Shown here in pieces: positions 1-64,000 of a DNA stretch of 64,000 nucleotides. Under the pieces are notes generated by a model. That model was not told the DNA's origin, ran no database searches, and saw only the letters and a list, made by a program, of their open reading frames with translations. The position numbers were made by a program, and so were the translations under genes. Within the stretch, counting starts at the first letter, position 1. Every line of letters begins with the position of its first letter. The stretch comes from Marsupella aquatica (lineage: Eukaryota; Plantae; Marchantiophyta), in assembly GCA_973895155.1 (NCBI GenBank), contig OZ316896.1, forward strand, positions 13,573,469 to 13,637,468, written 5' to 3'.

Positions 1-612
1 TACATACTTCCAATCTTGAGCTTCATTGGCCTTTACTCCAAGCTTCCACACAAGGAGCTTCGTTTCATACTTATCGGAGTGCCAGTCTTGAATGTTGCTG
101 CTGCAGCTGCCGCTGCCAGAGTCTACAACAATCGTAAGAAGCCATTGTGGGGCATCGTAAATGTTGGTATCGTCTCGATGTTATTTGCCAGCTTCGGCGT
201 GTCGCTGATCATGGCCACTGCTTCATATGCAAATTATCCCGGGGGCAATGCACTTCGTCTGCTCCACACTCAAGTCGGGAAACCTGAAAATGTGTCGATA
301 TCTGCACACATTAGTGTTCTGCCAGCAATGACAGGCATCTCTCGTTTCTGTGAAGAAGGGCGACCTTGGAGTTATTCCAAAGAGGAGGACCTGCTTACTG
401 AAGAATTTGCTGCCAGGAACTTCACATTCCTCCTAAATGAGAAGCCTAACGTTCCAGGCTTCAACTGCCTCATGGTTGTTAGTGGATTTTCTCGTCTACA
501 TTTCCAATTAGCTTTCCCACCCATTGGCCTGGTGCAGGAGCCAAGAGTCTTCATTCATGGATTGGAGCATTTACAAGTCATCGATCAACGACAATGGCCT
601 GGATGTGGTTGA
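1..612 (+). CDS. ALG12: Dol-P-Man alpha-1,6-mannosyltransferase ALG12 (EBS4-like), 3' part; 5' end lies outside the window
   Basis: Frame open from base 1 (YILPILSFIGLYSKLPHKELRFI). Contains the GT22 motifs LPHKELRF, ANYPGG and MTGISRF..YSKEE. Stop at 610-612. Confidence 0.88.
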   Translation, partial: YILPILSFIGLYSKLPHKELRFILIGVPVLNVAAAAAAARVYNNRKKPLWGIVNVGIVSMLFASFGVSLIMATASYANYPGGNALRLLHTQVGKPENVSISAHISVLPAMTGISRFCEEGRPWSYSKEEDLLTEEFAARNFTFLLNEKPNVPGFNCLMVVSGFSRLHFQLAFPPIGLVQEPRVFIHGLEHLQVIDQRQWPGCG

Positions 613-3525
613 CATTTCCTCATTTTCTCAACGTTTTCTGTGGTTTATGGAAGGGGACTTGCTAGACAAAGAGTCATTATCCCGTGCTCCATATGCAAGT
701 GTCGTTCATTCTGGTGACTTCACTTCGGGCGCCTGGAGTTGGAACGTCTTACTGGTTCAAATTGGACACTCTGGAATCATTGCACTCAACCTTGCAGTCT
801 GCTGGGTAAAGGAGGATACTGCTGCAATTCATCTGTTTTGGTGGTTCAAAGATTGGCACTCTGGATTTCATGGATGTAGTGGTGAAAGCGCTTCATATTT
901 TGTGACTTCACGATTCGCCACTACGATTGACGTATTTTATAGGCTCAATATGGTCGCCTCAATATGGTCACTTGGAATGAATGCCCCTCGAATCGAAAGG
1001 TCTGCCCGGATGTGGAAAGTCTCATAGCGATGGATGTGAACCAGTCCTCCTCCATTTGCAGGTATGTTTCGTAATGGTGACTTCCTTGGTGGCACTTCCG
1101 AGCGATTTTCGTTATCTGGGTGAGCATGAAAGCTTTCGAATGAATGTCAAACAGTAGAGCTGGCTTTGCACAGCGGCCACAGCGTGCAAAATATGGCATG
1201 ATTGTAAGCACAACTCTCGTTACGTTGGGACAGATGCGGAAGGACTTTCCCAAAACCATTGGGGATCTCTTGGCTGTTTGGGAAGAGGACACTCCGAATC
1301 ATTTTTACACAATCTGGTTACTTCACTGCGATTTTTGTGAATCTAAAGTGAGAACTGATGTTTTCACGTTCACTTCAATTGCTGGGCAGCTACGATCCTG
1401 ATTACTAAACAGAATCGAGTCATTACGAAGTCGCAAAACTGGCTTTGTAGGGCCCATCGTTACCAAAGGTCCAAGACAGTTCACAGAGAACTCACAAGTC
1501 TGAGGGGCAGTCGTGACGAGTCACGCTGAACTTTGGAAACATGACCAAGGAAGGCCATAAATGTTCTTCAAATATATGTTGTATAGTCCAGGAATTGAGG
1601 GAATATGTACACCAAAGAACTAAACAAGGATGAAGAACCCATCGCAAATACAAGAGACCAAAACACCTCGTTATTACTGAACCGAAGAACCGAAGAACCG
1701 AAGAGGCCAAAAACTGATCACTACTTATCGCACAGAGCTGCAAAAATTTTTCGTTCTTCTCAAGGATTATGTTTTGCAGCTGCATCGTTTGGAGCTTCAC
1801 CTCTTCTGCGCAGAAGAACAAGCTGTTGGCTGTCTTATCCTTGATGACCTCATTGGGAGCGTTGAGCTTTATAAACTTTCGAGCGCTTTTCAGGGTGATT
1901 GTCATCGTCGGCAACTGCGAGGTAAACTAGAACCCAATCATAGCTCTTTTTCGGATACAAATGCCGCCTTAATCTGCATTTTTTCTAGGGCATTGTTGTC
2001 TGTCACCTGCTTTGCTTCTTCCCCACTTCGTCATGATCCTGCTTCCCTTTCCTCTTTTGTTGACCCTTCATGACTTTGTTCACCCACCCAAGTTTTGGCA
2101 CGGTTGTAAGAGTAGACTCTGCATTTGGAACCGAAGTCTCTAAGGTGCTGGACCGCAGATGCTTTATTCCATTAACTAGAACCTGTACATCATTGATTCA
2201 CCAGGCCAAGAACTAACTCCTAGTAAATCACTTTGACTTTAGACAGAAGAACCTCTTGAGGTTGAATCACAGTACAGATGCAAATCTTAGAAAAGCTTTC
2301 TCGTTTAGCAGCATAATTATAAGGATAGAACAGCGCAACTCTCGTATTACATTCTCTTGCATGTCTGGATCTTAGAACTCGTGAGCAGTGGGTGTCCCTC
2401 TGCCCAAGTTACAGTTAGCTTCTAGTCAGATATAAGAATGAAACCTGGAGTGTGAAGCAAAGGCTTAAGAGTTGAGAGTTGCATTGACTCTGTGGGCAAA
2501 TTGTCTGGTCTTGAATCGTTTTTCAATTGAACGTGTGAAAACGAACTTTCAAGGATGATCTAAAAGTTGCACTGTGCAATAATACCTAAGTCAAGGAAAG
2601 CTATCAAGGACTTTTTGTTTTTTCAATACCAACTTTCAAGGATATCAAATAACCGTAGACTTCCAATTGAGGCTTTACCGGAGAGGAAATTCACTTTTTT
2701 CAATTGCTAGTCTTATTGAATCAACCTTCCAGATTGGGTTCTTTTCGTGCTGACATTTCTTTTCCTGTAGGCAAGTTAGACCCAGCTAGGCTGCGTGAAT
2801 CGGCCCTCGACTGAGAAGCTTGACGCAAGTACACTGCATCCTCTCAAAACTAGCAAATCAGAGACGTATAGGCAACGTTGTAACTATTGAATTACACGTT
2901 GGAATCTGTGTTCATCGATTTTCTAGTTAATGTGGTTTGTGCTTGTGAGTTGGGACTTTATGACTGTACGAAATCAGCATATAACACTGCAATTTATGCG
3001 ACATCTAGATTGAGCTTTGCAGAGAACAGTAAATCCTTTATCTATTCACCATTGACCAGCACGAGTAACAGGAAATCTTAAGTACACTAATAGTACTAGG
3101 ATGGCACCATAACAGTATGTTCAAAAAAACATTAAAATCTGTGTCGGTTGTATGTATCAATCTTGCCTTGTAGCAGTTTGAACAAGCTTCTCCAACTACA
3201 GAGCCACGTAAGACAGCCCTTGCATTCCACATTCCGCTGTGAAATAGCCTCCCATGCTCAATTACAATTTACTTGTGAGCCTCCCATGCTCAATTACATT
3301 TACTTGTGAAATGTTAGGCATAACAGATATCATCCACCCTCACACTCAAACCTGGAACAAAGCTGTGGAGACACGTTTGACCAATGATGAGTTGCCCAAA
3401 ATTACGTCGAAAGGAATAAGTTTTGTCCTCACCCAAGTAGTGGATATGAAAAATGCACGCTTCATAATTATGTGTTAGACGAGCAACCACTCTAACAGTG
3501 TTGGATAATGGGGGTCAAAAAGAAG

Positions 3526-3530
<5 letters not shown>

Positions 3531-3561
<31 letters not shown>
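3531..3561. repeat. (AG)15 microsatellite
   Basis: Directly visible AG run. Confidence 0.95.
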
Positions 3562-3563
<2 letters not shown>

Positions 3564-4220
3564 CTAACATGATTAGTCTCAATACTGGGGCACTAGATTT
3601 GTCCTCAACGGGAGGAAAAAAGGGTGATGAAAAGAAAGTAAAAATGTTCCCAATGCATCCTGGACATTGTGATGCCCTGTTGCCCGTCCCCTATCTTGTG
3701 CTCCCCCTCACTTTCACAACAACAACAACATCGAAAGATTTTTGGATCAACAACCATCCAACTTAAACCACTACACTTCTGCAATTATAGCATGAGTGCA
3801 CAAACGACTGAACAGCTGCATTTCTTTGCCTGTGCACAAACGACTGAACAGCGGCGTTTTTATTTGCCTTGCCTGCATTTTTTTGTCTCACACCTTGACA
3901 ATTCTGTGTAATGCACACGCATTTTCAGACTGTCTCACACCTCGACAAGTCTGTGTAACGCACACGCATTTTCAGACTAACAATAACATGATGTCCCACT
4001 AAAATCAAACATGACGGTAACGAAAAGACATTGGACACGTTTGCACATGAGCTCTCACGACCAACTTAGCAAATTCAGGTAAGACTCGATGTCCGTGGTG
4101 AGCTGTTAGTCGATTTATGTATGTCGACGCCAGTTAAAATACGAAGATAAAGATCCTTCTGATCAATAGATCGAACATAATGTATGTTTGTTTGCCAGTT
4201 ACCTCTCAAACGTAGTTAGG

Positions 4221-4422
4221 TTCCAAGAGCCAACAGACGATACGATGTGGCACAACTACAAACTGAGGCTACACCAAAGACATTCTTAGCTGGAAATTCA
4301 CTTCATTCCAGTTGCCTGTCGAACCTAGTCACATTCCAAGAGCCAACAGACGATACGATGTGGCAAATCTACAAACTAAGGCTAGACCACAGAAATTCTC
4401 GAGCTAGACATTCAATTCATTC
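4221..4422. repeat. Imperfect direct duplication, period about 112 bp
   Basis: TTCCAAGAGCCAACAGACGATACGATGTGGCA...CTACAAACT occurs at about 4222 and about 4334. Confidence 0.8.
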
Positions 4423-4772
4423 GCAGCTTCAGATGCGTAGCTAGAAAATCACGAAGAGCATTACACAAAAGAAAATTACAATGGACTTCCTCCTTTGGAA
4501 TTTGAGGATGCTCTCGATATACACAGGGACAAGAATTTTCAAGATCATGAGTGCTTTTTCTATGACGCCCGGTATCAACCTCCAAAGTTGAACAAATACT
4601 AAAATCCATTGATGAACCCTGTCTAGATTGTATCAATGGATTTTAGATTGCGCTGAGTTTCAAAGCCTCCTAATTATTCGCCATTCATACTTGCCTAAAT
4701 ATGATTCACTAGGGAAAGCCTACAGATTACTGTACCCTGATGTATTTTGGGCTCGAACGGCATATGTCTGTT

Positions 4773-5822
4773 TCAATAAATATCTGTGACACGCGGTGCC
4801 CTTGCGCCTTTCAATGCGGTATCATGAATGAAGTCGACAAGCAATCTAAAGCTGGGCGAAACCCATGTTTGGGGTTTACAGACATCAAAATGGTTGGCCG
4901 TATCATCTATGTGGTAATTGTCACAGTTGGTTCCTGCAGACCCTTCTCCGACGACTCTGCCACGGAATTCCTGCGTTGGAAACCAAAAGCAATCAACGAA
5001 ACGTCAAGTGAAGGTAGCTGGAACGGATAGTATTGCATGACTGAACTTGTCTGATTGTATTTGTAATTCAGGGAACAATTATGGGAACAACTAGCCATCA
5101 GAGCACGGTCAAGAATGCTAAACTTACCATAAATTGAGAGTCTAAGCCCTCCCCGATTTCGAAGGTTTGAATCCCTAGATCAGCTCGTGCTCTGTTAAAG
5201 TCATGGTCGACTCTGGCAGACTCCGGGCTTAGCATTTTCATAAAAAAGCTTTGAATCCCTGTATCAGCTCGTGCTCTGTGGATCTCTTGGCCGCTCAGCA
5301 CTTTCATTAACGCCTCGGCTACTCCAAAATGTGGTGTAGAGTAGTAGAACACACCCTTGAGGCTTTTCAGAAATCTCTCTATTTGGCTCAAATAGCGGAG
5401 ATCTAAATTACTGTTACGATTCAATTCCTCTCTCTTTCTAAGACCCTGCAAGACAAAATGTTTTATGGCCAGCCCGCCTAAGCTGTGCCCTACTAAGACC
5501 ACTGGACAATCTTTGCCCTCTTTGGCTCTAAAAGTGATTATATCCCGAATGAGATTTTCAATAACAAGATCGATGTTTATCTCTCCAGTCGGCATGATAG
5601 AAGAGTAATCAATTGTCGATATCCGCGCTTTGGGAAAGTTTTGGCTCAGCCAAACTGTGGGCCAAACTACAGTCTCACCTCGAGATAACCAAGCCTTGTA
5701 GCAATCCTCGGGGGAGTGTGACTGCTCGTGTGATCGCTGGAGACCATGAAAAATGCAACGTCAACCTCGGGGTCAACCTCGGGATCACTTGGACTGTAAA
5801 GTAGCTTGACGGAACCAACCAT
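4773..5822 (-). pseudogene. SERAC1/PGAP1/DUF676-like alpha/beta-hydrolase domain, two exons (5822-5128 and 4970-4773), frameshifted
   Basis: Hand translation: DVAF(F)HGL (needs +1 nt in the A-run 5749-5753), WPTVWLSQNFPKARISTIDY, nucleophile elbow VLVGHSLGG, YSTPHFG. Last exon EFRGRVVGEGSA...NHFDVCKP...DIY*. Canonical GTAAG and CAG splice sites, in phase. Confidence 0.85.
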
Positions 5823-6183
5823 CTGCAAAATAGCAAAGAGTTGAATTGTCGATCATCTCCTCATAGCTTGTTGAAATTGTTATGAATTGCGGCAATTTTC
5901 AAGACAAGAAAGAAGGGGGAGAGACGAAAAACAACAACGAAAACAAGCACCAGATAATCTCTCCTTACCGATTTGCGAGGCTCGGATAGTGGTCCCTGAC
6001 GATTTCCCTGGAGATCAAAACCAAGCACGATTACTGATTTGAAGTACTATGTTCTTAAATATAGTGGCCTTGTGGTCATCCGAAAGTCTCGGATTGAATT
6101 GAGTTGAACTGTCAATCACTCATGTCCTTATAGCGCATTTTGTGATCATAGTAATAGCTCATAGCGAACAACGTTAGACTCAC

Positions 6184-7283
6184 CTCATCAGCACTAAGTG
6201 ATGCGTCAATGTTCCCATTTCCACTCTCTTCTTCTTTACTGAGATTTTGTTCTCTGGACCGGTGACTCCAAAGACTTGCAGCCAGGCCTCGCAGATGCTC
6301 GTGCACCCAGACAGTTTCGTGTTTAAGACCGTCATCGCCTTGAACACTTGAAACCTTCACCATCGACGTCCTGATCAAGTTTTCCCACCCACTGTGGGCG
6401 TTGCTGTAGGAAACATTCCAAGTCGCAAACGCTCGGTCTAATGGCTCTCCGAAGAAAATTAACGCAGCATCAAGGAACATCTCCTGTTCCATTTGTTGAA
6501 GGCTATCAAAAGATATCCGCAACGACTCCCAAACCCTGTCTTTTGGAAGACTAGCCGCGCGTGCAGCTTGAAGTCGGTCAATGGTCTGCTCCCACATTGT
6601 AGCATCATCCGCTCTGCCCCGTAAATATTTGCCGAGGACTTCCAAAGTGAGTGGTAAACCATCACATTTCCGAACCACGGTTTTGACATTCTTTCTCAGT
6701 CTTTCTTCCCAGCCCGAGTAGTTGTCCAAGCGCGCGTGTTGGCAAAATAGTACCTCTGCCTGGTCAAACGAGAGGGGCTCTACCTCATAGACTCGGTAGT
6801 TTTGGAAAAAACGCATAATTCTGTGATCCCTAGTTGTGATGATCAAACGACTACCGTCTCCAAAGAACTCCAATTCAGGCAGAACCTCGAGTTGAGACTC
6901 AGATGTCACACCGTCCATCACAATCAATGCTTTCGTCCTCTCCAAGTCATGCCACGAGATTCTGCCTGTGTCAACTTTCTTCCCATTCCGATAAAATTTG
7001 TCCAGCAGAGAATTCTGCAATTTACTATGGATAGGAATGCCCTTCACATCTTCCAGAAAGCAGGTGTATTCAAACTCTATAGAAATGAGGTTAAACAGAT
7101 GCTTGGCAAGGGTGGTCTTGCCAATTCCCCCCATGCCTATAATTCCAAGAACCTCGCAATCTATCAACATCTCTTGTACGTATCTAGCACGACGCTGCAA
7201 TTCAACAGCATAGTGCGGGAGTCCGTGGCATTTGTGCACCTCCTGAACGATATCGGCTTGAATGTTAGTTCTATTCTATGTAC
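6184..7283 (-). pseudogene. NB-ARC (STAND ATPase) exon with a premature stop near its 5' end; no LRR seen
   Basis: P-loop GMGGIGKTTLAK, RNBS-A FEYTCFLEDV, kinase-2 LIVMDGV, RNBS-B GSRLIITTRD, CDGLPLTL, MHD-like VHE. Acceptor TTTGCAG at 7284, donor GTGAGT at 6183. TAG here where the homologous segment near 26160 has TGG. Confidence 0.88.
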
Positions 7284-7408
7284 CTGCAAAAGAAAGACGA
7301 AGAGCTTCCGATTACAGGAAAAAAAACAGAAACTGGAATAGGTATTATTTCTTACCGGTCCGCGAGGCTGGGAAAGAGGTCGCTGATGACTCTCCTGCAG
7401 ATCAAAAC

Positions 7409-7484
7409 CGAGGGCAATCAGTGATTTTGAGGATGCTCTAGGTAAACGAGGGCAATCAGTGATTTTGAGGATGCTCTAGGTAAA
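7409..7484. repeat. Perfect 38-bp tandem duplication in the linker exon
   Basis: CGAGGGCAATCAGTGATTTTGAGGATGCTCTAGGTAAA twice. Confidence 0.9.
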
Positions 7485-8651
7485 CTAGGTCTGTAAAATA
7501 TAGTGGTCCGTGCCCATGACTAGACCTCACTATAGAATTCATTTAGAGTTAGCTGCGGCTTTGGGAGCTGGATGTAGCTAGTGGATACTGGTGATGAACT
7601 ACGGTCCGCGTAATTGATCAGTGCCCCAAACAAATTATAACAAGGTTCTAGTCACCTTAACCAGGTATGAACTGAAGGGTTTAAAGAAATGCGAACTGAT
7701 CCTAATTTACTAACCTGATCCTCGCTCGCCTTGTCGACCCGGAAGATTCTTAACAAGTCAGAAGCCTGATCAGACTTCACGATGCCATATTTTTCCAGAC
7801 TTTCGTTCGCCCCCAAAAGCGTTGTGTTTTCCGGGAACAAAAAGGATGTATCGATGTTGGGTTGTGCAGGCTTGACTAACGCAGACCACATTGCAGACCA
7901 CATGGCTGTATTTTCTGGCAAAAAGTCGGGAAAACCGTCCTTTCCCGTCGCTTGTAATGCCGGATGCAGCAGTACCTTTGACTGTGATTCCAGCTTTTCA
8001 TAGCACCCTTTGATTGGACAGATTTGATGCCCTGGTCGGGAGTGTATGCTTCCTTTCAATGTCACTGGAGACGCTGCTTCTACTACACACTTTAGCACGA
8101 ACTCTAGAAAAGAGTTCGCACTAGCTTCTGTAGCAGGAGCACGGGGTTCTCTAGAACGACCAAAACAGAGATACCACAGAACTCTTCCGATGTCGAGCGA
8201 TCTGAAAATCTCCAGTATTTCCCTTAGCTGGATAATTTTGAAGAGTCTTCGGAAGAGCCTAATCCAGATAATGAGACACAAGACACCACCGATGCTGGTA
8301 GTCGTTATCATGTTGACTTCCAGATGAGGAAAATGTGAGAGAGAGGCGAATCCAGCTGCTGCAAATCCTCCTAAGACAAATGCGATCGACCAAATGAGCA
8401 CCAAGGTAGTGCCTACCAGCCACTTTCGAATTCCCTCAACCGCGTCTTCAATGTATACATCAGCCACTGGTAGTGCAGCTGCTGCACCAGCCATCACAGC
8501 AGCTATGGCGAAGGAGAATGATAAGCTATTGAATCCCCAAAATATTTGAAGAATCATGTGTGTCTGATCTGAATCGTTGCCAAATCGTTGCCAAAAGGAG
8601 GTTGTTGTTGGAAATGAACCACACTCGAACGAAGATGGATACAGCCACAAA

Positions 8652-8722
8652 GGGCCTGTAGCTCAGTGGTAGAGCACTACGATGTACACGGGAGGTCCTA
8701 GGTTCAATTCCTAGCCGGTCCA
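8652..8722 (+). tRNA. tRNA-like sequence inside LTR1; degenerate anticodon arm, probably not a decoding tRNA
   Basis: Acceptor stem GGGCCTG/CCGGTCC-A (6 of 7 pairs including G:U), D stem GCTC/GAGC, T arm CTAGG-TTCAATT-CCTAG. A box TAGCTCAGTGG, B box GGTTCAATTCC. Confidence 0.6.
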
Positions 8723-8938
8723 TGCTGCTGAAAGTTCCAACATGGTATCAGAGCCAAAGAAAAGGAGTTTCCCTTGTAGCGAGTGCGGCTCAAGGGTGGG
8801 TGTTGGAAATGAACCACACTCGAACGAAGATGGATACCCCCACAAAGGGCCTGTAGCTCAGTGGTAGAGCAGAGTCCCCCTCAAGGGTGGGTGTTGGAAA
8901 TGAACCACACTCGAACGAAGATGGATACCCCCACAAAA

Positions 8939-9009
8939 GGGCCTGTAGCTCAGTGGTAGAGCACTACGATGTACACGGGAGGTCCTAGGTTCAATTCCTA
9001 GCCGGTCCA
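8939..9009 (+). tRNA. tRNA-like sequence inside LTR3, identical to 8652-8722
   Basis: Same 71-nt cloverleaf. Confidence 0.6.
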
Positions 9010-11869
9010 TGCTGTTGAAAGTTCCAACAGTTGTAACCATCCTTGAAACGTCACACTAGCTATTAGGGCCGCACCTACTAGGATCGCATTAGCAGCATCA
9101 AGAAAGATTTGACGGTCTCTGTATAATCTCTCAACACCATCCTTCACCTCTGGGATACACAACAAGAGGTCTTGGATATCCTTCTTTGTCTCTTGGTCCC
9201 GTATCTCATTTGCCAGTCTGTGAGGATGCAACCCCTCGGCGCTTTTCACAGTATATCGGATTGCTTTCGATTTGGCATCGAACACGAGAACTCTAACTAC
9301 TTCAGTCGCCTCTGTATAAACAGCCCAATGCAAGGGAGAGAATCCACAACAGTCCTTGGTGTTGACATTTATGGCCTGACTGGACAACATCTCTTTCACA
9401 GTGAGAACTCGAGCACTGTCGCTACAGGCAATCTGAAAGGCTGTCCGCTGGAGAATGTCCAAGTCATTGACATGCACGCTTAAAAAATCCCACTTCAGTA
9501 GAGTTTGCACCACTCGATGGTGATTCTCCAAAGCTGCATGATGCAGTGGGGTCATATGGAGACCGTCTCGAAGACTTTTTCGAAGGAAACTATCTACTGC
9601 TTCGGTTTGATCACGACCACTGTCGCCTGTATATCCTAATTTATCGTCTGATAGTATTTCAAGCACTAATTTGTAAGATTCAAGAAGAGAGCATAGCACT
9701 TCACTATCACCAAGTGCTGCAGCTAGATGAATAGCTGTCCAGCGGCAATTGTCTCTGTATTTATAGTCGAAAAAGTTAATTCTAGTAGAGAGATTGTGTT
9801 GGGAGACCACTTGTAGCAGACGACACCGGGTACTTTGAGAGATTGTAGCACCTTCATCATCGATTTCCCCATCGATCACTGCGTTGACTATCCTCATTAT
9901 TTTGTCCACGCGCAAGTGTTTGAGTGCAACAGCGGATCCCGCACCTGTCCCTGTCCTCTCTGAAGAGTCGGATTTTGATAGAGGTTTTTGATACTCCTTG
10001 AACATATCAATAATTTGACTTTGTTCAGATGCAGATGCCCACTCCAAGATCACGGTCCACAGACGGATGATAGCACTATTCGTGTTAGAGTTCATGCTAT
10101 CTCTCAAGGTCCTCAGCTGTTGTTGGCACTCCTTGAACTCATTAAGAACATGATTTTGTTCGGATGCAAGCGCCCACGCCAAGATCACAATCCACAGACG
10201 GATGATGGCATCATGCGTGTTAGAGTTGATGCTTTTCAACAAGGTCCTGAACTTTCCATCTTCTGTAGGATCCGTGGCCTCTCTCCCATCTTCTGCCCTG
10301 ATTTGCTCGAATTCTTTCAGGAACTCGACAACCCTCTCATACTCAAAAGGATTTGGCAATTTACTCCACAGAACAGCCCTTTTGATGCTGTCGAAATAAT
10401 CCTCAGAGCACCCTACGGAATACTCCTGATTATCAGCGTCCGGTGTCAGCTGATCCTCAGAACCCCTTCTACCCGAGTCACATACCCGGTACTTGTCGAG
10501 ACTGCTACGTATCCCTTCTCGAACCAGCTTTGCTTGAGTATGCTCATTGCTCAACAGCTGTACAATCTCTGCTCGACTACAAATGACCGCTGCGTGCAGA
10601 GCTCCAAACCTGTCACCTACCGGCTTCTTTGGATCAATCCAATGAAGGCTATCAAGGAAAAGTTCCCTCAGAATAATGTCAGGAAAATACGTTATGAGGC
10701 GAGATAACGCAAGAGCCCCAAAGTCCCTCATGTTGCGGTCAAACCCAGACTTGTGTTTGGACGGGCACGAAAGCAAAAAGTCTAGCCATGCGTAACGAGG
10801 ATGATGATCCGGATCTGCCATGAACTTCTCCAGCTCTCCAAAACTAACGTGCTCACACAGTAAGCGTTTCAACGTTGTCCTGAACTCTTCCGCTTTTCTT
10901 CTCTTTTCTCGCTGCATCCAGTTTTCTCCAGCTAAGGACACCATCTTCGCTCAGAAGCGCACACACAAGAATGCGACCCTTCGTTGCGTAGTAATGCCCC
11001 CGCCTTTGCTTCCTCGCAAAACATTCACCTCGTACACACTTATGCAGAATCAGAAGGGGCCATCGTCGTCCATTCTGCGCGGCTTTAACGTCTGTCCTGC
11101 TCAAAGCTGGTGCACCTGGGCAGCCCCCCATGCCAATCCATGTCAGGCGGGTACACTTTCAAAGTAATACCGTCGTATGCAGTGGCTGAGCTAGAACAAC
11201 CCATCGAAGCTCTGGAACATGCCCCGGAACATGCAAGCGATCACTGATAGACACTGGGTTGGAAGCTGCGAGGTGGAGCTTCAATCGATTCATGAGTTGG
11301 TCAAGAAGAAGACACTATCGGTGATGATCTGGGCAGGAAGGCCACAGCGAAGTAGACTGAAGCTTACGAAAAGTCTGGTCCTCATCGCCGCCTGGCCGCC
11401 GAGGTAAGATTGCCACAGAAACTCCTCAGAAACGTTTCTACCGAACATCTCGAGCTCCACTTCGGCTGGTGACTGGAACCAAACCGCGCAACATTCCTCT
11501 CCAATGTTAGACGACTTCGCCTGAATTGTGATCTCTTCTACGTTCCCCTCCCCGATTCTGCCAAATTGAGTGCAATAACAATAAGGTTACTGGTCACGAA
11601 TCCACGTTGAACTTGCGACACCTGCGCAGACTGAGCTTGTACGTGCGGGATGCATTCAATGACTCACTATGCGAGGAAAATGACTCACTATGCGAGGAAG
11701 TCAGTTTCCTGGTGCCCAAAACTCAATTCCCACCCACACTCATTTCGTACACAGACCTCGATTACAGAAGCGCGATCACATATTGTAATTATAGTCAAAG
11801 GAATAGGAATGACGAAAACGGTGAACACATTTGAGTGACGTGAGACTCTCGCACTTAAAAAAATAGGAT

Positions 11870-13480
11870 GCCTGGAAGTGTCTTCATGGCAGTCAGATTT
11901 GTTGTACGCTGCCAGTGCGCCTCCCCGCACCAACTCAAGTTTGGTCATGTTTTTTCAAAGTGCACATCCGCCTCCAACAACAAGCGATAATGAAGTGTCT
12001 TCATGGCAGTCAGATTGTACATTGCCCATAGTCAGATTGTACATTGCACATTGCCCATAGTCAGAGTCAGATTGTACAATGCCCGTTGGCCCTGATATAT
12101 GATTGAAATAAAATTTGGGGCCAATCTCTTATATAGCATCTTTGAACATGTCTCATTTTTTTGGTTTTTTTGTGATATGCAAGTGTTCTAATTAAAATAT
12201 AAACAGGGCATTGATTAAGAAGCCATACAGTGTACACATGTAAAGAATGGACAGCAAAGTTTAAGTTTAGCATATTGGGATGTGCACATAATGTACATGA
12301 GTAGAGACTCTTATGTACTTACTTTAGGTAATGACACTCAAAATAATTAAAACCATAAATTTATGACACAAAACTATGAGTAGTACTTAAAGACACAAGG
12401 TGTGCACTATATTTAGATCATTTCTTTCCACTCATGATATAGCATGCTCATCCTGGAATATGCTTTACTTTTTGTCTTGTAGTGATATTAAGTGGACAAA
12501 ATTAAAGAGTAAGACTAAAATACATATTAAATATGAATGAAATCAAATAATATAAATAAAATATATGTAATAAAAGCACATAGTGACCAATGGAAAGTAC
12601 AATTTTATTATACAAAGTTGCTACGAGTTGTGCACAATGAAATAAAATAATATAAATAAAGTACATGCAATAAAAGCACATAGTGACCAATGGAAAGTAC
12701 ACAAAGCACATAGTGACCAATGGAAAGTACACAAAGATCCTACGAGTTGTGCACGTATTTCAATGTGTCTTATTAATGATTCTTATTCAATAAAAACCAT
12801 AAACTTAGGAAAGAAAGCCACAAGGGGAGCTTAAGACAGGATGTGCTGACATTTCTTAGAATCATTCCTCTCACTCATGAACTTAAAAGCAGTAGAAAAT
12901 GAAGCCCTTAGTTTCTCTCTAGGACTTAACAAAGTTTACAAATTATACAAATTAAGGGGCTGCCAAAATAAATTCAAAACACTATAGAATACCAAAAATT
13001 TAAAGGGGTCCAAAAATGAATACACTATAAAATACCAAAAATTTAAAGGGGTCCAAAAATGACTTTAAAAGTCTATGTGATACAAAGGATACCCCTTGTT
13101 AAGGTACATTCAAATAAAAATTCATCATACACAAATATGAATAAGACAAAACATGAGAGTTGGATTCACCATATAGCAGCTTCAAAAATTTCTTCTTCCA
13201 CTCATGAGAATAAGGGCTAGAAATTACACAACCTTTGTTAAAGGGTGGATGATTTTAAATATAAGAAAGATTTAAAAAAATTAGAGGGGTGCCAGAATAG
13301 ATTCAAAATCTAAACTATACAAGGGATGCACCTTGGTAAGACACATTGAAATAAAAATGCATAACAAAATAAGTTTGAATAAGACAAAATACTGAAAGTT
13401 GCATTCACCATTATAGCAACATCAAAAAAACATAACATTTGGGGCCAATTGCTCATATGATTGATATAATTTGGGGCCAT
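11870..13480. repeat. AT-rich, internally repetitive dispersed repeat, probably a transposon remnant
   Basis: Subrepeats CAGATTGTACATTGCCCATAGT, AAAGCACATAGTGACCAATGGAAAGTAC and ATACCAAAAATTTAAAGGGGTCCAAAAATGA. Shares TATAGCATGCTCATCCTGGAATA and ATATGAATAAGACAAAA with 32470-32650. Confidence 0.6.
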
Positions 13481-13540
13481 GGACCCCTGAAAATGCATTA
13501 ATGGCACTATTAGGCTATTTGCGTTTGCTACCCACCTGTC

Positions 13541-13830
13541 AATTCAGTGCGATTGGCAATATCAATGGACATTAATGCATGGACATTGCCAGTAAAACCC
13601 GTGTGATTACATGTAATTAGTCTTTCAGACAATTTAGGGTCCATTTGGGCAGACTGTCCCTAGTGGACCATTGCCCCGAAAGCCATGTCCCTGAGCGCAG
13701 CACTAGGCTGCCTCTATTGCCCAGCCCCTAATTCCGCGCAATCAGTCCTGGGCCCACGGCCGCCCAACCGGCAAAGCAGCCTCCTGGATTTCGCCTCTCG
13801 GGTCCTCATCGATACCCCGCTTGTACCCAT
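13541..13830 (+). repeat. Dispersed repeat of about 290 bp, copy 1
   Basis: Reverse-complement homologue at 24610-24927; both contain TCCCTGAGCGCAGCACT.GGCTGCCTCTATTGCCCAGCCCCTAA. Confidence 0.85.
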
Positions 13831-14334
13831 ATCAGAGATGAGTAAACTTGACATATCATACTTACATTTTTGGAAGTTTGGGTGTGGGCCTGTGCACATG
13901 ATCCCATTTGGTACTCAATACCCATGTCAATGTTGTCGCACATTCCATTCCCCGCCTATTGCAGTTTTCATGACCTACTCTGCATACTCAACATTTTTTA
14001 CGCTGGACGCTGACATTCCACAGTGAAGCGCATCTGGAGAGTGTGTCCTCTAGACCCTTTCCTTAATAGAACTATTGTTCAATGTTTAGGTATAATTGCG
14101 TTCATTAAAGTTAAAGCTAAATGAGTGTCATCTTCTGTATGCAGGCTTACGTAGTTGCTTTGTTGTTGTTGCAAAGAGTCACTTTACTTTGTCGTCTGTC
14201 CGTCTCGTAGGAGTGTAGAAGCACAACATTTGTGGATGGTAAGACATATGTCAACCACAACCCTTTTTGATGTATAAAGTGCTGTGATGAAAGAGGAAAC
14301 GGGTTTTTTGGGACCCTGTAGTGTTGTGACAATA

Positions 14335-14649
14335 AATTTCATTGCCTCCAATCTTTTCCCAAAGAAATTCATTTATCGGGGTTGTACTAAGGTCAATCAG
14401 CAAGGTATGTGTAAAATATCAATCAAAGGTCCCAGAGACAAGCATTGCGAGCATGATGCCATACAGAATGGCACGTACATTGAATTCCTTCGATTTGAGA
14501 TGGTGTTTATGGATGGTAGTTTGCATCCAAATTACGAAAAGCCTGAACTGCGAGCTGCCATTTGGGATGCCATTTGGGATGCCGCCAGAGAGTTAGTGGG
14601 CCTCTCTACTAGTGCATTAGCCTGTATGGAGCCAGTTGATCAATTCTAG
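14335..14649 (+). pseudogene. RPA1 C-terminal OB-fold-like fragment, possibly Helitron-derived
   Basis: FIYRGCTK...MCK...CEH...LRFEMVFMDGS...AAIWDAARELVGLS resembles the Rep_fac-A_C pattern by eye. Contains a 12-nt duplication (AIWD twice). Confidence 0.45.
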
Positions 14650-17600
14650 ACCATCCATGATTTGGTGAAGCATGCCCCACTGTGCAATGTGGTGTTTTGA
14701 ATCAATCATCTGCTTGTATGCAGGCCATGCAGGTGTTTTGAATCAATCGTCTGCTTGCTTGCTAGACATTCCTACGAAGAACATACATTCATGCAAACAA
14801 GATTAGACAATGTTAAATTACATATGATATGAGTACATTGTAGCTATGCAAGACATGGAAAAATGTTTACCTAGCTATCACTATTTTTCTCTTCAAAAAC
14901 ACCTTTCCCTCCTTGGATTTCAAATTCTCAGGCACCTTCGTGGATTTCCATCCACGACAGTCTTCAGCCAAAACAACAACAATACAAGGTTGTGGTCTTG
15001 ATGGGGGTCTTGATCAAAGGCCTGGTTTTGTAGCTACAGTTCTCTGTCATTTGCCTGGACAGGTGGAAAATTGTGTGTGGAAATCCTGCCTCATATGTTC
15101 TCACCCCATATGAATCTTGAAGCCTGCCTTCCAAAATCCAAGCATAATCACTTTTGGATCGATACCACCCCGGATACCAGTCCAGAACACTATACTCGAA
15201 TTCCCCATGCGGAGGAGTCTGAATTCTATCACATTTGGCATGTTGAGATGGCTTTTGCACAACGTGGGCAATTTCGGTGGTGGGTGCAAATTTTGAGTTT
15301 CTGCATCATAATCAAATGTTCAACCCGCGAAACTGCTGCAAAACAACATCCAGAGCATCTGGTACAAGACCATCTACAAATGGCACAGGCGGATCATGTA
15401 GTGGGTTGAAAGCATCAAAGTGGGCCTCCAATTGTGCAATATCAAACATGGATGTGGACATGCCAGCAGTGGCTTCTTGTCCCCTAAGCTGCGCACGGGG
15501 TTACTGCACGAGAGAAGCACAAATTCTAATTTAACATGCAAAGGGTGAATGTCAAAAAAATATGCTGATTTTATTGCCTGTTTTAGGACTACATTTCTAA
15601 AAATTATCATAAATTGTAAAAGGGAGACTTTTCGGGAGGTATAGGCTGTTATAATGTAAGTTTGGTGGAGACCTTGCCTTCTATGCATGAGTTCCTTACG
15701 GAACAAAATTCATTGATTCTAGGTCATGCCAATTCTCAATTTCCTGGGACCTCGAGGGACGATTAGAGAAAAAGTCTAATGCAGGCAGAGGACGACTTTC
15801 TCAGCTCGAATCCATCTACTGCCTCTTAATGCAGGCCGGCAAGAGACTCAGCTACAATCCATCTACTGCCTCTGACTATGTACCCTAGTGTTTTCATACT
15901 ACCTCCGATTCGCCAAGTATATATCAAATGTTGTTTTAGTACGTAAGCTAGTGTCGATCATTCCGACCGTACAAATCTAAAAGGAACACCATCCCTTTAG
16001 AATGTTGAAACTTGAAAGGTTTCATTTATTAGATCTGCAGTGTCGGCCTCGCCATTGTAGAGTATGTTTGTCTCGTTGACCGACGTCTTCATTGTTCCAT
16101 AGATGGCCTCATTGGTCTCTGAGACTTGGTGTTCAGGTGGCTACCCTTGGGTACCAGTCGCTGCGGTTAATTAATGGGTCCGGTCCTTCGACAGGCTCGG
16201 GGTAGGGAGGCTCTCACTCGACATGGTCATCTGACCAACGTGTCCTGATTCGGTTCATGAGTTCCATTGCAAGCAGATTGCATGGGCTCTCTGCACACGA
16301 GTTCGTCAAAGGATGACTTCACCGGTGAAATTGTGTCATTATTGTTGCAATTCTGACGAGACAATGTTCGAGGCCGAGGGATTGCCGCATATACACCGCG
16401 AAAAATTGGCGATCATCTGACTTAGGTACGTGGACATTTGAAGGTCCTGAATTTTTTGTTAGCTTTCAATAGTTCTTAGCTAATTCAACCCGCATCGTCC
16501 AATTCAATTGCAGTGACCACAGAAGTAAAGTACTGTCAATCGGTATCTGTCAGCCTCTCTAAATCTGGTCATCTGAAACCAATGGAGTAGATATCCAATT
16601 TGGACCACTAATAGACACACAAGGATATTTGGTGAGCGGTTCAAGTCTTAGATGTTTATGAGCGGTTTTGGATGGCAGTTGTTGTGCGAGTGCCGCGGGT
16701 ACGCGCCTCCTTTTTTTGAATTTGACTCTCACCATGCATGCCACCCTCAATTCTCAAGGGGTTTGCAGCACATCGGGTTGTATAATGTTCAACTTTGGGT
16801 AGCAAATTTGCAAGCAGAAATTTGTATTTCGTTTATCTGAATCAATTTTGTAATTGATGAAACAGACGGCCAGATATGGGAGAGAAGATACTTGTTCGAG
16901 GCCAGGAAGCTTGAAGCAATGGAAATTCAAGGTATTCAAAAGCGAGATGTTATCAACTGGTTTTCCAATTCTCTCAATCAAAGAAAGCTAAGCATTCACA
17001 TATGCGGCAGCAATTGTTCTTGAACTGACTCAGTTCAAAACCTAGAATCTGTTGAGCAGGTCGTCAAAATCACCGTCTTAGCTTTCAAAAACTCTCTGGA
17101 ACTGTTCCCAGCTCAACTTAAAAACTGGCAGCAATTTTCTGAGAGAGTGAGGCATTCCATTTATTCCACGAAAGTAATTTTTACTTTATAGAGTCTCGAA
17201 AATTTATACTGAGTTTGCATCACAACCTGTCACGAATATCACATTTGTCTTAGGTTTAAACAATAGTCTAGATCGGCTCGAATTCTTAGGCAGGCAACAA
17301 TTTCATCAGACTGAAGCCTTCCAATTTTTAAGAGAAATGGTATTCATTTGTTAGATCTCAAAATTTGACAAGTGTTCAAGTCACATCAAAGATTATCATT
17401 TGAGCTCTCCTAAATAGCGTGGCACGGTCCGCAAGTTTAGAAGGGTGTAAAAAGTTTGAATTTCGTGAACTATTGGCGGTTGAAAATGATGTTTCCCATG
17501 TTCAATTAATCTGAGAAACGAGTGCTGTTCTTCAAGCAGGACCTGTCACCCAAATCGAACTTCTAGATGTCTTGACTCTCAATCGCAGGCTGGACGAGTA

Positions 17601-18358
17601 CTGGTTGCAATTTACAAGTAGCAACCAACTTCAATAGAGTGATAAAGTCTGAAGTCTAGTCAAAAGAAATCTAAGCTTCGTTGCTGAATTCGTCTGGCTT
17701 GATTGGTTGTCATAACACAAAATCCACGGATAGTTAGAGCAACAACCAGCAGCCTATGGGCCGGCCCAATCCATTTCCGACTCACACGCTGATGAGCATT
17801 GCAAATTTTCACAAATAGTTGAATTAATTTGAAGGATCCTGCACATTCTAAGAATTACAGAGGGTTCTCTCACCCGTTCAGCATCAAATTATCACCTACT
17901 ACTAAAGCACGCACACACGGCCAATTGTGGCAATGCCTCATGCAGTGGATTAACAAAAGCTTGTAACAGACACATACTGTCTCAACAGAGGCCGGCTGGG
18001 TGATGTGTTGCGTGAAACTAGGTAACATGTGATACAAAAAGCGAGTATCATTGGAAAAGCATGCGCTGAAGTGGAAAAGGCCATTTACTCAGGTGACTTC
18101 CAGCGTATCTAATTTCCTGTTTCGTTTGTCGACTCGAAAATCTTGATCGACCCAGCATAGTTATTTATTTTTCAGCATCCACCGAACATGCATCAATGCA
18201 TCTTCGTGAAATGCACATTCAGCAGATGGATGTGCTACATGATGTTGCGCTTCATGCGTCGGAACTTGGGAAGAATCTATGAGGCCATCAATTGCTTCAA
18301 ATAGAGACTTCGCGGAAAACTACAGGCTCTATACAGTAATTATACTGCCTAAGGCCCT

Positions 18359-21300
18359 TTAACCAACAAGTGGGGTCACAGTTGGATTTGGACACTCAGG
18401 GGAAGTGCAACTGCAGCATTTGTTCAGGACACTTTCCTGGACATCGTCGAAATTCTCCTTGAAGAACTGGGTGGCTTGTGAATGCAACTCCTTGGCTCCG
18501 AACAGGCGGCCAAGCTTTAACATCTCCGCCACGTTTCCTGCATTCAGTCTTCTGCACAGCTCCTGCTCGCATAAATCTCTCAGGTAGTCGATCTCATACT
18601 TGTGTGCAACTTTCAGCACTTCCCCAGGTGACACTTCCTCCGTGAATTCCATATCTGCAGTGTAACAGCAGTTAATGACTGCCTGCATGATTGCGTAGGA
18701 TGTGTCCTGAACTTTAATAATGGGCTGTGCAACAACTGGGCGTGTAGTCTGCACAGTTTTAATCAAGTACGTTTTTTCCGTAGGCCCTGCTTGTGCGTTG
18801 AATTGTAATTTCACATTTGTAGCACGCTCAGATTCGCTTCTGTTGTTTTCATTCTCCGCTTCCCGGGATTGCAATATTGGTAGAGTGGTGGCCGGAGTCA
18901 GGGTAGATGCATGTTGCTCCAAAATTGTAGGTGTGATAGCTTCAGTATGAACGCTATCCACAGGTAGAGAAACCGACGATGGTGAAACTGTAATCGTTAA
19001 ATTAGATATTGCTCCAACAGACTGATGTTCTTGTCCACTATCCATAATTCTGATATCCGTCTTTTCTCGATCCTCCCTTGATTTCATGTCTGAAGAATCC
19101 GGTGAGCCGTCTTGTCCACTGTCCATTGTTCTGACATCCGTCTTTTCTTGATCCTCCCTTGATTTCATGTCTGAAGAATCCGGTGAGCCGCTAGTCACAG
19201 GTTGAGAGACCAACTCTGGTGAAATTGTAATCGTTAAATCAGGTATCGCTCCAACAAGCTGAGGTTCTTGCCCACTGTCCATAGTTCTGCCAGCCGTCCT
19301 TTCTCGATCCTCCCTTGCTTTCATGTATGAAGAAACTGTATAATTTAACAGTGAGCCGCTATTCACAGGTTGAGAGACCAACGGTGGTGAAACTATAATC
19401 GTTAAATTAGGTATCGCTCCGACAAGCTGAGGTTCTTGTCCACTGTCCACGGTTTTGACATCCGCCCTCTCTCGTTCCTCCCTCGATTTCATGTCTGAAG
19501 TATCTGCACATTCTAACAGTGAGCCGCCATTCACAGGTTGAGAGACCAACGGTTGTGAAACTGTAATCGTTAAATTCAGTGTCGCTCCAACAAGCTGAGG
19601 TTCTTGTCCATTGTCCGTATTTCTGACATCCGTGTTTTCTTGATCCTCCCTCGATTTCATGTCTGAAGAATCTGTACATTCTAAGAGTGAGCTGCTATTC
19701 ATAGGTGGAGAGACCAACAGTGGTGGAACTGTAATCGCTGAAATAGGTGTCGCTCCAGCAAGATTAGGTTCTTGTCCACTGTCCATAGTTCTGACATCCG
19801 TGTTTTCTCGATCCTCCCTCGATTTCATGTCTGAAGAATCTGTGCATTTTAACAAGGAGCCGCTATTCACAGGTGGAGAGACCAATGCTGGTGAAACTGT
19901 AATTATTAAATTAGGTGTCGCTCCAACTAGCTTGGGTTCTTGTCCACTGTCCGTATTTCTGGAATCCGTCTTTAGTCGATTCTCCCTTGATTTCATGTCT
20001 GCAAAATCTGTACATTTTAACAGTGAGCCAGCTAATCAGTAGACTTTGTCGGATCTGTGTATCCATTCTAAAGGTAGTGATAGGTACATATATGTCACAT
20101 GACTAAGCAATTATCACAAACTGGACGAGACCGATGAAAACTTGCCGCATCATGTAGGGTGATTATCTGAACTCTCCAATGTGACTGAGTGTTGAGATCG
20201 GTGCATGCTTGAATGATACTCTGGTTTGGCAATTCAGTAGGCAAATTGCCCATCCTAAATATACCAAAATGAGAATGAGGGAGTCCAGATTCAGGAGTTG
20301 AGTCCGCTCTCTCACGACAATGGGAAAGGATATATTGATGTCACACCAATGTACAACTCAAATTCTCTCCCTTATAACATTGATACTGAATTTCATTGCA
20401 TATGTATATGGACCTGTATATATCAGCTAAGCAACATAGACAGTTATTGATGACCAGTTACTTTCACATACACAGTCAACAATTCAATTTGATTTAAACG
20501 GTATACTGAGTAGCTACAGTAGTTCTGTGCAAAATTGAAAACCAACTGGAATGAAAGCATGAATGAATCACTACAAGCTATACATCAAGCCAAACAATGG
20601 CTGCCACAGACATGTGCAATATGCATCCTAGAATAATTGGAGAAAGCATTGTCAACCCTTTCATGAACCCTGTGGACTAGCTTGACGGGAGGGGGAGTGT
20701 GTCCGACCTTGCACCGATTGGGTAGTGGGAGTTTGTGAAGCTGCATTGTCAATGAGTAACTGCCCAGGGGCCACGATGAGCTGGCATCGGACTCCTCGAA
20801 GACCCATTTGTTCTAACATGGCGCTCGGGGCAATCCGAACGCTCACCACAGGGCTGATTTTCTCCATCCTCTTGCGCCATTTCTCTTTGAGTTTCTCTGG
20901 GGGAGCCTCTGCAAGTGGTGGCAATAATAGCGGTGGGGGTGGAGGAGGTGGAGGAGGAAGAGATGGAGGCAATAATTGTGGCGGGTCTGGTGGCGGTGGG
21001 GCTGGAGGAGAAGGGGGTGGGGCTGGAGGCAATAGTGGCGGAGCTGGGGCTGGAGCTGGGGCTGGAGCTGGGGCTGGAGGCAATAATAGTGGAGGGGCTG
21101 AAGGAGGTGGGGGTGGAGGCAATAATAGGGGAGGTGGTGGAGGTGGAGAAGGAAATGGAGGCACTAACAGTGGAGGGGCTGGAGGAGGAGGCGATTGGGT
21201 TGGAGGCAATGATGGTGAAGGGGCTGGAGGAGGTGGGGGTGGAGGGGATGGAGGAGGGGGTGGAGGCAATAATAGTGTAGGGGAAGGAGGGGGTGGAGGC

Positions 21301-22531
21301 GGTGGTGGAGGCAGGGGGATCGGCGCTATTTCGACCTGTTCAAAGGTCTCCTGCATTTTCTGCTGGAGCTGGAGCTCTGCTTCGAAGATCTTCTGAAACA
21401 CATTTGATTTGTAACCCTACTCTTCATCCAAGCCCCTTCAATGGCTCAGTTTTGGGTATCCCAACTTAATTCAAATAAAGTAAGAAACGAGCTATAATTT
21501 CAATGACAAGTGCAATTATTTGGCCCAGTTGCATTAGTAATATGTAATTTGGCAAGTACGCAATTGAATTTGTCTGATTGCTTACTTGCCCAAATTTGCA
21601 AGAGGCTTTTAAATGTCTTCTCTCTGTAATGGAAACAGCTTTGCTCCTGGAGACCTTACCTGAATACGAACTCAATGCTTGTCTCGAAACGGTTCTTTGA
21701 CAAATTCAAGGATAGCTCAGAATTCAGTACAGTAGACAGTTAATGTGTTTTTTAAGTTGCCTTTCGAGAGCGTCTCATGTGGACTGTATAATTATATGAT
21801 TTTACGTAGCTTCTATCAATTTTTCTTTCTAAATTAGTTGATCAAAATTCTAGTATTTGGCTTACCAGGATTAACTGATGGGCATAGATGTTCTGGCCCT
21901 GGACCACAAATGTCACGTCTCCTAATGGAGGTAAAGTCGACCCGAAGCCTGTTTCTGAAAGGGCAGCATGTGGAGGACGCCGTTTCAGAAACATCAGCCT
22001 ACGCTCGGCTCGCTCGTATGTTTCCTTCATCTTCTCCAGTTCTAACCTTAGCTTCATTCCGATAATGCTCTCCGCATCATCGATTGTCGACTGGGTTGTC
22101 GATTGGGTTTTTGACTTGCTCAGGTCTTCTATCTGTGTCCTCAAATCCATCTCGATTATAGACTCCGCACCGTCGTAAGCAAGCTGTTGAGCAGACAGTT
22201 TGACATCTGCAAGCTCGTGAGCTTCTCTCACATCTTCGGAATGCGAGGCGAGCCTCATTTCAAGGATGTTCAATTTCTTTCTCAGCCAGTTCGCTTCGTT
22301 TCTGGCTTCCGCAATGCCGTTCTGGTAGCGCTCGTGGCATCCTGCACATCCTGGCACCTCGTTGACCGTAATTCCCACCCAATGATGTGGGTTCTGATTG
22401 CGCAAGTGCTGCACGCAGTAGCTGCAATGCAATTTCTTTGGGCAGTCCGGGCACTTGACATACCCTTTCTCTGAATAATAATGCTTTGGGACCTTGTATG
22501 ACTTCAGCTTGATATCGACGAACCTCTCCAT
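18359..22531 (-). CDS. BTB/POZ domain protein, about 1015 aa; predicted exons 22531-21866, 21416-20708, 20031-18359
   Basis: Exon 1 ends GDVTFVVQGQNIYAHQLIL|GTAAG and exon 2 begins GYKSNVFQKIF. Exon 3 ends PIIKVQDTSYAIMQAVINCCYT...AHKYEIDYLRDLCEQEL...NVAEMLKLGRLFGAKELHSQATQFFKENF. Summed length of 3048 nt is in frame. The exon 2 donor position is less certain. Confidence 0.8.
18950..20030 (-). repeat. Coding tandem repeat, 168 nt (56 aa) period, 7 MKSRE-type units, the last ones shortened
   Basis: GATTTCATGT-like anchor at 19989, 19821, 19653, 19485, 19317, 19161 and 19080. Confidence 0.92.
20910..21320 (-). repeat. Low-complexity coding poly-proline tract
   Basis: (GGA/GGT/GGC)n on +; units LLLPPPPPPS and PAPAPA on -. 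Confidence 0.9.
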
Positions 22532-23273
22532 GATCTCAACAATTCAATTGGAAGTAAAGTCGAGTCACGCCCGTAGACATCCGACATCTGACGATTTCTG
22601 TTTTGTCTCTCATTTAGTGCCACGGACTTAACCGGACGGCAGTTTACAAAATTTGTTGTGTGCTAGTACGTAGACAGTGATCGTCGATCTAATTGCAATT
22701 CACATGTAGTTCTTTTCCGGTCCTTAGAAATCGAAGCCCCCCTTAGAAATTGAAGCTCGGGTCTTCAAACTGATAGACTGAAGCGACTTTGTAGCAATCT
22801 CTATCCTATCGTTTGTCATAGCAGCGAATTTTCTGAAGGTTTGGTAGGTTTGTAAGTACTTGAACAAACTCTTCCGCCTTGTATTCTCAATATACGCGTA
22901 AAGAAGAAGCGTGGGACCTTTCGCACATCCAGTCTGATGATATGATCATGTAGTATTCTCCAGGTTTTCCCAGCGGCCATGTTTCAAATTTTAAAAGTGT
23001 GTCTAAGAGACAAAGGACTTTCCAAGTGGATCATAATGTCTAGATTTCGAACTTGAATGGAGTCATTCAATTAGTCTCAATCGCAGCAAGCCAAGATCGT
23101 ACCAAAATCTCCCAACCTTCACTCCAATCGATCACTTAATCTTTATTGTCGCAGATTCAGAAAGTTACATAACTTTGAGCAAATGTCGTTACGTACGAAA
23201 ACGAAAAACGAAAAACGAAAAAAAAATGAAATGGAATAAACTACCTCGATCTGAGCAAATGACGCCGTGGTTT

Positions 23274-23986
23274 CCCGGTTTGGACTTGCCCGGAAAATAG
23301 ACCCTTCCGAGGCCGTCAACCGGCAAGTTGACACCCGACCTCTCCCGGTCTCGCTCCCCCGGTCCCGGCCCGGCCCGGCCCCATCACCCGGTCTCGTTTC
23401 CCTTTTGTTTCCTCCGTCCCGGCCCCGGTCCCCGGTCCTGGCCCGAGCACATCCCCTGGCCCCCGGTCCCGGCTCCCACATCTCCCGGCCTGCGGTCCCG
23501 GCTCGGACATCCCCCGGCTCCCGGTCCCAGCTCCCACATCCCCCGGCCCCCGGTCCCAGCTCCCAAGTCCCGGCCTCTGGTCCCGGCTCGGACATCCCCT
23601 GGCTCCCGGTCCCGGCCTCCTCCCCTCCTCACCCGGCCTCCCCTCCTCACCCGGCCCTCCTCACTCCCCTCCCCTCCCCTCCCCTCCCGGACCCGGGCCT
23701 CCTCACCCTCCCCCCACCTGGACCCAGGCCTCCTCACCCTCCCCTCCCCTCCTCCCACCCGGACCCGGCCCAGCCCCGGCTGCTGTTTGGCCGGGTCCGG
23801 GGAGGGGCCGGGCCGGGCCGGGCTGGTTGTCGGGAAGGGTGGTAGCGTCCAGGACAAGGCCGGGAAGAGTTTGGGCCGGGCCGGGGAATAAGATGGAATA
23901 TGCGTCAAATAAAGGCATTTTGGTCCGGCAAATGCCGAGTTTACGTGTCGGGCAACTCGGCAAGTTGCCCGTCACTTCAAACCGGG
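23274..23986. mobile_element. GC-rich non-autonomous DNA transposon (MITE-like)
   Basis: TIR CCCGGTTTG...CAAACCGGG. Flanks CGTGGTTT (23266-23273) and CGTGGTTG (23987-23994) give an 8-bp TSD with 1 mismatch. Interior consists of CCCGGTCCCGGCT and CCTCCTCACC subrepeats. Confidence 0.65.
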
Positions 23987-24609
23987 CGTGGTTGTGCTTC
24001 CAACTGTTCGATGCAATATTGTGGACCTTCGGGTCAGCAAAAACTACTAACTTCACAGTGGTAATCCTTCCGACTAGTTGTCGATGTAAATCTATTTAGT
24101 CCAAATCCTGTTCGTGAGATTTAGCAGCCTGCCATTTACGCTCGCTCTGGCTTATAGCCAATCTGAAACATTTCAGTGTCTTGAGAGAGAATTTATGCCC
24201 TAATTATTCACCATTCACCATCTAGGTTTGTAAAATGTAAAATAGTTGCTCCTGACAAAGCCGTCATCCCTCATATTTGTGAACTAATGTCCTGTCAAGT
24301 GGTGTTAACAAATTAAACCACTGAGGAGATCTCAAATAATTACTTGTAGGAAACATGGGTTTTTATTGCTACAGTTACCTGTCTATTTAAGTTGGCCATG
24401 GGCCAGCGAATGAATGCAAGTGTGCCTCTCTGTCAGTGTACTCTAAACAGGGAGCTACCTGGGTGTGATACTCTGGGATATCATTTTTGAGCACCTTATA
24501 TGATGGTTTGGTTGGTTGTACGTTACAGTTATGTGCAGTTCCTGCAAATTATTGTTCACCACTTGAATGCGTAGAAGTTGCATAAAACATCTTCTTACCT
24601 TTTAGTGTA

Positions 24610-24927
24610 TACAAATGGGCGGCCTCTTGATGAGGACCCGAGAGGAAAAACTGAGGAGGCTGCTTTGCCGGTCGGGCAGCAGTGTCCCGGGACCAATCGC
24701 ATGGAGTTAGGGGCTGGGCAATAGAGGCAGCCCAGTGCTGCGCTCAGGGACAAGGATTTCGGGCAATGGTCCACGAGGGACAGTCTCAGGGCCAGTCTGC
24801 CCAAATGGACCCTAAACTGCCCGAAATGCTAATTACGTGTAATCACCCAGGTTTCACTGTAACCGGGACTGTAACCAGGCAGAGTCAAGGCATTAATGTG
24901 CATTGATATTGCCAATTGCGCTGAATC
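24610..24927 (-). repeat. Dispersed repeat, copy 2, inverted relative to 13541-13830
   Basis: See copy 1. Confidence 0.85.
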
Positions 24928-25249
24928 TGGTTACTGTGATGTAGTAACTTGTGACTTGATGCTTTGTTTCAGGTGTGGGGCTAGAGATTGAACCTAACTT
25001 CTAAACTGAGCTCTAGGGAGGCTCAATCGATTCACTTTCAGAGGGGGAAACAAGAGTTTGAAATTCATCTAAAGCATGGCTGCACATTCAAAGTGTGGGG
25101 GATGATCTTCAGATTTCACAAAAAAACCATTAGTCTCAACATTTGAATCAAAGTTGTCAACGTGATTTTTGAACTTGGGCTTGGCCAGGCCCCTAAGTAG
25201 TCGTTACTCATTAACAGACTTCAAGTTCATGCACGATTAACCTGCGTTT

Positions 25250-25344
25250 GAATGGGTCTTTCAACCCTAGTCAAATCAAATAACCTCCTGTGCTACTGAA
25301 TGGGTCTTTCAACCCTAGTCAAATCAAATAACCTCCTGTGCTAC
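25250..25344. repeat. Tandem duplication of about 48 bp
   Basis: GAATGGGTCTTTCAACCCTAGTCAAATCAAATAACCTCCTGTGCTACT twice. Confidence 0.9.
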
Positions 25345-25974
25345 TTTCCCGTTCTGATGGTCCTGACACTAGTTTCAGCCACATTTTTCAATCTTGGCAA
25401 GCCCCCCCCCAAAAAAAACAAAATATGAGATAGCGCAAGTTTGAGACACCCTAAGGAAGATAACAAAGATAAAAACATAGCCATATATGGGGGCGACCGT
25501 TTGGAGAAGGTAGGCCAGACAATAGAGAAAACAAAGGACCAGAATCAAGAAGTCGATCTGGACATTCCCCAACGCCACCAGCTGGTCATGGTGTAAAATG
25601 TCTTAGCTCTTACTAATGCAACATGAAGGAAATCTGTTTCAAACACCAACCCACCAAAGGGCACCCCTGATGCCCTCTGTCCTGATATATCATAGGGGGG
25701 GGGGGGGGGTGCGGGTAAGGAAGGGGATGAGGGGCCCAAGCACCACACTTCCGAGGGTGAGTCGACAACCCAAGGAGGGCCAACTGGTCAACCAATAGGT
25801 GTCACTCAAAAGCAAAATAGGTCCTATGATGTGTGCATCATCAGCAACAACAGAAGGGAACAAACAACTTGGGAAAGCATCCTATTAGGCCCAAATAGCG
25901 CTAAGGACAGTGAGCCATGGCAAACAATGCCCCTCCAAGAGGATCACCCGGCCGAGTCCATCGTGTACGTAAAA

Positions 25975-26385
25975 ATCTCCTAAACAATTGCGGCTCGGAT
26001 GTTAGTTAATTGTAAAGTATCTACATAAGAGAGACGAAGAATGTCCGACTACAGAGAAATAAATAAATACTGCACAAGGTTTTTTTACCTCACCGGTCCA
26101 CCACCCAGTCCGCCGGATTCGTGTACCTCCTGAACGAGTGCGGCTTGAAGGTTAGTTCTATTCCAAATACCTACATAAGAAAAAGACGAAGAATGTCCGA
26201 CTACAGAGAAAGAAAGAAATACTGCACAAGGTTTTATTTTCTCACCGGTCCACCAGGAGGTCCGAAGTGTCCATCCCGTTCCCCCGCTAGTCGTACCCAT
26301 ACCCATACGGATCTTCCCTGATCCTCCTGAACGATTGCGGCTTGAATGTTAGTTCTAAGTATCGACAAAAGATTTCTCACCGGTC
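25975..26385 (-). repeat. Three tandem mini exon/intron modules homologous to the NB-ARC exon start and its upstream intron in copy A
   Basis: RTN(I/L)QAA(I/L)VQE-type exon starts near 26355, 26165 and 26010. CTACATAAGA...GACGAAGAATGTCCGACTACAGAGAAA intron copies match 7284-7355. Confidence 0.75.
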
Positions 26386-26508
26386 CGCAAGGCTGGGAAA
26401 GAGGTCCGCCCGAATTGATCATTGCCCAAAACAACTCGTAAAAAGTCCTAGTCACCTTAACCAGTTATATATCAACTGTAGGTTTAAAGAGACTGATGCG
26501 AACTGATC

Positions 26509-29435
26509 CTAATTTACTACCCTGATCTTGGCTCGCTTGTCGACCCGGAAGAATCGTAACAAGTCAGAGGCCTGATCAGACTTGACGAGGCCATATTCTG
26601 CCAGACTTTCGTTCGCCTCCGAAAGCGTTGTGTTTTCCGGGAACAAAAAGGATGTTTCAATTCTGCCTTGAGCAGGTTCGATTAACGCAGACCACATTGC
26701 AAACCACGTGGCTCTATTTTCTGGCAAAAACTTGGGAACACCGTCCTGGGCACAGTCCTCTTCCGTCGCTTGTAATGCCGGATGCAGCACTACTCTTAAC
26801 TCCAATTCCAGTTCTTGATACCACTCTTTGATTGGATCCGCTGGTCGGATCCCCTGACGCTGATTTGATCCCCTTATGCTGACGTGATCCCCTGATTTGA
26901 TCCCCTGATCTGCTTCTTCTGACGCTGCTTTTTTAATAGTCTCTAACACGAACGTTAGAAAAGGGTTTTCACTAGCTTCTGTAGCAGGAGCACGGGGTTC
27001 TCTAGTAAGACCACAACAGAGATGCCACAGAAATCTTCGGATGTCGAGCGATCTGAAAATGTCCAGTATTTTCCTTAGCTGGATAATTTTGAAGAGTCTT
27101 TGGAAGAACCTAATCCAGATAATGAGACACAAGAGACCACCGATGCTGGTAGTGGTTATCATGTTGACTTCCAGATGGGGAAAATGTGAGAGAGAGCCAA
27201 ATCCAGCTGCTGCAAATCCTCCTAAGACAAATGCGATCGACCAAATGAACAACAAGGTAGTGCCTACCAGCCACTTTCGAATTCCCTCAACCGCGTCTTC
27301 AATGTATACATCAGCCACTGGTAGTGCAGCTGCTGCACCGGCCATCACAGAAGCTATGGCGAAGGAGAATGATAAGCTATTGAATCCCCAAAATATTTGA
27401 AGAATCAGGTGTGTCTGATCTGAATCGTTGCCAAAAGGAGGTTGTAACCATCCTTGAAATGGCACACTAGCTATTAGGGCCGCACCTACTAGGATCGCAT
27501 TAGCAGCATCAAGAAAGATTTGACGGTCTCTGTATAATCTCTCAACACCATCCTTCACTTCTGGGATACACAACAAGAGGTTTTGGATATCCTTCTTTGT
27601 CTCTTGGTCCCTTATCTCATTTGCCAGTCTGTGAGGATGCAGCCCCTCGGCATTCTTGAGAGTATATCGGATTTTGTTCGAGTTGTCATGGAACACGAGA
27701 ACTCTAATGACTTCACTCGCCCCTGCATAAACAGCCCAATGCAAGGGAGAGAATCCACAATTGTCTATGGTGTTGACATTTGTGGCGTCACTTGACAACA
27801 TAACTCTCACAGTGAGAGCTCGAGCACTGTTGCTACAGGCAATCTGAAAGGCTGTCCGATGGAAAATGTCCAAGACATTGACATGCGGGCTGAAGAAATC
27901 CCACCTCAGTAGAGTTTGTGCCACTCGATGGTGATTCCCCAAGGCTGCATGATGCAGTGGGGTCATACGAAGACCGTCTCGCAGACTTTTTCGAAGGAAA
28001 CTATCTACTGCTTCGGGTTGATGACCACCAGCTGAGTCGCCATATCTTACTTTATCGTCTGATAGCATTTCAAGCACTAAATTGTAAGATTCAAGAAGAG
28101 AGTCTAGCACCTCAGTATCACCAAGAGCTGCAGCTAGATGAATGACTGTCCAGCGGCAACTGCCTCTGTATTTATAGTAAGAGAAGTCAATTTTACTAGA
28201 AAGATTGTTCAGGGAGATCACTTGTACCAGACGACGCCGGGCACTTTGAGAGATTGTAGCACCTTCATCATTCATCGCTCCAGCGATCACTGCGTCGACT
28301 ATCGTCATGATTTTGTTCATGCGCAACTGTTTGAGTGCAACACCGGAACCCACACCTGTCACTGTCCACTTTGATGAGTCGGATTCTGATAGAGGTTTTT
28401 GATACTCTTCGAACATATCCATAATATGGCTTTGTTCAGATGCAGACGCACCTGTTCTTGTCCTCTTTGATAAGTTTGATTCTGATAGAGGTTTTGGATA
28501 CTCCTTGAACACATCCATAATATGGCTTTGTTCAGATGCAGACGCCCACTTCAAGATCACGATGCACAGACAATTGATAGCACTCTTCGTGTTAGAGTTG
28601 ATCCTATCTCTCAAGGTCCTCAGCTGTTCTTGGCACTCCTTGAACTCATTAAGAACATGATTTTGTTCGGATGCAACGCCAAGATCACAATCCACAGACG
28701 GATGATGGCATCATTCGTGTTAGACTTGATGCGTTTTAAAAAGGTTCTCAGCTTTCCATCCTCTGTAGGATCAGTGGTCTCTCCCCCACCTTCTACCCTG
28801 ATTTGTTCGAATTCTTTTAGGAACTTGACAACCGTCTTGTACTCACGAGGATTCGGCAATTTACTCCACAGAACAACTCTTTTGATGCTGTCGAAGTAAT
28901 CCTCAGAGCACCCTACGGAATAATCCTGATTATCAGCGTCCGGTGTCAGCTGATCCTCAGAACCCCCTCTACCCGAGTCACATACCCGGTACTTGTCGAG
29001 ACTGCTACGTATCCCTTCTCGAACCAGCGTTGCTTGAGTACGCTCATGGCTCAACAGCTGTACAATCTCCGCTCGACTACAAATGACGGCTGCGTGCAGA
29101 GCTCCAAACCTGTCACCTACCGGCTTCTTTGTATCAAGGCTATCAAGGAAGAGCTCCCTCAGAATAATGTCAGGAAAATACGTTATGAGGCGAGATAACG
29201 CAAGAGTCCCGAAGTCCTTCATGTTGGGGTCAAACCCAGACTTGTGTTTGGAAGGGCACGAAAGCAAAAAGTCTAGCCATGCGTAACGAGGATGATGACC
29301 CGGATCTGCCATGAACTTCTCCAGCTCTCCAAAACTAACCTGCTCACACAGTAAGCGTTTCAACTTTGTCCGGAACACTATTGCTTCTTCTCTCTTTTCT
29401 CGCTGCATCCAGTTTTCTCCAACTAAGGACACCAT
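26509..29435 (-). pseudogene. Ankyrin-repeat plus PGG transmembrane gene, copy B; frameshifted by a 7-nt deletion
   Basis: ORFs 28620-29435 and 26509-28695 are colinear with copy A. A has GATGCAA-GCGCCCA-CGCCAAG and B has GATGCAA-CGCCAAG at 28676/28677. The WLQPPFGNDSD motif is uninterrupted. Confidence 0.88.
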
Positions 29436-29983
29436 CTTCGCTCAGATGCGCACACACAAGAATGCAACGTTTCGTTGCGTAGTAATTCCCCCGCCTTTGG
29501 TTCCTTGCAAAGCATTCACCTCGTCCACACCATGAACTTCTCCAGCTCTCCAAAACTAACCTGCTCACACAGTAAGCGTTTCAACTTTGTCCGGAACACT
29601 GTTGCTTCTTCTCTCTTTTCTCGCTGCATCCAGTTTTCTCCAACTAAGGACACCATCTTCGCTCAGATGCGCACACACAAGAATGCAACGCTTCCTTGCG
29701 TAGTAATTCCCCCGCCTTTGGTTCCTTGCAAAGCATTCACCTCGTCCACTCCATGAACTACTCCAGCTCTCCAAAACTAACCTGCTCACACAGTAAGTGT
29801 GTAAGCGTTTCAAATTTGTCCTGAACACTGTTGCTTCTTCCCTCTTTTCTCGCTGCATCCAGTTTTCTCCAGCTAATTAAGGACACCATCTTCGCTCAGA
29901 TGCGCACACACAAGAATGCAACCCTTCCTTGCGCAGTAATTCCCCCGCCTTAGGTTCCTCGCAAAGCATTGACCTCGTCCACA
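29310..29983. repeat. Tandem triplication of about 221 bp covering the start codon of copy B
   Basis: CATGAACT.CTCCAGCTCTCCAAAACTAACC at 29310, 29531 and 29752; single copy in A. Confidence 0.92.
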
Positions 29984-30879
29984 CCTGTGCAGAATCAAAT
30001 GGGGCCATCGTCGTTCATTCTTCCCGGCTTTAACATTTCTCTCCTCAAAGCTGGTTCACCTGGGCAGCCCCCCATGCCAATCCATGTCAGGCAGCTACAA
30101 TTTCATGCAGAGCACAAGCTAGAAGACCCCATCGAAGACCTGAAACAAGCTAGTGATCACTTACAGACCTGGATTGGAAGCTACAAAGTGGGAACTCCGA
30201 TCAATTCATGAGCTGGTGAAGAAGAAGACAGTATGTATCGGTGTTTCATCTGGGCAGGAATGCCCACAGCGAAGTAGAGAAGCTTAAGAAAACTCTGGTC
30301 TTCATCGCCGCCAGGCCGCGAAGGTAAGATTGCCACAGAGATTCCTCAGAAACGCTTCAATCTACCGACTGGAACCAAAGCGCGGAGCATTCCTCTCCCA
30401 CGTTCAATAGAGTACTTCAATTCGCCGGACTCGTGTTCTCTTCTACGTTCTGTCCATCTCCCTCCCCGAGTCGAGTCCCCCAAAGTGAGTGCAAAAGCGT
30501 TGAATCAATAGGCCGTCTGAAACATAGAATTAGAATTCGTGAGCGCAATACTGGTCATGAATCGACGGTGAAGTTGCAGCACCTGGGCAGACTGGGCTTG
30601 GGCTGGATGATGCATTTAATGGAGGAAGTCAGGTTCATCATGCCCAAAACTCAATTTCACAGACTGCACGCTGGGGGATCACATATTATATTATAGTGGT
30701 TAGAATAGGATAGGATAGAATAGGAATCTTACTAACCTTACTAAGCACTATTGAAACCTACTAGTAGTATTCAGGGCCAGCGAAGCCTCTGGACCAGCCT
30801 TTTTTGTAGTGGCGAAAATTCGCCAAATTCCAACTCCCCAAAAAATCCTTAAAAAATACGCTGCTCTGGACTCTCCCTC

Positions 30880-31280
30880 TAAGGGGATAACTATATCGAA
30901 ACCTACTCTTGAGGGCTATATATTGTCTAGAGTGAAACGCTATACTATATGTAAAATACTCTTAAGGGATAGACTAGAGTTAAGACTCCATTTGGCTAGA
31001 GTGAAGACTACCTATATCTAAACTAGCTACTGTTCAAGGCTATTGTCTACAGTGAAGACTCTTAATAATTTATTTTATGTAACTATACCTGAACTAGTTC
31101 CTCTTTAAGGGCTATTGTCTAGAGTGGAGAGTCCATTTGTCTACAGTGAAGACTCTTAGACCTAACTATATCTAAACTACTCTTCAAGACTATTGTCTAG
31201 AGAGTGAAGACTACATTTGTCTCTAGTGAAGACTCTTAAACAGTCTACTCTTCAAGGCTGTTGTCTAGAGTGAAAACTAG
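30880..31280. repeat. Degenerate short-period tandem array
   Basis: Recurrent CTACTCTT.AAGG.CTATTGTCTAGAGTGAAGACT units. Confidence 0.8.
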
Positions 31281-31992
31281 GGGAACTAGCCTGACTACCT
31301 GTCATTAGAACTTACGTGAATAGAGGTGATACAGGATAAAAAAGTGTCAACCCTCAATGACAGCACCTCCGGACCAAGTCACCCAAAGGTAATCTATTCT
31401 TGCTTTAAAAAGGTTACAAAAAAATCCATCCAAACTCAAAAAATGGATGAGTAATTAGTCTTTTTAAAGTAAACAGGCGAAAATTAAAAACCTTGCAAGA
31501 AACAAATTTGTTTCATTCAAAATCATGAATGACTTGCCCCCAATCCCTACACCTGCAATAATAGACATAGCTTTTAGCTTCTAAAAAATAGATTTTCCTG
31601 TTAACTTACGGTGGTTAAAGAAAATTCATCCCAAGGAAAACAAATGATTAATTATTCTCCTCAACATCAGAATCTCTTTGAGCCAAAAACACTTCAAGAC
31701 AAATTAGTTTACTTTCTTTCAATTGGGGTCTTCACATCTTTAGTTATGTTACAGCATTGTTTCATGTTGATTTATTTACACTGTTCACCTTAATTAGTAG
31801 TATGTAAGAATTGTCATTACTACCAACATTAGTCACTTAATCAGTCTTATGTAAGAATTGTCATTACTACCAAAAGTGATATTGAGTCCAAAATAATACT
31901 AATTCTTGTTACTTTTATTGGAAACCACTTTTGTACGGAGTGCTGGTAAAAATGGGATCTTGAGTCCAAACTGCATCCTTGACACGCACTCC

Positions 31993-32230
31993 CGAGAAAG
32001 CTTTCAATAAGACATCTTAAAACCTTATTCGTAATGGATGGGCCAATGCTCCAGATTGCTGGCCAAATTTTGTTCAGATCTGCTAGCCACCCGGATGAGG
32101 AAAAGCACAGGGAGAAAGCTTTCGATAAGACATCTTAAAACCTTATTTGTAAGGGATGGGCCAATGCTCCAGATTGCTGGCCAAATTTTGTTCAGATCTG
32201 CTAGCCACCCGGATAAGGAAAAGCACAGGG
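31993..32230. repeat. Tandem duplication of about 118 bp
   Basis: GAGAAAGCTTTC.ATAAGACATCTTAAAACC...GGAAAAGCACAGG twice. Confidence 0.9.
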
Positions 32231-33893
32231 CGTAAAGCGAATTCTGACCCAACTTAACACTAATTCTTGTAGGTCTTTAAAATAGGAAAATCTAATTTAA
32301 AAAGCCAGAGAAAGATCCCATTTTTTCCACCAGTTTTCCACTTCTATTTCATGGGTAGCGCCAAAAATGTTGCTCTCCAATAGTGCAAATAACATTAAAA
32401 GTAACATTAATTACAGTAAGCAGTGGTGATTCGATGGTCAATCAGACCTTTTTTTATTACCATTTGAGATTATAGCATGCTCATCCTGGAATAAATTTAA
32501 AAAACTAGAGAATACCTAAAATTAAAGGGGTCTAAAAATTAATTAAAATTATATATGATACAAAAGCTGCCCCTAGATAAATCATATTGAAATAAAATTA
32601 TGACACAAAAAATATGAATAAGACAAAATCTGAAAAATTGGATTCACCGTATAGAGCTTGGAAAGCTTCATCCTTTTTTTGTTACCATTTGAGAAAGGTT
32701 GTTTAAAGTTGGAGCAACCTATATTTTGGTGTTACTTTATTGAGAAGACTGCTCAGGCTATTGTCTTCGTCAAAAAATTATCATTGTCTTTGTCAAGATT
32801 TTTGTTATGTATTTGTTGTTTTAATATGCCTTAACAAGGAATGTAGTGTGCCATTAAATTTTGGCTTTAAAACCAACAAAGCTGTACAGTTTCACTGGTA
32901 CGATAATCATCGAAAGTGGTCAATGGTAGTTAGAAAGCCGTTTCCAGAAACGTGTACAGATGCATTTATTTGATGCAGTGGTTTCTCCATCGGAAGGGAC
33001 TGTTTCCTTTGGAGCCTACCTTTGCAGCGAAGCAATGCTAGGCACATGGCCAAACACAGGGAGGCTCCATTCAACCGCAGCAACGGGAACTCAGGATCCT
33101 TTAACTGCTGAGATTTCATCTTCAAACAAAACAAGAATTGATAGTGGACGATTCTCTGAGATTAAAATCTGGCATCCTCACATACAACCATCTTGCGAGG
33201 AAATAGCTATAAATTACTTTGCTTGCCGTCTCGCTTCTCTACGGATCTTCCTGACATCCATGAACTTCGTGCATTCACTTCGTCTAGATTCTAGATCTTT
33301 CTACAATGTCGAGCAATCTACATTTCGCCAATCTAATAGCCTAAAACTTTTGACGCTGGAAAATGAGATCGTGACCATTGGCAACTCTATATCCACAAAA
33401 TAAATCCACACTGCATCCAAGAACTGAGACTGGGCATACCAGCAATGGGTATCACCCAACGATAACAATAGAACAACAAGGGGTAGACTGACGGAGAATG
33501 ACATCCGCTTTCCTAGGTGTGCATGCTCAACTAGTGAAATTCTTCCTCAGAATATCAAAGGAAGAATTCTGCGCATGCTTTTTCAACTGTGGCCTCCCCT
33601 AACAATTCACTACAGCGGCTGACATAATTTACTCAACACCCATCTTGATATTGGCCTCGTGGTGGTTCACATCCGTAGAGACTCTCAGACATTCTAGCTC
33701 CGTAAAATGGGCACAAACTCTCTACCAAGTACAGACGACAAACGCTGTGACCACGTCACTTGGAAGATACTTCGGTCTTGATTCTTCAATCCGCGAGGAG
33801 AAGAGAAGCCACATTGAGAGAACCATGGCATTGTGGAGTATGAGTTTACATATCACTACGACATGGATATCTGCGACGAGACAAATGAGAATT

Positions 33894-36800
33894 TCACACA
33901 AGTCCCAGCTTCTGCAGTTCTTCCTTCGCAGCCTCATGATCCACTGTCTCAACTTCAAATTCGATGGGATCAGGAGGAATGTCGCCCTGTGAACCACAAA
34001 AATCATCTTTAACATAAAAAAACCTACAGATATCGAAGTGGGAGAATATCTAGTGAAAAGTATGCACTATAAAATCCAAAACTGTACTATCTTGGACAAT
34101 CATGAGATGACAGCTAAGCTTCCATAAATCATGAAGTAAACAGCAAGAATGAAAAGGGGAAACTTACAACTTTGTAGGGATGATATGGTTGGACGGTCGG
34201 ATCAAGCCGCCACCCTAAGATACCATCCTTGTAAACAAAACACCTACACAACCAAGTGATATGTTCAGAACACTCACTACAGTTATTGCAACCAACGAGA
34301 TGAAATCTTAGGGCAATCACATCCAGAATTCATTCCTATAGTCACCGAACTCAAATCAGGACGCCGTCTCCATGAAAAAAGAGGGATCAGAGCAGTACCG
34401 CTTGAACCCTGCATCGTGCGCAAGTTGCGCTGCCCACGAAGCACGCCCATTTGTTCGACCTGCATTATCGGAGCCACATGAAGGACAAATATTGGCAAAA
34501 CAACAACACTGCTTGGCAAACGTTTATGGAAACAATAATTTTCTTGCCCCATTTTGTCACCATCCAAACATATGATGCTAAGAAATTCCTTCAATACATC
34601 TCTACTCACCGAAAGCAAATAGGGTATAGGGATAATTGCTAAATACATTGAAATATGACTGTGTCGGCTTCAGCGATTTTGGGAAAGTGAAAGGACTTTT
34701 CCCACTCGTCGTCGTCTAGAGTCAGAGCCTTGGCGAATTCAGTGACTGCAAAACAAAAGAGGGTAATCATCAGCTTCTGAAAAAGATCGGGTAACGCAAA
34801 TGAGATTCAGCTTGAGACGGAAATTAGTACAAGAAATCACAAACGTAAGACAGGAGAATTATCGCCCGAAATAACCTGGAACGTTTTGTGAGCCCTTAAT
34901 ATGACCAAAATTTGTTCGCTCGTCATGTCTCCGAACATCTAATAAATGTATCGAGCTTGATCCTGATTCAGCTATATGTTCATCCTTTTGATGCTTTTCC
35001 AGCATTGTTGCAACAGCATCCCTGCATGCAGTGCAAAGAAAGCATTAACATCCAATGTCGAGAAGAGGTATCATGGTGAGGATTCTTGGATCGAAAGATT
35101 CCAATTATGTGCCTCACAACAGGTTATGACTCTTGTTCAGTAGGCTATCTTCGCATTCCAATACAAATGCCAAAGAGAAACAACGGCCCCAGCTTATTCC
35201 AAGCAAACTTGTCCACAATACCACATACTTTGGGCATCAGACTAAGCATTCCTTGGGCAGAATTCTATGACTGAAGAAGAGCAGAAGAATAGGGCAGCCA
35301 AAGTTCTTGCACACAGCCTTACTGCAACAAAACTGGATTCTTCGAGATGACTGAGTCTCTTTGTTGTTTGCTTCTACAGTTCTGCTCTATTGTGAAGTTT
35401 ACATTTCACTAGTTCAATCTGCTGTTCTGTCCCAGGCTCCGTGTCAGGAATACTGGGCTTTCAATGACAAAAACGAGCTTGAAACAAGCTCTCCATATGG
35501 ACAATATACGAAACCTTACACCCTAGACGGTCTGTGTACAAGATTCGTCACATGGCATTTAGTTTCTTATGATCTTAACGTTCATCTACCCATTCAGTTT
35601 AGTTCTGCTATTGTGCGGTAAGAACTAGGGTTTGTGGAGGCATGCATTATTTCTTAATCTTATATGTAGTTTCCCCAGACTCAATCTTCACATTGGTTCA
35701 ACCTCAGCATATGCATGCTTTGTAGTGGTTTTCCTTGTTCAGTCTTGATGGCTGTACTCTCCTCCCAACTACTGCTGCTGTCATGAATCACAGGGCCAGA
35801 TATGCCTACTGTTGCTTATGTCCCACGATCCTCTATATTAAATACAGATCTATTCGTGGCTGTCAACAATGAGGCTCGACTGCACTGCCAAAATGGGCCA
35901 TCACCGAAGTCAGACCCAAGAATGATATTAGAATCATAGATTCCAACTACCAGCCCTCACAGCACTCAAACGCAAGGCCTCGTCCGCATAAACTCTCTGT
36001 TGTATGTGTCGAGGGTGAGGATGAAAACATACACCTATCTCTATCCAGAATGACTAGGTTTCAGACATTCTCGACAAAAGCTTCCAAGTGCCTTCTCAAG
36101 TTCTGTCATCGTAGCTCATATCTGGGTTTAAGAGGACTTTCTGCACAGCCAGTTAGCTGGGAGGACACTCAGCAACACTGAAGAAGGTGTCGACACTATG
36201 GGAACCTCTCTGAAAGATACAAAACACATATTTAAAGCAATCCTCTTGGAGAAGGTGAGCAAGGAAATGGAAAGCTGGTCTCCAATAAAGTCTACCCCAA
36301 GTCAGTCCAAACCAATATAACTGACTGTAGGGAAGAAGGCGTTACTCATGGCACAATTCACCACGGGTGGGAACAATGCATTGAAGAGCCAGGGTAGGCC
36401 CTAACACATCTTTCCCTGAACAAGGACGGAAGAGGATAAGGTACACTATCGACTGCTGTTGCACATGCGACACAGTAAGCATCATGTTACTCGTCTCAGG
36501 TTATAGAAAGGCACTTTGAGATTTATCAATGGGCTAAATCTTGAACGTTGGTGGGCATGTGCCTGCTTGCAGGTGATTGTAGAAAAAGGACTTGGGCTGG
36601 AGACTTGAAGGTTCCACAAGGAAGGTAGGCGTGTAGGCTACAATCGTGTCGTTCCCTTCCATTGTTACTAGGGTTTAAGGCTATTTTGATGTTACAGTGA
36701 ACGAACTATGGAAGCAGCCTCCTAATTCAATTCCTTCTCGTTGCACTTGAAAATTAATGGTTTCTTTACTATCTCATTACAACATTAAAAAGACTGGTGG

Positions 36801-39156
36801 ACTCCTACTGTGAGGTTTTGTATGCCTGGCACTTGGGACCTGCTCAGAAACTTGAGCGGCACATCCACGTGAGTGGTCTTAGCAGCTGAATATGCTTCAA
36901 TGCCCCCCGACAATATACAGCACCTGAACAAAACAAAAGACAAAGTTACAGACGTGTGTCCTCGAGACGTCAGCAAGATCTCAATGCAATGGTCATCAAC
37001 CACCACCCCAATAGTTTCCAGTTTGTACTCACCACATGTGGATGTCAGCATATCAGGCAAGCTACTGTCCATTCAGTCTTCACATAGCAAACGATACAAG
37101 AAACTCTCTATTCGGATCTGCAACTGAACTAACATCCTCACTTCTGCGAGCTACATAAACTAGTGGCATGGAGACCCGCAAGAATAACAATTCTAATGAT
37201 AGTAAAACCTTTGAGACGTACACACGAATAACTATACAAGTTTCCAGTAATAAGTCTGAGAAGTGGAAGGGGGAATGAGTTACCCACTATAGCCGAGTCC
37301 AGCTGCAACATTAGCTGCTCTCCGTGCTCGGTGTCCTTTGCTGGACAGGAAGACAATTAAGTCATTCAGACCAATCTTCCTTACAGAGGGATACCGGTCT
37401 TCCCATTCTGCTTCTGAGAGCTGCAGACTTGTGCTCAGCTCCGACTCTACTTGAAATGAGATTACGCATGTTAGAACACTGTCATCTCATTAGCGTTTCC
37501 AACCAAAAGTTTCCCCAAGGCATTTTCAATAAATTTCATACTTATAGATTTCAACAAGGAAGGAGGCTCAGATTTCCATGGCCTTTTCCAACGTTCCAAA
37601 TTGTTGTACTGGAATAGAAAATCGTTCCAAAACATCACTACGAGCTGGTTCTGGTTTCCCCTATCCGAGGGTTAATGTCTGGCTGAAAAGTCAACAGTAG
37701 TGTTAAAATCTTTTTTATCCATGCTATAGAGAAGGCACTCAAGCTTGAACACGGCTCCCTGTTCAAGCTTCCCGAAAACCAGTCTGAAGAGACGGTAATT
37801 AGTGAAGACTTCCGAGATCCAAGATTACAGACACTGGCCCCACGAAACCCGGCAATGACGCCAACTTTAATAGCTTCCCGTGATGCACTAAAGTTGCGGA
37901 TAATTTTTGTCAACAGTAGTAGTTTAAGCTTGAATTGTTCGCTTTGCCTTAAAAGCGTTGTGAAAGGAGCGCTATAGTTGCTGATGGTGACCACTAGAAT
38001 CCCACGGACAATAAGATAACCCTGCCCATTTATTTCCTTTCAAATCTCACCTACTGGCAAGGTTTTGAATTTTACACTCACCTATTTCTTACTTGCGACC
38101 CCCGAACCATTGCATCATTTCTGTTCAATTTCATATCACTCCAGACATGTCAAAAGAGTGAAATGGACCTTCTATCATGACTGAAAGCTTCATTCTTAGT
38201 CAGCTGACTAGAAGAGAAAAAGACAATCGAACCACCTCTTAACTCGAGCAAAAACATATCTTTTCCCGAACTAGGTCTGTCTTCCCGGTTGCGCGAAACC
38301 AGAAGGATTGAACAGAATTGTAAAAAATTTCACGAGACTCAGAATTAGCTGACGCAGGGAGAGAGTATTAAATTTTCGTCGACTGAAGTGAACATTCGGC
38401 GCAACGGGGAGAAACCATTGAAAACCAGAATGATGCCACAAGCGTGACCAAAACTATACAAAACATTCTGGAATCGAGAATGAGATCGTTTGAATCCTAA
38501 CCAGCGACAGGAAACATTAAACAAGGGGAAGGGGAGAATGACTAGTCAAACCACACGAGAAGCCGACATTAAATCACTGGCTTTCAAAATGAATTAATGA
38601 ACGAGTCCCTGAACGAACCTGGAATATTGAGCACAGCTTCCAATGGCGCTGGAGAATCCTTCACAGCGGCCGGAAATCGCACGTCCACGAAAACATATCT
38701 GACAGGGTCAAACTCCACCAGCCTTTTCACAGCCACAGGACTCAGCACGGCGAAGGGCACCTGGTCCACAGGCCGGGACGGAGACGAGGGCGGAGACGAC
38801 GATGACGACGACTGCATTGCAGCTTCCTGCGCATCCCTCCGTGCAGCAGCTTCCGCGCGCTCCGTCTCGAGGCGCTGCCGTCTATTCTCCAGCATGGATC
38901 GCAGGCGCCGAACTCCCCATGCGAACAGCGCAATCTGCAGCAGCGCAGTGAGCGATCCTCCCACACTCGCAACTCCGAACAGCAATTTCCCTCCTCGTCT
39001 CGGAGACTCACCTCCTCCACCACCACCACCACCTCCACCTACTCTAGCATCCTCTTCCTCTTCAATTCGACCTCGATTTCCAATTCCCAAACCTCTTTCG
39101 ACCGCTGCCGCAAACGACGTCGTGGCGTCCCCGATCGAGCTCCTCACCTCCTCCAT
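33894..39156 (-). CDS. Multi-exon protein with two rhodanese-like domains and an N-terminal hydrophobic segment
   Basis: Exon 1 ...YVFVDVRF...VLNIP. Further exons: KGHRARRAANVAAGLGYS (about 37300), CCILSGGIEAYS (about 36900), EFAKALTLDDDEWEKSFHFPK..VIFQC|RTNGRASWAAQLAHDAGFKR|CFVYKDGILGWRLDP, and the last exon GDIPPDP...LQKLGLV* (33986-33894). Some internal exons are not resolved. Confidence 0.8.
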
Positions 39157-42100
39157 AGCCAGCGCGAAGCCGGCCTATCGTCTCCTCCGCACTCCTCACT
39201 CTCGAGGCTTTTTCAAGAACACCTCCAATGCGCATTCCCTCTCCTCTCCTCTCCTCTCCCCTCCTCGCCCCCCTCCCTTTCCTTTCCTTTCCTTTCCTTT
39301 CCTTTCCTTTGTTGCTCGTCTCTTTGTTTTCTCGTCTCGATGCTCTGTTTCGGCTCTGCCTCCTCTTCTCGCATGTTCTCTCCTGTCTCACGAACGCTCG
39401 CGACGCCGTCTAGTCGGGGACGGCCGTCGCAAGTGGCGCCGTCAGTACTGCGATGAACCGTCCTCGCTAGCGACGCCGCTTGTCATAAACTACCGTCCTC
39501 GGTTGCGACGCCATCAGTCCTACCGAACTACGGAAGTGTTCCTTGCCCTCGTGTCGACCGGTCGTTTGGGTCCGGTCCTACTTTCTAAAGGACCGGCGCC
39601 GTTCGCTGTACCGTTCCTTGCCCACCCCGGTGACGAGTGATAACGTGGTTTAGTGAATGACCTCTGTGGAATAAAACTTAGTAACTAAGGGATCATCTCT
39701 CCTAAAGTATGTTTTCGGCGTATTGCTCATAGTAAATGAGTTTGGATGAGCAAAATTTTGTCTCGAGTAGGTGAGATGGTCAGGTAATTTACGGGTCAGG
39801 ACGGGTCAGCCTGGCGACTACATTTGAAGCAGTGTGTGAGCTCGGGAAGGGTGACGAGTTGGACTTGGAAAACCTTTAAGTTCATCTCATGGTAAGGGAA
39901 AAATGTCTGCATAATCAAACGGCCAGGGAAGTTTCTCGCCATAATGACATTCTTAAATAGACCATGAAAAGAAGAAAATTGATTAATTGGAAAATAATCT
40001 AAAATTCTTACCATAAATTCCAATTGAAGTCTATGTTTCATTACCTACTTTGTAGAGTGGAACCATATGGTTGAATTTCTCTATTAAGGACAAATTTTCA
40101 TATTTAGCCCATGTCTATGAACCCGCATGGAAGATTGGGTATGGGGGGCCCTTCATGTGCATACCCATATTTGGTCTAGTACACTTTTCACCCAAAAAAT
40201 TAAGTACTCTGAACCTGGTCTCTTGGTCAACACTGAGCCTAATGGAAAGGAGACTATTATTTTTTCCCAGTTGTGTAATGTTCTCTGTTGCAAATTGCAC
40301 AATGCTTGTTGACTCCATACCATTGAGTCAATGGATGTTTGTTATGTCCTTGTTACTTAATGAAAATTGAGGATGTTGTAGTCCATGGACACAGTGGTCT
40401 CAAGACACTTCCGACGGGTCCAATCATGCCAAATTTCATTGAGAGATGACAGAGGAATGGATGACAGTGACTTTTGAAATTTGTTGTGCCATTGTCACTT
40501 AGCAAAACTTGGTGATGTTGGAGTCTTTGGAAAGAATGTTACAATACACTTCCAACACTCACACCAAACCACTCCAACATTCATTGAAAAATAACAGAGT
40601 AATAAAAAGCCCTATGTTGTTATTTATTAGTAGACCAAAATAACTTTCATAAAAAATCCGTCAAAATTTCCATTTCACATATCCGCATTAAAATTTGCGA
40701 AAGCAGCAAAAAGAGTACAAAATGATACGTTATCAATAAATGTTTTTGCTATAGACAAGCGAAGTTCATCAAAAATCATTTTGGAAATAAGAATTCTGAT
40801 TCTTTGTATACCGGGACCAAAAACAGACCATTCCTTAGTTTAACTCTCTAGAAATTAACCCACAAAGATGTTTTTGGATGAAATGACATAGCTTTTGGAA
40901 AAGTCAGTTTGACTCTACACTGTTTACTGTAAGTAGAGCTGTTAAGCCCATGTAAAACACATACAATTTTATGACAGAAAATGTAAAAGCATTGTAAATC
41001 ATAAGAACTGTTTTTCTTGATTCTCTTGGGTGAGCATTTGCTTCAAAAACATTATTTTCACATTCACTTTTTTCTAGAAATGGCGGTTTTTTTTAATGCT
41101 TCAAAAGATTTTTCAAATTTATTCCATGGGCATGTCGTGAAGGCTGGTTTTTACAATAATAATAGTCCTTGCTACGGCACCGTCGCGTACCGTTTGTTCC
41201 CAACCTCCACAGTACAGAACCGCCCCCTGCCCACACCTTTCTCGTCCGCCACGAATATTTCCATTCCGAGCCTGCTTATCGCCCTCACCTCCTCCGCCCC
41301 TTCATTTATTTACTCCCGTTCGGTTCCCGCCCTCCCTCCTCACCTGCGTGCAGGACCGGTGGCCAATGTCGTTGTCCTGCTTAGCTTCACTGGACTTTGC
41401 ACTCCTTCCATTGGTCCGTTTGCGAATCTCATACAACCGGCAGATCCCTCCAACCTGGATGTCCAGCGTGGCGGTCTACGCCACTGTCATGCTGTAGGAT
41501 TACCTGAAAATAATAATGTACGTACATACGAAGGTACTTGATGCCCTTGACGATTGTTCTCTTTTGCAGTCTTCAGAGCATTTCTGGAGAGGCTCATCAT
41601 AAAAATTCTCCTCTATTATTGTCATTATAATTTGTCGGAATAAAGCTCTCTTAGGTTTTTAAGAGTATTATGGTCCCGTTAGCTAGGCATTATGGGTAAT
41701 ATTGGTTTTTAAGTGTATTTTATGGGTCATCTTAGCAAGGCATTTATCGGTAATTTTAGATACTAACTCAAAACTTCAATTTAAGCTCTCATTTGTTCGC
41801 ATTATGGCACACAATGCCCTCTAAACACGACCTACTACACTATATACCTACCATATGTATGTGGCACTAAAGTATGAGCAAGTTGTTCTAAGAGATTCTC
41901 AGGCTTTCTGGCTCCTTGGTGTTCTTGGTCGGGGTAATTTTTAAGTAGTGTGGCTCGCCAATCATGTCATTTATGCTAGGGAGAAGATGCTAGGAATATC
42001 CCTTATCAGATTTTTCTAGATTCAGATCTCACTTGATTGAGGATGATGGTTAGATTCTGGCTAGGGTTTGTGATTAGGTGGAAAACTGGCTAATGGCCAA

Positions 42101-45100
42101 CAGAAAACTTAGGACTTTTTGCCAAAAGTGGCGGAAACTTTTTAGAAAGGTGGAATCTAGCAAATTTTGGTCACCTAAAAAACCATTGTTCTTGGCCTTT
42201 TTTCTCCCCTTTATTGGGTCTCATGTCTCTCCGTTTGGCTAGTTTAATTCGTTGGTAGTGTGTTACAAATATATGTTTGCCTTTAAAGGAACACTTTACT
42301 GACACGAGAAATAAAATCCCATATAGATTTTCCCCTGGATTGATGCTCAGTACGGCTTTAGTTCATTTGCTGTTGTAGGGGACTCTAGGATCTTGTCTCC
42401 TCGTTTGACACTTTTTGTTCTTTGGTATGTGATATATATAACTTCTGCACCTCTTACAAAGAGGATCCTTGAAAAATGTCCTGAGTGGGCATGGTCACAC
42501 TGAAGACTCAACATAGTCTTTGCCTCCATGACCCTACCTCCCTCCTGCCCCACCGCAGGGCTGCCACGTGCCCCCCTCCTCCTCCTCTGCTCTATGTCCT
42601 TCACCCTCCCTCAGGATGTATATTGCATTGTCCCAACCCCATACTTTCATGTATAGTCCTGACTGTTGTTGTAATATATTAGAATGAGAGCATATTGTAA
42701 TCCTACCCTGAGATACAGGACTCAGCTTACTTCTCTTATAGAGTGGAAAAGAGTGCACCATGAGCCTGAACATAAAGAGGGATGAATGCTTTTTAGAGAA
42801 AGGCTGCATACTATACTTTTGTAACTGAAATTGATAGGAAAATGCTAACCAAATTGTGGTTCACTTTAAAGTACAGCAGCAGATACACCTGACATACCCC
42901 TGAGATACCCTTGACCTCAGCAGAGGAAATTGCTTTATCTTTTGTCTGAGTATGAAACCTCGTATGAAACATCCATTCATCAGATGTATGAAAAAGAAGC
43001 ACATGATGGTCTATTGATGCGAGCATCCAGGGTGTGCTAGTTACTGTAGTTGCTACTTGGTATTGGCCTCAATGACAAGGTGAGTAAAGTCCCTCTTCAT
43101 CCTTGGCAGAGAGAGGCTGGAACAAATCCCCACCCCCAAGTTGGTCCCCAACCAGGCATTCCCTGCTACTGGTTGCAATGCTCTCTTTGCAATGCTATTC
43201 TCTCCCTCTCTCATGGAAACCTCTCAAAAGAAAAGCTCGTGGCGGGGGCACCTTACACCTAAGTGGCCAATGGGGAAAACCTTTAATTTGCTCAGCCTGA
43301 AATGAAGGACTTCGCTTGCATTTCATGCCCAACGCAAAGGGTTACTTGCAGCAAGGGTGCCAGCTGGGTGACGGCGTGCATGATGTTATGTGCAACTGTA
43401 GCTGTTCCATTAATTCTTCATTGAACTGACCTGGTTTCAAGCGGTGGCCGCCAAGATGAAATCCTTTTTTAACACTACACCCTGTACAATTATGGCAAGT
43501 GCAGACGGCAGACGCCCAATCCTTCAACGTACCCCGAGCCCAGTTATGGAATTATGGCAAGTACAGAATGATGTTCAATCGATCTGCGGAGTCCCTGGTG
43601 TCCAATGGGAAAAACAGCATTTCATGTCGGTGAATTTCTTGGGATTGGCCAGCAGCCACGTACCTATGCGTCATATGAACTTAAAGGTCACTCGAGTGCG
43701 GTTTTAATTGTCATACGGTCATCGTCGAGTTCATAATTATATCGATGCAGCGGTTTGCTTAGTTAATTTGGTTGATTGACTGTCAACAATGACTTGACTG
43801 GATCTTAGACACTAAGTCATGAAAGCTAAGCTACTGTACGATTCCATGTTGCTCGTGTCCAGTGACTGGATTGCGATGATACATGTGGTCAAATGTTGAT
43901 TGGGGTCTTGGGTCACAAGGTGGAAGGTATACAGTTCACCAAGACATAACATTCATTTCTAACCTGCAGACGCTTTTTTGTCCCCAGTCGATCCAGGTTC
44001 AAGAATGTAGATGTACATCTTTAACCATCTGCAGCTAAATAGAGCAGTGTAAGTGGAGGTGTATGGTGGAGAGTCTAGCAGATCATCCAGATTGGTTCAC
44101 ATTGGAGTTTGTATGTCCTCAAATTCATAGTTTAGACACGTGGTCGGAAAGAAGGGCTCTTACATGCCAGTGCTCTATATATTTGTCGCAGGTCATAGAG
44201 GCCAGAGATCCGCACTGACAGCTAGACTTTCTTTTATTAATATCTGCTCTCACCACGATGTTTGACTGTGACATTTTCTGTTCTGATTCATATTGTTACA
44301 TTTGTACATTGCTCTAGAAACCAATGTCACGCCAAATCAACCGAATTTCAAATGTGAGTGACCTAAATAAGGCTTTTGTAGATTTTCTGAAGCTTTTGCT
44401 GAGAGATTCCGAATCAGAACAATCTGCTATTGGATGACGAAGATGGCGACCTTCATACTATAACAACAGTCATGGAATGTGCTCTCGTCTTTGTATACAG
44501 CTTCAATCCGTTCCTTTCGAGAAAGTGAGGAAAGAAGTTATGGAATCTGACTGCAATTGTTTAGAATCATGCATGTACAATCCTCCCTGATGTGATGTGA
44601 CCAGGGCAGCTGTTTCGACTGAAATTTCTCCACTGCCCATAAGAAGTTCGTGCTCGGATATCTGCAGCACCACGTGTGATCAAGTTGATGCTCGATCGGA
44701 TAAAATAGTTTATTTCTAAGACTCTTAGAAACAGTCTAAGGTGTATGGTGCACGTGAGACCAATAAAGAAGGCCGTGATTATATGGGTCAGATTCAACAA
44801 GTGTGATCCCATGATCTACAGGCGGGCGCGGATCTACACGAATGGGCAGGCTGGATCATTCGTGTGAACTAATCCATAAATCCCTCGGAGATGGCCCACG
44901 AGAGATGAAATGAGAATCTCGACGATTTTCAATCAGAAATGGCATGGCCACAATTTCTCTTTATCATCCGGAATATTCTGATCAACAATTTAGAATGAGG
45001 CTCACTGTGCTTCGATCATGCAAGATTTGATCAGCAGTCTCCTGAGACCGAGTCAGAGCTCAATTAGAGTCACGGCGCTTCTCCTTTGTAACTTGTAATT

Positions 45101-45191
45101 TGAAATCGTGGCATTATATATCTATGGACAGTCTTCCATTTTTTTATTCCAATCAGAAATGGGAAGCTATATTATTAACTGTTCTAGCTAC

Positions 45192-45372
45192 GATTGTCAT
45201 CGTGGACTGTGACTGTAACAATCCATCGTGCTGGGCGGCTGCAAATGTGTTAAACGCGCGCCCTTTGGATGCAGGCTACAAGACTGCCCCTTGATTCATT
45301 ACCGATTATTTGATTCAGCATGCTCAAATTTCAGAAAGCCTGAGCAATTACAAGATAACTGTTCACTTGAAC
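45192..45372 (+). pseudogene. Degenerate partial copy (exon 2 and 3'UTR) of the Cys-rich peptide gene
   Basis: IVIVDCDCNNPSCW...GC.LQDCP plus 3'UTR align with 46312-46484; indels present; no signal-peptide exon seen. Confidence 0.75.
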
Positions 45373-45755
45373 GTGTAGGCATTCCCCACAATCTCTCTTT
45401 ATACTCGGATTTCAATGGACGCTTCAGAAGGTAACTCATGCTTATGCTTCAGTCTAAGTATGCAATAGACAGTGAGCCGCACTGGACTCCTGTCTAGCTC
45501 CAAATCTCGTGGGAGAACATTCTAGTTATATGTAGTTGGCGGCCGAGTCCAAAAGTCAGCACGGACGGTCAAATTCCCTCTCCATCTTGGTCAAAAAAGT
45601 AAGATAGATTCATCACATTCGCGATGACCGCACATGCCTGATTGTAGATTCGCAGTCTTCTATGACGTGGTTTCGTATGAAGGTCGCCATCTTCGTCATC
45701 CAAAGGCAGATTCTTCAGATTCGGTAGTCCTCGGCCCGCGAAAGCTTCATAACTT

Positions 45756-45761
45756 TATAAA
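45756..45761 (+). promoter_or_regulatory. Candidate TATA box of the Cys-rich peptide gene
   Basis: CTTTATAAAA about 190 nt upstream of ATG 45945. Confidence 0.4.
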
Positions 45762-45944
45762 ATCCTACGGTAGCAGTTTAGCTCTCACTCGATCACATTC
45801 GAAATTCTGTCGATAGAACCTGATCGAGCTCTCAGGTCCACTCTGTTTGATATCATCACAGGCTGAATTTTCTTCTACTCTCGATCAGCAACGACTCACC
45901 TCACCTTGACCATTGCATTCCCACCTCGATCCCGCTTATAAACC

Positions 45945-46409
45945 ATGGGTTATCCAAACATTTCTGTGCGCTCTGCCGTTGTGGCGACGATCGTCGTCAT
46001 GTTCCTGCTTCTGTCCATGTTTTCGTTCGAGTTCGCCAACGCCTCACGAGACGTGAAAGGTACTTGCCCGATTCTCTTACCACGCACTAAATTGATGAAC
46101 CAACCTGCGTGTGTACTAAATATTTCCAAAGCTAGCTTTCGTCCGGAACGTCTGGCTGTCAATTGGGTACTAGCTACGTGAAGGCCCGCGTGAAGGACTG
46201 TCGTAACACATGGTTTTGAGTATTCCAATGGAGATGCCACTAACTGAATTGTGGGTGAATTGTGGGTGCTGATTGATGCAACAGCAGCGCAGCCTTGTCC
46301 ACTAAGCGGGAATGTCGTCGTGAACTGCGGCTGTAACAATCCAACGTGCTGTGCGATTGTAAATCCGTGTTACACGCTCGTTGGATGCGGGCCACAAGAC
46401 TGCCCTTGA
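45945..46409 (+). CDS. Small secreted cysteine-rich peptide, 79 aa; exons 45945-46059 and 46285-46409
   Basis: Signal-peptide-like MGYPNISVRSAVVATIVVMFLLLSMFSFEFANA. Phase-1 intron AAG|GTACTT...ACAG|CAG. Mature region AAQPCPLSGNVVVNCGCNNPTCCAIVNPCYTLVGCGPQDCP* has 8 Cys. Confidence 0.8.
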
Positions 46410-49400
46410 TTCATTATCGATTATTACAGCATGCTCCAATTTCAGAAAGCAGCTGAGCGATTACAAGACAGCTGTTCACTTGAATAGGCTCGGTTCTTGG
46501 CTACAATGTGTCAATGTTGCTTGAGCCTGCATATTTAAGGCCCAGAGCTCGAAGTTATACAATTATTCAGGCAGCCGGCGAGGCAGCCGGTTCCCTTATT
46601 CTACACCTTGAACCATAATGAGAGCAGGGATAAATTTAGACAGCTGAACATGTAATCGTTCTCTGCTTAGGAAATTGTACGCAGGAGTACTCTGTAGTAA
46701 ATTTGCAATGGACTCTTAGGAGTGCCCTTGGAATTTGTAACGAATGATTGTGGAAGAAGTCAGGGCGTCTGTGACACCTTCGCCAAACACACTTCACAGG
46801 ACGTAATCGTTGGAGGGACTACATAAAGGGACTACTGTCATAAATTAAGTACAAGAATTGGTAAAAATTCATTTAAAACAAAAAGGAAGAATTGTAAAAC
46901 GATTTGGTTCGATGTGTGTAACTCTTGGGCTCTTTGGGTTTCTTGGGGTTATGTGTTTCTCTCCTTTTATTGAGTCTCTTGCTTTCGGATCCCGTCTCCA
47001 GTTTTGGCGAGTTTTGGCGCACTGTATTCTTTGGCAGTGTGATATATGTCATGTACGCGCTAATACTACGAAACAAAACTCGGAAGGAGGCTTCCGTCAT
47101 ACTCCAAAATGACGCACTCGGGCCCTCCATCCAGTCATGGCCTAAAATCCGACATGACAACAAACACAGCTACCAACCCCATCCAGCAAAGCTTAAGATG
47201 TCACCTGAAATTGTTCAATGGTAAACGAGACTGTTGCTAATTATTGAACTATAACGCCCCGGATTCATGCGCAAACTTCCCGAATTACTTAATATTGAAT
47301 TTGAGACGTTACAAAATGTCAAGTGCTCCAAGAAATCAAAGTATCATATTTGAAAGCTGGCCGGACTGGGATCCATAGAGAAGCTGGAACATCTACTCTA
47401 CTGGCAACTGCTGCGTCTTCTAAGGCAGGCGCACCATACTGACATTGAAAACTACAGTAGAGAATATCGACAACACACCACCGGATGAAAAATGGCAAAC
47501 GCTTCCTGATTAATTCATTAGCCATGCCCCCATAATTAACTCGAGCCTACGGCACGAGCGTTCCGTAGACAGAGAATGATGTCGGATTCCCAATGTGGTT
47601 AGCTAGGTGTAAATGGCAGTTCACTACTACATGCAAATTTTGTGAGTTACGGGACTTGTACTTTTTGGTTCTCTCTGAGAAAAATACAAGTCAGAGGAAT
47701 GTCTCAGTCCGATAGTTAGTACCTGGAGTTACAGATCATCGATATCGCTTTGATTGAACCTGCCAGACAACGAAAACGACTGCCATTGCATGATCGAGCT
47801 GGCATGAGATGACTGCTCTCTACCACGAAAGTGAGAGCCAAATCAACTAGTACGATGCATTCACCTTGAATTTGCAGCTAGAGCTCCCCTTCAGAAGTCT
47901 GAAGATATCCTACACGTGAATTGCTCCATTCTTCATAATTGGTCTCAGTAGTACAGCAAGGTCGAGCTGTCGGAGAACCTGAGGTTGGACTACGCATGCG
48001 TGACTTTATAACATGTCCTGTCCATAAACGAAGTTAGGTACGGTGCTAAAACTTACGTTAGAAAAGAACGAATGGAAAGAAGGTAAGAAATGAAGAAGGC
48101 CAAAGCCCAAAGGACTGCCTCACCAGAACGCGTAGTAGCACCAAACCTCGCTTCGTTTTTGGATCGACTTATAGAGACCTTCAGAAAACCTTCAGATAAA
48201 TCGTGTCACTAATAAACGAAGACCAAGAAACCAAGGTAATCCACCTGCGAAGAAGACCTTCGGAAGGCTAAAACATTTATTTGTAGGGTATCGACCTATG
48301 AAAAAGACCTCCAGAAGCAACTTCAGAAATTATAATTAATACTTAATATTTTTTCCGGGGATTTATGATAGAAGAAGACCAAGAAAACGTAGCTCACCTT
48401 TGATCGAGAATCATAGACTTTCCAGAGTCGTTTGTGTTATGACTATATCACTTGTACATTGGGACTTCGCAGAGCAAAAGCGGCGGTTAGTTGGCTAGAT
48501 CGAATACCCAGACTTCTTAGCAAGCAAGCAAGTCATCAATAAGAGGAGCGAAGCAGCTGTTTCGTCCCCTAGAATGCCGGTGCTTCAGAACAAAATGCGC
48601 ACGTATTTCAAGAGAATGGCCGGGGCTTGCTGGATGCTTCACCCCGGGTCCCTACCACGAGGAAGTGGTTGATCACAATTGCAGGGATCGAGGGAGCGCG
48701 AACAGATTCCAATACCTGCTGGATTGAAGCACTCTTCTTGGACATTGTACACAAAGACGCTTAACGAGACCATGGAAGGTGCATATATGCAGGTGCCACA
48801 GGGAAGTGTTCTGCTTTTGCAAAAGCTGCCGAATGAGTCAATTGGACGGTCTGTTAAACGTGTTAATTTGCTACGAAGATCAAAGCCCTCGGACGCCTAC
48901 ACCTGCAGGTCATATACTGCTTCAGACCCTGCTCCCGTCAGACCTCAGCGCGCTACGATTTCCATGCTCCTGCAGCCACACAGACCTCATTCCGACAGCA
49001 AACAAAAACATCTCGTCACATACAGACTCGGCAGAGCTATCTTCTAGCTTGTTCGTCCTACTCATGCATCGTCAAATCCAAGACGAGCAGCTCGCACATA
49101 TGTCGAATTTTGAGCAGTGCTGTTGAGGCTCACGACCTGACCGAACAACCTGATGATGATTCTCGGAACCATGGCCATTCGGATCATGTACAACCTCAGA
49201 ATGAAGTTCTCTAACTCATCTCTCCTCTCACTTAGGGCATCTCCCAAGTGATGATGTGGTCGACATCTTGAATCTTCTTCGGGCGTCCGATCTCAGATTC
49301 GGGGGTGACCCAGTCTTGCAAGATACCCACCATTTTGCCTCGACCACCCTGAGCACCCTCCTGAAAAACGCGGAAGGGCCATCCTTATCCGAGAAAACTT

Positions 49401-49562
49401 CTCCGGAGGTATATGATTATGAATCTTCAGGCTTCCAGATCTACGGCTGCCATCCTAGAAAGTTACTCTCTGTGTATCCCCATGCAATTGAAATCATATG
49501 AACGAAGAACTTAGTCGATCACTTGAGTAATTTTCGATATGTACTCATGGTATAAACTTCTT

Positions 49563-52500
49563 CTTTTTTTTGCCTCCAAAGAACCAAATGAATTCCATTC
49601 ACATAGCCAACATACAAAAAGGGGGGGCCCACAAAGGGCACCAACCCAAGGGACCGGAGGTCAGCTTGCAGAAACCGGTGGGGCCGGGACCAGGGAGAAA
49701 GCTGAGCCCATAAGGGGCAACTAAACAAGTAATTTAGAAACTACACTCGGAGCAGCACACTCCTAAAGACCGGCCAGTGACCAGGTTCCGGCGGGGTTCC
49801 TGCCAGTGGATCCGTGCGGGAGCAGAGCTCCAAACAGTCAGTCTGTAGTGCAACTTCCAAACCTGAACAACCAAAGTGACTCATGGTGGTCGTGGAGGTA
49901 CTGGTGGGACTTGAAGGGATTCCTCATGGAGTTCCCAAAGGCCAGCCCAGGTGCCATAGTGAAACGCCATCTCGTTGTGCGCCTCCCTTGAAGTGATCTT
50001 TCCAGCCTGGATACGAACTTTAATCCGACCCCAATCACGACGTAGGTAGATTCCGAGTCGATGCCAAGATTTTCTGATAACTCTTGTGGGTGGGGTCGGG
50101 TGTGTTCAATGAAGTGGGTACCTCTGTCCTTCCACAAGTTCCAGCAGATAATAGCCCTTAAGGTATGCCACAGCTTCATGGGGATGTCCCAATGCTCCGG
50201 TAGGGGCTCCCCGACAAAAATGTGGACTGGCTGTAGGTGAATAAGATTTCCCCTAGAACAGGCACATAGCTGTAGCACAAAATGAACCCACCTCCAGACT
50301 ATCTGCGACTGATTGCAGCTCCAAATGCAGTGAACGATATCTTCCTGTTGGTTAGTGCCACACCGGGTGCACCAGGTGGCCGGATTGGTTGATGGTAGTC
50401 TCGGGAACCTCCAGTGCTGTGTTGCAGGTATATCCTGTAAATCAGTTGCCACAAGTAGCAATTCTCGCTAGCAGCTCGGAAAGGTAGCCATGTACAGCCC
50501 AGAGCGTCCGTGGGTGGGGCTGCCAATTCAATCTGATGGCCCATTTGTGAATCGCTTTGTGGAGTGTTCCATTGAGTGGCGCCTGAATTTCATGTAAGTG
50601 GGCGGTGTTAGTTTCCAGAAAGGAGAGTCTGTCCTTCCATTCGTGCTGCAACAGAGGTGCCAACAATCCATGGGGCCTTCCAACGCGGTGCATGTTGTTG
50701 GAAGCTCGGTTGCCGTTCCTGGTCAACACCCAGTGCAAGATGACATCTGCCGGAGGAGCAATGGTATCCAATTTGCGAAGAGTGTCATTGACCACCCTAA
50801 AGGTACGTCTGGGGTGAGCAATGTCATTGAACCACTGCCATTGGGACGTAATGCGGTGTCTGGGTACCTGGTATTCCCAGATGTAAAGAGTCCCACATGG
50901 CAGTCGGGCCTCCATGAAGAGAGGGACGAGTTCCCCAGGATTCCTGTGTAGCTCAGGCACAGTACGAAGGTTAGCAATTAACTTACGATACGCAGAGGAG
51001 CAATTTGGGGGAAGCATAGCGTTAGGTCCATCCTCCCAGTTGATGAATTGCCCCCTCCCATCCAAGACGTCTCTCATGGCAACAAAGCCAGCCCTCCTGA
51101 TATTCCTCTGTGGATTGCTCCGACATTTGGCTTGATTTGCGTGGATGTGGTTAATGTGCGGTTGCCAAAGGGGAAGGTCACTCCATCCTTCCAGATGCGC
51201 AGGAGATGTAGCTCTCAGATTTTTCTTGATGACGTTCCACCCTGTGCATACATTGGTCCACACTTTGGACCCATTCAGTGGAAGAGTGTGGCACTGCGAA
51301 AAGACCCAGGTATAATCTTCCACTCCCCATTTCCGCTTAGAAAGCTGCTTGATCTCATGCTGGAGAATTCGACATAGGGGGTGATCTCCTCCGGACAGTG
51401 CCCAAATAATGAAGTTCCCGACCAGTGCTCTGAATTGTGCTGCAACTGAAATGAGTCCAAGGCCCCCTTGGCCTTTTGGCCTTGTGATCGTGGCGAAATC
51501 GACCCTCGATCGAGCTCTGGTATTCTGCCCTGCCCAGACGAATGTTGTGATCTTTCGTTGAAGTGCAACCAGGGTACTATGTTGGCCAGCCCAAATAGTC
51601 AACATAAACCACAAGGTGCTCATGACGAGGTGATTTGCCACTGTGACCCGGGCGATGAGCGACCCCGAGCTCTTCCGGACCCTATCTAATCTGGATTCAA
51701 CCTTTTTGGTCAGGGAGGAGACCATTTGGACTTCAAAGATGTTCTGAGCAATCGGAATGCCTAATAGCTTCATGGTTGTGGCATCGTCTTCCCACTGCCA
51801 AGGGAGTCTCCTAAATTCAATGGGTATTCTGCGAGGAGAAATGAACGCTGCCTTTGTTTTCTCCCATACACACACCAGCCCAGATGCCACCCCGAAAAGT
51901 TGAAGGAGTCGCTTGCAACTTTCCACATTTTCCATGTAAGCTCTGATCAGCATGGCGAGGTCGTCTGCGTAAAGATTGTGTACATTATGTACTGCTACGG
52001 TTTGGATGTTGACGCCTTGGATAGTGCCCCTGTCTACTGCCCAATTGATCATCCAGTTGAGAGCATTGATAGCGATAAGGAATAGAAGAGGAGACAGAGG
52101 GCAGCCTTGTCTAACCGATCTGGCAAGACCAAAGGGTGCCGCCATACGGCCGTTGAGGAGTACAGCAGAGGATGCCGATGCATGAGTGGCTCTCAGGAAA
52201 TCCATAAGCAGTCCATCAAAACCAGCTTTCTCCATTATGGACATCAAAAAGGGCCATTCAAGTTTGTCGAACGCCTTGGCGACATCCAATTTCATCAGAA
52301 TGTAGTCCAATCCGGATGTTTCAGCGTGATGTAACATTTTATTGAGCAGCATCAAAGAGTGGTGTATGTTTCAACCTGGTAGAAAAGCAAATTGTTGGGG
52401 CGAAATGAATCTCTGCAGGACTGGGATCAATCTCAGTTGGAAAGCTTTCGCCCCGATCTTGTGAACCACATTTAGCAGGGTAATGGGTCGTTTGTTGGTT

Positions 52501-53510
52501 AAGTAGCGCTGGTCATCTTTCTTGCGGAGAAGGACAATGAAACCTCGAATGTATTCAAAGGAAAAGTACCCCTCGGCCAGACCTTGATTAAGCGCTCTGA
52601 GAAGGGAGTGTCCCACCGTGTTCCATTGCGCCACAAAGAATTCCACAGGGACCCCATCCGGACCGGGGCAAGTATGGCTTGCCAAAGCAACGGCTGCCCT
52701 GCTAAGCTCATCCAACGGTAATGGCTCATTTAGTGAATCCTGCTCCTCCGTGGTGATGCATTTGTGTTGAAGCTCCAGGACCCGTGAAATCGGCTCCCAC
52801 TGCGCCCCCTCCGATTGGCCCAATATTTCTTTGAAAAAATTGGTTGTTGTGGCCGCCATCCCCTCCCAGTCGCTGATTAAACGATTCTCCTTGGTAAACA
52901 ATTGAGTGATCTCATTTTTCATGGCCATTCCTTTAAATGTTCTGAAGAAGAGTCGGGAGCATTTGTCTCCCTCTCCAATCCACCGAGACTGAAGGATGTA
53001 ATCCATCCATTGGACCTTCTCTGCTTCGAATTCATGAAGCAACGCCTCAGCCGCCTGCAGTGCAGCTTGATGCGTAGTGTCCTGTGGTTCCCGTTCAAGT
53101 TGTAGTTGTGCGTGAGTAAGCGAGGCACGAAGTGTTACCTCCCTCAGGCGTCTTTCCAAGGCCTTCCTTTTCCCCCAACTCCTGTCAAATTTGCGTGTTT
53201 TTGCAAGGCATCGGATTAGTGTCTTGGAGGCCGTGAGCCCTTGCCTGTTGCACAATTCCTCCTCCCATTTCCACATGCGGGAAATGCGTTCCTGATAATC
53301 GCTTCGAGTCTGGTGACTGACGTTCATACGATGCTGGGAGTAGCGCTTAACAGGCACTAGTGGGGTAATCCTGGCCAGGACCGGAGCATGGTCAGATAGG
53401 GGGATTTCGGGGATGATGGTGGATGAAATGTCAAAAGCATCTTTAACAGCCCCCTTGGAAGCGTAGATTCTATCGAGCCTCCGGAGCACCCAACCTCCTA
53501 ACGTAGACGC
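49563..53510 (-). mobile_element. 5'-truncated L1-clade LINE (ORF2: endonuclease end, RT, zf-RVT)
   Basis: RRLDRIY and LSDHAPV (APE end); CPGPDG, RPITLLN, KLDVAKAFD, VRQGCPLSP, LYADD (RT); WCTRC..EDIVHCIWSC. A8 tail at 49564-49571. 17-bp TSD CATGGTATAAACTTCTT at 49546-49562 and 53511-53527. In-frame TGA at 52371 and frameshifts near 50430-50490. Confidence 0.95.
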
Positions 53511-55335
53511 CATGGTATAAACTTCTTGATGCAGTGTTGTCTTGGTGAACATAATGAGAAACTGGTTTGCCATTCAATCCAGATTCGGTACTGGCTAGAA
53601 TGTCCATGGGCCTTGAGCTTGAGAATGAGTGAAACGAGACAAACTATATTAAACTTCCAAGACGAGAACGTCACGAGCAAGTTCTCCATGTATATGCCTC
53701 CTGACCTGTAACTCTGAATCGAGCTATGGATTTATCAATCCTCTTCTCTCCTCCCGATGAGGAGAAGGATGGGAGGAGAATGATAAGGTTGATGCGGAGA
53801 GGACAAACAAATATTAGGTTGACAAAGAGAGGGACAGAAGAAAAAAGGGTGACTGGAGAGAACTTCCCTTCTCATTTGGTACTTACTCTGAAATAAATGC
53901 TTGGATGCCTAAACCCTAAAGGAGGCAAGGTCACCGACTCCCTTTCGGAAACTAGACCGGACATCGGGGCCGTCTTTGGTATTTCGAAATCCGGGAGGTT
54001 CTTGAATGACGCCAGATCTTATCAGGTAACGTTCTAAAGTTCAAAAGTTCACAAAAGATTGGAGGCTTACATCACCTAGCCAGGAAACTACGCTAATTTG
54101 GAAGTAAATGATTTGGACTTTTTCACTACAATACTCTATCAGATCAGGTCACGAGCCTCTCACTGTTTCATGGGTGCAGCATGAAAAGTTCAACGAATGC
54201 ACAGTGAAGCGACAGTTGATCAACATCATCATGGAGGAGAACCCAAAGCTCACAGAGAACGACGCTATTCGGCAGGCAGAACAATATGCACAATTAAGTC
54301 TACACGAAACCACAAAATCAATTCTGGGCTGTGCGTGGCCAAACCATGAACTCAAAAGGATCATGCTCACACTTCCACAGTTGGACATTAGTCTTTGTGG
54401 ACGGTCTTCAGAGCAAAGAGTGGACCATGTGAAAACTAATGGATCCAATTCCGTATTTGACAAGTTGAAATCGGTGAGATTGTTTAGCTGCTAAGGGAGC
54501 TTTCCAGAGAGTGCTTTTAGAGAATCATCTCGCGATCCGTCCATTAAGACCAACTATTTTGTGCCACCTCTATCAATTGCGAAGGATATTTTTTGGGTAT
54601 TGGAACTGGGTGCGCAAATTTCCTCGTCACCTTAGAATCTTTGGATGGGATAGCAATTGTACTAGCTGGATAGTGCCTTCATATTCAATATCGAAAGACA
54701 GTTATGTAATTTAATTTGTTGAAGTTTCTACTGAGGCCCCTCCTGTCTTTGTCTCAATGTCCACGGGTACGTTGATGCCCGCGCTGAAGATTTGAAATGG
54801 GTTTCGACATGACTTAAAATCACCATTAAGGATTAAACATCAGTATTTTTAGACAGATGTGATTATAAGATGCATTCCTAAACGCAAAATGCTGACAATT
54901 GAGGTTATTCATATTTCAGAAAACAACCATTTGATAGGCTTCAAAAATGCAAGAATGTGCTCCAGACTATTATCCTACAAAGGGATTCATCAACACAATG
55001 ACCTCCTCTCTGTGAGCTATAGCTCTAATGCGCTAAATGTCCAAAAGAATGACAGCCCTAGGGCAGTGGAAAATCAATAGCATGCAATTGGCAGCTTCTG
55101 GCATCCACATTTTTTACGTACCAACCTATGATTGTGGAGTGGGCTGGCAAGCAACAACAATCGATACTACTCTAGTTCAGATACCAAAAGAATGACTTCG
55201 TAGAACATTAGAAACCATGACCTTTGTTGTCTCCAATTCCAATTCTCCAAGCTGTTGGCCGGCCTAAAAGTTCTCAAAATATAATGTACAGAAAACGTCG
55301 GAGCTATGCCTCTTGAGGGAGATGGGTTCGTCCTA

Positions 55336-58300
55336 CTAGTAGATACCTCTGTAGGCATGCCACTTCAGCTGCAGTTGCATCCACAAAGGAGAAACACCGC
55401 AAACTCCCCTGCTAAGTTTTGGATCGAACACATTAAAATTGCATTGCTCTAGCGACTGCAGCAGTAGGCCAGCGGGGACCTGCAAGACAACAGATTGTCA
55501 CAAGACTCCCATCTCTCTTTTATCATAGATATGCAAAAGGGTTCATTGGTCAGCTGGAAAGATTGAAACCAATCTCTTGAGTCATACCGCAGGTAGAAGT
55601 ACCGCAGCAGCCTCTTTGGGTACTGAACTGGAGAGTGCACGAGCCTTTTCTAAGTGGGCATTAGCAACCGAAGCGACCTGCCACAAAACGATAAAAAAAA
55701 TTAAACGGCATTACGACGATCCCGGAGTGTTTGCAGGTAGCACGAATCCTCTGTTGTATGCATGTCTATCTTGTATGATTGAGCCCAACCTTCACCGTAT
55801 TTCTTCAATAAGTCGGAATTATGTGATCCAGACTGCTTAAACATGTGGACATATTCAGTTTTACACCCACCCAAAGTCTAAAATGAAACTCGAGGTCGTC
55901 TCACCTCATGTACCGCATCAGCAAGAGACTCCACATTCTGTCCCCGATATATTTCCTCTTGAGAGACTCCAAACTGTGGATCAAACAAACACAGAATGCT
56001 CAGTACAGCTCATTTGATGGGATTAGAACTCCACACAGGCACAATCGAGCTCCCGCAATTGATAATGTGACCCCAAACTGATGTTCGCTAAGCTTGAATT
56101 CATGTAGTCGTATCTTATGGAATTTTTACTGACAACCTTCAAGCAAAGCAAATTATTCAACTCTTCGGCACTGTCAAAACAATAAACAGACCACAATCCT
56201 GAGAATCATGTTTGCAATATTCCTTTCCCGCTCTGATCAGCATTGTGAAAAGGCATTCCGCATCTATTCATACGAAATTTCTGGCAGCAAATTTCAGGCA
56301 TGGTGCCATAAACCTACCAAATTAGACGTGCTCTAAGCCGATGTAATGTAGCATCAGTGGTTCGTTAAAGCTTTTAATGTTTCTGTGGTTTGTACAGTTA
56401 CAATCGGAGGTATTTGACTGGAATGAGGAAGCGACCTCCTTGCATACATCAGAGCCCCATACCGCTTAAGAAACACAATCTCGTTTCAAAATATGAACGG
56501 CATCCTTCTCATTGCGCTGTAACCCCATTGTTGATTTCGTCTTTACATTTGACCAAATGAATACGTAACCACTAGTCGAATTCAGGTTCGTCAGTCATAA
56601 ACCTATTGGAATATGCAAAAAAGAATTGGATTTCACAGGAGATCCAACCTTCGCAGCTATTTCAACTGGTATGTAAGTGCGACGTTTCGCACCATGGACT
56701 GGGGTGGCCCGGAGCAGCAAAGCAAGCCCTTCAGCCTTCCCTGCAGATCCCTTCCAGAAAATTATTACTTTCTTCATCTTAATTGATGAGACGGCATACT
56801 AGACCCTGCGATATGATCCAGAACGCAGATCTGAAGGTAAATGACAAAATACCCAAGGAGGCCTTATCAAGTACATATGAAGGCTACACTGAAAGTTTTA
56901 CATCCACAATGTACAAGCGTTCTGCCCTTCGACAAACCTGACTGGAAGCTAGCAATTTACCAATATGAGACGCTGCATGATCTGCTGCAGTATTGAGAAC
57001 ACCTGCAGACTCTAAGGTCAGATACATGAGCGTGGAAGCAGTATTCTCCGCATACCTACACATTTTCATCAGGCAATTGGTGATTGCTTTCATTACTGCG
57101 GACTCCTATATTTGCATTAAAGAGAGGAACAGAAGGAAAATGTTGACCCAAGATAATCATCTTCCCAGACTTTGAATGAGCTACTACTTGTGATAACAAA
57201 CCTAGAAGGCCAGCGGCAACTTCGATCAACATGCAATACAAAACGAAGGTAGAGCAATCTGAAAAGAATGCCAGAAATTACCCATAAGCGAAGACAAAGC
57301 ATTACCGTTCAACCTCCATAACACTCACAGGTGCTGTCGTCATCTCCAAATCGGAAACCTGCCAATCGCACAGGATGTAAGAGGTGAGAGGCGAGATTCA
57401 CTTGAGCAGATAATCTCCTTACAGGTAATCTACTGTAGAGGTCAACGAAAGTGGTGCACATAGAAATAGATCCCAACCAAGTTTTTCCTGTCCTAAGAGT
57501 CAATAATGCAACAAATTCAGGGCTAGCCTTGCTGACATACCCGTGCCTCGATGAGGCGGGAGAACCAGTGCTTGCTAAGTCGATGGTCAGCAATCACAGA
57601 GGCAAGGGCCTTTGCAACGGGGTGTTCAACGGGTGCTTTCTGCACATCAAACAAGCTGTTGTCATAGGTTTCATTTCCGCATTGCTTATGACTGGTCCTT
57701 CCAGATATCTTCTATTGCTCCCATGCAATCACAAACCCAGCTAGGCAAAAGAGCGACAGGTGCAAACCCCTCTATTTCCGGATTAGGGCACAGAGTATCA
57801 TGCGTGCGAGCACCAAACCAAGCCCTTGGCCTGGTTGAGGAATCTTAGCAAGATTTCATGGAAGAAATCTTACCTTGTACATGCCCTCCACAGCATCCCT
57901 CCACCATATAAGACGCATCACAGCAAGGTTCGGGTCTCGAGCACTATCACCAGCCTGCGATAGTCTTACCGTACAATCAGCAACACGATGAAACATCTTC
58001 CAGCTATCTTGACAGCTTCTTAGAGAAATTCCATGATTTAAAGCAGCAGCTATGTCTGGGCTGGGTCACTGTTCAACACTCACTTTGGCAGTCTCCACAT
58101 TGAATGCCCGAATGGCAAACGCAGCTCGACGAATTGATGCAGGCAAGTGAAGCAAAGACAGATAGTGCTCATAGTCATATTTTCTGCCAAAACGGAAGAC
58201 ATCTTAGATCGCTGTCGAGCTCAGAATCCTGGTCGCCAGCTACAAATTAAGGTGTTGAAAGAGCATCCAAGCTCAGCGCTAATTACACCTTTCAAGCTAT

Positions 58301-58518
58301 CTTCTCAATCCGAGCAACAAGTAAGTCCTCCCAAAGGCTTCAGATCAATAATCAGGACAAATGGCCACCCACATTTCAAACAGATCTTAAACCCCGTCAT
58401 GAGTGGATCTAAAACCCCATCATCCCGAGTACACGATGTCAACTCACCGAACTTGCTGCACGCAGTAGGAAAAAGCCGAGCGCAATTGGACGCTGCTAGC
58501 TGCCGAACTACTGCTCAT
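55336..58518 (-). CDS. NDUFAF6: NADH dehydrogenase complex I assembly factor 6 (squalene/phytoene synthase fold), multi-exon
   Basis: Exons: [24 protein letters not shown] | [33 protein letters not shown] | ...[15 protein letters not shown] | ...[34 protein letters not shown] | ...[17 protein letters not shown] | FGVSQEEIY | [13 protein letters not shown] | [20 protein letters not shown]...RGIY*. Confidence 0.9.
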
Positions 58519-60079
58519 TTGGGCGATTGAAAATGCCCCTTGCTACCTACTAGATGGTGACTGCAGAAAACATCGTCAAAAATCAATACCCATTTGCAAT
58601 GCATTAGGCCTGAAAAAGTACTTCAGAGGTCCCGAGACACAGAATGAATCAATCAATCAATTCATGAAATGCTTTGAAGGCTACTAGACCACTGGTCAGC
58701 TCAAGCGAAGGAAAGGGCCTCTATAGGGTCAGAAAATCGATGCGAAAAGAGTAACAACGCAGAGTGGTCATCACCGTCTCTAAACTCATCCCTGTACAGT
58801 GAAGCCACTGATGAGGTTATTATGGCTGGATGATGATAAGATGTAGAGCTTCACGTACTGTACATGACCGTCCGCAAATTCTCTGCTGATAATGCAGTGT
58901 TCTGAGAATTTCTGAAAAACGGCAGAGAGTAAGTTAGTGGCAAGAGAGCTATCCCAACCTCCAAGCCACAAACGATCGTGCCGTCTATTTGGGTCGAAGC
59001 TTCAAGAGTTGTTCAGTCTTTCTATGAAGCTTTGATAGGAGCTTCTCACAACCGTCTGTGTACTCTCAGTCAAGCTCTACGTTTTCAATACAGATTATCG
59101 CTCTTGAAAGTTGTCGAGCTTTTCACAAGTGCTGCCTGGAGGCCTTCAGCGACACAAGCAACAGGTTATGAGTCATTGTGTGATCTGTTGTCAAGCTTTT
59201 CTCCATGTCTTGTGTGTGCTATGGCTATTTTTAATCTCTTTAATATTCACTACATTGCCATTAAATTTGTAATCTTTTTCCATTGCTAAATAAGCAAAGT
59301 GACTCTAGTTAGCTAGAAACAATCTGACATTCAAGGCCTGGCTAGGTTCACCAGTGGACGGTCATGTGTGTCTCTAATAAGATCTTACCCTTGACATTGG
59401 GTTACCCATTTCTGACCCTCAACATTGGGGGGTTGGGTCTCTTACTTTGCTCCTACCCGACTGGCTCTCCCCCACTCCCCTGTCCCCTCTGGTCGCATTA
59501 TACATGGGAGACAACTACGGAGGGGCAATGAGGAGGCAGCTTATTAGTAGGCGATAACATGCATGGGAAAGACCACATGCATAGGGGCAGTGGCTACCAC
59601 AAAATGCTTTTGGGTGCTTAAATGGGGACGATTGCAGTTAAGTAAATTCTCCACATGGGCAAGAGATGTGCCTGAGAAGCATGATGATTGCCACCAAGGG
59701 TTGGGAAGGGGAGATGAGGGGTAGGGAACTTGGTATCCTTGATGTATACTATTTCTCTTGCAATGGTGTGATCAAACCAATGTTCACCGTAGTCAGGGGA
59801 TAGTTTAGCTACTTTAGTTGAAACCTCAATTGATTGCCACCACACAGCATTGACAACCAGGCCACATTGACAAAGTAGTCAAAATGAGAATTGTGCAAAG
59901 TAGGGGCATTGAGCTCAAATGTGCACCTTGCCTCCATGACAATTCCTTCCTAAATGACTGTTATCTGAAATACATACTTTTGCATCAATTAGTGACACAT
60001 AAGATGCCTTAACAACTTTCATTCTTGCCTATACATTATTTCATTGCCTCACCTCAACCATTTTTGTGCAACACACACG

Positions 60080-60230
60080 CATTGGGCTTGTATTTCATAA
60101 TAGGGTGTAAGATCAGAGCCATCTTGTTTGTCAATTTTTATTTGCATGTCATTGCCTTGGGTTTGTATTTCATGATAGGGTGTAAGATTAGAGCCATCTT
60201 GTTTGTCAAGATTTATTTGCATGTCATTGG
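60080..60230. repeat. Tandem duplication of about 77 bp
   Basis: TTGGG.TTGTATTTCAT.ATAGGGTGTAAGAT.AGAGCCATCTTGTTTGTCAA twice. Confidence 0.85.
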
Positions 60231-60478
60231 CGTCACTTTCTCAATCAGACTTGTGAATATGTGATGGGCACTTAGGTCTGGCCTGAATTGGTGCATGTGT
60301 ATTTGTAGTCGTGGTAAATTTGTTTTTCAGCCTTACAAGATTGTCTCTTTTAGGTGTCCTTCAAGGCACTCATATCTCTCTCCTATTAATAAGATGCCAG
60401 GGCCCACTTGTAGGCCAAAAACCTTAGGGCCGCAAGCATGCCCAAATGGTTGTAACTATACGCATTGCTACTTGACAC

Positions 60479-63400
60479 TTTTTTTCCTGAAAGGAGTACT
60501 TTACTTACGAAACAAGTAAAGCCCGGTAAAAAACGGGAGTAAAACGGCCAGACCACAGGCGGTCAAAGGCCAAAAGTCACCCAGAGCCAAGACACATCCT
60601 GACACAGGGACAGGGATAAAAAAGAACATGAGCGAAAAGTAAACAAGGCGTTACTCACCCTAAAATAGGACTATCAAAACAAAACGGCAAATTTGAGGGC
60701 AAACTCAACCCTGAAAATAGTGAGAGAACTAGCGTGAACTAAGAACTGAACAACCGAAATCAAAATAAAAATCCAAAAGGATTTAACCATCTGCACAAGA
60801 AAAAAATCAAAATCTACTCCTAACCCCCAAGGCCACTCAACAAAAGAACAAGTGGCCAAGTGGAACTGAGTAAACTACTTCACGGGGGATGAAAGATCCA
60901 TAGTGGTCAAACATCCGCAACAAGATCATCATTACAAATTCTGTACAGCCCACCATTTCTACCAAAATCTCAACTGAACTGGCCCACCAATTCCTGCTGA
61001 TTTCTTCCAGAGATAAGGATCTTAGCAAAACCACGTTTCCAGGCAATCCTCATATGAAGACATAGTTCTGACCAAATTTTACACTTAATCCCCTCCACAT
61101 GAATCTTCACCTCAGCCTTTTCCAATGAACAACGGGCTTTCCAGATTTGTCATAAAGTAATACCTCTGACAATTTCCCACAATTTAGAAGGAAAGTTCAC
61201 CATCCCACCGACCAATGGAGCTCCCAGTAGCACATGAACAACACCAAAAAGGAGATTACTGAAGTTAGCACCAGCTAACAGTAAAAGAGAACTACACCAT
61301 CCAATTCTAAAGAATAACCGATTTTGGGCATGACCACAGACAGTGGAGAATATCTTCATGTCTTTGCAGATCACATCTCTGACACCACCAAGCTTCATCC
61401 AATCTGGAAAATGGGATAATGCATCCATTTTCATCCTTCCGTTGGGATCTTCTACCAATGTAGTGCTTGGTAGCAAACAATCGATGTACAATTTGCCATA
61501 AGAAATGATTAACCTTCTCCTCCCGAAAAGATATCCACACATGATTCCAAATCACCCTATCCTCTGGAACACCTCTAAGATCCATCCTCCACTTCTTAAT
61601 ACCCACCACTGCCACCGACTGTCTCTGCTGTAACATTCTTTGTAGGTTAGCCGTAGTAGAATGAAAAAAATTCTTCCCATCTTTCCACTGAAATCTAAAT
61701 GAATTCCCGAAATCAAAAGTGAACTGCAACCCCTTTTTTGTGAGACTTCCAGTTACTTGTTAATATTACCAGTGATCAACCTGAAAATTCTATCACCCGA
61801 GATTGGCACAAGGGCAACCATCTGGATACAACCATTCTGAATGACAAACGTACAAACTTGCATCCCTTGAATCTCCTCCAGACTCCAACTATCTTGCACT
61901 AAGCTATACAGTATCAATATTTCCCACACAAGATTTCCTTCGAGTATCGGATCTTGAGAGACCAAAAGCTTCTTAGCAGAATCAGAAAACCCAGAGTGAC
62001 CTCAGGATGCTTAAAATTATTCACCACAACCTGTAGCGATCTCTTAAGTCTCTCCGGCCTAGAGCAAACCCGAACTGCTCCCATCCACAAGGAGCAAAAT
62101 TATCTCCCAAAATAACCCTGCAACAGCACATTCCCTTATTTCTCAGAAATTGATGTGGCGTTGAATTAAATCCTACCAGCTTCAAGTCAACATGGTTGAG
62201 TGAAGGAGATCATAAAGGCTGAGCCAACACCTCATGCCCATTCTCTGGTACAGAGAAGACAAGATTTTCCTTCAATGTATTCCAGAATTTACAGATGTTT
62301 GACCAAATATCAGAACCTTCAGTTGGTAATGAATGATATCTATTAAAGACCCAAGCATAGTCTTCTGAACCCCCTTTGTGCGAGGATAGCTTGCGAATTC
62401 TAGTCCTCAATAGCACTTGAAGTGGATGATTACCATTCATCATAGCAAACTGTATAAATCTAGCAGCCAGCGCCATTACCTGATCTTCATAAAGGAAATC
62501 ATACCAATCCCCCCTTCCTTTTTAGGCAACACCAAAATTTGGAAATTGATTTTGTGCCTTGCCGAAACCTCTTGGCCTGCCCATAAAAATTCAATAAGAA
62601 TCATCTTAATCTCATGTAAATCAGAAGCGGAACCACTCCATGATAGAGTAAGGATGTACCATAGTGAACCCATTAGAAAGAAAAGAAGTGAGGACCCCAA
62701 GGGGAGAAATAGGACAACCCTGTCTTACAGAGTGAGTCACTGTGAATGCTGGAGTAACTCTGCCATTTAGCATGATAGTAGAGGAAGCATTAGTAGTTAT
62801 TGCTCCAAAAAATTTGATGAAGGATGCTCAGAACCCCAGTTTATCCAGCATGCGCTCAATAAAAATCCACTCCACACTATCAAATGGTTTAATCACATCG
62901 AGTTTTAAGCACACATACGGATCTTCCTCTAGCATCGCCTGAGTAACCAATTCATTGGTTAGCAGCACCGTATGATGAATCGATCTCCCTGGGAGATAAG
63001 CATATTGTTGATCAGAGATAATTCTCATCAAGATCTTCAATAATCTCAATTGATAGGTTTTCGTACCAACCTTATAACTAACAGTGAGGAGAGAATAGGG
63101 CGTTTATTCTCGATTTTTAACTCTCCCCTTTCTTGGGAAGTAAGACAATGATTCCCTTAAGAAAACTATGACTGAATCTTTCGGTCTCGATCGATGCCAT
63201 AGTTGAGAGCCGCCAACAAAAGTGGACCAGCTTCCATCCAAAAAGCAATAAAGAACTCCGTTGGCACTCCATAATGCCCCGGAGCTTTGTTTTTCCCTAG
63301 AGCTTTCGTTGCTTCCAAAATTTCCAGAAGTGTAAGTGGGGCATTTAGAGCCAATTGTTCTTCCTCCGATATGCCACATTTCACATTTTTCAATACCAGA

Positions 63401-64000
63401 TCCAATTCAGCTTCCCAAGGTTGCAATTTAGAAGAGAGCAACAAAGAAAAAATTCGATAGCAATCTTGGACATATCTTCCTAATCATGTTGGACAACCTG
63501 ATCCTCATCATATAATCCCTTAACTTCCGATTCCACCGAGTTAGCCTTAAAAGAGTTGAACTGTATTTTAGAACACCTATCTCCCATCTGAATCCACTTC
63601 ACACGACGGGCTTCTTGTAACCACTTTAATTTTCCCTCTTCAAACACCTTGAGCAGTGTAGTACAGTTTGCTAGCTTAGATTGCAAAACCAGATTTTGTA
63701 GTGATCCTTCTACCTCCGATTGAGCAAACGACAGATTCTGTTTCAATTCTTCTAATTGCCATCCTTTAGCCATCGCCATACGCTTACCCCAAGCACGATC
63801 CAGATTAGTAGCTTTTGTGAGGCAACATTCCAACTCTTTATCTGGTGGGACTTTTTTCCGTAACGATCTGTGAGCTTCAGCTGTAAACAACTCAACCATG
63901 CTTTGTCAATAACTGACATCCGTAAAATGAGCCGTGTTCATCTTGAACCTGGAAGGAAAAATACAGCGACCTCTAGCCGTGCAAACAATACTAAGCGGAT
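60479..64000 (-). mobile_element. Older, heavily disrupted L1-clade LINE running off the window end
   Basis: Fragments KAPGHYGVPTEFF, QQYAYLPGRSIHH, KLDVIKPFD, PKKEGGIG, NHFLWQIVHR and WCQRC..EDILHCLWSC are colinear with the LINE at 49563-53510. The YADD region appears deleted. The 3' boundary (T-run near 60479) is approximate. Confidence 0.88.

What the first reader, a model, noticed from the sequence alone, without database searches (positions are those of the whole stretch)
8601..9034. Miniature LTR retrotransposon whose LTRs are built around a tRNA cloverleaf (internal Pol III promoter)
Seen: a 424-bp element with 137/138-bp LTRs, 8-bp terminal inverted ends, an iMet PBS, a PPT and a 5-bp TSD. 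Only 58 bp separate LTR1 from the next LTR, and the empty site is in paralogue B. About half of each LTR is a 71-nt tRNA-like sequence with intact D and T arms and A/B boxes but a decayed anticodon stem. The few LTR1/LTR3 differences fall outside the tRNA part. Known: Cassandra TRIMs carry 5S-derived Pol III promoters, and from memory tRNA-containing TRIMs (Helenus) have been reported, so the class may not be new but this family may be. Inference: a SINE-like promoter combined with LTR-type mobilisation in trans, probably by a Copia partner.
Basis: partly seen in the sequence, partly recalled or inferred. Interest (0 to 1): 0.85.

Follow-up and report, generated by a model that had tools for sequence, protein, structure and literature searches.

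The report
Liverwort Helenus-type tRNA-bearing mini-retrotransposon
A tiny gene-less jumping element with a tRNA look-alike in each end repeat has landed in a liverwort gene; it belongs to a kind described in 2024 (Helenus), is likely copied by the tRNA polymerase and likely moved by another retrotransposon's enzymes, and carries a predicted hairpin at its 3' end that many known Helenus families seem to share.

Summary
In detail: 5-bp target duplication, 137/138-bp LTRs with 8-bp inverted ends, primer site, purine tract, a 71-nt tRNA-like unit per LTR (Rfam tRNA 46.3 bits) and an empty paralogous site. The host is a liverwort. Public runs show a multi-copy family with the same ends in four coded organisms, a few pieces in a fifth. 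The usual element is about 332 bp; this copy has an extra 91-bp duplication and interrupts an ankyrin-PGG gene. It meets the published definition of Helenus/TRIMp3 (Kojima 2024), whose only listed plant family is from Selaginella, so the class is known, and this scan has met it before in other genomes. New here: a bryophyte host (none found in nine literature searches), and a 13-bp stem that puts the purine tract and LTR start in a loop. By eye the same stem, with different sequence, stands in 23 of 24 rust-fungus families and in the Selaginella family; the paper's text does not mention it. Pol III transcription, the Copia partner and the stem's function are untested.

The parts
8601..8605 (+). 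left target-site duplication GTTGT
   Evidence: single copy in the paralogue
8606..8742 (+). 5' LTR, 137 bp, 8-bp inverted ends; first 46 bp are the inferred U3
   Evidence: other copies end at 8606 and 9029 (table 7)
8652..8722 (+). tRNA-like unit: box A in D arm (8659-8670), box B in T arm (8701-8711), decayed anticodon arm
8743..8754 (+). primer-binding site of initiator-Met type, directly after the LTR
   Evidence: sequence; only copy in the window; Met identity from established knowledge of plant LTR elements; 11 of 12 letters as in Helenus-1_SMo
8743..8800 (+). 58-bp internal region, non-coding
8780..8792 (+). left arm of the stem that encloses the purine tract (pairs with 8810-8822, 11 of 13)
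8792..8800 (+). polypurine tract (one T at 8797 in this copy)
   Evidence: A in most other copies
8801..8871 (+). partial middle LTR (first 71 bp, ends with the D arm); holds the right arm of the stem at 8810-8822
8872..8891 (+). duplicated last 20 bp of the internal region with second purine tract; 3 changes break the stem (7 of 12)
8892..9029 (+). 3' LTR, 138 bp, tRNA-like unit at 8939-9009
9030..9034 (+). right target-site duplication GTTGT
8574..8595 (+). 11-bp tandem duplication in host DNA, ending 5 bp before the left target-site duplication
   Evidence: absent in the paralogue and in the empty-site joint
7652..10950 (-). host ankyrin-repeat/PGG gene (paralogue A), interrupted in its coding sequence by the element in antisense orientation
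   Evidence: the paralogue reads through this site (ORF 26509-28710, minus strand)
27430..27450 (+). empty site in paralogue B

Best explanation
This is one copy of a multi-copy, gene-less miniature LTR retrotransposon of a liverwort, of the Helenus (TRIMp3) type, which is likely transcribed by RNA polymerase III from the tRNA-like boxes in its 5' LTR and likely reverse-transcribed and inserted by the proteins of a Copia element. Shown: LTRs, primer site, purine tract, 5-bp target duplication, empty site, many insertions with other flanks, tRNA-like unit with both boxes. Inferred: transcription starts at or just before 8652; with no run of four T in the element it would read through primer site, purine tract and 3' LTR into the flank (first T4 at 9243 here), so most of the LTR from the tRNA on would serve as the R repeat; host initiator Met tRNA primes the minus strand, the purine tract the plus strand, and a helper integrase makes the 5-bp duplication. 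The tRNA-like unit is a promoter rather than a working tRNA or a home-made primer. A stem between the end of the internal region and the start of U3 is predicted to hold the purine tract in a loop and may be a signal for the helper. The 91-bp duplication is particular to this copy and probably arose after insertion.
For: Anatomy and empty site. tRNA likeness. Family: 296, 198, 442 and 427 contigs of runs X1-X4 lie on an 1051-bp stretch, nearly all on the element; contigs leave the element at its exact ends into unlike DNA (X1: 12 before 8606, 20 behind 9029, agreement 0.44 and 0.39; X12: 9 behind 9029; X21: 10). None of the 40 best-supported variant rows shown (of 74) falls in a tRNA-like part; all lie in U3, U5 or the internal region; one contig of organism C is identical over 8937-9032 but unlike just upstream. 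Definition and plant precedent: PMC10886601. No self-priming: longest exact complement of the primer site in the LTR is 5 nt, outside the tRNA end. Stem: 11 of 13 pairs, reached by 27 of 5000 shuffles and 51 of 5000 random window segments; changes in other copies at 8779, 8786 and 8789 each turn a mismatch into a pair. Timing of the duplication: LTR2 and LTR3 share a 2-base change that LTR1 lacks.
Against: No transcript, start site or Pol III evidence was seen. No autonomous element with these ends was found; no genome is held and the window holds only LINE-type reverse transcriptases. An iMet primer site and a 5-bp duplication also fit plant Gypsy lineages (own knowledge), so Copia is about 75%. 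The tRNA-like unit folds no better than shuffles (z -0.29) and its lowest-energy fold is not a full cloverleaf. The stem in this copy is not unusual as plus-strand RNA (z -0.42, 61 of 200 shuffles as good); only the minus-strand DNA fold stands out (z -3.12, 0 of 200), and the mismatch at 8789 is fixed in run X1 (0 of 1553 depth changed). 34 of 74 variant rows were not shown. No listed contig spans the whole copy or its inner junction.
Confidence: 0.85

Rival explanations
1. An ordinary Pol II-driven or passively transcribed TRIM that once captured a tRNA or SINE head, which is now kept for its fold (for example as a packaging or processing signal) and not as a promoter.
For: Acceptor and T stems stay paired, with paired changes against Helenus-1_SMo at one T-stem and one acceptor pair (by eye), which a promoter alone does not need. 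No Pol III terminator lies in the element.
Against: Both boxes are intact and match the motifs given for Helenus; the 46-bp U3 is the most variable part across organisms and shows no evident TATA-like box (sequence); the related Cassandra is reported to be Pol III-transcribed.
Confidence: 0.1
2. The element spreads a functional tRNA (ARAGORN calls it Tyr-GTA) or makes its own tRNA-like primer.
For: ARAGORN call; Rfam score above the gathering threshold; three of four stems intact.
Against: Anticodon stem has 2 Watson-Crick pairs of 5, the arm is one base short, no U before the anticodon, no T run after the unit; at most 5 nt of the primer site is complemented in the LTR; the Helenus paper reaches the same view for its families.
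Confidence: 0.03
3. The family is real but the three-LTR shape of this copy (91-bp duplication, C-run changes) is an assembly or read error.
For: No listed contig of seven runs carries the 8871/8872 junction or the C-run variants; the changes create homopolymers.
Against: Short tandem duplications are frequent in this locus (11, 38, 97, 135, about 220 bp); the runs may be other individuals and the tool filters records; three-LTR TRIMs are common in plants. This rival concerns only the duplication, not the class.
Confidence: 0.25

Closest known systems
Helenus-1_SMo of Selaginella moellendorffii (Helenus/TRIMp3; Kojima 2024, PMC10886601)
   Same: TRIM of 325 bp (120-bp LTR, 85-bp internal) against about 332 bp here; 5-bp target duplication; same LTR end letters TTCCAACA; Met-type primer site (11 of 12); by eye 49 of 56 letters of the tRNA-like unit identical outside the anticodon arm; decayed anticodon arm; a stem enclosing the purine tract (12 perfect pairs, extending to about 19).
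   Different: Liverwort host; U3, anticodon arm, U5 middle, internal region and stem sequence not alike by eye; Selaginella family has a T4 run after the tRNA-like unit, this one has none.
Fungal Helenus (Helenus-1_AmAr of Amylostereum; rust-fungus families)
   Same: 5-bp duplication, Copia-like ends, tRNA-like unit; AmAr matches 27 of 32 letters in the 3' half of the unit (by eye); stem around the purine tract.
   Different: Longer LTRs, most with T runs after the unit; many prime from an anticodon loop rather than a tRNA 3' end.
Cassandra (5S-bearing plant TRIM)
   Same: Pol III promoter inside the LTRs, Met primer site, purine tract, tandem forms with extra LTRs.
   Different: 5S-derived, 563-968 bp, reported from angiosperms and ferns; no 5S match here.
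tRNA-derived SINEs
   Same: tRNA-like head with boxes A and B.
   Different: SINEs have no LTRs, primer site or purine tract and are moved by LINEs; here the ends are TG...CA with a fixed 5-bp duplication.

Membership tests
Helenus / TRIMp3 | Short (<1 kb) non-coding element with two LTRs | tested here: met
   424 bp here, about 332 bp in a normal copy; no ORF of 120 aa belongs to it
Helenus / TRIMp3 | Primer-binding site after the 5' LTR and purine tract before the 3' LTR | tested here: met
   8743-8754 and 8792-8800; host tRNA itself not available for pairing
Helenus / TRIMp3 | tRNA-derived sequence in the LTR with box A (TRGCY, YGG) and box B (GGTTC) | tested here: met
   motifs as given
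Helenus / TRIMp3 | 5-bp target-site duplication (plant and fungal families) | tested here: met
   GTTGT twice, once in the empty paralogue; only this one insertion could be checked on both sides
Helenus / TRIMp3 | Interspersed multi-copy family | tested here: met
   many contigs leave the element at its exact ends into unlike DNA in runs of organisms A, B, E, K
Helenus / TRIMp3 | tRNA-like unit not complementary to the primer site, unlikely to be a working tRNA | tested here: met
Helenus / TRIMp3 | Transcription by RNA polymerase III | not testable with these tools
   no reads of RNA; also unproven for published Helenus
Helenus / TRIMp3 | Mobilisation by an autonomous Copia element | not testable with these tools
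   no genome held; no Copia in the window
Family Helenus-1_SMo itself | Sequence identity along LTR and internal region | tested here: not met
   by eye only: likeness limited to LTR ends, tRNA-like unit, primer site and purine tract; lengths differ
Any other of the published Helenus families | Sequence match to a Data S1 consensus | tested here: inconclusive
   motif searches of the supplement: this primer-site 12-mer 0 hits, D-arm 19-mer 2, LTR-end 8-mer 3; parts 1, 4, 5 of 11 read; motifs broken by line ends would be missed; Repbase and Dfam not available
Cassandra / Ajax | 5S rRNA-derived sequence in the LTR | tested here: not met
   no 5S match at E<=1
Genuine tRNA gene | Intact anticodon stem and loop, T-run terminator | tested here: not met

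The most novel reading that the evidence does not exclude
Copia-dependent Helenus elements of fungi, Selaginella and liverworts share a so far unremarked cis-acting stem, formed only at the 3' end of the transcript by pairing of the internal region with U3, that displays the purine tract and the integrase end in a loop and is the signal by which helper proteins recognise a Pol III RNA; plant Helenus would then be an old land-plant lineage (or one exchanged with basidiomycete fungi) rather than a Selaginella oddity.
Probability: 0.3. Interest if true: 0.68.

Novelty: new member of a known kind. Interest (0 to 1): 0.4.

Why it matters
As a class it is known. It extends Helenus to bryophytes, doubling the plant examples, in hosts where copies are still inserting into genes (here an ankyrin-PGG gene in a cluster with an NB-ARC gene). 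Such families inflate tRNA gene counts: ARAGORN calls both LTRs tRNA-Tyr. The Helenus paper states that it is not known how a TRIM's dependence on its helper is maintained when LTRs share no sequence; a conserved stem around the purine tract offers a concrete, testable candidate. The lack of a terminator and the intact acceptor and T stems also raise the question of how the RNA escapes RNase P and RNase Z.

Tried and rejected
No genome held for copy counting or a helper search. No RNA holder listed. Exact junction pattern in metagenome contigs: 0 hits. Degenerate box A + box B + primer-site pattern: 10 metagenome hits, all 10 bacterial tRNA genes without LTRs; 0 in viral contigs. Attempt to collect Copia ends from viral contigs to see whether the stem is general: 7 loci, none with reverse-transcriptase motifs, primer site or LTRs, so the question stays open. 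Earlier-findings search by sequence gave only an unrelated bacterial tRNA repeat; by place nothing; 'hairpin/polypurine' and 'liverwort' gave no finding with all words. Rejected: self-priming; that the partial middle LTR marks the RNA 3' end through a template jump during reverse transcription (LTR1 would then equal LTR3, but LTR2 and LTR3 share a change LTR1 lacks); in-frame rescue of the host gene by a solo LTR (the LTR has stops in the gene's frame). Summed depths (100-fold or more over the flank) were not used as copy numbers. Kalendar 2008 on Cassandra is not held; it is cited only through later papers. Horizontal transfer between fungi and early plants was considered from the AmAr/SMo likeness (31 of 32 letters in the 3' half, by eye) but oyster families share the same D arm, so convergence on a strong promoter is not excluded.
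Full report
1. Observation. GTTGT stands at 8601-8605 and 9030-9034. LTR1 (8606-8742, 137 bp) and LTR3 (8892-9029, 138 bp) differ by three events: a 2-base change, one extra A in a run, one C/T. Both have 8-bp inverted ends. The 58 bp after LTR1 open with a Met-type primer site, the only one in the window, and end in a purine tract. The tRNA-like units (8652-8722, 8939-9009) score 46.3 bits against Rfam tRNA and are the only two ARAGORN calls in 64 kb. D and T stems are perfect, the acceptor stem has one mismatch, the anticodon stem is broken. The paralogous gene 18.8 kb away has the empty site with one GTTGT.

2. Host and site. The window is from a liverwort: a rhodanese-domain exon has its only hit in Calypogeia fissa (77% identity; one hit among longer proteins only), and the best named hits of the interrupted gene's paralogue are from Riccia, Calypogeia and Marchantia. 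The element sits antisense in the coding sequence of an ankyrin-repeat/PGG gene; the frame stops inside LTR3 and 440 extra bases (element, duplication, an 11-bp host duplication) shift the rest. The paralogue reads through.

3. Family. No genome is held, so public runs were used: 22 were listed and 7 laid. In organisms A (X1, X2), B (X3, X4), E (X12) and K (X21), 125-442 contigs per run lie on the stretch, and many leave it exactly at 8606 or 9029 into mutually unlike DNA (X1: 12 and 20 contigs; X3: 7 and 22; X4: 5 and 19; X12: 9 and X21: 10 on the right end). Organism C (X10) gave 11 pieces. A 2483-bp contig of X1 runs LTR, internal region, LTR without the duplication (record 1 and joint 8871 to 8977), so the normal element is about 332 bp. 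The empty-site joint (8584 to 9030) is in all four runs. Its depth equals about both paralogues together in organism B (172 against 101+88; 76 against 38+54) but only the paralogue-B-like contig in organism A (14.9 against 15.4; 53.9 against 52.4). I infer that the insertion is absent in B and probably present in A, so younger than their split (flank 6 differences in 188 bp); this rests on depth arithmetic and no spanning contig is listed. Of 74 variant rows, the 40 best supported were shown; none lies in a tRNA-like part (3 are misalignments at the duplication, and the same LTR position can appear up to three times). One contig of organism C is identical over 8937-9032 and unlike in U3.

4. 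The 91-bp duplication. 8781-8871 and 8872-8963 are tandem copies. LTR2 and LTR3 share the 2-base change that LTR1 lacks, which fits duplication after insertion and not a jump during reverse transcription. No listed contig shows the junction, so an assembly error stays possible (about 0.25). Three-LTR TRIMs are common (PMC4717578, passages; PMC7215508, passages), though those repeat the whole internal region.

5. Mechanism. Shown: structure, integrase-type footprint, multi-copy spread, both promoter boxes, no coding capacity, no self-priming match (5 nt), no T4 run on the sense strand before 9243. Inferred from established LTR biology and from PMC10886601: Pol III starts near 8652, reads through the element, host iMet tRNA primes, a helper (Copia about 75%; fungal Helenus are tied to Copia, but Met priming and 5-bp duplications also occur in plant Gypsy, own knowledge) supplies reverse transcriptase and integrase. 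An open point is how an RNA with two near-cloverleaves avoids RNase P and Z cleavage.

6. A stem around the purine tract. 8780-8792 pairs with 8810-8822 (11 of 13), leaving the purine tract and the first 9 LTR bases as a 17-nt loop. This level is reached by 27 of 5000 shuffles and 51 of 5000 random window segments. As plus-strand RNA the fold is unremarkable (z -0.42); as minus-strand DNA it is the best fold (z -3.12), because both mismatches are C-A. In other copies 8786 is T (736 of 1526 depth in X1, all in X12, 322 of 355 in X21), 8789 is T in X21 (all) but hardly elsewhere (0 in X1, 67 of 1650 in X12), and 8779 is T in X21 (247 of 281); each change makes a pair. By eye in Data S1 of PMC10886601: Helenus-1_SMo has 12 perfect pairs of different sequence at the same place; of the 24 rust-fungus families with both parts printed in part 1, 23 show a stem of 7 bp or more (at most one or two mismatches or a bulge, or two stacked helices) and one is borderline (8 of 10), with paired changes between LTR-1_PGr and LTR-1_PSt and between Helenus-3_PGr and LTR-2_PSt; CroRib-8 (15 of 15), CroRib-9 (16 of 16), CCin-1 (12 of 13) (the rest of that part not tallied), AmAr and the zebrafish LTR-11_DR group (13 of 13) also show it. 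It is not evident in the coelacanth, sturgeon and oyster families. These counts are uncomputed, without a chance control, and the families are related, so they are fewer independent cases. G-U pairs in SMo, AmAr and LTR-2_PSt point to the plus-strand RNA. The paper's main text has no 'hairpin' or 'inverted'; figures are not held. Searches for such a stem listed no paper on it; hairpins described for bivalve TRIMs and GalEa elements lie inside the internal region (PMC6934838, passages) and the Cassandra 'super-hairpin' pairs LTR with LTR. Whether ordinary Copia elements have the stem could not be tested.

7. Comparison with what is known. PMC10886601 (text parts 1-5 of 6; supplement parts 1, 4, 5 of 11 and searches) defines Helenus as TRIMs with a tRNA-like LTR sequence and names Selaginella as the only plant host; 'liverwort' and 'Marchantia' do not occur. 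All testable defining features are met; Pol III use is unproven there as here. The family is not Helenus-1_SMo, though by eye 49 of 56 letters of the tRNA-like unit outside the anticodon arm agree, with paired changes in the T and acceptor stems. Nine searches listed no report of a bryophyte Helenus; PMC13570524 (passages) only cites the class, PMC10853983 (passages) does not mention bryophytes, PMC4717578 found no TRIM in Physcomitrella, and one liverwort preprint (10.1101/2025.01.16.633329, passage) has none. Repbase, Dfam, subscription journals and preprint supplements were not seen and may hold this family. This scan has 37 earlier findings on Helenus-type elements in at least 16 genomes, none with 'liverwort'; they are unchecked notes, and those on diatoms prompted the self-priming test.

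8. Verdict. Real, well-supported, a new member of a known kind. Interest 0.40: the class is published; the added value is the host lineage, evidence of recent insertion into a gene, and a conserved 3' stem that offers a handle on how such elements recruit their helpers.

Noticed in passing
window 8574-8595: 11-bp tandem duplication of host DNA ending 5 bp left of the target-site duplication, absent from the paralogue and from the empty-site contigs; may be a repair scar of the insertion or unrelated.
   Followed up: partly
window 7600-11600 and 26400-30500 (minus strand): Two paralogous ankyrin-repeat/PGG genes (84-91% identical) with several 97-220-bp internal tandem duplications; A is broken by the element; B's upstream coding part appears split over two ORFs (28620-29441, 26509-28710).
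   Followed up: partly
window 5098-7275 (minus strand): NB-ARC exon (Pfam E 4e-26) followed by a DUF676 alpha/beta-hydrolase exon, next to the ankyrin-PGG gene: looks like a liverwort immune-gene cluster.
   Followed up: no
window 18359-20035 and 21842-22543 (minus strand): BTB/POZ gene with about seven 156-168-bp tandem coding repeats, and a proline-rich ORF at 20661-21416.
   Followed up: no
window 49838-53573 and 61307-63905 (minus strand): Two LINE-type elements (RVT_1, zf-RVT), the first with long but broken ORFs.
   Followed up: no
PMC10886601 Data S1, Helenus-1_AmAr and Helenus-1_SMo: The fungal and the Selaginella tRNA-like units agree at 31 of 32 letters in their 3' half (by eye); common origin, transfer or convergence on a strong promoter.
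   Followed up: partly
L003-L010, about 1200-1330: Eight bacterial tRNA-Arg(CCG) genes followed by the same roughly 60-bp trailer with a short repeated motif but different DNA beyond; looks like a conserved attachment-site remnant of integrative elements.
   Followed up: no
run X10 (organism C), window 8937-9032: A contig identical to the window over the tRNA-like unit and U5 but with a different U3, in a run with only 11 pieces: low-copy relative, recombinant subfamily or contamination.
   Followed up: no
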